DNA of 64,000 nt from Eledone cirrhosa (GCA_964016885.1 OZ024743.1:225680001-225744000), one strand, 5' to 3'. Shown: positions 1 to 64,000, counted from the first letter of the stretch. Numbers and translations: made by a program. Notes: generated from the letters alone by a model not told the origin.

Positions 1-3000
1 AACAAACTGAACAGCCTGAATTTATGCCATACGGTGTTAAGGCAACCACGTCACCTTTTTGTTCAACACTGACACAGGAACGATGTACTAGTTTCAAGCT
101 TGTTAGCTATCATCAGCACCGTTTACCCATCTGCCAGATAGTTGAACGTTCGAAAGTATATACTTTCCTTATGAAAATTAACGGCTGAACAGCCTAATTT
201 GCATATTGAGTGAGTTAAATCGGTCAGGCATACCGAAAACGATAAATTGAAACAAAATGAAAACAAAATTTCATTTCTCACTCTTAGTATGGCACTTACT
301 TAAATGTAAGTATGCATGTATACGTACATACATATATGTATACAGACGTACAGTAGCATGCACATATATATATATATATACATATATATATACATATGCA
401 TACAGGTACACATACATATATGCACGTATCAGTTTAGCGGCGCTAACGTCGCTTTGTTCGTTTGTAAACAAACTGAACAGCCTGAATTTATGCCATACGG
501 TGTTAAGGCAACCACGTCACCTTTTTGTTCAACACTGACACAGGAACGATGTACTAGTTTCAAGCTTGTTAGCTATCATCAGCACCGTTTACCCATCTGC
601 CAGATAGTTGAACGTTCGAAAGTATATACTTTCCTTATGAAAATTAACGGCTGAGCAGCCTAATTTGCATATTGAGTGAGTTAAATCGGTCAGGCATACC
701 GAAAACGATAAATTGAAACAAAATGAAAACAAAATTTCATTTCTCACTCTTAGTATGGCACTTACTTAAATGTAAGTATGCATGTATACGTACATACATA
801 TATGTATACAGACGTACAGTAGCATGCACATATATATATATATATACATATATATATACATATGCATACAGGTACACATACATATATGCACGTATCAGTT
901 TAGCGGCGCTAACGTCGCTTTGTTCGTTTGTAAACAAACTGAACAGCCTGAATTTATGCCATACGGCAGATGGGTAAACGGTGCTGATGATAGCTAACAA
1001 GCTTGAAACTAGTACATCGTTCCTGTGTCAGTGTTGAACAAAAAGGTGACGTGGTTGCCTTAACACCGTATGGCATAAATTCAGGCTGTTCAGTTTGTTT
1101 ACAAACGAACAAAGCGACGTTAGCGCCGCTAAACTGATACGTGCATATATGTATGTGTACCTGTATGCATATGTATATATATATGTATATATATATATAT
1201 ATGTGCATGCTACTGTACGTCTGTATACATATATGTATGTACGTATACATGCATACTTACATTTAAGTAAGTGCCATACTAAGAGTGAGAAATGAAATTT
1301 TGTTTTCATTTTGTTTCAATTTATCGTTTTCGGTATGCCTGACCGATTTAACTCACTCAATATGCAAATTAGGCTGCTCAGCCGTTAATTTTCATAAGGA
1401 AAGTATATACTTTCGAACGTTCAACTATCTGGCAGATGGGTAAACGGTGCTGATGATAGCTAACAAGCTTGAAACTAGTACATCGTTCCTGTGTCAGTGT
1501 TGAACAAAAAGGTGACGTGGTTGCCTTAACACCGTATGGCATAAATTCAGGCTGTTCAGTTTGTTTACAAACGAACAAAGCGACGTTAGCGCCGCTAAAC
1601 TGATACGTGCATATATGTATGTGTACCTGTATGCATATGTATATATATATGTATATATATATATATATGTGCATGCTACTGTACGTCTGTATACATATAT
1701 GTATGTACGTATACATGCATACTTACATTTAAGTAAGTGCCATACTAAGAGTGAGAAATGAAATTTTGTTTTCATTTTGTTTCAATTTATCGTTTTCGGT
1801 ATGCCTGACCGATTTAACTCACTCAATATGCAAATTAGGCTGCTCAGCCGTTAATTTTCATAAGGAAAGTATATACTTTCGAACGTTCAACTATCTGGCA
1901 GATGGGTAAACGGTGCTGATGATAGCTAACAAGCTTGAAACTAGTACATCGTTCCTGTGTCAGTGTTGAACAAAAAGGTGACGTGGTTGCCTTAACACCG
2001 TATGGCATAAATTCAGGCTGTTCAGTTTGTTTACAAACGAACAAAGCGACGTTAGCGCCGCTAAACTGATACGTGCATATATGTATGTGTACCTGTATGC
2101 ATATGTATATATATATGTATATATATATATATATGTGCATGCTACTGTACGTCTGTATACATATATGTATGTACGTATACATGCATACTTACATTTAAGT
2201 AAGTGCCATACTAAGAGTGAGAAATGAAATTTTGTTTTCATTTTGTTTCAATTTATCGTTTTCGGTATGCCTGACCGATTTAACTCACTCAATATGCAAA
2301 TTAGGCTGCTCAGCCGTTAATTTTCATAAGGAAAGTATATACTTTCGAACGTTCAACTATCTGGCAGATGGGTAAACGGTGCTGATGATAGCTAACAAGC
2401 TTGAAACTAGTACATCGTTCCTGTGTCAGTGTTGAACAAAAAGGTGACGTGGTTGCCTTAACACCGTATGGCATAAATTCAGGCTGTTCAGTTTGTTTAC
2501 AAACGAACAAAGCGACGTTAGCGCCGCTAAACTGATACGTGCATATATGTATGTGTACCTGTATGCATATGTATATATATATGTATATATATATATATAT
2601 GTGCATGATACTGTACGTCTGTATACATATATGTATGTACGTATACATGCATACTTACATTTAAGTAAGTGCCATACTAAGAGTGAGAAATGAAATTTTG
2701 TTTTCATTTTGTTTCAATTTATCGTTTTCGGTATGCCTGACCGATTTAACTCACTCAATATGCAAATTAGGCTGCTCAGCCGTTAATTTTCATAAGGAAA
2801 GTATATACTTTCGAACGTTCAACTATCTGGCAGATGGGTAAACGGTGCTGATGATAGCTAACAAGCTTGAAACTAGTACATCGTTCCTGTGTCAGTGTTG
2901 AACAAAAAGGTGACGTGGTTGCCTTAACACCGTATGGCATAAATTCAGGCTGTTCAGTTTGTTTACAAACGAACAAAGCGACGTTAGCGCCGCTAAACTG

Positions 3001-3127
3001 ATACGTGCATATATGTATGTGTACCTGTATGCATATGTATATATATATGTATATATATATATATATGTGCATGCTACTGTACGTCTGTATACATATATGT
3101 ATGTACGTATACATGCATACTTACATT

Positions 3128-3128
<1 letters not shown>
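1..3128. repeat. Tandem array of a 466-bp hammerhead-containing unit (retrozyme/PLE pLTR-like) with one internal inversion at ~966
   Basis: Period 466 (AACAAACTGA at 1, 467, 933; CAGATGGG at 967, 1433, 1899, 2365, 2831). 1-966 is the reverse complement of the units in 967-3128. The right end runs into (TA)n. Only two variants seen (189, 2608). The left arm runs off the window edge. Confidence 0.97.
977..1021 (+). ncRNA. Type I hammerhead ribozyme (also 1443-1487, 1909-1953, 2375-2419, 2841-2885 on +; 79-123 and 545-589 on -)
   Basis: AACGGTG-CTGATGA-T-AGCT-AACA-AGCT-T-GAAA-CTAG-TA^-CATCGTT. 7-bp stem I, 4-bp stem II, palindromic minimal stem III (ACTAGT). Predicted cleavage GUA after 1014. 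Confidence 0.9.
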
Positions 3129-3178
<50 letters not shown>

Positions 3179-3184
<6 letters not shown>

Positions 3185-3345
3185 AAGTTTGTCCTTCATC
3201 AGTGGTCTTCCAACCGTCATAGGCATTTCATCGCTTTAAAGACCATATTTTAAAGCGATGAAATGCCTAGGACGGTTGGAAGACCACTGATGAAGGACAA
3301 ACTTTTTCATATGTAACCCATTTGCAACGCCGCAGCTCCATTATT

Positions 3346-3349
<4 letters not shown>
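3179..3349. mobile_element. Fold-back insert in (TA)n (inverted arms plus ~39-nt tail), PLE-terminus-like
   Basis: 3179-3240 is the reverse complement of ~3249-3310 with 1 mismatch, followed by a unique tail. (TA)n on both sides. Contains CTGATGA but no complete HHR. Confidence 0.75.
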
Positions 3350-3387
<38 letters not shown>

Positions 3388-3391
<4 letters not shown>

Positions 3392-3595
3392 AACAAGTAG
3401 GACCCCGACGACTGAGCTCAAGCCGTTTCGACGGCTAATTCTGGACTAAATCATTTAGTCCAGAATTAGCTGTCGAAACGGCTTGAGCTCAACCGTCTGG
3501 GTCCTACTTGTTCCTATTACCCACTCTACTACCCTAAGTATTGAGTACTTTGGTGCGTTATGGTCCATCTGGTTCCTTACCACATTTCCTTCGTT
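3388..3595. mobile_element. Fold-back insert in (TA)n, family A (3' half of HHR plus ~80-nt tail)
   Basis: TAGGAACAAG...CTAAAT/C/ATTTAG...CTTGTTCCTA then a tail ending CCTTCGTT-(TA)n. Homologous to 7643-7829 and 16963-17303. Confidence 0.85.
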
Positions 3596-3623
3596 ATATA
3601 TATATATATACATACATATATAT

Positions 3624-4081
3624 ATGGTGGCTGCCAACTCGTTTTCGAGTACGGCCACTACTTTATATCCATGTAGGAGAACCCCTACCGATGTGCTAAA
3701 CGAGTGTGACTTTTTAGTCCAGCCAGCGACTTGAAAACTCTGGTACAAACACTACACCTATGACAATTATTGACACATAGTGCTGGGCCCATGGTACCAT
3801 GTAACGACAAGTGCAGAGAGATCTCCAGATATAAAGCAATGCCTGTGCCGTGAAGCTTTTATAGTGAGCAAAGGCACTGCACAAAGCCAGTCCCACTCTC
3901 TTAACCAAGATGATATTTACCAAAAAGAAGAACAAGTCAACATCATTGGATACCATCAGGGTTGCAGGTGTTATATCAGAGTTTTCCTTCTCCTAGAATT
4001 CTGCCTTGACAAAGGCTAAGGGGTCATCTCTCCCGGTGATTTTGGATGGCCATTGACTCTCAAGAGCTCCTTTGCCCTTTG
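3624..4081 (-). mobile_element. Non-autonomous RTE-derived short element, 5'-truncated
   Basis: Near-identical to 7949-8537, 19439-20048, 51817-52420 and 55573-56182. 3' end GCAGCCACCAT abuts (TA/TATG)n. Confidence 0.8.
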
Positions 4082-4123
4082 ATATATATATATACATATA
4101 TATATACATATATACATATATAT

Positions 4124-4194
<71 letters not shown>

Positions 4195-4273
4195 TATATA
4201 CACATATATATCTACATATATATATATTTATTTATATATATATCTATATATACATACATACACACACACACAT

Positions 4274-4305
<32 letters not shown>

Positions 4306-4631
4306 GATTATAAATATAAATATATATGTATATATGACTAAAGTTATGCCTACGTGTATTCTATTTCAAAGTAGAGTAGCACTTACCTTCTGTCATGAGA
4401 GCCTCCATATTCACAATAGCACACCTACCCAGATAGAACATTACGGCCAGGTAAAATGTAACATTGATTATCTTCATCATGATGTTATTTTTTTCGTTCT
4501 GAAAACTCGACAGGAGATTGTTCGCTAGCGAGAGAAAGTTGGCAAAGTGGTGTAAGTGGTGGCAGCTAATGTATGAAGTGTTCTTTATTTATACGATTTA
4601 ACTACATCCGTGATTATGATTTTATTTTTCA

Positions 4632-6130
4632 CTAGCAGAATGGCTCGGCGTTGCTCGGGCTTCTAAACATAGACTGCTATGTTTATCCCCCCTTTCTGAA
4701 ACAGTACATAGAAGTACGGAATACCTCGGCCTGGGAGTGGTTTCTACATTTTGTGCTTAGACAAATAATTTTCCATTAAGATTTTTCAAAAGCATGTAAT
4801 TGCGTTCCCTCTCGTGTTTGTTTTTGTTTTTGCTGCTGTTGGTGTGATTGCAGCCGTTGGTCGTACTACTAACACAGCCTCGTCCTTCTTCAACCAATCG
4901 TGTATATCCCCTTATGTCTCGTCTACCTAAACAATAATTGTAGCACCTCCTTGTACACAATGTTCCTTGTTCTTCCGTGTCGGGCATATGCAAAGAGATT
5001 TGTCTTGCTTCCCATTCTTGAGCAGCCAACGTATAGTTGCCCGTGACGAATTTATTCCTAGTTGGTAATTGGTAAAGAAAATAAAAATTTTTCCGCTTAA
5101 CGTCAGCGTACGTGATTTTATCATAGCGGGCTTTTTCTAAAAAGATCCACTATTTCTATCTACTGGGGTTAGTGGAAATGTCTCAGGATATGTTATCAAA
5201 AAATTAGTAACTGACACTTACCGATTGAAAAATAAGCCGATCGTCGGAATGGTAATCTCAACTGTAATTGGTAACCTGGGCTAGCTTTCCTCGCTTATGT
5301 ACCAAGATAAATAGAAATTACCGCTTAACGCCAGCGTATGTGATTTTTGATATAGGTGTGGGGATCTTTTTGGAGGGGGCTTTCTAAAAAGATCCATTAT
5401 TTCTATCTATGTACGTAATGGGGCATATGGCTTGGTACTAACACCAATAATAATGTGTGCAACGGGGGTAAGTGATTATGTCTCAGGAAGTATTGCAAAA
5501 AAATATTAAAGTAACAGGGGTAAGTGGGAATGTCTCTGGATTGTTAGCCAAAAAATTAGTAAATGACACTGATTGAAAAATAAGCCGACCGTCGGAAAGG
5601 TATTCTCAAGTGTAATTGTTAATCTGGGCTGGCTTGCCTCGCTTATATTATATATTAAAATAACAGATTAAAGTTTAAGCAAAGAATCGCTGTTTTCACC
5701 CTTAACGGGAACTTCTGAAACTAAAAAAAAAATCAATCTGTGAACGCAGAAGTAAATATTTAGAAAAACGTTGCAACCGAAGGAAAACAGGAAGACGATA
5801 CTTTGGTTCATGAAGACGTTCCTTGGCAATGAACGGAAAATAGCGAAGGTAATAGGTCAGCAATGACGTGTTTGTCATAATGTCGTAATGCAGACAGCCA
5901 GACATACATACAGATATTATATGGGCGCGACGGAGATCGATAACCGGCGCCTAACACCCCTTTAAGAATAGAACATTGAAAAATAAAAGCCACAGTTAAT
6001 ATCGTTAGACCACATGGAATATATAAATGCAAGTTTGAAGTCAATCGGAGTAGAAAGGTGGAATTGTATAGACTTTCCAAAATTAGGACACACACACACA
6101 GACAACTACAGTTTTATATATATGTATAGA
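4632..6130 (-). mobile_element. Non-autonomous Helitron
   Basis: On the minus strand it begins A^TC at 6130 and ends with an imperfect hairpin (CCCGAGCAACGCCGAG) then CTAG^T at 4632. Contains a helicase remnant and an internal duplication (~5089-5310 vs ~5320-5645). Confidence 0.8.
4940..5048 (-). pseudogene. Helitron RepHel PIF1-helicase C-terminal remnant
   Basis: Manual translation RHGQLYVGCSRMGSKTNLFAYARHGRTRNIVYKEVL matches the HGQLYVAxSRV...TxNIVYxEVL end of Helitron helicases. Confidence 0.8.
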
Positions 6131-6173
6131 TTTCAGAAAGGCGTTTGCTTTTGTCATGCTTAACAATCATTAC

Positions 6174-6385
6174 GGCGGTGGATTGGCAGAATCGGTAGAG
6201 CATCGGTCACCATGCTTAGCAGCATAGAGTTATGGCCCTTTATGTTCTGAGTTTAAATCTCGCCGAGGCTAGCTTTGCCTCTAATCCTTACGGGGTTGAT
6301 AAAATAATGTACCAGTAATGCATTAGGGTCGATTTAATCAATTTCGACTTCTCCAAAAATTGTTGGCCTTGTGTCTGAAAAAAAC
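6174..6385 (+). mobile_element. tRNA-derived SINE (family 1)
   Basis: A-box-like TGGCAGAATCGG, B-box-like GAGTTTAAATC, core GCCT..ATCCTTACGGGGT.GATAAAAT. Homologous to other copies in the window. Confidence 0.75.
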
Positions 6386-7546
6386 CCATCATTGGATGGT
6401 ATGTTGGTAAACAACGTTTGTCTCTCTGTGTTAGTGTTTATGTGTGTGTGTATATGTGTGTGCATTAGTTATTGTTATGGCTGTTATTTATATTACAAAA
6501 TGTATCATTTTCGGACATGAGATTGTAGGTGTTATTATCTATGTCTTCGAATGTTTGTTTCGACATAGTTTTGGGTCAATAGCCGGATCCGTCCTACTCA
6601 CGACGACGACTGTTCAACAAAGCTCAATTGTTCTCTTCTAACTCGAGTGGGAGCGCCTTTCCATTGTCTTTTGATGCGTGCAGCTGGAACTATTGCCACC
6701 CATTGATTTGGCAGGATTTTTTTTTTAGGCAAAATGGGGAGATTTTGCATAATGAAAGCTACACCCATTTTCAGTTGAGAAGACATATCTCACCGACCTC
6801 AAAGGCTATTGAAAATCTCCCCATCGGACGGGGAGAGTTGACAGGTCAGACGTATGTATAGAGTGGTTTTGTTGCTCTGCACATTTTGGTTAGGCCCAGG
6901 TGACGGCAATTCTGTTTCTGCAAAGATTGTTTTGAACTTGCAATGCCTCCTAGTAACACTGCAGGCCAAGAATTTCTGAAAATTATTCATAGTTCCCTGA
7001 CTTGAAAGTTGTCTGGAACAGCCTATCTAGTTAACTTTTGTTGACATTAGGAAACATGTTTGTATTGCAGATGCAGTCATAACATATCCGGCGGAAATAT
7101 ATTACAAACTGATAATGTAAAAAACAGCAAGATTTTATGAAGCCAGATAATATGACGTCATGTCAGGCTATTAATAACTTAATATAAGGAGACCTTCAAG
7201 CCTTTGCCGACCAGATAGAAGTCAATACGTTTGGCCCAAATTTGTGAACTTTAAACTTGGAAATGCGCCCATAAAATGTTTCGTAAAAAAAATTGGAGAT
7301 TACACTCTCCGCCACATCCAGCTAGAGCGGAAAAATGTTACTCAAGAAAAGCGTGCACTATGAAAACAATCCGGACAGCACTCTGAAAAGTAATAGTAAC
7401 AAAGTTCCCACCGTCACCACTATACAGACATGACCAACAGCAACAGCAATCACAGCAACGACAATAAAAACACCACAACAACAGCTATGATAACAGCAAC
7501 AATTTAGCACGAGAAAATTATATGTATTTGTATGTATGTATGTATG

Positions 7547-7586
<40 letters not shown>

Positions 7587-7609
7587 CATACATACATACA
7601 TACATACAT

Positions 7610-7642
<33 letters not shown>

Positions 7643-7646
<4 letters not shown>

Positions 7647-7829
7647 AAAAGAGGTCAGGACCCCCCCCCCCTATAGCTGAGCTCCGACCGTTTCGACAGC
7701 TATTTTTGAACTGTTCAGAAATAGCTGTGGAAACGGCCGGAGCTCAGCCGTCGGGTCCTGGCTATTTTCCTATTACCCACTCTGGTGCGTTATGGTCCAC
7801 CTGGTTCCTTACCACAATTCCTTCGTTTT
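7643..7829. mobile_element. Fold-back insert in (TA)n, family A (diverged)
   Basis: Same start (TAGGAA) and end (CCTTCGTT) as 3388-3595. Arms fold at ~7711. (TA)n on both sides. Confidence 0.8.
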
Positions 7830-7852
7830 ATATATATGAATATATATATATA

Positions 7853-7929
<77 letters not shown>

Positions 7930-7948
7930 GTGTATGTATGTATATTAT

Positions 7949-8536
7949 GTCAGGTCACCAGTTGGTGCTACTGGTAACATGTATCCCAGTACAACCTCTC
8001 TCATGGTCGGCAACCCCACCAAGGTTTTTTGGTGAGGAGGGTGACTTTGGACATCCTGCAGGACTAAAAACAAAACCTGTCAAAGGGCAAAGGAGCTCTT
8101 AAGAGTCAATGGCCATCCAAAATCACCGGGAGAGATGACCCCTTAGCCTTTGTCAAGGCAGAATTATAGGAGAAGGAAAACTCTGATATAACACCTGCAA
8201 CCCTGATGATATCCAATGATGTTGACTTGTTCTCCTTTTTGGTAAATATCATCTTGGGTTAAGAGCGAGGGACTGGCCTTGTGCAGTGCCTTTGCTCATT
8301 ATAAAAGCTTCACAGCACAGGCATTGCTTTATATCTGGAGATCTCTCTGCACTTGTCGTTACATGGTACCATGGGCCCAGCACTATGTGTCAATAATTGT
8401 CACAAGTGTAGTGTTTGTACCAGAGTTTTCAAGTCGCTTGCTGGACTAAAAAGTTACTCGTTCAGCGCATTGGTAGGGGTTCTCCTATATGGATATAAAG
8501 TAGTGGCCGTACTCGAAAACGAGTTGGCAGCCACCA

Positions 8537-8537
<1 letters not shown>
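7949..8537 (+). mobile_element. Non-autonomous RTE-derived short element (~590 bp)
   Basis: 5' GTCAGGTCACCAG, 3' GGCAGCCACCAT plus simple repeat. Encodes CSVCTRVFKSLAGLKS, like the RTE zinc finger near 25320 (KECKSLAGVKSH). Confidence 0.8.
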
Positions 8538-8579
<42 letters not shown>

Positions 8580-8592
8580 ATGTATGTATGTA

Positions 8593-8651
<59 letters not shown>

Positions 8652-8654
8652 ATA

Positions 8655-10357
8655 ACCTGACAAAGGGCGGAAGAACTCATAAGAATCAACAGCCATCCAA
8701 AAATGTGTAAATATGTATATACAGGTTGCGGATGGTATTTGAAGAACAGATTCATGGTTAAAAAAGGTTATATATTAAAAGAAAAAACTGTATTCTTATA
8801 AAAATAACATAAACATAAAGCTACTTTAATAATTTCATTCAATAAAACCACCATAAGCATCAATAACTGCCTCTATGCGGGGTCGAAATCGTTTACAAGC
8901 TCGGATTAAATGGTCCTTGTTCATATCGGACATGACTCGAATTATGACGGCTTTCAAAGAATCTTTAGTGCTATGGGGTGTTCATTGACATTTTTCTCAA
9001 CAGTGCTCCGTACATAGTAGTCCAGTGGATTGAGATCTGGAGAATTAGGAGGACAAATGTTGGGATGATGTGATCATGCAAATTGTCGGCCATCCATTCT
9101 TGTTTCATTTGAGCCTTGTGTGATGGTGCAGAATCTTGTTGAAAGACATAAGGCCTTCCATTGCATACACTGTTGATCCAAGGCTTAACAACTTTATCCA
9201 GAACCTCAATATACGCAGCAGTATTCCCCCTAAGGCCTTGTGGAAAAAAGTGAGGAGGCATCACATATCCTTCATTGCTAACAACACCCAAAACCATGAC
9301 ACTTGCAGGAAATTTTGTGTGCATTACACTTGGAACCTCAGCACATAGGGTCAGCACATAGCCACCTGTCATTTATTCTGTTAGTTTTCTGGTCCTGTTC
9401 AAAGTTTTTCTCATCTGAGAAAAAACAAATCACACAATCTTCTGATGGATTTGTAAGTTTGTTCAAAAGTCTTTTGGGTCTGATTAAACGGTTTTGTTTT
9501 GTCTTTTCTGACATGAATTGACCTCTCCTCATCACGTAAGATTTGTATCTGATGTCTTCATATACAACATTTCTGATTGTTTTTTTTCTGACACACCAAA
9601 TTTTTTTGCAATTGACCTCATTGATTTTCCTGGATTGTCATCAATGTTTTGCATAACTTCCTGAATAAATTCAGGTGTCCTGATAGAATCAGAGCGTTTG
9701 GAATGTTTTTTACGTTTTGATACAGGTAATACACTTCCATCTACTTTCTCTAACTCACACCGAATCTTGTGGACAAAAGATTTTGCAACTTTCAGAAAAC
9801 GAGAAATTTCTAAATCACCATGCTTAATCTTCAAAGCCATAATCACAACATGCCTTTTCATTTCATTAGTAAGCATAGTTATTTTCATTGTTAGTTTCTG
9901 AAATAGAAGTTCAATAAAAATTAGCCAAATAAAATAATGACTAAAAATGCATGTGTCCTCAAATACCGTCCGCACGTATATACACGTATACATATGCGTA
10001 TATATACGCGGTGACATAGAAATAATTGGGCTGGATACCCGATCGCGTGGTTAAACCACTGGAAGTGAAGGACCCCTAGCCTTTGTCAGGGCATTCTTCT
10101 AGGAGAAGGCAATTCAGGAAATTGGGATAGCTCCAACATGAAACCTGCGGCTCAGTAGTTACCGATGATGTTGATCTTTTCTTCTTTTCGGGTAATAGCT
10201 ACTGTCGTTCAGAGAGTGGGATTGGCTCAGTGCACAGTATTTCCTCACTTTAAAAAAAATGTTCATGCATAGGCATTGCATGATAGAATTAATGAATAAT
10301 TATTAATAATGGTATATCGTGCAATAGCCTGACTCGATAACGAGGACGCAGCCATCA
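8655..10357 (+). mobile_element. RTE-derived short element (second subfamily) interrupted by a maT transposon
   Basis: 8655-8720 plus 9977-10357 is colinear with the uninterrupted copy at 51103-51796 (-). Ends GCAGCCATCA then (GTAT)n. Confidence 0.75.
8722..9976 (-). mobile_element. Tc1/mariner superfamily, DD37D (maT-like) transposon, frameshifted
   Basis: Imperfect ~30-bp TIRs (TGCGGAYGGTATTTGARGA) with TA on both sides. Transposase pieces: HTH (SMRSIAKKFGVS), FFSDEKNF, FQQDSAPSH, SPDLNPLDY with about 37 aa spacing across a frameshift, ending GGFIE* near 8835. Confidence 0.9.
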
Positions 10358-10447
10358 GGTATGTATGTATGTATGTATGTATGTATGTATGTATGTATGT
10401 ATGTATGTATGTATGTATGTATGTATGTATGTATGTATGTATGTATG

Positions 10448-10676
10448 TCTTCTCTCTTTTTATATTTTTTTGACCGGCCACCTTTCTGGTGGCAATGTTG
10501 TAAAAGAAAAGAAATTGCCATCCCTTGAATCGCAAGAATGTTTTGCAAATTTTGAAGGTGCCAGCTATCGCAGCCATTTGTAGACTATGAATTAGGGAGC
10601 TGCGCTTTTTGTCCACAAATCCAAGTTCAGTCATACTTTGGTCCAAGCGGGTTGGTATATAACCCATAGCACCAAT
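10448..10676 (-). mobile_element. 3' fragment of an REL-endonuclease non-LTR retrotransposon (R4/Dong-like) in (CATA)n
   Basis: IGAMGYIPTRL...LIHSLQMAAIAGTFKICKTF resembles the VIGALG...LQxAALxGT C-terminus. Tetranucleotide tracts on both sides. Confidence 0.6.
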
Positions 10677-11039
10677 GTATGTATGTATGTATGTATGTAT
10701 GTATGTATGTATGTATGTATGTATGTATGTATGTATGTATGTATGTATGTATGTATGTATGTATGCATGTATGTACACACACACTTCTCTATTCTGCAAG
10801 CTCCTAAACAATTTCTCTGTAGCCAGATTCATTCAGAAAGGAATGTTTTGATTCAATGCTTGATAAATGACAAGATTCAATATGATTGTAAAGCAAAATT
10901 CTTAAGCACTCGGCCATATTGCATTCACGTATAAATCCCTCCTCTCTCTATATATATATATCGACAGTCGATCGACTTTTGTCAAATCGGACCGAGGAAA
11001 CAACGTTTCCATTGGTCTTTCCAATTGCTAATACTATCT

Positions 11040-11302
11040 ATCGGTCGCAACTCCAGGTAGAAGGAGCAAGTGAAATAAAGTGTCTTGCCCAAGGACACAA
11101 CGCATCGCCCGGTTCGGGAATCGAACTCACAACCCCACGATTGCGAATCCAATTCTCTAAAGTGCTAGCAATATGTGTACATGACATAATTGTTTCTACT
11201 TTTGGCACAAGGCCAGCAATTACCCAGTGCATTACTGGTACTTTATTTTATCGACCCCGTAAGGATGAAAGGCAAAGTCAACCTCGACGGGATTTAAACT
11301 CA
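11040..11302 (-). mobile_element. Two SINE fragments (family 2 head, family 1 body)
   Basis: Reverse complement contains GAGTTCGATTCC and GTGTCCTTGGGCAAGACAC. 11187-11302 matches SINE family 1. Confidence 0.65.
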
Positions 11303-11599
11303 ATGTGTACATGAAATAATTACATTCTTCAGAAACTCAAAATTAACGAAAGAAATCTACTAACTTCAATTTACACAAAGGGAGTTTATGATAATGAAGT
11401 TCTGGAAAATTTCAAGCTGTTTGTAAACACAGAATAGACCTCGGTTGGTTTTTATCATGAGTGTTCCAGTCGTCCGATCAATGGAATAGCCTGCTCGTGA
11501 AATTACCATGCAAGTGACTGAGCATTCCATAGACTCGTGTTCTCGTAACGTAATTAAGTGACACACTTAGCGACTAGGCTGACTCACACTCCGTCTCGT

Positions 11600-12230
11600 A
11601 GCTAAACAGTGGCGCTTGGCTTAATTCAGTGCTTTCCCCATCAACCAGTATCCTTCTTGATGATGAGTGCACCTGCTTTAGAGTGGCACAGTGCCTCGGC
11701 CTTCGCATATGGGGAGCAGTTGTTGGCGGGTTCGGTCTGCACCTGTTGCCTTGCCGCCGTAGTGTAGGCCAGCTTCCCCGCCGTAGTGTAGGCCGCTCTG
11801 AAGGACAACATCAGAAGGAGCCTCCACTGTGATGATGGCAAACGCCCCGTCGGATTAACCTTCTACCCTTTTGAGGGAGGCAAATCCCTAATTTGCGACG
11901 CGATAGGCTGTGACTCGTTCTCCGCCCCCATCCTTGTCGCTTCGGCTACAAAACCAAGCCCCGCTGCTCGCAATGCCAAGGAGAGGAAGATAGTCAAATA
12001 TTGGGGCCTGATAAACCGCTTCTTCGTTGTACCGGTCTCCGTTGAGACCGGTCTCCGTTGAGACCTCTGGGGTCCTTAGTCTCAGGACTGCTGAATTCCT
12101 CGGTAAAGTCGGAGAGACAGTAACCCACTTGAGGAGGGAGCCTCGTGAGATCGGGTGGCTGCTGCAGCGGGTGTCTCTGGCAATTCTCCGCACTAATGCA
12201 TTTGCCATTTTGTCCGCGGTGTGCGGGTGA
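11600..12230 (+). pseudogene. CRE-clade non-LTR retrotransposon C-terminal (zinc knuckle/REL) remnant
   Basis: Manual translation GAWLNSV...LLDD...LGL; DGKRPVGLTFYPFEGGKSLICD; PVSVETSGVL...EPREIGWLLQRVSLAILRTNAFAIL. These are CRE-type REL motifs, frameshifted. Confidence 0.8.
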
Positions 12231-12634
12231 GGCACTGCTCAGACTGGCGTGTAGTGTTTGTGGAGTAAGTGATTCTTTCGGAGAAGCCGCTGTTGTTTAG
12301 GGCTGTAGTAGGCATGCTCTCGGGACCAACAGTGCAACACTCCAGCGGTGATATATCAAGCAGAATTGACCTCCACCAACCAGAACCTCCAAACTGAAGC
12401 CTGGACTTATGTCGGAAAGTCTGAGAGCCCGTTAAAAGTTCGTCTACTGAACCACGAAACAAACTTCAGATATCCTGACAAAAAACATAACACATAGCTC
12501 GCGAACCATTTGTGAAACCTAAAAAATAACGGCACAGCGTTCTCCATTAAATGAAGGATACTGGAAAAGTCAAATCCCTATGTCAATGGGGCGAAATTGT
12601 GCCAGCGTACATACACACATACATACATACATAC

Positions 12635-13149
12635 ATGATGGCTCCAAACTCTGCAAAGAGTATTGCAATCGCTTGTCAGATTATAGAGTTTGGTGTACTT
12701 TTTAGGCTACCGCCAGCCACACATACCTGAAAAGCAATGCCTGTACTTTGAATGTTTTTTTAAGTGGGGAAAGGTCTTGTACTCGACCAATCCCACTCTC
12801 TGAGCATCGAAAACACTACCCGAAAAGGAGAACTGGTCAACATTATCGGATGCTTCCGAAGCCACAGATTTTTCTTTCAGAGTTTCCCTCTCCTAGAAAG
12901 GTGTTGTGACAATAACTGGGGTCCTTTCACTCCCGGGTGAAAAAAAAATGTACTATTTGGATGGCCATTGACTCTTCTGAGTTCCTCCGCCCTTTGCCGG
13001 GTCTTGTATTTCATCCCGCAGGGTCTCCAAATATCACCCTCCTCACCAAGCAAACTTGGCGGGGTTACCGGTATAATCGCTGACGACCCGACTATGAGAC
13101 AGGTTGTACTGGGTTACTTGTTACCAGTAGCACTCGAGAGCGACCTGAC
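12635..13149 (-). mobile_element. RTE-derived short element (third subfamily)
   Basis: Its 3' ~50 nt (CTGACAAGCGATTGCAATACTCTT.GCAGAGTTTG.AGCCATCAT) nearly match the RTE 3' end at ~25385-25431. The 5' part is shared with the 7949-8537 family. (CATA)n flanks. Confidence 0.8.
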
Positions 13150-15830
<2,681 letters not shown>

Positions 15831-15959
15831 CTAGCTAGCTAGAGAGCTAGATAGGTTGGTAGATAACTAGGTAGCTAGCTAGATAGATAGTTAGTTAGAG
15901 ATAGAGATAGATAGATTGATAAATCGGTATATATAGAGATATATAAATTGGTGGCCAGA

Positions 15960-16272
15960 TAAATAGATATGTTTCTTTTATTTGCCACAAGGGCATCAAA
16001 AGTGGAACAAGTACAATGGGGGGAGTTTACAAAACAAGGCGTCCTCAATAGGGAGGAGGCAATAACAATATATAAAAATAAAATAAAATATAACAAAAAA
16101 TAGAATTATAACAAAATCCTCAATAGAGGATTTTGTTATAAAATATAACAAAAAATAAAATTTATAACAAAATCCTCAATAGAGAGGAGGCGCCTTGGGG
16201 GGTCGCACACACCCCCGAAAAAAGTGTGCAACCCTTTTCCTCAGGAGCACAGAGAGGGGGTGCTCCCTCGTT
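15960..16272 (-). mobile_element. Tx1/L1 3' UTR fragment within (GATA)n
   Basis: Reverse complement of 62690-62935. GATA-type repeats on both sides. Confidence 0.8.
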
Positions 16273-16769
16273 ATAGATAGACAGATAACTAGATAGACAG
16301 GCAGATATATATATATATCGAGAGAGAGAGAGAGAGAGAGGCGGGGGTGGGGAGATAGCTAGCTAGCTAAATAGATAGATAGAAAGATAGTAGATAGCTA
16401 GATAGATAGATAGAGACACAGATAATGATAAAAACAAATAATAACTAACATGTTAAAAAAATGAAAAAAAAAATCATCACAAATAAACATCAAATATACA
16501 GCACAAAATTTTCAAATACAGGACAAAAAATTTTCAAAGCAGATAGTTTTCTTGGAATATGATTGTCTGAAGAAATTATCTTCAGTTCTTCAGTGGCATT
16601 AACATAATAAGTCCATTGCACCATTATTTGTGGTAGAGAATCAAAAGTTTTATTTAATGTCCCAATAAATAAAAGAATAACAAATTAACAATGGAATGGT
16701 GAGAATGGAAACATAGAAAGCATACATACACGCATATAAACACACACATGTATGTATATATCTATCTAT

Positions 16770-16803
<34 letters not shown>

Positions 16804-16870
16804 ATATGTATGTATGTTTGTATGTATTTATGTATGTATGTAAATACATATAAATATACACATGAGTGTA

Positions 16871-16962
<92 letters not shown>

Positions 16963-16966
<4 letters not shown>

Positions 16967-17300
16967 AACCAGTAAGACCCCGACAGCTGAGCTCAAGCCG
17001 TTTCGACGGCTAATTCTGGACTAAATGAAAATTTATCCTGGTATTTAAATAGCCGATCTTCTCAAGGGGTAATTCCATATATGGTCAAAGTGATTGTCAA
17101 AAATCAGTAGTAATTCTGTGGTTGCAAATTAGTAGGGGAGATGGTGGCTAAACCTGCCAGTAGGAGAAAGAAGGGAGGGGGTGGAGTAGACCCAATCAGC
17201 TGTCGGGGTCTTACTGGTTCCTATTACCCACTCTACTACCTCAAGTATTGAGTACTTTGGTGCGTTATGGTCCACCTGGTTCCCTACCACATTTCCTTCG

Positions 17301-17303
<3 letters not shown>
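16963..17303. mobile_element. Fold-back insert in (TA)n, family A, longest copy with a complete HHR
   Basis: Left arm 16963-~17196 inverted, short right arm ~17197-17223, tail to 17303. Confidence 0.85.
16977..17070 (-). ncRNA. Type I hammerhead ribozyme, U3-A8 variant with long stem II loop
   Basis: Minus strand: ACCCC-TTGAGAA-GA(T)CGGCTA..loop..TAGCCGTC-GAAA-CGGCT TGAGCTC AGCTG-TC^-GGGGT. Confidence 0.8.
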
Positions 17304-17338
<35 letters not shown>

Positions 17339-17340
<2 letters not shown>

Positions 17341-17839
17341 TAAGGTTTGTTGGTTCCCCACTGGATAGAACTGGTCATTCCGTATGGTCAATCCTGGTGT
17401 AATATTGTGAAAAGTACTCAACGCAGTGCAGTTCACCCATCTTCGTTTGTGTAGTTGGTGGTCCGAATACGGAGTTAATTATAAATGAAGTAACAGGAGG
17501 CTGGACTGGTGTAAATCCTTGAAAGGTTTATTATACTATGATCATTTCAATGACCGGGTTCCGTATGAATCCGGTCATATCATCAGGTATTGGAATATAA
17601 CAAAGGAATATGTAAAAAGAATTTGAGGGCGGCTGGCTGTGAGCTAGTTGGTCAGCCGCCTTCTCTGTCTCTGGTTTCTCGGACCCATGGTTTTTCGGAC
17701 CCATGGCTTTTTACATATTCCTTTGTTATATTCCAATACCTGATGATATCACCGGATTCATATGGAACCCGGTCATTGAAATGATCATAGTATAATAAAC
17801 CTTTCAAGGATTTACACCAGTCCAGCCTCCTCTTACTTC

Positions 17840-17843
<4 letters not shown>
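17339..17843. mobile_element. Fold-back insert in (TA)n, family B, two HHRs
   Basis: ~17481-17619 is inverted relative to ~17707-17843. ~140-nt tail on the left. (TA)n on both sides. Confidence 0.85.
17736..17793 (+). ncRNA. Type I hammerhead ribozyme (second copy 17533-17590 on -)
   Basis: ATAC-CTGATGA-T-AT(C/G)ACCGG..CCGGTCAT-T-GAAA-TGATCA-TA^-GTAT. Palindromic stem III, U.U opening of stem II. Confidence 0.85.
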
Positions 17844-17878
<35 letters not shown>

Positions 17879-18026
17879 TAAATTCAGCGAGAATCGCATT
17901 TCGGCGGGTAGAAAAAGCGAAACGAAACGCAAAATCAGAGTTATTATATATATATATATATGTATGTGTGTGTATGTGTGAGTTTGTATGTGTGTGTGTG
18001 TAAATACGTATAAACATACACGCGCG

Positions 18027-18181
<155 letters not shown>

Positions 18182-18289
18182 CACACATATATAAGTATAC
18201 AAACATTTGCATATAGATATTACATCCATATGTGAAGTTATCTATGCATACAAACAAGGAAGTAGTGCTAAATATACAACGTAGAGTTA

Positions 18290-18820
18290 TAAGTGTTTTT
18301 ACATTTGGTACAAAGCCAGAAATTTGAAGGGAAAGGGTAGGTTGAGACTAATGATAATGGTTTCTGAATTAAGCACAAGGCCAGCAATTTTGTGGAGGGT
18401 GGAGGTGGGGTGGGGGATTCGATTAAATCGACCCCAGTGCGTGACTGGTACTTTATTTTATCGACACTGTAAGTATGAAAGGCAAAGCTAACCTCAGCGG
18501 GATATGTTGATAATAATAATAATAATTGTTTCTACCTTTTGGCAAAAGGCCACCAATTACCCCAGTACATTACTGGTACTTTACTTTATCAACCCCGTAA
18601 GGATGAAAGGCAAAGTTAACCTCGGCGTGATTTGAAATCAGAATGGCAAGGGCCGTAACTATATGCGTCAAAGCTTGGCGTCCGACCCTCTACCGATACT
18701 GCCAATAATAATTGTTTCTACTTTTTGGCACAAGGCCAGCAATTATCCCAGTGTATTACTGGTACTTTATTTTACCGACCCCGTAAGGATGAAAGGCAAA
18801 GTTAACCTCGGCAGGATTAT
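18290..18820 (-). mobile_element. Cluster of SINE family 1 copies and fragments separated by (AAT)n
   Basis: Repeated TTGTTTCTAC..GGCACAAGGCCAGCAATT...GGATGAAAGGCAAAG. Confidence 0.8.
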
Positions 18821-18839
18821 ATAATAATAATAATAATAA

Positions 18840-19360
18840 AGTCGTTAATCTGAGTTTTACGTTAAGAGATTCATAATATGGTTGGCTTAGTTAACAAAAT
18901 ATTAATGATTGATCCTAAATAAGGGGTGGGCTTAATGGATTATCTCTCGCACTCCCCATCTCTCACTATTATAAGCTATTATAAGGGAGCCTACGCTTCG
19001 GCCGCCTTGTGGCCCTGGCGGATAGAATAGAGAAAGTGTTTCCCCGGGGGTCGGTGAGGGAGACGCGTTGGAAGAGTCATTCCAGCTTGCGAGGCTCACA
19101 CCAGCGGGTAGCCCCCTCCGTGCCGATGGTGGTAAGTAGGGCGGTTGTCTTGGGGCCAAGGACACTAGTATTCTCCACTGCTCCGGGTTCAACCACAAAC
19201 CTGTCGGCCCGAAGTGCAGCAAAGCCTGGATTATTCGCAGACTGCACCAGGTTGCCACTGGAGACGTATTCAAAACAAGAAATGTGGAACTCAGTATCGA
19301 AAGGCGTTCATTTAAAACTTGGAGAAACATCTGATAAATGTGATACTCTCCCCACCACAT
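18840..19360 (-). pseudogene. CRE-clade retrotransposon 3' remnant with (TTA)n tail
   Basis: Manual translation EPGAVENTSVLGPKTTALLTTIG...EPRKLE*LFQRVS, homologous to 12030-12230. Confidence 0.65.
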
Positions 19361-19438
19361 CTCTATGTATGTATGTATGTATGTATGTATGTATGTATGT
19401 ATGTATGTATGTATGTATGTATGTATGTATGTATGTAT

Positions 19439-20048
19439 GTCAGGTCACCAGTTGGTGCTACTGGTAACATGTATCCCAGTACAACCTGTCTCATCGTCGG
19501 GTCGTTGGCGACTAAACTGGCAACCCCACCAAGGTTTCTTGGTGAGGAGGGTGACTTTAGACATCCTGCAGGACTAAAACCAAAACCTGTTAAAGGGCAG
19601 AGGACCTCTTAAGAGTCAATGGCCATCCAAAATCACCGGGAGAGATGACCCCTTAGCCTCTGTCAAGGCAGAATTCTAGGAGAAGGAAAACTCTGATATA
19701 ACACCTGCAACCCTGATGGTATCCAATGATGTTGACTTGTTCTCCTTTTTGGTAAATATCATCTTGGTTAAGAGAGTGGGACTGGCCTTGTGCAGTGCCT
19801 TTGCTCACTATAAAAGCTTCACGGCACAGACATTACTTTATATCTGGAGATCTCTCTGCACTTGTCGTCACATGGTACCATGGGCCCAGCACTATGTGTC
19901 AATAATAATCACAAGTGTAGTGTTTGTACCAGAGTTTTCAAGTTGCTGGCTGGACTAAAATGTCACACCTGTTCAGCGCATCGGTAGGGGTTCTCCTACA
20001 TGGATATAAAGTAGTGGCTGTACTCGAAAACGAGTTGGCAGCCACCAT
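19439..20048 (+). mobile_element. Non-autonomous RTE-derived short element
   Basis: Full-length copy flanked by (GTAT)n. Confidence 0.8.
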
Positions 20049-20084
20049 GTATGTATGTATATATATAATATTTATATAATAATG

Positions 20085-21453
20085 CTTTCTTTATTAACCA
20101 CAAGGTTTACATAAAGTAGACATTAAGGACAGTACAGGACGGTACAAATGGGCATTTCTGCGTGTAAAAAAAACAAAAACAGAGGATGTAACAAAAAATA
20201 ACAATGAAAAATTCCCCAATAGGGGGGAGACTTCCGAGGGACATTTGTGGAGATAGCCCATTAAAAGCCACAGTGACCCTGACCACCAGGGCAAGTGCCC
20301 TCTCCCAGTTTTCCACCTTTAATTTACAGACACATACTCATAGTAGGCCCATTCACTCGGGCCATACTTGCTTCTCTCACCCATCTTTCAACAAAATGCT
20401 TGGAAGAGAGCACTTGCCTCTCTACCCTGATTTTCCTTTTCAAATGAAATTTGAAAAAGTTAATCAGGGCATCACCGAAGAGGTAAGTGCCCGTCTTTCA
20501 GCACTTTCAAACGTGTCCACCATACTATCTCTTTCGCCATGGCAACCAGACAGATAAAAACTGCCTGCCCTTCCCGGCTAAAGGAAGAGGGCGGGAGAAT
20601 CCTCACGATGGTCTCAGCTGATAGCTGGATCCGTCCTACACGTAACAGCAGGTGTTCGACATAAACCCACAAGTCAGCAATGCTCGGACACTGGACGAGT
20701 GCGTGCAGGACGGTTTCGTCGTCCTGCGCGCATCTCGGACATGCCCGGCTGACGGCATCTCCATGCCTGTAGAGTTTATCCCGAACTGGCAAAGCTCCTC
20801 GGTAGCACTGCCAGGCCAGGGATTTCTGGAAGTTGTCCATACGCCCCGGCCCGAAAGTTCTTCCGAAGAGATTGGCTAGTTGATTTTCGTCGACGCCTAG
20901 AGTTTCTCCAAGTACGTCGTCGCTCTTCCCCTCCACTAATCCTCTATAGAACGCCATGGTGGAGTTTCCAGTGGAGTTCATTTTGGTTGACCTCATTTCG
21001 ATATCACGAGTTAATTTATTTTTTTCTTTTGTTTCTGTTGTCGCTGTGGTTGTGGTGGGGGTGGCGGCTTTAACACCTGCAGTCATTGGTAATGGCGGGA
21101 AATGAATGTTTGCCTGAGACAAATTTAAAATATTGCTACTGCTTATATTTTTAGTGTTGGCAAACGTAGTATCATTTACAATGGTGGTGTCGGTGTGAGG
21201 TGTTAGTTTGTGAGGAAGGTGTAACTCTGAGTCGTCCATGATTTTTCAAAGAAAAACTTTTGTTTGATAATTATAAAAGTTTAAATTTTGGGCTCAAGGC
21301 CCCAATCTTTTTGGGTGTCCTTTTCAGATAACAATGTATGTGCACTTATATACAGTTAACAATAAAAATTTTCCATAAATGGCAATTTTAAACAACTGAA
21401 AATAACAAACCTTTGCGGAGCTCACGATGATACGATTTACTACGTAGGTCGCC

Positions 21454-21455
<2 letters not shown>
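20085..21455 (-). mobile_element. Internally deleted Tx1/L1 element (5' UTR and ORF1-like start fused to ORF2 C-terminus)
   Basis: ORF 20472..21239 has a Thr/Asn-rich N-terminus, then MDNFQKSLAWQCYRGALPVRDKL...CPRC..ETVLHALVQC. 3' end TGTGG..AATAAAGAAAG. (TTA)n context. Confidence 0.75.
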
Positions 21456-21489
<34 letters not shown>

Positions 21490-21584
21490 TGTTTCTATTT
21501 TAGGCACAAGGCCAGCAATTACCTAGTACATTACTGGTACTTTATTTTATCGACCCCGTAAGGATGAAAGGCAAAATAATGATT

Positions 21585-24031
21585 TCATTTATTGGCCACA
21601 AGGGTAGACATGCAGGGTGCAATACAAAAACACAGACAGTGGGGGCGGGGAGGAGGGGTTTACAGTAAGGTTAGTAAAAGTGCACAATGGCAAGACTTAT
21701 TTAACAATGAAGATATAAAAATATAAAATAATCTATGTATAAATATAACAAAATAAATTCCCCTGTAGTGGGTGACTCAGGTACCCCACCAATCCTGAAC
21801 CACCCTGCGCTTCTAGGGCACCCAGGGAGAGCATCCCTCTCCTCAAATTAGCTAGCCTATAGGCGCATGGCCATTCTCCCCACATTCATCCACCTTTTAG
21901 CAAATGTACTTGGAGGGGGGGGGGGCACTTCTCTCTCCACCTTCACCTTCCTTTCCAGGTGAAACTTGAAGAAGTTGATGAGGGATTGGCCGAAGAGAAA
22001 AGTGTCTGTCTTCAGTCCTTTCAATCTGGTCCATCATATAACCCCTTTCGCAACTGCCACCAGACAGAGGAAAATTGCCTGCTCTTCCTGGCCAAAGGAA
22101 GGCGGCGGGTCGATCTTCACTATGGACTCGGCCGATAGCCGGATCTGTTCTACACACGCGACAGTAGCTGTTCGACATAACTCCACAAGTCAGTAATGCA
22201 CGGGCATCGGACAGCGCGTGCAGAACGGTTTCATCGCTCTGTGCGCATAGAGTTTATCCCGAACCGATAGTGCCCCCCCCCCCCCCCGGTATCACTGCCA
22301 TTCGAAGGATTTCTGGAAATTGTCCATCGTCCCCGGCTCGAAAGTCCTCCGGAACAGACTGGCAGTTCGACTTCGTCGAGGCCCAAAGCTTCTCCGAGTG
22401 CGTCATCGCACTTTCCCACCACTAATCCTCTATAGAACTCGAGAGTGGAAGTTCCACTGATCGCATTGTCCGCTTGGTAGAGGACAGTGAGTGCCTGGCA
22501 ACATTCCAGTCATCCAGTCTTGGTCTCTTCTTGACCCAGGACTGCAGCTCAGTCAAAGAAACGAGCTGCGGAAAGGCCTGTCTGATAAACGGTGACCACA
22601 CCTGTTCACCGTTTAGGCAGAATATCTGGAGATGTCGCAGCTTCAGAGCATGTCTGCGCATCATTAGCCACGGCATGCCCAGCCCTCCACGTAGAGGGTG
22701 TTGGCAACAGATGGACCGCCTGACCAACGGAATTATCCTCTCCACAAGAATTTGAAGTGGAGCCGTTCCAAATTGGCGAAGCGCAGATGGCGGCAAGGCA
22801 CGACGGTCAGGCGGTAGTAGATGACGGACGCGATGTACGCATTCGCCACCTTCGCGCGATCTTTTATTGATAGCTTCCTCGCAGCCCATTTTTGGGTGAG
22901 ACTGGCTACCTTGCTCGTTACCTCGTTCCAATTCTCTTCCACCTGGAGGTCTGGTCCGAACCAATAAGGTGCCGACCACCTCAATTTCTGAGGGGTCCGA
23001 CACCATTACGGTGATGTCGTCCGCATAAGCCAACACAGCCTTTCCACGTCCCGGTTCGAGTGGGATGCTCTGCGACAGCTCCAGCTTCCGCAGTAAAGGC
23101 TCGAGAGTCAATCCGTACAAAAGGGAAGAGAGAGGGCACTCTTGACGGACCGATCGGGAGAGCCGAAACAGTTCCGAGAGGTGGCCATTAACCTTGACCA
23201 CCGAGCAGGTGCCGCTGTGCATTGCAGCGACCCAGATTCTGAAGACAAGGCCAAAGCCAGCTGCTTTGAGGACAGCCTCCGATGGTTGACCCTATCGAAT
23301 GCTTTCGATTGATCTAAATTGATCAGTGTCCCACCGAAGCCAGGTTTACACCCTACCCTCTCTATGATGTATCGCATGTGGTGGAGGTTGTCGTGTATGG
23401 ACCTGGCTGGAATTGCGCAAGTCTGCGCCTCCCCAACAAAATCCTCGACGACAAGCGCCAATCTCTTTGCTAACACCTTGGCCAAAATCTTAAACTCTGT
23501 GTTGAGCAGAGTTATGGGCCTGAAGTTGTCTAATGTATCCCTCTTGTTCTCGTCTTTCCTTATCAGCGTCACCACTCCCCTGCTCACAGAACTGGGGATA
23601 CTCCCATTCTGCTGCCAGTTGCAGTAGGCCGCTTCGAGGAGGTCGGAGAACAAGTCTGGCATATTTACGTAAAGCTCGTAGGGCAAGCCATCCAAACCGG
23701 GTGATTTGAGCCTCATGCAGCCGACAAGGGCGTCCTGAATTTCGGCTGAAGTAATCGGCCTTTCGCAGTGCTCATCGTCGACCGTCGAGATACGCGGCAA
23801 GCCGTCAAGGTAGGGACTGACATCCGCTACTGTCTCTGACCCGCCACTCTCCCCGAACAACCGAGCAAAGTGCTAGCGAAAAGCCTCACACATCCGCTTG
23901 GAATCGCTTATCTCGTGTCCGTCTCGGTCCGGCAAAGACCGAATTGTGGTTTTATTACCACGCTGCGCCTCCGCCACGCGGGCCCATCGAACAGCTTTGG
24001 CTCTTTCGTTTCTCGGCGCACGCGCTTTAGC

Positions 24032-24033
<2 letters not shown>
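21585..24033 (-). mobile_element. 5'-truncated Tx1/L1 LINE, degenerate ORF2 (RT)
   Basis: KSPGLDGLP, NFRPITLLN, LDQSKAFDRV, SVRQECPLS, AYADD; several frameshifts. Confidence 0.92.
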
Positions 24034-24091
<58 letters not shown>

Positions 24092-24228
24092 ACCTGTAGA
24101 GCAAATATATATTATATATATATAAATATATAAAACATCTATTTTGTGTTTATATATTATGTATATCTGTATACATGCATGTGTGTATGAGTATGTATAT
24201 ATATGCATTCATGTATGTATGTATGTAT

Positions 24229-25431
24229 GTCAGATATCGCACTTCCGGCAACTGTTTAACCTTAGGCGTCTCTCTCTGCCAACACTAAGATACTGAGTAC
24301 CTTGATCAGAGAATTTATATATGCAGATGATTGTGATCTCTTTGCACACCTCCAGAGTGACATGCAACACTTTATGGATTCTATTTCCAATGCGTTCAGT
24401 GCTTTGGGACTGACAATCAGTTTGAAGAAAACTGTCGTCATGTACCAACCTGCTCCGGATAGAGTTTTCAATGAACCCTCCATATACGTATACGGTCAAA
24501 AGCTGAAGGTTGCTGACACTTTTGTGTATTTGGGGAGTACTCTGAGTGTGGCATGCTCTCTGGATGCAGAAGTTGGTCTACGTGTTAGTAAGGCAAGTGA
24601 GTCATTTGGAAGGCTCAACGACCGTCTTTGAATCACAATGAGGACCAAGGTGAGAGTGTATGCTGCATGTGTACTGTCAGCTTTGCTGTATGCATGTGAG
24701 ACATGGGTTGCCTACAAACGGCATATCCACAGACTGGAACAGTTTCACCAGCAGTGTCTCAGAAAGATACTCGGTATCAAGTGGCAGATGCATGTGAGTG
24801 ATGTTGAGGTCCTTGAGAGAAGTGAGTGTCGGAGCATTGAGCGTATCATCCACCAACGGCGTTTGCGAGGGACCGGACACCTCTGTAGAATGGAGGATGA
24901 TCGAATCCCAAAACAACTCTTGTATGGCGAGCTCTGATTCAAGGATTGTATAAAGGACTCATTGAAAAAAAACTGGTTTGATGATGGCTGACTGGGAGAT
25001 AGAAGCTCTTGAAAGAAAAATTAGGCGTGGAATGGTGAATGATGGGGTCCATAATTTTGAGGACAGACGCATAGAGCACGAGAAGATCAAACGCGATGTG
25101 CGTAACCATGCCCTGGTGTATCTCTCGAAACGATCGGTGTCTCCATTGAATTGAAATGCCCTGAGTGTGGAAAAATTTGCTTGAGCAAATCTGGTCTCAG
25201 GAGGCACGTTCGCAGCCATGTTCAAAGAGAACCAGTGAACTATGATCTCCATGGTGTTGTGATGGTTCACAGGCAACCTGATGCAGGACCTCAAGCCAGG
25301 GAGATCCATAGTTTTCGTCAGTGTGTGAAGGAGTGCAAGTCTCTAGCAGGCGTGAAAAGCCATATCCGAGCGTCACACATCTGAATCTGACAAGCGATTG
25401 CAATACTCTTGGCAGAGTTTGCAGCCATCAT
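24229..25431 (+). mobile_element. 5'-truncated RTE-clade LINE
   Basis: IREFIYADDC, GLTISLKKT, FVYLGS, LLYACETW, RIPKQLLYGEL and C2H2-like fingers (CPECGKICLSKSGLRRH), with stops. (TATG)n on both sides. Confidence 0.92.
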
Positions 25432-25730
25432 GTATGTATGTATGAATGAATATGCGTCCATATTTTTTCATTATCACAGGAGTCATTCATTTCTTACATC
25501 TTAGAAAAATATGTGAGTGCACCCCCACATATACATACATACAAATATACATACATACATACATACATACATACACACACACATACACACATACATACAA
25601 ACATGCGTACATACAAACATACACACATACATACAGATTTACATACATACATACAAACATACATACATGCATACCTTTAAACATACATACACACACACAC
25701 ACACAGATGCACATACATTCCCTATCAAAC

Positions 25731-25949
<219 letters not shown>

Positions 25950-27181
25950 TGAATTTCCTTGCGTACCGTTTTGTACCACAGATGCGATCTCACCCTGCCT
26001 CGTTAATGTCCTATCGACACCAAAGTTCAACGTTCGGGCGAATAGATTTGAATCCAACCACCAACAACATAGCTGGATGACCGATAATCACACCAAACCG
26101 GAGTACTGTGATCCTTGTGATTTCCAGATATACAACCACTGACACTGTTACGAAGACCAGAAAACCATACTCCATATATTGAACCAAGTGATTGATTTGT
26201 GCGACCAAAATAACACCAAACGCATATTGAACTAGGAATATTGGATCCTCCGTCAATGTCCGGGTGAGCAAAAATAGATTTCTATCTGCATTGGAATTTA
26301 CGAACTTGTGCATCTGCTGTGGTGTCAAAAACAAACGCACATGACCGCACAAATAAACAATGGACCATGCCACGTGGCTTGAACCCGTAAGTGAATTGAA
26401 GGTTCTGCAACTCTGATACACAGATTATTTATTATTAAGATGTATAAACTTGACATAACTATTATCATCTTATATTCTCTCAACTAATCACACTTGATCA
26501 TATTTCTCTATCCCGTTTTCTCCCCCCATAATTATTATATTTTTATTATTATTTTAAAAGATCGGTTTTTTTTGCATTGTGTTTTCCCCTCCAAATATTC
26601 GCTTATATTTCTTTATATATTCTCTATATATTTTTTTATCTTTATTTTTTTATCTTTATTATTTCCACTCTTATCCTCCTTTATATTTTACCTTATTCTT
26701 ACTTTTATACCTTATTATAGTGTAATCTTCCCCATGCCTTATTATACACTATTAATTATAGATTATTATTATTACTCTTTTTCCATTTCTAATTACCTCA
26801 TGTACTTTCTCCTCCGCTATATATATATATATATTGTACGCCCTTTGTGTTTGTGTAGCCTCTGCGCACCCTCTGCACCATACTATCGACGCCACCCCAT
26901 CTATGGTTCAGCTAACCACCCGACTCCCGGGAATGAATATGACCGCAGCTAGTAAACAAGGACCCACACCCCACCCTCCCGCACCAAAATTAGACTTATC
27001 GTCCCCTACTTTTGCTCTTTACTCTCTTTACTCTTTGTTCTTGAATGTTTGGTTGGTAGAGTCCATAACACCAATCAAACCCCTTTTATAGCTCTGACGA
27101 ATCCTACGGTTACGTAAGGAAGAAACATTGTAAGCCAATAAAAATCTTTTGATGTTGTAGACGCTCTTGTGTTCTTTTTCA
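25950..27181 (+). mobile_element. Probable degenerate PLE 3' part: GIY-YIG remnant, AT-rich spacer, HHR-bearing end
   Basis: Manual translation ...FNVRAN...IYNH*H...QVIDLC...EYWIL and later MPRGLNP*. ExxWI and PxGLN occur at the end of PLE GIY-YIG domains. HHR at 27091. Bounded by (TA)n. Confidence 0.5.
27091..27135 (+). ncRNA. Minimal type I hammerhead ribozyme
   Basis: GCT-CTGACGA-A-TCCT..AGGA-A-GAAA-CATTG-TA^-AGC, followed by AATAAA. Stem I is short. Confidence 0.7.
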
Positions 27182-27489
27182 TATATATATATATACGTTT
27201 ACATATATGTATTGCATAACTATACACACGCTATCTTTTGAATTTGGTTGCTTAAAAGATAACATGCGATTATTAGTAGAAAATTTCGATAAACACAACC
27301 TGTTTTGTTACGGATCTTGTTGCTTTTAATATTCAGATTTATTCATTGCGTTTTAAAAATATTTTTTAATGTTTATACATACGTTTCTTTTTATTTTACA
27401 AGCAGACAAATATTTTCGTCTGCAATATGAGAAAATTATACATTAAGCCGTCTACAGGTGTAGCGCTCTTTTTTCTATGTGAGGCTATG

Positions 27490-27920
27490 TTCATTTGTGT
27501 GTACGTGTGCGTGTCCGTTTTTGTGTGTTTGTGTGTTCGTGTGTATGTGTGACTTTGTGTGGTTGTGTGGTTGTGTGGTTGTGTGTTCGTGTTTATGTGT
27601 GACTTTGTGTGGTTGTGTGGTTGTGTGGTTGTGTGTTCGTGTGTATGTATGACTTTGTGTGGTTGTGTGGTTGTGTGGTTGTGTGTTCGTGTGTATGTGT
27701 GACTTTTTGCTTGTCTCTCTCTGTGTGCAAGTGGATGTGTGTGTGTTTCTTTGTGTGGTTGTGTGTTTGTGTTTATGTTTGTGTGTATGTATGGGTATGT
27801 GTTTGCGTGTGTGTGTATGTCTGGGTGCATTATGTGTGTGTGTGTGAGTGTGTGTGGTTTGTATGTTTGTGCGTATGTGTGTGAGTATGTGTTTGTCTGT
27901 GTGTATGTGTGTGTGTGTAA
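27490..27920. repeat. GT-rich minisatellite (GTGTGGTT-based, ~50-bp unit)
   Basis: Read directly from the sequence. Confidence 0.85.
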
Positions 27921-28421
27921 GTGGTGAAGATATTCTTCTTACAATCATAAAGTTTTGAGTTCGATTCCCGGATCGAGCAACAATTTGTATCCTTGATCTA
28001 AACAATTGCAACATTCGCCGTCGGAATCGATAGAGTTCCATCACTACACGTACTTTAGGAATACTTAGCCACTCTCGCACATTAATTTCAGGAATTAGCT
28101 GTTCAAACAACTAGAACACTCATCGTCGAAAACGACGGATGTCCAACACTCGATCATTAATGTGTGTGAAATAGTTTCATTAGATTTAATAGAGCTGAAA
28201 TCGTACTTTCAGCAAGGCACATGAGGATTATATCTCACTTCTATGACCTAATTTTAAACATTTTATCACAGTTAGATGTCCATGTGATATGAGAATATCC
28301 TGTTGACATCATCTCCATCACATGGAAGAAGATATTTTGACAATCATATCCACAATAGTAATTATTTTTTCAAAGTCTAATTATTTTCCTGATTCGGAAC
28401 ATAAACAAAGCTGAAACGGAA

Positions 28422-28536
<115 letters not shown>

Positions 28537-29270
28537 TAGAGACATCTTTTCGTCACGAACGACCATGGGACATGCAACTAGAAAGTTCGTTTCTGTTGCA
28601 CCAGACCGTGCAAAGTGTTTTGTGAAAGACCAGCAGTCGCCCATGCAAACCGGGCTCTCACCATACTAGTTTGACAAAATAATTAAGGAATAAATGACAC
28701 TAATAGTGTGAGTGTGTATGTGAGTGTGTGCGTGTATACATCTGTGTGTATGTGTGAATGGGGGTACTTGCGTTGGATCTCCGTTGGTTACGACGATGTC
28801 TGTTTCAACAGTTTGATCAACTTTTAAAATTACCATTTAAGTGGCTGAGTATTCCACACACACACAACCGTCTACCTATAACAAATTCTCAGTGAGATTT
28901 AGCGTGATGCGCTGAGCGTTAACGTTCAAGTGGCCGAAGGACTAGAGTCCGGAACGTTAAGACCCTCTTCCTTCTATTTCAAGCGTTAAACTAATATATA
29001 TCTCCTCTATGTACTGTGACGTTTGTTTTGTTATGTTTCTTTACATTTTACACCCCCACACACGCACACACACACGCACAGACACACGCACACACACAAA
29101 CACACACACACGCACGCGCACACAGACATATAAGATAACAAGATATTGTTTAAGGTAATCCAAGTATTGTACAGCCGACCACGTTATTCTTCACTCTGGG
29201 CGAAACACGTGTAAGAGCGATATAAAGATATGTTTTAATGGCTTGTAACTCTTTCATTCACTTATTCATT

Positions 29271-29321
<51 letters not shown>

Positions 29322-29332
<11 letters not shown>

Positions 29333-32300
29333 AATATAGACATAGAATATTCGAAAATATTCTGTATGTTTATAATAAACATTTTGAAGACCTAATCGCT
29401 ATAGAATAGAATACGTCACGTATTACAATTATATTCTCGATAAAAGCAAGGGAAGTAATCTACGCGTTTCATTCTTGTTAGAAATCATCAGGACTACATA
29501 TCCAGTGCTTTTATCGAGAATGACACAGCTAGAGACTTATAGAATACTTAGCTGTGTACAGGAACTGGTTTGAAAGAGCGGTTGCCGGTCCGGCAGAAAT
29601 TAGAAATTGGAATAAATGCTCTGAAATAGCGATATATATGTGAATATAGACATAGAATATTCGAAAATATTCTGTATGTTTATAATAAACATTTTGAAGA
29701 CCTAATCGCTATAGAATAGAATACGTCACGTATTACAATTATATTCTCGATAAAAGCAAGGGAAGTAATCTACGCGTTTCATTCTTGTTAGAAATCATCA
29801 GGACTACATATCCAGTGCTTTTATCGAGAATGACACAGCTAGAGACTTATAGAATACTTAGCTGTGTACAGGAACTGGTTTGAAAGAGCGGTTGCCGGTC
29901 CGGCAGAAATTAGAAATTGGAATAAATGCTCTGAAATAGCGATATATATGTGAATATAGACATAGAATATTCGAAAATATTCTGTATGTTTATAATAAAC
30001 ATTTTGAAGACCTAATCGCTATAGAATAGAATACGTCACGTATTACAATTATATTCTCGATAAAAGCAAGGGAAGTAATCTACGCGTTTCATTCTTGTTA
30101 GAAATCATCAGGACTACATATCCAGTGCTTTTATCGAGAATGACACAGCTAGAGACTTATAGAATACTTAGCTGTGTACAGGAACTGGTTTGAAAGAGCG
30201 GTTGCCGGTCCGGCAGAAATTAGAAATTGGAATAAATGCTCTGAAATAGCGATATATATGTGAATATAGACATAGAATATTCGAAAATATTCTGTATGTT
30301 TATAATAAACATTTTGAAGACCTAATCGCTATAGAATAGAATACGTCACGTATTACAATTATATTCTCGATAAAAGCAAGGGAAGTAATCTACGCGTTTC
30401 ATTCTTGTTAGAAATCATCAGGACTACATATCCAGTGCTTTTATCGAGAATGACACAGCTAGAGACTTATAGAATACTTAGCTGTGTACAGGAACTGGTT
30501 TGAAAGAGCGGTTGCCGGTCCGGCAGAAATTAGAAATTGGAATAAATGCTCTGAAATAGCGATATATATGTGAATATAGACATAGAATATTCGAAAATTT
30601 CTAATTTCTGCCGGACCGGCAACCGCTCTTTCAAACCAGTTCCTGTACACAGCTAAGTATTCTATAAGTCTCTAGCTGTGTCATTCTCGATAAAAGCACT
30701 GGATATGTAGTCCTGATGATTTCTAACAAGAATGAAACGCGTAGATTACTTCCCTTGCTTTTATCGAGAATATAATTGTAATACGTGACGTATTCTATTC
30801 TATAGCGATTAGGTCTTCAAAATGTTTATTATAAACATACAGAATATTTTCGAATATTCTATGTCTATATTCACATATATATCGCTATTTCAGAGCATTT
30901 ATTCCAATTTCTAATTTCTGCCGGACCGGCAACCGCTCTTTCAAACCAGTTCCTGTACACAGCTAAGTATTCTATAAGTCTCTAGCTGTGTCATTCTCGA
31001 TAAAAGCACTGGATATGTAGTCCTGATGATTTCTAACAAGAATGAAACGCGTAGATTACTTCCCTTGCTTTTATCGAGAATATAATTGTAATACGTGACG
31101 TATTCTATTCTATAGCGATTAGGTCTTCAAAATGTTTATTATAAACATACAGAATATTTTCGAATATTCTATGTCTATATTCACATATATATCGCTATTT
31201 CAGAGCATTTATTCCAATTTCTAATTTCTGCCGGACCGGCAACCGCTCTTTCAAACCAGTTCCTGTACACAGCTAAGTATTCTATAAGTCTCTAGCTGTG
31301 TCATTCTCGATAAAAGCACTGGATATGTAGTCCTGATGATTTCTAACAAGAATGAAACGCGTAGATTACTTCCCTTGCTTTTATCGAGAATATAATTGTA
31401 ATACGTGACGTATTCTATTCTATAGCGATTAGGTCTTCAAAATGTTTATTATAAACATACAGAATATTTTCGAATATTCTATGTCTATATTCACATATAT
31501 ATCGCTATTTCAGAGCATTTATTCCAATTTCTAATTTCTGCCGGACCGGCAACCGCTCTTTCAAACCAGTTCCTGTACACAGCTAAGTATTCTATAAGTC
31601 TCTAGCTGTGTCATTCTCGATAAAAGCACTGGATATGTAGTCCTGATGATTTCTAACAAGAATGAAACGCGTAGATTACTTCCCTTGCTTTTATCGAGAA
31701 TATAATTGTAATACGTGACGTATTCTATTCTATAGCGATTAGGTCTTCAAAATGTTTATTATAAACATACAGAATATTTTCGAATATTCTATGTCTATAT
31801 TCACATATATATCGCTATTTCAGAGCATTTATTCCAATTTCTAATTTCTGCCGGACCGGCAACCGCTCTTTCAAACCAGTTCCTGTACACAGCTAAGTAT
31901 TCTATAAGTCTCTAGCTGTGTCATTCTCGATAAAAGCACTGGATATGTAGTCCTGATGATTTCTAACAAGAATGAAACGCGTAGATTACTTCCCTTGCTT
32001 TTATCGAGAATATAATTGTAATACGTGACGTATTCTATTCTATAGCGATTAGGTCTTCAAAATGTTTATTATAAACATACAGAATATTTTCGAATATTCT
32101 ATGTCTATATTCACATATATATCGCTATTTCAGAGCATTTATTCCAATTTCTAATTTCTGCCGGACCGGCAACCGCTCTTTCAAACCAGTTCCTGTACAC
32201 AGCTAAGTATTCTATAAGTCTCTAGCTGTGTCATTCTCGATAAAAGCACTGGATATGTAGTCCTGATGATTTCTAACAAGAATGAAACGCGTAGATTACT

Positions 32301-35300
32301 TCCCTTGCTTTTATCGAGAATATAATTGTAATACGTGACGTATTCTATTCTATAGCGATTAGGTCTTCAAAATGTTTATTATAAACATACAGAATATTTT
32401 CGAATATTCTATGTCTATATTCACATATATATCGCTATTTCAGAGCATTTATTCCAATTTCTAATTTCTGCCGGACCGGCAACCGCTCTTTCAAACCAGT
32501 TCCTGTACACAGCTAAGTATTCTATAAGTCTCTAGCTGTGTCATTCTCGATAAAAGCACTGGATATGTAGTCCTGATGATTTCTAACAAGAATGAAACGC
32601 GTAGATTACTTCCCTTGCTTTTATCGAGAATATAATTGTAATACGTGACGTATTCTATTCTATAGCGATTAGGTCTTCAAAATGTTTATTATAAACATAC
32701 AGAATATTTTCGAATATTCTATGTCTATATTCACATATATATCGCTATTTCAGAGCATTTATTCCAATTTCTAATTTCTGCCGGACCGGCAACCGCTCTT
32801 TCAAACCAGTTCATGTACACAGCTAAGTATTCTATAAGTCTCTAGCTGTGTCATTCTCGATAAAAGCACTGGATATGTAGTCCTGATGATTTCTAACAAG
32901 AATGAAACGCGTAGATTACTTCCCTTGCTTTTATCGAGAATATAATTGTAATACGTGACGTATTCTATTCTATAGCGATTAGGTCTTCAAAATGTTTATT
33001 ATAAACATACAGAATATTTTCGAATATTCTATGTCTATATTCACATATATATCGCTATTTCAGAGCATTTATTCCAATTTCTAATTTCTGCCGGACCGGC
33101 AACCGCTCTTTCAAACCAGTTCCTGTACACAGCTAAGTATTCTATAAGTCTCTAGCTGTGTCATTCTCGATAAAAGCACTGGATATGTAGTCCTGATGAT
33201 TTCTAACAAGAATGAAACGCGTAGATTACTTCCCTTGCTTTTATCGAGAATATAATTGTAATACGTGACGTATTCTATTCTATAGCGATTAGGTCTTCAA
33301 AATGTTTATTATAAACATACAGAATATTTTCGAATATTCTATGTCTATATTCACATATATATCGCTATTTCAGAGCATTTATTCCAATTTCTAATTTCTG
33401 CCGGACCGGCAACCGCTCTTTCAAACCAGTTCCTGTACACAGCTAAGTATTCTATAAGTCTCTAGCTGTGTCATTCTCGATAAAAGCACTGGATATGTAG
33501 TCCTGATGATTTCTAACAAGAATGAAACGCGTAGATTACTTCCCTTGCTTTTATCGAGAATATAATTGTAATACGTGACGTATTCTATTCTATAGCGATT
33601 AGGTCTTCAAAATGTTTATTATAAACATACAGAATATTTTCGAATATTCTATGTCTATATTCACATATATATCGCTATTTCAGAGCATTTATTCCAATTT
33701 CTAATTTCTGCCGGACCGGCAACCGCTCTTTCAAACCAGTTCCTGTACACAGCTAAGTATTCTATAAGTCTCTAGCTGTGTCATTCTCGATAAAAGCACT
33801 GGATATGTAGTCCTGATGATTTCTAACAAGAATGAAACGCGTAGATTACTTCCCTTGCTTTTATCGAGAATATAATTGTAATACGTGACGTATTCTATTC
33901 TATAGCGATTAGGTCTTCAAAATGTTTATTATAAACATACAGAATATTTTCGAATATTCTGTCTATATTCACATATATATCGCTATTTCAGAGCATTTAT
34001 TCCAATTTCTAATTTCTGCCGGACCGGCAACCGCTCTTTCAAACCAGTTCCTGTACACAGCTAAGTATTCTATAAGTCTCTAGCTGTGTCATTCTCGATA
34101 AAAGCACTGGATATGTAGTCCTGATGATTTCTAACAAGAATGAAACGCGTAGATTACTTCCCTTGCTTTTATCGAGAATATAATTGTAATACGTGACGTA
34201 TTCTATTCTATAGCGATTAGGTCTTCAAAATGTTTATTATAAACATACAGAATATTTTCGAATATTCTATGTCTATATTCACATATATATCGCTATTTCA
34301 GAGCATTTATTCCAATTTCTAATTTCTGCCGGACCGGCAACCGCTCTTTCAAACCAGTTCCTGTACACAGCTAAGTATTCTATAAGTCTCTAGCTGTGTC
34401 ATTCTCGATAAAAGCACTGGATATGTAGTCCTGATGATTTCTAACAAGAATGAAACGCGTAGATTACTTCCCTTGCTTTTATCGAGAATATAATTGTAAT
34501 ACGTGACGTATTCTATTCTATAGCGATTAGGTCTTCAAAATGTTTATTATAAACATACAGAATATTTTCGAATATTCTATGTCTATATTCACATATATAT
34601 CGCTATTTCAGAGCATTTATTCCAATTTCTAATTTCTGCCGGACCGGCAACCGCTCTTTCAAACCAGTTCCTGTACACAGCTAAGTATTCTATAAGTCTC
34701 TAGCTGTGTCATTCTCGATAAAAGCACTGGATATGTAGTCCTGATGATTTCTAACAAGAATGAAACGCGTAGATTACTTCCCTTGCTTTTATCGAGAATA
34801 TAATTGTAATACGTGACGTATTCTATTCTATAGCGATTAGGTCTTCAAAATGTTTATTATAAACATACAGAATATTTTCGAATATTCTATGTCTATATTC
34901 ACATATATATCGCTATTTCAGAGCATTTATTCCAATTTCTAATTTCTGCCGGACCGGCAACCGCTCTTTCAAACCAGTTCCTGTACACAGCTAAGTATTC
35001 TATAAGTCTCTAGCTGTGTCATTCTCGATAAAAGCACTGGATATGTAGTCCTGATGATTTCTAACAAGAATGAAACGCGTAGATTACTTCCCTTGCTTTT
35101 ATCGAGAATATAATTGTAATACGTGACGTATTCTATTCTATAGCGATTAGGTCTTCAAAATGTTTATTATAAACATACAGAATATTTTCGAATATTCTAT
35201 GTCTATATTCACATATATATCGCTATTTCAGAGCATTTATTCCAATTTCTAATTTCTGCCGGACCGGCAACCGCTCTTTCAAACCAGTTCCTGTACACAG

Positions 35301-36488
35301 CTAAGTATTCTATAAGTCTCTAGCTGTGTCATTCTCGATAAAAGCACTGGATATGTAGTCCTGATGATTTCTAACAAGAATGAAACGCGTAGATTACTTC
35401 CCTTGCTTTTATCGAGAATATAATTGTAATACGTGACGTATTCTATTCTATAGCGATTAGGTCTTCAAAATGTTTATTATAAACATACAGAATATTTTCG
35501 AATATTCTATGTCTATATTCACATATATATCGCTATTTCAGAGCATTTATTCCAATTTCTAATTTCTGCCGGACCGGCAACCGCTCTTTCAAACCAGTTC
35601 CTGTACACAGCTAAGTATTCTATAAGTCTCTAGCTGTGTCATTCTCGATAAAAGCACTGGATATGTAGTCCTGATGATTTCTAACAAGAATGAAACGCGT
35701 AGATTACTTCCCTTGCTTTTATCGAGAATATAATTGTAATACGTGACGTATTCTATTCTATAGCGATTAGGTCTTCAAAATGTTTATTATAAACATACAG
35801 AATATTTTCGAATATTCTATGTCTATATTCACATATATATCGCTATTTCAGAGCATTTATTCCAATTTCTAATTTCTGCCGGACCGGCAACCGCTCTTTC
35901 AAACCAGTTCCTGTACACAGCTAAGTATTCTATAAGTCTCTAGCTGTGTCATTCTCGATAAAAGCACTGGATATGTAGTCCTGATGATTTCTAACAAGAA
36001 TGAAACGCGTAGATTACTTCCCTTGCTTTTATCGAGAATATAATTGTAATACGTGACGTATTCTATTCTATAGCGATTAGGTCTTCAAAATGTTTATTAT
36101 AAACATACAGAATATTTTCGAATATTCTATGTCTATATTCACATATATATCGCTATTTCAGAGCATTTATTCCAATTTCTAATTTCTGCCGGACCGGCAA
36201 CCGCTCTTTCAAACCAGTTCCTGTACACAGCTAAGTATTCTATAAGTCTCTAGCTGTGTCATTCTCGATAAAAGCACTGGATATGTAGTCCTGATGATTT
36301 CTAACAAGAATGAAACGCGTAGATTACTTCCCTTGCTTTTATCGAGAATATAATTGTAATACGTGACGTATTCTATTCTATAGCGATTAGGTCTTCAAAA
36401 TGTTTATTATAAACATACAGAATATTTTCGAATATTCTATGTCTATATTCACATATATATCGCTATTTCAGAGCATTTATTCCAATTT
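29322..36488. repeat. Tandem array of a 310-bp hammerhead-containing unit inserted in (TA)n, ~4.1 inverted plus 19 direct units
   Basis: TGAATATAGA at 29331, 29641, 29951, 30261, 30571. Inversion at ~30596-30598 (AAT microhomology). CTAATTTCTG at 30601+310n. Only a substitution at 32813 and a 2-nt deletion at ~33960 seen. (TA)n on both sides. Confidence 0.98.
30707..30749 (+). ncRNA. Type I hammerhead ribozyme (19 copies on +, 4 on -, first at 29455-29497)
   Basis: GTAGTC-CTGATGA-T-TTCT-AACA-AGAA-T-GAAA-CGCG-TA^-GATTAC. Stem I is extended by ATTCTCGATAAAAGCA/TGCTTTTATCGAGAAT. Confidence 0.9.
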
Positions 36489-36503
36489 ATATATATATAT
36501 ATT

Positions 36504-36577
<74 letters not shown>

Positions 36578-36583
<6 letters not shown>

Positions 36584-37320
36584 TTGGAGCTCTGAAATAG
36601 CAATATATATATGGATGTATATATAATGTATTTTGCAATACACTTTATGCTTAATTAAAAGCATTTTGAAGACCGTAAGCTATTGTTTTAAAGTAGTGAC
36701 AAATTCACTTACTTTGATCTCAGCAAACAGGGGAGATAAGCCGACAAGGCCCTGTTTCGCTTTGGTTGAAGCTTATCAAGGCTAACTACCCCTCCTGTCT
36801 ACCGAGATCACTGATGTTATAGACAGAAGGGGTAGTTAGCCTTGATAAGCTTCAACCAAAGCGAAACAGGGCCTTGTCGGCTTATCTCCCCTTTTTGCTG
36901 TGATCAAAGTAAGTGAATTTGTCACTACTTTAAAACAATAGCTTACGGTCTTTAAAATGCTTTTAATTAAGCATAAAGTGTATTGCAAAATACATTATAT
37001 ATACATCCATATATATATTGCTATTTCAGAGCTCCAATTCTAATTTTTAATTTCTGCCTGACCAACAACCGCTCTGCATAATCAGCTCCTGATTATTTAC
37101 TAGATTTCTATAAGAATATAACATCAGTGATCTCGGTAGACAGGAGGGGTAGTTAGCCTTGATAAGCTTCAACCAAAGCGAAACAGGGCCTTGTCGGCTT
37201 ATCTCCCCTGTTTGCTGAGATCAAAGTAAGTGAATTTGTCACTACTTTAAAACAATAGCTTACGGTCTTCAAAATGCTTTTAATTAAGTATAAAATGTAT
37301 TGCAAAATACATTATATATA
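36578..37320. mobile_element. Fold-back partial-tandem insert (~317-bp unit) related to the 310-bp family, three HHRs
   Basis: 36578-36821 inverted, then ~1.6 direct units (CTTGATAAGC at 36841 and 37158). Shares GCTATTTCAGAGC, TCCAATT and AATTTCTGCC.GACC..CAACCGCTCT with the 310-bp unit. (TA)n flanks. Confidence 0.88.
36828..36892 (+). ncRNA. Type I hammerhead ribozyme, U3-A8 variant (also 37145-37209 on + and ~36729-36793 on -)
   Basis: AGGGG..AGCC-TTGATAA-GCTT-CAACCA-AAGC-GAAA-CAGGGCCTTG-TC^-GGCT..CCCCT. Confidence 0.85.
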
Positions 37321-37679
37321 CATATATATATATATATATACAGTGGCGGACGGGCCAGGTTGCCAGGTTGCCCAATGGCAAGTGTGGGCCCCAGGACCCA
37401 TGGTAGCATTGCAAGAGACACAGTAGCATTGCAGGGCCTACTGTAGTATTTTAGGGGCCAATGCTTTGCTTTGCTTTCAAAAAATACCTGAAATCTAAGT
37501 GAAAGAATAAAACATTTGGTCAACCAATTCCCCAGGGAATTACTAGAAACCAAAATATACGATGGGGCAAATAGCTGGAATCAGTGGTTGTAAATTCTAC
37601 TAAATCTAAAGCGTAGTGTATTCATTCACGCATGCAAACATACATATATAGACACAGACACACAAGCATATATATATAT

Positions 37680-37900
<221 letters not shown>

Positions 37901-39006
37901 GAGGTTTCCTTTATATGACTACTTGAAACTCCTTTAAGAAACTTTTTTTCTTGAAAAACTTACTGAAGGGTTTAAGAAAATCTTTTGAAAATTCCTTTGA
38001 AAGATATAGAAAAACTCTATTTTTATATTTTTATATTCTTATATTTTCAAAGTTTTTAATATATATATGCAAATGTTTATATATATGTGGAAAAACATAT
38101 GTTTTTTTTGTATATATGTGGAGTAACCTATTGTTTATGCTTTAAATATATTCTTAAGAAATTCTTTTTAAATGTTCTAACATTATAGCAAGTAAATTTA
38201 TGACTTCGTATAAAATAACATAAGGTTCATGTTCTAATTACATTCTTAAGATAGAAAATTTAACTTCTTAACTTTATAGCATTTAATCCTTAGAGTCATC
38301 TGAGTTCTTAAAAAATCACTTATAACTTCCTTTACGCTTCTTTACTGTTTTTATAATATAACTAAGTGGTTATTCTTTTGTAAACTCTCGAAAATTTTCC
38401 ATAAATTTAGAATTATTTGGATGTTTAAAACTTTTGACTTACAACTTTTAATAAAATAAACTATAATATATATTTTTTAATAATTTATAATCCTTAACAT
38501 ACACATCTAAACTAATTATTAAATTATTAAATTAAACATTTAATCAAATTTTTTCAACCTATCATTATAAATATTATAATCAAAACATAACGAATCCTGC
38601 ATTATAAATATTATTCCTCCACGCTATCCTCATTTCTTCTTTTTTCCTCTCACGTAAATATACTTACGCTGTATTTGTCCTTTGTAACTAATATTTTCTC
38701 TCACTTAAAAATATAATTACGCTCTTCACTTCACACTATTTTCACTGTCAAAAATATATATAATCGTTCCTTCTTTTTTTCTTTCTTTCTTTTTTTCTCT
38801 CTCCCTCACAACATCACCTTCTTCCAACAGTTTAATTTGAATAAACCGTTATCGTTTCAACCTTTCTGACACTCATTTGCATACTCAATCATAACCTTAT
38901 ATCACCCTCAATAAATCTAATATCTCCACTATCCAGGAAGCTCCAACCGTTAAGGTTGTCTTTTTCAGGGTTTGTCAATATTTATTTATAAAACAAATCT
39001 GTATTG

Positions 39007-39072
39007 TATTTTATCTGATGAAAGCGCACCATAATTTGCCTTGGTGGCCCTTGAAATATGTATAATGAAATA
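39007..39072 (+). ncRNA. Type I hammerhead ribozyme at the end of an AT-rich (TA)n insert (37898-39113)
   Basis: TATTTTAT-CTGATGA-AAG..CACCA..TGGTG..CTT-GAAA-TATGTA-TA^-ATGAAATA. 8-bp stem I. Confidence 0.75.
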
Positions 39073-39127
39073 AATATGGTTTTATAAATATAGTTTCCAT
39101 TCGTTAATATATTGTATATATATATAT

Positions 39128-39750
39128 AGTGTTATGCTTTGGGAGGGTCATGTTGCCAATAAGAAACACACGCACCAGTTGCTTTCACTTCAATTTATTA
39201 TAAATTAAATTTATAAATTTAGGAATTTATAAATTTCCGGTTGGTTGGTTGGTTCCACAACCAGGCGATTGTTCATATATTGTCAAAGTTCTTTCGTCAC
39301 ACATTCTGTGACCTCTTCAGTGACTGGGGATTCTTTTCTTTGTTTTTTGTGCCTCTCCTTTGTTCTGTCCTACGCCATCTTGTTTTTGTGTGCTTAGTTT
39401 GCGCATGTGTTACATCCGGGTGTCTGAGTGTGTTTATAAATTTATTTATTTGTTTATATACATGATACTGGTTGGTTGTTTGTTCTATCTGTGTGTGTGT
39501 TTTCATTTTGTCCTTAATTGTAAGCTGTGATGTTGCTGTTCCGTTCATGTTTTCTATTTAATTTTGGTTGGAGTTCATTTACGTTTATTGCCTCTGTGAT
39601 TTGTCTAAACATTGCGTCTTTTCTGTGTGTAGATTCTATTTTTATTTCTATGTTCTCTAATTTACCCTTATGTTCTATTTTAGCATGTTGGTGGACTACA
39701 GATGATTCTTTACTATCTTGAGGCTCTCGCCAGTGTTCATTTATTAATAA
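39128..39750 (-). mobile_element. PLE 3' end: GIY-YIG C-terminus (39514-~39750) plus pLTR
   Basis: NEH...SSVVHQHAKIEH...IEIKIESTHRKDAMFRQITEAINVNELQPKLNRKHE resembles the PLE endonuclease C-terminus. HHR-like motif downstream. Lies in (TA)n. Confidence 0.8.
39283..39324 (-). ncRNA. Minimal hammerhead-like motif in the PLE pLTR
   Basis: Minus strand: GTCA-CTGAAGA-G-GTCAC..GTGAC-GAAA-GAAC-TT^-TGAC. Stem III is weak. Confidence 0.65.
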
Positions 39751-39816
39751 ATGAATACCAAATATTATTTGGTCAGTAGTCCGTGTAATTATATACATAT
39801 ACATATATATATATAT

Positions 39817-39895
<79 letters not shown>

Positions 39896-39897
<2 letters not shown>

Positions 39898-40512
39898 AGA
39901 GTATTGAAGTTTGCTTGAAGCATTGTGGAACAATAAGTAAATATCTTTAAGTCGTTTGGAAGCTTCGACAATGCAAATGGGTAAATCTCCGGGTAACAAG
40001 GTCCGATGGTCCGATGGTGGAGAGAGAGATGTAAGTGGGTGTACGTTGAGATGCGTGGTGTGTATAAGATGTGTGAGATGTGTAGAATGAAGGGATGAGT
40101 ATAAAGGATAAAATTAAGAATAACAACACAAGAGAGAGTTACCTTGGGAGAGATTTAATAGTTCCTATATATTTCGGATTCACATCCATCAACTGGGTTT
40201 TTTTTTCCGGGGTGGGGGAAAAGGTTGTCTGTCGGATTGTCCGACAGACAACCTTTTCCCCCACCCCGGAAAAAAACCCCAGTTGATGGATGTGAATGCG
40301 AAATATATAGGGACTATTACATCTCTCCCAAGGTAACTCTCTCTCGTGTTGTTATTTTATTTTACCCTTTATACTCTTTCCTTCATTCTTCCACACATCT
40401 CATACACACCACGCATCTCAACGTACACCCACTTACATCTTTCTCTCCCCCACCGGACCTTGTTACCCGGAGATTTACCCATTTGCATTGTCGAGGCTTC
40501 CAAACGACTTAA

Positions 40513-40514
<2 letters not shown>
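39896..40514. mobile_element. Fold-back insert in (TA)n (~290-bp arms, 3-nt loop, ~45-nt left tail)
   Basis: ~39941-40236 is the approximate reverse complement of 40240-40514, with several differences. Confidence 0.85.
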
Positions 40515-41400
<886 letters not shown>

Positions 41401-41511
41401 ATAATTACACGGACTACTGACCAAATATTATTTGGTATCAATGGGTTAAAGACATCTGTCAAATCAATTAGTGGTGAAGGTATAGATATATAGATACACA
41501 CACACACAGAT

Positions 41512-41569
<58 letters not shown>

Positions 41570-42031
41570 TGAGTGAAAGACCAAAGGTCATTATTGAAAG
41601 TCTCTGGATTTCGCAAAATACATAATATTTTTTATTGAAGAAGGTAAGATATTTTTCTGCAAAAATTTGATTGCACTGTTTTGTTCCCATTTATGTATTT
41701 TTGAAAATGTCATTTATTCATTATAAAAATTAAATGATAGCATTCTATATGTAGGTAGGCCCTCTTCATCTGGCAACCAATATTTTTAGACCTAGTCTGC
41801 CACTGTATATATAATGCCAATCATTGTAAGTTTGGATCTAACTGACATGCAAAAACATATATATAGGAATAAGGTAAGCCCAAATCATAGTAGATTCAAA
41901 TATCACAAAGAGAAAGAGAGAGAGAAGGGGAGGGGTGAGAAATGAGGTGGAACAGAAATGAAACATGGATTGAAGGTTAAAATATAGTCTAGATAGATGT
42001 GAAACAAAACGAGGATGTAGTTTATGGAACA

Positions 42032-42499
42032 CCCAAATGATTTAGTAGTCGACCTTAAGTAGGAGCAATAACATTATGAAAGACATGTACGATACCGCAA
42101 TGTTCTGTTTTGAACATTTTGAAAGTAGGTTTATAAGTATGAATTTTCATAAGATTTACGTAGTTGTCGCTGTGGCCTAGCGGTAGGTACTAGAGACGGT
42201 GGAGATCCTGTCCTTGGGTTCAATCCTGGTCAAGAGGTACATGTAACCGTTTTCTGTTTTATTTTACAACCAATTGAAAAAAGACTGAAAAAGTTTACCG
42301 GGAACCCTACTCAGGACCAGGATCGAACTTCAGACCAGAATCACCACCGTCTATGATTCCACCGAGACAGCCTCAAGAGTATAATGAAAATTGATAATTA
42401 TAAACCTACTTTCAAAATCAAAGTTAAAAATATGTGGAGTTGTTCATGGCTTTCCTAGAGCTATTAATAATATTTAGGGTAGACTTCTAGTCATTATTG
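42032..42499. mobile_element. Old palindromic MITE-like element with tRNA-like arms
   Basis: TTTTGAAAGTAGGTTTATAA (~42117) and TTATAAACCTACTTTCAAAA (~42399) are inverted. A-box TGGCCTAGCGG and B-box GGTTCAATCC at ~42173-42226, with a diverged inverted counterpart at ~42310-42352. Confidence 0.6.
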
Positions 42500-42711
42500 A
42501 AAGTCTCTGAAATTCGCAAAATACATAATATTTTTTATTGGAGAAGGTAAGATATTTTTCCGCAAAAATTTGATTGTACTGTTTTATTTCCACTTATGTA
42601 ATTTTCGAAAATGTTATATATTCATTATAAAAATTAAATGATAGCATTCTATATGTAGGTGGGCCCCTTCTTCATTTCCTGGCAACCAATATTTTTAGAT
42701 CCAGTCCGCCA

Positions 42712-42775
<64 letters not shown>

Positions 42776-42811
42776 TGGCGGACTGGATCTATATATATAT
42801 ATATATGTGCG

Positions 42812-42874
<63 letters not shown>

Positions 42875-43043
42875 GGTAAACAAAAATAACAAAACAAACA
42901 ATGGGCTTCTATAGAATTTCTGTCAAACCAAATTTCACTCAACTCATAAATATTCTCTTTTTCACTGATTTAGCAAGAAGTATAAATCTCTTCCCCCGGC
43001 TTTTTTTCTGAGATTTCCTGTATAGATCAACCGACTGTCCAAA

Positions 43044-44876
43044 ATGTTGGTATCAATGTTGGTATCAATGTTGGTATCAATGTTGGTATCAATGTTGGTA
43101 TCAATGTTGGTATCAATGTTGGTATCAATGTTGGTATCAATGTTGGTAATCAATGTTGGTATCAATGTTGGTATCAATGTTGGTATCAATGTTGGTATCA
43201 ATGTTGGTATCAATGTTGGTAATCAATGTTGGTATCAATGTTGGTATCAATGTTGGTATCAATGTTGGTAATCAATGTTGGTATCAATGTTGGTATCAAT
43301 GTTGGTATCAATGTTGGTATCAATGTTGGTAATCAATGTTGGTATCAATGTTGGTATCAATGTTGGTATCAATGTTGGTATCAATGTTGGTAATCAATGT
43401 TGGTATCAATGTTGGTATCAATGTTGGTATCAATGTTGGTATCAATGTTGGTAATCAATGTTGGTATCAATGTTGGTATCAATGTTGGTATCAATGTTGG
43501 TATCAATGTTGGTAATCAATGTTGGTATCAATGTTGGTAATCAATGTTGGTATCAATGTTGGTATCAATGTTGGTATCAATGTTGGTATCAATGTTGGTA
43601 TCAATGTTGGTATCAATGTTGGTATCAATGTTGGTAATCAATGTTGGTATCAATGTTGGTATCAATGTTGGTAATCAATGTTGGTATCAATGTTGGTATC
43701 AATGTTGGTATCAATGTTGGTATCAATGTTGGAATCAATGTTGGTATCAATGTTTGTAATCAATGTTGGTATCAATGTTGGTAATCAATGTTGGTATCAA
43801 TGTTGGTATCAATGTTGGTATCAATGTTGGTATCAATGTTGGTATCAATGTTGGTATCAATGTTGGTATCAATATTGGTATCAATGTTGGTATCAATGTT
43901 GGTATCAATGTTGGTAATCAATGTTGGTATCAATGTTGGTATCAATGTTGGTATCAATGTTGGTATCAATGTTGGTATCAATGTTGGTAATCAATGTTGG
44001 TATCAATGTTGGTATCAATGTTGGTATCAATGTTGGTATCAATGTTGGTAATCAATGTTGGTATCAATGTTGGTATCAATGTTGGTATCAATGTTGGTAT
44101 CAATGTTGGTAATCAATGTTGGTATCAATGTTGGTATCAATGTTGGTATCAATGTTGGTATCAATGTTGGTAATCAATGTTGGTATCAATGTTGGTATCA
44201 ATGTTGGTATCAATGTTGGTATCAATGTTGGTAATCAATGTTGGTATCAATGTTGGTATCAATGTTGGTATCAATGTTGGTATCAATGTTGGTAATCAAT
44301 GTTGGTATCAATGTTGGTATCAATGTTGGTATCAATGTTGGTAATCAATGTTGGTATCAATGTTGGTATCAATGTTGGTAATCAATGTTGGTATCAATGT
44401 TGGTATCAATGTTGGTATCAATGTTGGTATCAATGTTGGTATCAATGTTGGTATCAATGTTGGTATCAATGTTGGTATCAATGTTGGTAATCAATGTTGG
44501 TATCAATGTTGGTATCAATGTTGGTAATCAATGTTGGTATCAATGTTGGTATCAATGTTGGTATCAATGTTGGTATCAATGTTGGTATCAATGTTGTTAT
44601 CAATGTTGGTAATCAATGTTGGTATCAATGTTGGTATCAATGTAGGTATCAATGTTGGTATCAATGTTGGTAATCAATGTTGGTATCAATGTTGGTATCA
44701 ATGTTGGTATCAATGTTGGTATCAATGTTGGTATCAATGTTGGTATCAATGTTGGTATCAATGTTGGTAATCAATGTTGGTATCAATGTTGGTATCAATG
44801 TTGGTATCAATGTTGGTATCAATGTTGGTATCAATGTTGGTATCAATGTTGGTAATCAATGTTGGTATCAATGTTG
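43044..44876. repeat. 12-bp minisatellite (ATGTTGGTATCA)n with a 13-bp variant forming a frequent 61-bp higher-order unit
   Basis: Read directly; the GGTAATCA variant often recurs every 5 monomers. Confidence 0.97.
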
Positions 44877-45125
44877 AAACAAAGTCTATTATGTTATTTG
44901 ATATCACGAGGGTTCTCGAGAGGGAAAGAACATTTTAATTCTCAATGTGAATTTAGCTCAAAGTTCGGCAGTATATTGTTTTTATTCCTGCCCATTGTAT
45001 CACAGCGTGTAAGTCAGACAGAAGGCCTATCCGGTTTAATACTCCGTTTATTACTTTCTGAAGTTTAGTCATCTGAATTTTAAAATTTTATTGTTTGATG
45101 ACGTCTGTGAGGTAATTTATATAAA

Positions 45126-45618
45126 TAACGATTTCTACGATAGGCACAAGGCCAGCCATTTGAGGAGAGGGGAAAGTTGATTAAATCGACCCCAGTGCGT
45201 TATTGGTGCTTTATTCTATCGACCCTTTAAGGATGAAAGGCAAAGCTCAGAACGTCATTATATAAATAATGATTTCTACAATAGGCACAAGGCCAATAAT
45301 TTGGGGGGAGGGTAAAGTCGATTAAATCGACCCCAGTACGTTACTGGTGCTTTATTCTATCGACCCTTTAAGGATGAAAGGCAAAGCTATCCTCGGCGGG
45401 ATTCGAACTCAGAACGTCATTTATATAAATAATTGTTTCTACTTTAGGCACAAGACCAGCAATTAACCAGTACATTACTGGTACTTTATTTTATCGACCC
45501 CGTAAGGATGAAAGGCAAAGTAAACCTCGGCGGGATTTGAACTCAGACCGTAAAGGGACGTAACTATGCTGGAAAGCATGGCGTCCGACTCTCTACCGAT
45601 ACTGCCAATCCACCGCCC
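45126..45618 (-). mobile_element. Three tandem SINE family 1 copies, the last full-length
   Basis: Head GGCGGTGGATTGGCAGTATCGGTAGAG and B-box GAGTTCAAATCCC on the minus strand. Confidence 0.85.
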
Positions 45619-45639
45619 TAAATAATGAAGAGACATGAG

Positions 45640-45835
45640 TCGAACGCAGTGTCCTGTGGAACACCATTAACGACTTTTTCTGTGTTTAAGTGCTCTCTTC
45701 CGCTCAAAATATGCTTGGTTCTGTTCACCAGGAAACACTTAATCCATTCAAGTAGCTTTCCACGAACGCTATTGTTAGATAGATTTATATTTTTCCAGTT
45801 CTGGTATTCGACTCTGTCGAAGACCTTTCCGCGTC
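45640..45835 (-). pseudogene. CR1/L2-type reverse transcriptase remnant
   Basis: Manual translation KVFDRV...VRGKLLEWIKCFLVNR...VVNGVPQD. Confidence 0.65.
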
Positions 45836-46897
45836 AATGTATACGTTAATCGCATTGGGAGGGGGCTGATACACACAAAATTAGAATACACAGCAAACCC
45901 CCCAATTTTACACATCAATGTTAGTTTCGCGCAAGTAAATGGAATTGAAAACTTATACATACAGGTATTAAATTGAAAAATTCTAACCATCCTAAAATGA
46001 AAAAGCCCAGCTGAGGGTACAAATAAATTGCTACGGCTGTCGCTGGTGACCCCCTCCCTGCAGGGCACTCGTGGATGTCGGCTCCTTTGACTCTCATTAA
46101 ATCCGGTCCTGTGCAGCGGCGCAACAAGAGTATAGCAAGCATCGCACGTGACATGGGCGCCACTTCGTCAGAAAGTGAAAAACGAAACTACTTTAGATGT
46201 ATAAACTGTCTTTGATTATCACCGGTGCGAAGCACTACGGTTGCTGGAAAGATGGGTGTCAGATGTTTGGGCAGGATCACAATTTCCATGGGGGTTATCA
46301 ACCCTAACACCTCTGAGTGTATGTATGTGTTCGGACGTGGTGTATATGTATATATTTATTTACCGCACCATATGTTACATACACATACAGCAACATATTA
46401 TAGAATTTAGTCGAAAACAATTAGTTCCATTAAAACACGAAACTTAAAAAAAAAGTGACAAACAAAACGAAACTAGGTTAAATAACAAGTGTATTTGTTT
46501 TCATAAGGAATATCACATAAGGAATATCACATTTATCTCCCTTGAATACTATGGCTGTATCGAAATATGTGTGTGCTTGCACTGTGAGAAAAAACACATA
46601 TACGTTACTGTTACACGAATGTGGCAACCAAGGGAGTTAAATCTTTAACATTTAACGTAGTTAATTCCCTTTACAGAAAATATTTTGGTCATTACTTGTA
46701 AACTGTCACACAAGGCGGCGAATTGTCAGGGACGTTTGAACGCCGGATAGAATGCTTTGTGGTATTCTTTCTTGATCTCTGTCTCTGAGTTCAAGTCCCG
46801 CCGTAGTCAAGTTTTCAAAAATTGATAAAAATGTACTAGTTAAGTACTGCGGATAAATTTGTATCTTTCTCACTTCCTCCTTTTCCTCTTCAAACAC

Positions 46898-46931
<34 letters not shown>

Positions 46932-46932
46932 G

Positions 46933-46990
<58 letters not shown>

Positions 46991-47129
46991 TCATTTTCAT
47001 ACATTCACGCCTTCACAAATACACAATATTAGATACAGACAATCACAAAGACACATACACAAAGCTCCTCTCCCTCTCCCCTCTCTCTCACACACATATA
47101 CAACATCTCTACCTCTCCCTCACACCCAC

Positions 47130-47630
47130 TGTGTCTTTTCTCTCTCTCTCTCTCTCTCACACACACACTGCACCCCCTCTCTCTTTCACACACATTGCAC
47201 CTCTCTCTACATCCCCCCTCTCTCTCCCACACACTGCACCTCTCTCTCTCCCCTCTCTCTCTCTCACACACACTGCACTCCCCTCTCTGTTTCACACACA
47301 CTGCACCTCTCTCTCTACCCCCCTCTCACACACACTGCACTTCTCCCCCCCTCTCCCCCCTCTCTCTCTCCGACACACACACTGCACCTCTCTCTCTACC
47401 CCCTCTCTCTCTCTCACACACACTGCACCTCTCTCTATCCCCCTCTCTCTCTCTCACACACACTGCACTCCCCTCTCTCTTTCACACACACTGCACCTCT
47501 CTCTCTACCCCCCTCTCTCTCACACACACTGCACTTTCTCCCCCCCCCTCTCTCTCTCTCACACACACTGCACCTCTCTCCTCTCTCTCTCACACACACT
47601 GCACGTCTTTCTCTCCCCTTCACACACAGC
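47130..47630. repeat. Compound minisatellite CACACACTGCAC plus (CT)n
   Basis: Read directly from the sequence. Confidence 0.9.
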
Positions 47631-48973
47631 CAAAGTGCCTTTCTTCTGTTTCTCTGACACGCACTCATATACAGCGCCTCTCCCTCACACATACATTGTC
47701 CCACCCCTCGCTCTCTTCCACACACTGTACCCCTCTCTCTATGTATGTGTGTGTCACGTGTCATTACGAACCTAGGGAACATACATCAAAAGTCTCTAGT
47801 AGTGTCTCTTTCATTGCGTCTCCTCGTATAATGCATCGAATCATGCGCATGCGCAGTAGTGTCAAGTCTTGGACATGCGTATTAGTACCGGGTCTTGCCA
47901 ACGCGCACTCACCTCAGGTCTAGCTTCAGTTTTGGGGTATGCGCTATGTAGTCAGGTTTTGAGCATGCGCACTAGCATCGCAGCCTGCATGTGCGCATTC
48001 CCCTCGAGCCTAGTGCATGCCCAATAGAGTCGGGATTTGAACTTTCACACTAGCACAAGACTATATGCACCAGGAACTGCAACGAATCTTGAGCCTGCGC
48101 ACTCGCATCTTATCAACGTTTGGACGGAGATTTAAAACCTAAACACGAACCCCAACCATCCAGCTATCTAACTAAATATGATATCTAGATTTCCCAATCG
48201 CTCATCAACTAGCCATAATTCTACAGATAAGTTTTAATATATTCATGGCTAATTTCTTTATTATTCGTTAAATGTTTTCTTGAAGAAAATCATTTTTCTA
48301 CACAAAAGTCGTCCACTAATTCCACTTATTATCCTGACCCTGTTTCGCTCTTAAAGTCCAGCCACATACTTTCATTGCTATTTTCCGGTCGATGAACCAC
48401 ATACACATCTTGCCACATATTGACGAATGTTTTCGCTAATTGCCCCTTCGATGGCATATGGAAGACTTCTATGTTTTTTGTTTTACAGAAACCGGAGTAC
48501 AACAAGTTTTTTCTTGCCGTTTCCTCAAAGAATTCTCAAAGCAAAGAAACACTGTCATTTTTTACATATCTTTCTTTCGATCGACCAGCATTACCTCCAA
48601 TTTCTCGAGACAGTGAAGGAAACGTTTGATGAGTTGAGCAAATATATTTTAAATTAAGATGTGCACTGCACCAATACAGCAACTGCTGGAGGTGATTCAT
48701 GTTTATATTTCACTCAGACTTGTAATGCTACCTATGCTGTTTCTTATGTTATAAATTTATCGCTATACATATTTGTATTTTAAAAAACGTAAATATCTGA
48801 TCATATCATAACATTTTGCGCCTTCAATTATCATAAATATTACAAGAAGCTTTATAGAATCACAAGCAAAAATGTTACAAAAATGTTACAAAAATATAAT
48901 ATATAAATTTATATTTATATCTCTATCCAGCCATCTCTTTTCTAACTACCCACGCTTTATATATATATACATA

Positions 48974-49093
48974 TAGAAGTAGTATCACAGTTAGTTCACC
49001 ATGGTGAACTAACCGTTGTGATACTACTTCTACAAAACTCGTCCCATGGACTGAGTGCTCTACTACTACAGATATAACCCTCCAGTGTTCTAC

Positions 49094-49097
<4 letters not shown>
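48974..49097. mobile_element. Small fold-back insert in (TA)n with ~65-nt tail
   Basis: TAGAAGTAGTATCACA.GTTAGTTCACCATGGTGAACTAAC..TGTGATACTACTTCTA palindrome, then a unique tail. TA on both sides. Confidence 0.7.
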
Positions 49098-49185
<88 letters not shown>

Positions 49186-49399
49186 GTATATATATGAGAT
49201 GCACCAAATATACGGATGTCACCAAAGACAAATACAATATATACTTCAATGCGTATGCTTGAGTGAATGCCTGTGTGTGCATGCATTTATCTTCCTGCTA
49301 GTGCGCAATTACAATACCCGACACTCATGCGCAAGAACCCTCACCCCGACCTAGTTCCAGCAGCTTTTCACGGGTCATCATTGATGTCTGCGGCCGAGC

Positions 49400-50060
49400 A
49401 TTAACATGAAGAAATCAAACACCACGATGGTGTGGGTGCACCTGTGCGATTGTCGCCGCTAATCTGTCAAGTTGTTGGCAATAGCTTTCAGAGTTTCTGC
49501 TGGTGATCAGTGGGAGCAGTTTGGAGTGGATGACACCTTTCCAGACGGTCAGTAAGGCCTTGTGAGGTTGGATGCCACAATCGTTTGCGCTTGACATTAA
49601 TGTAGACACACCATTTTTTGATCACCAGTGATAATGAAACGTAACCAGTTGGTTGTGCGATGGTAGGAGAGCAGAAAGGTCGCAGCTGCCGCCCGATATT
49701 TATGATTATGGTCAGTTAGATTGTGGGGGAACTCATTGGTCCAGCTTGTACACCTTCCCTAAAGAATGCAAGTAATTGAGGGTGGTTGTTTACAATGCCC
49801 CAAGCAATTCGGAGATTTGACGTGATGTCTGGCGTGGGTCGGCTTTCACTAGTTCACGCAGTTGCTCATCATTGAAGTCAGATGGACGTTCTGCGCGAAG
49901 TCGATCATTAAGATTGCAATAACTGGAACGAAAGCGTGCGAACCAGTCCCTGGCACTGCGTTCAGACAAGGTGTGTGGCCCAAATGCATTGTTAATGTGA
50001 CGACTCAATGCTGCTGCGTTTAGGCCAGATTTGAAGTCATAGCACGAGTAGGTAATTAAA
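49400..50060 (-). pseudogene. Degenerate mariner transposase
   Basis: INNAFG..TLSERSARDWFARFRS..NLND..R..RPSDFNDEQLRELVKADPRQTSRQISELLG; FIITGDQK; KALLTVW.GVIH. Confidence 0.8.
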
Positions 50061-50749
50061 AGAAGAATGAAAATTCAAGTGATAGAGTAAATTTGAACTT
50101 AGTTTAAAGTGCAATGCCGACATTCATGTACCTTCTGCTGTGCAAGTACTAAGGTGTGGTTATCTGTGTGCAGTAGACTCAAGGCAGTTCCAATAAAAAA
50201 CTGAGTAAATGCTTTTCTTGTTTTGAATTGAGGTAGATTTCCAGTTACCAAGAATGTTTCAAAACTAGTATTATGTCGACAGTACTCAAATCCCGTGTTT
50301 TCGGGCCATTCGTATACGGTTTGCATCTTTCAAGAATTTTCCATATGACTCTATAATTGGAGTTAGTGTATTTTAATAACCAGATATCGATGGAAAGCTT
50401 AGTCACGTGTCGTCTTTCATGTTGATCACGTGGTTATAATAGTATGTCTTAAAATTTCCTTCTGTGAATTTTATATAGAGTATGATATTATTGAATTCGT
50501 TGCGATTAAATTGCTCAATTTCTGCTTGGTAAATAATGAAGTTAGCATTGCAGAGTCTGTTCTGTGGACAGGTATTAATGTTTCTGTAAAAGCAGGTGTA
50601 ATGGTAGGTGTGCAGGACAAAAGATGTTTCTCGTTGGTGGTGCAAGTAAAGTTTATTAAGTTGTACTACAATTCAAAATCTATATCTGTAACCAGCCAAT
50701 AACATTTATGTATATAAACGGAGATAGGGAGAGACATACATAAATACAT

Positions 50750-51065
50750 GAGGCACTCCATCGGTTACGACGATGAGTGTTCTAGTTGATCCGATCAACT
50801 GAACAGCATGCTCATGAAATTAACGTGCACGTGGCTGATCATTCCAGAGACACACATAACATAGTTGTCAGGGAGATTCAGTGTGACACAGAATGTGACA
50901 AGATTGGCCATTCGAACTATAGGTACAACTCATTTTTGCCAGCTGAGTTGACTGGAGCACCGTGAAATAAAATGTCTTGCTCAAGGACACAACGCGCCGC
51001 CAGGAATCGAACTCTCAACCTAACCATTGTAAGCCGAATACCCTAACACAAAGCCACATGCCTTC
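50750..51065 (-). mobile_element. tRNA-derived SINE (family 2)
   Basis: Minus strand GGCATGTGGC..., B-box GAGTTCGATTCC, GTGTCCTTGAGCAAGACA. Related fragments at ~11440-11570, ~27920-28150 and ~28770-28910. Confidence 0.7.
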
Positions 51066-51102
51066 ACAACATACATACATGCATACACACGTACGTACAT
51101 AC

Positions 51103-51509
51103 ATGATGGCTGCTCCCTCGTTATCGAGTATGGCCATCGCTCAACATAACATTATTAATAATTATTAATTAATTCTATCGTGCAATGCCTGTGTGTGAAG
51201 ATTTTTTTTCAAGTGAGGAATGACTGTGCACTGAGCCAATCTCACTCTCTGAGCGACAGTAGCTATAACCCCCCAAAAAGAAAAGGTCAACATCATCGGT
51301 AAATACTGAGACGCAGTTATCCCAGTTTATCTCGAGTTTATCCCAGTTTATCCCGAGTTATCCCAGTTTCTTGAGTTGCCTTCTCCGAGAAGAATGCCCT
51401 GACAAAGGTCAGGGGTCCTTCACTCCCAGTGGTTTAACCGCACGATCGGGTATCCAGCCCGATTATTTCTATGTCCCCACGCATATACATACACATGCAC
51501 CCATGAATA

Positions 51510-51572
<63 letters not shown>

Positions 51573-52420
51573 TATGTACACATGTATATACGTATTTACA
51601 CATTTTTGGATGGTCGTTGACTCTTATGAGTTCTTCCGCCCTTTGTCAGGTTTTGTTTTTTGTCCTGCAGGGTGTCCAAAATCACCCTCCTCACCAATTA
51701 AAATTGGTGGGTTGCCAGTTTAGTCGCCGACGACCCGACCATGCGACAAGTTGTACTGGGTTACATATTACCAGTAGCACTCAAGAGTGACCCGACAGAC
51801 ACACATATATATATACATGGTGGCTGCCAACTCGTTTTCGAGTACGGCCACTACTTTATATCCATGTAGGAAAACCCCTACCGTTGCGCTGAACGAGTGT
51901 GACTTTTTAGTCCAGCCAGCGACTTGAAAACTCTGGCACAAACACTACACCTGTGACAATTATTGACACATAGTGCCATGGTACCATGTGACGACAAGTG
52001 CAGAGAGATCTCCAGATATAAAGCAATGCCTGTGCCGTGAAGCTTTTATAGTGAGCAAAGGAACTGCACAAAGCCAGTCCCACTCTCTTAACCAAGATGA
52101 TATTTACCAAAAAGAAGAACAAGTCAACATCATTGGATACCATCAGAGTTGCAGGTGTTATATCAGAGTTTTCCTTCTCCTAGAATTCTGCCTTGACAAA
52201 GGCTAAGGGGTCATCTCTCCCGGTGATTTTGGATGGCCATTGACTCTTAAGAGCTCCTTTGCCCTTTGACAGGTTTTGTTTTTAGTCCTGCAGGATGTCC
52301 AAAGTCACCCTCCTCACCAAGAATCCTTGGTGGGGTTGCCAGTTTAGTCGCCAAAGACCCGACCATGGGACAGGTTGTACTGGGATACATGTCACCAGTA
52401 GCACCAACTGGTGACCTGAC
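51103..52420 (-). mobile_element. Two adjacent RTE-derived short elements (51103-51796 and 51817-52420)
   Basis: Homology to 8655-10357 and 7949-8537. Confidence 0.8.
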
Positions 52421-52580
52421 CATAATATATACATACATATATATATACATGCACAACTTAATATATATTTAAATTAACTACCAACACCAGTGCTAATAAT
52501 ATGCGAATTAGCATTTCCATTAGTAAGTATTAGGGTGTATACACCAACCTCGCAATAATGTGGTTGTTTGGTTGATGTAC

Positions 52581-52629
52581 ACACCTTCTGACGAAGATAT
52601 CAATTAGATGTGAAAGTCGATTAAAGTGT
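52581..52629 (+). ncRNA. Degenerate type I hammerhead ribozyme
   Basis: ACACCTT-CTGACGA-AG-ATATC-AATTA-GATGT-GAAA-GTCGAT-TA^-AAGTGT. Two extra nt precede stem II. Confidence 0.55.
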
Positions 52630-54139
52630 TTATCATTTTTTCAATTTAGAGGAAATGCCTATCTCTATGGTATGTCTATATGTCTATTTACTAAAAATGC
52701 GTTATTTACGCAGTCTCGGATACCTTTATTCTGTATATATACAGATAAAACATCGTTGTACCGTTTGGCTGTTTAGCGCACATCTTTACTCAAACACACA
52801 CAAATATACACACGCACACACACATACACACACATACACACACGTACACACACACACGGACACATACACACACATACAGACACGCGCGCACACACACACA
52901 CAGACACGTGCACACACGTATACTCACATGCGCACACACACATACACACACGGACACACACACACATACACACAGACATACAAGCGCACACACACACATA
53001 TACTCACACGCGCACACTCACATATACACACTCATAAACTCAGATATATGAAGGCCTATCCAACCAATAAATATATTGTGTACATACATACACACATGTA
53101 TACATACATACACACATATATACATACATACACATCTGTTTCTTGCAGTGTCCATAAATTAATGATAAATAATATGAATATAATATGAACCGTATATTAT
53201 TTCATCACCCCAAAACAGGACATACACTATCATATTTTTTTCATGCTCAACTGAGTTTGATGAGAACCGTTTTTATCACCGATCATAAATAATTTCGTTT
53301 GTTTAAGTTATTTTGTTTTCTTTCTGCAAACTTCATAATGCCACGAACAGCGAGCGAATCCTCTCCCTGCTCTACAAACAACACCCGCCTCCAAAAAGAA
53401 AGAAAAAATGTCAGCCCAATTCCGATATTAAATAAATAAATAAATAGGTGATGGTATGGCTGTCAGGTTTAGGGGGTTTCTTCGGAACCACTTGGTTCTG
53501 AGTTCAGTCCAGCTGCATACGTCACTTCGTTTGACTGTCTTCTACTGTAGCCTCACGTTAACTAATGCCTTATGAGTGGACTCTGGTAGAAGGAAACTGT
53601 TGCCGAAGCCAGTCTTGACGACGAGCCTAACATCATAATGATGCCTTTTAGCTAATAATGGTAATCGATATTATTTCCTGTCGGTTCGAAACATATCTGT
53701 ATACGCCTTAAGAATTGGTATTTACCATTTTCATGTAAGTTCATTTTTCGGCAGAGCTGTTCTACTAGAGAACGGATCGCAAGTGGCGGATAGCGATACG
53801 GTCACTAGATATAATGGATAGTTGCGGTATAAGCGGGCTCCTGCTGGACGAATAAGCAATCTCGGACCAACTGTGGTAAACTACTAGGTGATACCTTTAG
53901 CTCCCAAGAAAACTCTCGCAACCCAGCTATATAGATACTACGAGACGAATAAAGTCCGCCTCTTAAGAATTCTAGTCTTTGTGGTTTTGAGAAAAGTACC
54001 TGATTGGTGATTGATATGAATAAGACCACCAACATTGTAATATGGTTATAGGCTAGAGAAACGATCATATTGTATCGTCCTTTGAGCAGCTGTCAGAATG
54101 AGTAATGAATTTTATCCCATTGGAATGGAGGATTTACTT

Positions 54140-55117
54140 CAGGCTAAAAGATAGGTACATGTAGGTGGTGCAAGTTTATGCACCAAACAAAGAATCTGAA
54201 TACAGATTCTTCCTTGACGAAGTCACTGCAGTGTATCCTAATGGGAGACTTCAATGCACACGTTGGCACTGACCATCTGACATAGAAAAGAATGATTGGA
54301 AGAGACGGTGATCCCGATAAAAATGTAAATGGAGAGGCCTTATCAGACTTCTGTTCTAGCAATGGGCTATTATGAAAACCTTCTTCCAACACAAAGGCAT
54401 CCATAAATATACATTATGGTATTTCAATATTTATAGGCCAAAAATTATTTTATTAGAATCACCTCATGTCGTTCCCGATCTAAATATAAATAGAGAGGAC
54501 TTATTAGATCTGTTCTAGCAATGGGCTCTCTAATATGAATATCTTCTCGTATTTTTGCCCGCATAACTTTTAATGGATTCAGGGCACAATCAATATGAGG
54601 TTATTCCAACAAGAACATTTCCTCCTATAAATATGAAACACTACGAAACAATCGAAGTTTTCACCCGTATTTCACCAATAATTTTCTTTGAAAGATTTTC
54701 AAATATTTGCTTTGAAATTTTGTTGAAGATTTTAAAGGTTTTCTCAAAAATATTTCTTCAAAATTTTTGAAAAAATCTTCAAAGCTCACTTAAAAATGTT
54801 TCTCAAAATTTTTCAAAGATCTTCATCTCGTATTTTCGCCTGTGTGTCTTTTATGTGAAATATATTTAGGGCGCATTTGACATGAGGTGATTGTAATAAA
54901 ATAATTTTTTGCCTATAAATATTGAAATACCATAATGTATATTTATGGACGCCTTTGTGCTGGAAGAAGGTTTTCATAATAGCCCATTGCTAGAACAGAA
55001 GTCTGATAAGGTCTATCCATTTATATTTAGATCGGGATCACCGTTTCTTCCAATCATCCCTTTCCATGTCAGGTGGTCAGTGCTAATATGTGCATTGAAG
55101 TTTCACATTAGGATGCA
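54140..55117. repeat. Inverted duplication of a LINE AP-endonuclease remnant
   Basis: ~54233-54470 is the diverged reverse complement of ~54879-55117. Translation ILMGDFNAHVG...NVNGEALSDFCSSNGL..TFFQHKGIHKY (RTE-like APE). Confidence 0.75.
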
Positions 55118-55151
55118 CTTAGTGATTTCGTGTGATTTGGAAAGGTGGCAT

Positions 55152-55318
<167 letters not shown>

Positions 55319-55370
55319 AAATTAAAAATGCGAGGAAAGAATAGACAAATAATTACCTATTTTTTCTTAT

Positions 55371-55428
<58 letters not shown>

Positions 55429-55572
55429 TGAAAGAGAGAAATAGCTTCTACAGAACTAGAACTATTGATTTCCTGTTGAAGACATTTCTATATTAAATAT
55501 TTATACTCTGTTATGTATTGAGTACCTTACTTACTGTGGTTAACCCCGATTGAACCCGGGATACATACATAT

Positions 55573-56182
55573 ATGGTGGCTGCCAACTCGTTTTCGAGTA
55601 CGGCCACTACTTTATATCCATGTAGGAGAACCTCTACCGATGCGCTGAACGAGTGTGACTTTTTAGTCCAGCCAGCAACTTGAAAACTCTAGTACAATCA
55701 CTACACTTGTGACAATTATTGACACATAGTGCTGGGCCCATGGTACCATGTGACGACAAGTGCAGAATTATCTCCAGATATAAAGCAATGCCTGTGCCGT
55801 GGAGCTTTTATAGTGAGCAAAGGCACTGCACAAAGCCAGTCCCACTCTCTTAACCAAGATGATATTTACCAAAAAGAAGAACAAGTCAACATCATTGGAT
55901 ACCATCAGGGTTGCAAGTGTTATATCAGAGTTTTCCTTCTCCTAGAATTCTGCCTTGACAAAGGCTAAGGGGTAATCTCTCCCAGTGATTTTGGATGGCC
56001 ATTGACTCTTAAGAGCTCCTTTGCCCTTTGACAGGTTTTGTTTTTAGTCCTGCAGGATGTCCAAAGTCACCCTCCTCACCAAGAAAACTTGGTGGGGTTG
56101 CCAGTTTAGTCGCCAAAGACCCGACCATGGGACAGGTTGTACTGGGATACATGTTACCAGTAGCACCAACTGGTGACCTGAC
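55573..56182 (-). mobile_element. Non-autonomous RTE-derived short element
   Basis: Full-length copy with (CATA)n flanks. Confidence 0.8.
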
Positions 56183-56202
56183 ATACATATATACATACAT
56201 AT

Positions 56203-56333
<131 letters not shown>

Positions 56334-56382
56334 AATAAGATAACAAGGACGATTGGTTACTCCTTCATTACGTTTATTGGTT

Positions 56383-56467
56383 GGTGACGCGCGTTTCGCC
56401 ACTGACCAGCTCAAGGTTCGATCTGTATGGATCTGACCTGATTCTGTAATCAGCGGCTCGTCAGACC
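56383..56467 (-). ncRNA. Type I hammerhead ribozyme in a ~155-bp (TA)n insert (56330-56486)
   Basis: Minus strand: GGT-CTGACGA-GCCGCTGAT..GTCAGTGGC-GAAA-CGCGCG-TC^-ACC, then AATAAA. 9-bp stem II, palindromic stem III. Confidence 0.85.
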
Positions 56468-56536
56468 CCTTGTAATGTTAATAGAATATATATATAGATA
56501 TAAAGAAATCGAATAAAATTATATTATTATTTTAAA

Positions 56537-56740
56537 GGGCGGGGGATTGGCAATAAGGGCAGTATCGGTAGGGGGTCGGACGCCATGCTTTGCAGCATAG
56601 AGTTGCGGCCCTTTGCAGTCTGAGTTCAAATCCCGCCGAGGTTAACTTTGCCTTTCATCCTTACGGGGTCGATAAAATAAAGTACCAGTAATTCACTGGA
56701 TAATTGCTGGCCTTGTGCCAAAAGTAGAAACAATTATTAT
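56537..56740 (+). mobile_element. SINE family 1
   Basis: tRNA-like head, B-box GAGTTCAAATCCC, tail AGAAACA(ATT)n. Confidence 0.85.
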
Positions 56741-56836
56741 TTTAAATGTATGTTCCACCCCATAAAAAAAGCAACACTTAATAATAATTGTTTCTACTTT
56801 CGGACTATATATATGGGTGGGTGTATGCATACACAC

Positions 56837-56923
<87 letters not shown>

Positions 56924-57235
56924 CGTGTGTGTGTGTGTGTATATACAACATATATACATACACAACACACACACACACACTAGCATACCCATATATAATG
57001 TCACGTGCTACCATTGCCCTAAACTCTCTTTAGCAAGAATCAATGACGTGTAAAACAAAATATGTTATAGATGGTTGGAGAAAGGATGGACGTGTTGTTG
57101 GGAGATAAGGGAGGGTGGTGTGTGTGTGGAAAGATGGGTAGATGGTATGAACTTCCGAATGCCTGTCTTACTCCGTTTACTTTCTCATTCCATCAGCACC
57201 CCCGGGCTACTATTTGCTAATGGAACGGCTACGAA

Positions 57236-57315
<80 letters not shown>

Positions 57316-57316
<1 letters not shown>

Positions 57317-60300
57317 GGAATGAACACATGTGTTAAACTTGCTCGGTAAGTTTTGTTTAAATTTCTTTAGAAATTCGTCATTGTGAACTTTTATTTTTAT
57401 ACCAATTTGTAGAGGGACTGACAGGTCAAATTTTGATCTGGTCAGTCTCCCAAAATATCGTGCCCCATCTAACATATTTTTGCAAAACACTTCAATTTTT
57501 TAAAATGGCCGAAGCAAAGGCACCTACTCAATACAAGAAAATGAGAAGGGAAAGCCATGCTTACTTGACCAGCAGTAGCAGACATGGACAAAGGAATGCC
57601 AACATTATCGCCTCAACATTTAGAAGAGGCCATGCTTCAGTTGCTTACAAGCAACTGATGCATGTTCCTCTTCTAAAGGCGAGTTCAGTTGCTTACAAGC
57701 AACTGAACTCGCCTGACGTCACAAACACCACATGTATCCACACACAGAAGGAAGTGTAGCAAATACTAACACCACAACAAGCAACAACAACAACACAATA
57801 AATGAGAACAACAACAATACAACAAAAGGAATCAGCAGCAACACAACGAATGAGACCATCATCACCACCACCAACAACAACAATAACAAAATTTCATTTG
57901 CAGCAGCCGTTGCTAAGCAACAGGATTTTAAATATTACCCTATGGATATTTCCCAAAAGTCCCAATATTTGGAAGAAGCTTCCAGCTATGAGACGTTTGA
58001 GGGAGACACCCCACATATACACATACCCCCACAAGTAAGAGAGATGACACAGAAAAAGAAACTAATCTATAGATCAGTTGACAGCGTTAACAAAAAACCC
58101 ATAACGCTCCCAACAAGCACTATCGAAGCTGCACTAAAAGATATCAAGCCAGACGTGGCATACCTCCAAAGAGCTAAACAGTATGGAAGTGTGTCAATGC
58201 TCTTTAAGAGCGAAACTCTGGCTCAAAAACACTCGGTTCACCCAATAAAAACGGATCAACACATCTTCTTTCCCACATACATGGGAAGAAGATCATATAA
58301 AATAAAAATAACCAGGATCCCAGCAGAGGTCAACATATGGTGGATCCTACGCTGCATCCTGAAGAAGGATGAGGACCCCCCCCTATCTGTAGATAGGACA
58401 GACCGGAATAACTGGTTTGGAGCCTGCTTCGAGGTTCGGGTACAAATGAGCTAGAGAGAGTTGAGAAAATCCCGGACAAGATCGTTCTTGAGGAAGATGT
58501 CATCTCCATTTTAGTGGAGGGGAAAAGACCTCAGTGCCATAAGTATGGGAAAACTACACACTTAAAGGCCTTTTGCCCTCTATTAAACAAACTGAGGACA
58601 AACAAGGTGTTATTACCAACACCAAAACCCCAACATCAACACCTCAAACCAAACACAACACAAAAATCTGCAACATCCCCTCCCACACCACCACAGACCA
58701 GACACGACCACACAAAATCCCACTGAAAAACCCTCCATTGGCTCCTCCCTCCCTGTCAAATACTTTCATAAACACCTGCACAAACACTCCACCACACAAA
58801 ATACCCCTCCCATCTACCCCTGATTCAGAAGTCTCAGATACGGGAACCTCTACATCTCCAAGTGAGAATGAAGAGGAACCCAAAAAATCCAAAAAACAAA
58901 AAAGAGACAAAAAAAACAAAACACAAAAACAAAAACATCTACAGAAAACACGCACACACACAACCCCACAATAAACACACCGCCACAAACGACAAACACA
59001 CGAACAACACAATCACCACCAACACAACCAAACACTTCACCAACAAAACAAACACCCACACCACCACAATCACAAACTCCAACCACAAAAAGAAAACTAC
59101 AAACAGGAACAGCACACATAAAAAAACAAAACACATTACACATACATAAAAACAACAAACAAAGAATTGATAGACACTGTCCAGAAGGACCCTACTATCC
59201 AAACGGAAAGGAGAACCTTCCCCACTAACGACCCACCCCCAAACCTCAAACTGATCAGGGTAACAACCCTACAACATGAAACATTGAAAGGGACCTTCCC
59301 ACATGATGTGGGCCCCCTTGCCAAAAAACCCTTAATCGTGTCCTGCTAAAAGGATTCCCTCCCTCCCCAAACACCCCCAATCTGGACATGGAGATCGAAC
59401 AACCCGACCTCCAGGAAACGAAAAGGTAAGTGTTCCTGCCTTTTCTCTCCCTAACTCTTCTTCACCAACATGGCGACTATACAAGTTGGATGTTTGAATG
59501 TACGTGGCCTGGGCATGCCCTGGAAACAGGGCCAGCTTTTAAATGATCTCAGGTCACATTGTATAGATGTGATAGCCATAACCGAGTCCAGGATTCACGA
59601 CAGGCAGCAGCTAACCCTCATGTTCGATGACTTTGAGATCTACGCATCTCTCTGTCAGCCAGGAGGTGGAGGGGGAGTTGCTGTTCTGTTTCGAAAAAAT
59701 TTGGATCTCAAAGCACAAACGATTCACTTGGACCCAGAGGGCAGCTTGGTGGTCCTGGACGTGAATGGTAGTGAAGGTGGAGCTTTCAGACTGGTGGCCG
59801 TATATGCCCCGACTGGGACATCGCGACCAGAGTTCTTCAAGCGTCTGGAGCCATTCCTGGGAACGTCTCGCTCCTTAGTGTTAGCGGGGGACTGGAATGG
59901 CATCTTAGATGCACGTTGGGACTATGTAGGAGCTTGTGATAATAGAGGGGAGGGGGGGGGGGGGTGTAATAGCCTCACAAATCTCATCAGCCAATTCCAA
60001 CTGGCTGATAGATATCGACTAGACTTCCCAAGTGCACCATCGATACTTGGAAGCGGTTCTCAAGGTGGCCGGTTTCGGTCCCGTTTTCAGAGGCTGGATC
60101 GAGGCGATGCACACCAGCATTTGCTCGAGGGTTAATGTGAACGGCTACCTATCGGAGCCGTTCGCAATCACGCGTTCCAGTCGACAGGGATGCAATCTCT
60201 CCTCCATTCTGTATGTATTGACTCTAGAGCCACTACTGCGGAAATTGGAGCTGTTGCAGGGCATCCCTCTAGAACCGGGACTGCGTAAAGCGGCGTCGGC

Positions 60301-61905
60301 TTATGCCGACGACGTGGCGGTAATGGTGTCGAGCACCTCGGAAATCGGGGTGATCGGCAACTTACTGAAAGAATACGAAACGCTGACGGGAGCAAAACTA
60401 AACCCGGAGAAGTCTGTCGGTTTGCAACTCTGTACATGGAGAGGCAAACCGATGACGTCCGACAGCGTCGTTTGACGCTGGACGGACGGACCAGTGAAAT
60501 TGCTCGGGGTCTGGTTCGGTCCAGACCTCCAGGTGGAGAAAAACTGAAACGAGGTCACGGCCAAGGTGTTTGCGCTCACCCAGAAGTGGGCAGAGTGCAA
60601 ACTGTCCTTGAAAGGTCGAGCGGAGGTGGCGAACACTTTCATAGCGTCCGTCATCTACTATCGCTTGAATGTCGTGCCTTGTCCCCGTGAACACCTACCC
60701 AAGATGGAACGCATGCTCTTCCAGTTTCTGTGGAAGAAGCAGGCTCCGCTGGTGAGGAGATCCGTCTACTGTAAGCACCCTTCCAACGGAGGGTGGGAAT
60801 GCTGTGGCTGATGCTGCGCAAACATGCGCTGAGGCTGCGGCATCTTCAGGTATTCCTCACCAACCCCCAACCGGTTTGGGAACCGTTTGTGAAACAGGCC
60901 TTCCCGCAGCTCGTCTCGCTTACGGAGCTGCAGTCCTGGGTCAAGAAAAGACCGAAAACGATGGGCGCCTGGCACATTGAATGAGCCCAGGCGCTCACAG
61001 TCCTCTGGCAAGCGGGCACAGCAATCAGTGGAGACTCCACTTCGACATTCTATAGAGGGATTGTACGTTACAAGGGCGACGGCATGCTCGAAGAGACTCT
61101 GGGCGTCGAAGACCATGAGATCACCAGTCTGTTTGGTAGGACTTTCCGCCCGGGACCTATGGACAACTTCCAGAGGTCCCTGGCCTGGCACTGCTACCGA
61201 GGAGCTCTACCAGTTCGTGACAAGATCTACAGGCACGGACGCCCCGGCAGGGATCCTTCCAAGAGGTCGTGTCCAAGATGCGTGCAGGACATTGAAACCG
61301 TCCTGCACGCAATTGTACATTGCCCGGGCGTAACCGACATGTGGAACTACGCGGAACAAGTGCTGTCGCGTATGGGACAAATCCAGTTGACTGCCGAGTC
61401 CATAGTAAGGATCAAACCGCCAACTTCTTTCAAAAACGAAAGAGAGGCGGTTTTCCTCTGTATAGTGGCTATGGTGAAAGAGGTTATATGGTGGACGAGA
61501 TTGAGAGGACTGAGGACAGATGCCTTTCTCTCCGGACAACAATTCATTCCCTTCTTTAGATATCACTTTAGAAGGAGAATCAGAATGGAGAGAGAAGCAC
61601 TGCACCCCAGTAAATTTATTGAAAGGTGAGTGAATGAAGCGAAAATGACCCGAGTGATTGGGCCTTCGCTGTATATAAACCTGTAGGTTAAAGAAGAGAA
61701 CAAAAGCAAGAAGGCACCACTTGCACAACACGCTCCTGGAGTTGAGGGTGTAAAACAACTCATTTGTGGCGCCTCCCCCCTATTGGGGATTTCGATTGAT
61801 ATATTTGTTTGTTTCAATATTTTTTTACATGACTGTATGTAAAATCCCCGGCATGTCTTTGTATTGTCCACTTTTCTTGTGCGCCCTTGTGGCAAATAAA
61901 GAAAT
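57316..61905 (+). mobile_element. Near full-length degenerate Tx1/L1 LINE in (TATC)n
   Basis: ORF1 remnant 57732-~58730 (CHKYGKTTHLKAFC knuckle). APE from 59470 (LNVRGL, ITES, VYAP, AGDWN), RT (AYADD at ~60300) and C-terminal CPRC..H..C. (ATCT)n at both ends. Confidence 0.93.
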
Positions 61906-61945
61906 ATATCTATCTATCTATCTATCTGTCTGTCTATCTATCTAT

Positions 61946-62937
61946 ACTGGGCACCTGGCACACCGAGTGTGCCCAGGCACTCACGGCTCTCTGGCAGGCG
62001 AACCCGGCTGTCAGTTGAGAATCCACCTCGTCATTCTATAGAGGGCTGGTGGTTAGCAGGTGCGACGACGCCCTCGGAGAAGCCCTAGGCATGGAGGAAG
62101 ACGAACTGGCCAACCTGTTCGGTAGGACATTCAGCCCGAGACCCATGGATAACTTCCAGAGGTCCCTGGCCTGGCAGTGCTACAGAAGGGCTCTGCCCGT
62201 TCGAGAAAGGCTCTACAGAGACGAGCGCCCGGGTAGGGACCCCTCGAAAAAGATCTGTCCCAGATGCGTGTGCGACGAGGAAACCGTTGCACACGCATTG
62301 GTACACTGCTCGGGCATTGCCGATCTGTGGGGCTATGTCGAACAACTGCTGTCAAGGGTGGGACCGATCCGGTTGACCACCGAGTCTATTGTAACGATCA
62401 AGCCGCCTCCCCTCTTCAAAAATGAAGGACAGGCGGTGTTTCTGTGCGTAATAGCCATGGCGAAAGAGGTTGTATGGTGGACGCGTCTGAAAGGACTGAG
62501 GTCAGACACCTTTCTCTCTGGCCAACAACTGGTCCGTTTCTTCCGATATCATTTCGGAAGAAGGATCAGGATGGAGAGAGAGGTGCTGCACTCCAGCCGT
62601 TTTTATGAAAGATGGGTGAAAGTGGCGAGAATGGCCCGTGTGAATGGGCCTTCACTCTACATCAGACTATAGGTGAGGAAGATGAAAAATCAAGGGAGCA
62701 CCTCCTCTCTGTGCTCCTGAGGAGAAGGGTTGCACACTTTTTTCGGGGGTGTGTGCGACCCCAAGGCGCCTCCTCCCTATTGAGGATTTTGTTATAAAAT
62801 TTATTTTGTTATATTTTATTTTATTTTTATACTTTGTTATTGCCTCCTCCTTATTGAGGACGCCTTTTCATGTAAACTCCCCCCATTGTACTTGTCCCAC
62901 TTTTTGATGCCCTGGTGGCAAATAAAAAGAAAATTAT
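61946..62937 (+). mobile_element. 5'-truncated Tx1/L1 copy in tandem, plus a short third 3' end (~62945-63015)
   Basis: ORF 62049..62672 is paralogous to 61084..61629. Shared 3' end TGGCAAATAAA(G/A)A followed by TATC repeats. Confidence 0.9.
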
Positions 62938-63069
62938 CTATAGTAAAACCCCTACCGTCACGTCTTGCAATGTCCCATTTTTGTGCGCCTCTGTGGCAGA
63001 TAAAGAAAGATATCTATATATCTATCTGTCTGTTTGTCTGTCTGTCTATCTATATATGTATATGTTTAT

Positions 63070-63102
<33 letters not shown>

Positions 63103-63127
63103 CACACGCACACACACACACACACAC

Positions 63128-63169
<42 letters not shown>

Positions 63170-63178
63170 ACACATACG

Positions 63179-63217
<39 letters not shown>

Positions 63218-63461
63218 GTAAGCTATCGTCGTATTTTGACTAAAGAAATTAAAGAAATTATTTAGCCTGATAGTGGGGTTAAGAACCCTCGGAGAAATGG
63301 AAAAAGATGAGTATTGTCAATAATCATTTTTTTCCATTTCTCCGAGGGTTCTTAACCCCACTATCAGGCTAAATAATTTCTTTAATTTCTTTAGTCAAAA
63401 TACGACGATAGCTTACATTTATCATAACTTCAAACCCACTCGCTGTTTCGAAAATATTCTT
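63218..63461. mobile_element. Fold-back insert (family C), ~95-bp arms plus ~45-nt tail
   Basis: 63218-63310 is the reverse complement of ~63322-63416. Flanked by (TA)n and (CA)n(TA)n. Confidence 0.8.
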
Positions 63462-63484
63462 ACACACACACACACACACACACC

Positions 63485-63532
<48 letters not shown>

Positions 63533-63668
63533 ATGTTTACCTGTCCTACGGTTGTGCTCGTATCCTTTCGTCTAGTGGGTAACTCATTTGTCCAAAGAGC
63601 CCAATCTTACTGGAAAAATCATAATAATACCTACACTCTGTTTTCTTAAGTATAGATTACTAAGCTGA

Positions 63669-64000
63669 ATAATTGTTTCTACTTTTGGCACAAGGCCAGC
63701 AATTACCCAGTGTATTACTGGTACTTTATTTTATCGACCCCGTAAGGATGAAAGGCAAAGTTAACCTCGGCAGGATTTGAACTCAGATCATAAAGAGCCG
63801 TAACTCTATGCTGCAAAGCATGATGTCTGATGCTCTACCGATACTGCCAATCCATCGAACAGTAACAGTAATAATAATTGTTTCTACTTTTGGCACAAGG
63901 CCAGCAATTACCCAGTACATTACTGGTACTTTATTCCAGTAATGCATTGGGTAATTGCTGGCCTTGTGCCAAAAGTAGAAACAATTATTACTGTTACTTA
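63669..64000. mobile_element. SINE family 1 copy (-), then a SINE 3' fragment with a local inverted duplication
   Basis: 63669-63855 is a full SINE. 63861-~63926 is approximately the reverse complement of ~63936-63998. Confidence 0.8.

Follow-up and report, generated by a model that had tools for sequence, protein, structure and literature searches.

Non-LTR retrozymes are defined by tandem, low-GC, non-coding units that carry a type I hammerhead ribozyme (PMC7229834; 10.64898/2026.07.22.740005). The canonical metazoan type I motif includes: (i) a conserved core, (ii) a helix I of ~6 bp and a helix II of ~4 bp, and (iii) a helix III of 1-2 bp with a small palindromic loop, and is thought to cleave as a dimer; a U3-A8 variant of the hammerhead is already described (PMC4209133). 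Active hammerheads are carried by the W-elements of schistosomes (PMC8490949). A 2020 proposal derives tandem cDNA from a circle, with Penelope-like elements (PLEs) as candidates (PMC7229834), and a 2026 preprint draws a PLE link from co-occurrence and terminal-repeat homology and proposes local amplification (10.64898/2026.07.22.740005). The questions addressed here are which retroelement moves animal retrozymes, and whether the arrays are made at insertion or grown later.

Insertions of endonuclease-bearing (EN+) PLEs include partial tandem copies, with a 5'-truncated copy inverted at the 5' end and a tail of 30-40 bp at one end (PMC8557442), and the commonest inverted arrangement is head-to-head (PMC3846280). 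Targets of the (TA)n type are described for Naiad, while the microsatellite bias of Neptune is attributed to its zinc-finger linker (PMC8557442). In vitro, both strands of AT-rich DNA are cut and extended by a purified PLE enzyme, which begins at two neighboring internal positions that mark the limits of the tail (PMC11167929). Hammerhead cleavage is dispensable to the anole PLE, the main substrate of which is unprocessed RNA (PMC11167929). Non-autonomous Chlamys PLEs with multicopy insertions are already described (PMC8557442), and activity of MRC1 is reported (PMC9940879).

The 466-bp repeat examined here lies at the left edge of the window (the whole stretch of Eledone cirrhosa DNA that was analysed, 64,000 nucleotides in length; GCA_964016885.1 OZ024743.1:225680001-225744000) and is very probably a non-LTR retrozyme, a known class. 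A tandem-repeat scan finds two arrays of period 466, at 1-966 (2.1 copies) and 965-3129 (4.6 copies), both 99% matched. With unit numbering set to begin at window position 965, the right arm (965-3129, plus strand) consists of 4.65 copies, with a substitution at 2608 and an exact match up to 3129, and terminates at unit position 301, which is 251 nt 3' of the predicted ribozyme cut. The left arm (1-966, minus strand) reads as the unit in reverse complement, with its 5' end at unit position 102 and a substitution at 189; it includes at least 2.07 copies, being cut by the window edge with its 3' end beyond. The arms meet head-to-head at 965-966, where a 2-bp GG common to both is the whole of the overlap, and neither arm continues past it. 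A (TA)n tract at 3130-3180, the presumed target, borders the right end of the array as well as the next inverted insert; since TA is common to arm and tract, the end of the right arm may be placed at 3128 or 3129. The initial annotation had described a second hammerhead array with one ribozyme per 466-bp unit, near-zero divergence, a single head-to-head inversion on GG microhomology and an end in (TA)n, and each of these points holds, the last at the right end: five plus-strand and two minus-strand ribozyme cores are present, and the array has two substitutions (189 and 2608) in 3,129 bp.

The unit has a GC content of 0.36 (36%). No stop-to-stop frame of at least 120 aa occurs within 1-3129, and no LTR pair is evident in repeat scans of the array. 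Classification of the array as a MITE is rejected, as the two arms are tandem arrays that are inverted over their whole length and adjoin directly, instead of a unique core flanked by short terminal inverted repeats and a target duplication. An autonomous PLE is likewise rejected, as the array is without a reverse transcriptase (RT) and GIY-YIG frame, and the repeat is classed as a passenger.

The seven hammerhead cores of the array are at 984, 1450, 1916, 2382 and 2848 on the plus strand and at 582 and 116 on the minus strand. The corresponding motifs of the right arm span 977-1021 (copy 1, type I, predicted cut after 1014), 1443-1487 (copy 2, predicted cut after 1480), 1909-1953 (copy 3), 2375-2419 (copy 4) and 2841-2885 (copy 5), and those of the left arm span 545-589 and 79-123 on the minus strand. 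Each ribozyme is composed of a 7-bp helix I, a CUGAUGA core, a U.U plus a 4-bp helix II with an AACA loop, a GAAA, and a helix III of 2 bp inside a self-complementary hexamer; folding extends helix I past an internal loop. Helices of 7, 4 and 2 bp with a self-complementary hexamer agree with the canonical metazoan type I hammerhead. The motif appears in none of 5,000 dinucleotide-shuffled 466-bp units under either descriptor used, strict or relaxed. None of the Rfam families attains its gathering score in the array, the sole hammerhead match being HH9 (E 0.46; 18.5 bits vs a cut-off of 52); matches of miRNA type reflect hairpins and are rejected.

Compared to the ribozyme of a neighboring array of 310-bp units (the 310-mer), the 466 ribozyme has two-sided pair changes at 4 of 6 pairs in helix I and 2 of 4 in helix II, as well as in the helix III palindrome, with all helices kept. 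In a seven-row alignment 11 of 14 pairs have two-sided changes, and as five of its seven rows were hand-picked from 75 metagenome loci, mostly for pairing, only the comparison of the 466 and 310 ribozymes is unbiased. The active hammerhead fold lies 2.2 kcal/mol above the local energy minimum, and the inner three pairs of helix I have folding probabilities of 0.18-0.28. The predicted folding is permissive of self-cleavage rather than favorable to it. Among predicted retrozyme dimers of Xenopus, only one of nine cleaves in vitro (10.64898/2026.07.22.740005). The predicted cut-to-cut monomer (1015-1480, plus strand; 466 nt) is a candidate circular RNA and includes a long TA-rich hairpin at about 1137-1258. 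Its folding z-scores (-8.4 linear and -7.9 circular) were obtained with this hairpin unmasked and are probably inflated by it.

Outside the ribozyme, the 466-bp unit and the 310-mer were initially said to have no obvious similarity, and this is borne out: the score of the comparison is reached by 39 of 500 shuffles and is not significant, and that of the segment 1266-1400 is reached in 280 of 1,000 shuffles, though a weak colinear resemblance of the two units is seen. The 310 array has arms of 4.12 and 19.0 copies that overlap by 3 bp, with (TA)n on both sides. Its ends are at unit positions 287 and 315, which are 139 and 167 nt past the cut, leaving a 28-nt tail. A third tandem hammerhead insert (36577-37335, head-to-head) is built of 0.74 and 1.65 copies of a 317-bp unit that is homologous to the 310-mer (none of 500 shuffles reaches the score). 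It ends 131 and 166 nt past its cut, with a 38-nt tail that is on the left arm, opposite to that of the 310 array, and its hammerhead is of the U3-A8 core variant with a longer helix III. The 317-bp insert occupies the same (TA)n tract as the 310 array.

Inverted inserts are not confined to these three. Eight of them, the 317-bp insert included, were chosen by eye from repeat listings (18 rows of one), and all eight have one paired end at a (TA)n run, a proportion that reflects a biased choice; 7.9% of the window is in or beside such a run. Two hairpin-shaped inserts (3181-3348 and 3389-3594; overhangs of 36 and 77 nt) share the (TA)n tract of the 466 array. The second is related to inserts at 7645-7829 and 16965-17302, the three having the same short end and overhangs of 77, 55 and 77 nt. 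Another inverted insert (17340-17846), which carries its own hammerhead (core at 17586 on the minus strand, long helix II), lies between (TA)n runs and has an overhang of 142 nt, while those at 39895-40515 and 63212-63463 have overhangs of 48 and about 45 nt. The insert at 63212-63463 terminates in (CA)n, and a diverged relative of it lies near 37700-37800. Overhangs of the eight are thus 36, 38, about 45, 48, 55, 77, 77 and 142 nt; when the 310 array is included, the nine range from 28 to 142 nt and only three fall at 28-38 nt. The short ends of the inserts often sit on internal TA-like words, and inserts cluster in the same tracts (3130-3600, 17302-17338 and 36488-36578).

Five distinct hammerhead motifs are found in the 64-kb window, and each of 20 shuffled windows has no core match. 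The initial annotation had argued from two arrays for a recurring, recently active process. Recurrence is more strongly supported than was argued, by the third insert (36577-37335), the five hammerhead motifs, the inverted inserts at (TA)n and a family that is large in one public run. Of recent activity, the part that stands is the homogeneity of the array (2 substitutions in 3,129 bp), but this dates amplification or homogenization and not necessarily insertion. The recurrent build bears on the very improbable explanation that the array is an assembly or library artefact (a fold-back chimera, or a collapsed or polished repeat) or a one-off satellite rearrangement unrelated to retrotransposition. 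The junction is known from the assembly alone, no listed contig covers even 1200-1612, and copy number and near-identity in tandem arrays are assembler-dependent, and these points speak for an artefact. Against this, unrelated families show the build and re-use end positions (the common short end at 3390, 7645 and 16965), the same inverted build is present in diverged, older inserts and fits the published PLE signature, and the window contains no N.

The architecture of the 466 array matches that published signature, whereas the initial annotation left the process unnamed. As in EN+ PLE insertions, an inverted 5'-truncated copy is joined head-to-head, and a (TA)n target is at the right end. 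Tails near the 30-40 bp of PLEs are seen in the 310 array (28 nt) and the 317-bp insert (38 nt), the left end of the 466 array being beyond the window; a later deletion against the flank could mimic a tail. No homology of the 466-bp unit to a PLE terminal repeat is found beyond the ribozyme core, either in the window or among the 75 metagenome loci. For the left end of the 466 array, we give an even chance to (TA)n at unit position 270, which is 31 nt before the right end and at an internal CATATAT. A site near unit position 358, suggested by the weak resemblance to the long end of the 310-mer, has about half that chance.

Insertion by a PLE is highly probable. The reading we favor, which is likely overall, is that the 466 repeat is a non-coding passenger of an EN+ PLE and that the two-armed array arose from one insertion in which both nicked strands of (TA)n were primed. 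The array would be transcribed, and the hammerheads, acting as dimers through the palindromic helix III, would cut the RNA to 466-nt monomers, which may be ligated to circles. The GIY-YIG endonuclease of the PLE would nick both strands of the (TA)n tract. Reverse transcription would then be primed by each nick and begin at one or other of two fixed internal positions, separated by a few tens of nt, which would give the tail; the enzyme would read through several units of a circular or multimeric template. The two cDNA ends would be joined on 2-3 bp of microhomology to form the head-to-head junction.

The same element and enzyme could instead generate the inversion by fold-back, with a cDNA or antisense template that primes its own copying on 2-3 bp, the resulting copy being resolved at a preferred end site. 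Self-priming is proposed for PLEs from palindromic junctions (PMC3846280), the GG/CC geometry at unit positions 1 and 102 permits it, and in the 317-bp insert the left arm is a mirror image of the first copy on the right arm (36820-37044). However, if fold-back occurred in the nearest register and copying ran to the end, the 310 array should have 18.2 left copies rather than the 4.12 observed, and both strands are cut and extended in vitro (PMC11167929). Early resolution at a preferred site is a possible form of fold-back, which as a whole is unlikely.

In one public run (X1) the 466 family is large and polymorphic, whereas this array is homogeneous. Part of the unit is contained in 20 of 24 listed runs; four of the 24 were mapped against the unit. 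In run X1, 4,592 contigs are matched, with 1,019 at 99% identity or above, 1,638 at 95-99%, 1,740 at 90-95% and 195 below 90%. Ten variant places are noted in X1 from a scan that left out 1200-1256, the stretch with the predicted left-end site, and X1 also has a diverged form whose core differs only at the free seventh position; the lack of a variant place in 1444-1487 is not significant (P 0.26). A uniform array within a mixed family is as expected if each array is made from one template, and recent local homogenization would give the same picture.

Multi-copy arms made at the insertion itself are somewhat favored. An alternative is that a short inverted PLE insert of one to two units was followed by growth of the arms through unequal crossing-over or slippage, with the ribozyme as a terminal-repeat passenger. 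Growth after insertion is the route proposed in the 2026 preprint (10.64898/2026.07.22.740005); the 317-bp insert (0.74 and 1.65 copies) could be such a seed, and recent growth would likewise yield near-identical copies. Yet the two long arrays have several copies on either arm (at least 2.07 and 4.65 copies; 4.12 and 19.0 copies), and therefore each arm would need a separate expansion; moreover, three right-arm variants (2608, 32813 and 33961) are each in one copy and have not spread. Later growth is unlikely, to about the same degree as fold-back.

The 20 runs that contain part of the unit come from 15 studies with many organism labels (at least 15) and include a wastewater metagenome. This spread over labels may be carry-over of a very abundant repeat, which is our guess. 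Horizontal spread is rejected as unsupported: the raw reads of organism F give no match in 1,938 million letters (which is no test in the absence of a control stretch), X2 has no matched contigs (a zero that can be false), X21 and X22, which are from the same sample as X9, one of the 20 runs, contain next to none of the words of the unit, and X4 yields 14 low-depth contigs that show the diverged variant also present in X1. No RNA run is among the listed runs with the unit, which has no bearing on expression.

A strict hammerhead pattern has no metagenome match, while a loose pattern identifies the 75 loci in metagenomes and no match in viral contigs. The majority are members of a single family in a single data set, several are apparently chance matches to coding sequence, and none resembles the 466-bp unit outside the core. 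In one metagenome, L001, L047, L057 and about 45 other loci form an abundant hammerhead family in AT-rich DNA, located mostly at contig ends and sometimes as inverted pairs; these probably represent the termini of a PLE family from an animal or a protist. Two contigs of ~1.1 kb (L006 and L037) have the same hammerhead subtype with direct repeats at both ends (78 and 121 bp) and may be monomers of about 1 kb, tandem or circular, in collapsed form.

A candidate partner of the passenger is preserved as a truncated PLE remnant (39080-39790, minus strand), which comprises a GIY-YIG-like fragment, a stop, a hammerhead at 39320 on the minus strand and a short TA run. About 36 nt of the 5' end of this remnant recur in inverted orientation at about 41404-41436, across a long (TA)n. 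The C-terminal GIY-YIG-like fragment, a 5'-truncated frame at 39517-39786 on the minus strand, has 39 relatives at E ≤ 0.001. Of the 11 relatives scanned, five have PF01541 (GIY-YIG) at E ≤ 0.003, two of them above the curated cut-off, and the four relatives inspected have a cysteine linker before the C-terminal nuclease, which is the layout of Neptune and Nematis. The window fragment itself matches no Pfam family, and a word-index protein search with it gives no match; an Atlas lead for the fragment (0.93) has GIY-YIG in 15% of its members. A metagenome contig (L012) encodes a PLE frame with GIY-YIG (E 7.9e-5) and a CxxxxCxxC linker, followed by a hammerhead of the 466 subtype 190 nt past the stop and, after roughly another 120 nt, by (TA)n. 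L012 is one instance only, in a different organism; its helix I pairs for only 3 bp, and the window fragment does not align with it (E 0.92). Naiads have no hammerheads, and in cephalopods they are said to have been inactive for a long time (PMC8557442). The partner PLE most likely belongs to the Neptune/Nematis type.

The weakest part of the favored model is the circle, and a circular template is judged possible but somewhat short of an even chance; the need for it is weakened by the anole PLE, for which cleavage is dispensable and unprocessed RNA is the main substrate. More tentative still is the full reading that the arrays directly record rolling-circle reverse transcription, in which a dimeric PLE enzyme of the Neptune type copies a self-cleaved circular RNA, with both (TA)n strands priming. 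If true, it would describe a genome with several unrelated viroid-sized circular RNAs that are currently seeding instant satellite arrays, and the inserts would be the first evidence from insertion sites to link animal retrozymes with a PLE clade and a mechanism. In inserts with readable ends and junction, the end positions report the starts of reverse transcription and the arm lengths report the run of the enzyme; as both ends and the junction can be read, the question of mobilization is directly testable. Such inserts are natural templates for the existing in vitro PLE assay and suggest a route to satellites that appear in one step.

Several other features accompany the arrays. The microsatellites of this animal's window are AT-rich, and an inverted-repeat scan of the window is swamped by (TA)n. 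A 12-bp minisatellite of about 150 copies is at 43043-44876, and broken LINE-type frames are at 20475-24628 and 59455-62672 (RVT_1, zf-RVT and Exo_endo_phos in the frames scanned). A dispersed repeat at 45117-45388 may resemble octopus SINEs. At 42689-42798 and from 37340 onward, a common short word flanks (TA)n in inverted orientation, presumably like the ends of a TA-targeting DNA transposon.

Like the metazoan non-LTR retrozymes, the 466-bp unit is tandem and non-coding, with a hammerhead per unit, low GC and no long frame (PMC7229834; 10.64898/2026.07.22.740005). Its length is slightly above the 150-450 bp range quoted in 2020 (PMC7229834) and within the 51-972 bp range of the 2026 preprint (10.64898/2026.07.22.740005). 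The ribozyme shares with axolotl HHR_Amex2 a U.U at the base of helix II and a two-pair helix III, but the loop is of 4 nt in HHR_Amex2 compared to 2 nt here (PMC7229834). Unlike described retrozymes, the 466 array includes a multi-copy arm in inverted orientation and terminates in (TA)n; supplements aside, the main text of PMC7229834 and the text of 10.64898/2026.07.22.740005 make no mention of inverted retrozyme arms. A literature search, with subscription journals mostly outside its reach, found no retrozyme array with inverted arms and (TA)n ends and no cephalopod retrozymes. The hammerhead satellites of newt, schistosome and cave cricket, as well as the W-elements, are similarly tandem repeats with type I hammerheads, but are described as satellites without the ends of a single insertion event (PMC7229834; PMC8490949).

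Chlamys PLEs such as MRC1 are green-algal, mostly without hammerheads, and prefer (CA)n and (C)n, and the non-autonomous members generally resemble their autonomous partner at the 3' end (PMC8557442). The EN+ PLEs of the Neptune and Nematis groups share with the 466 array a head-to-head inverted 5'-truncated copy with a small overlap at the junction, an AT-rich or (TA)n target, a hammerhead upstream of the 3' end and, in the neighboring inserts, a tail (PMC8557442; PMC3846280; PMC11167929). By contrast to these PLEs, the 466 array has no RT/GIY-YIG frame, both of its arms are multi-copy arrays of short units, and no terminal-repeat homology is found. The retrozyme class is itself known; what is added here is the architecture of the 466 array.
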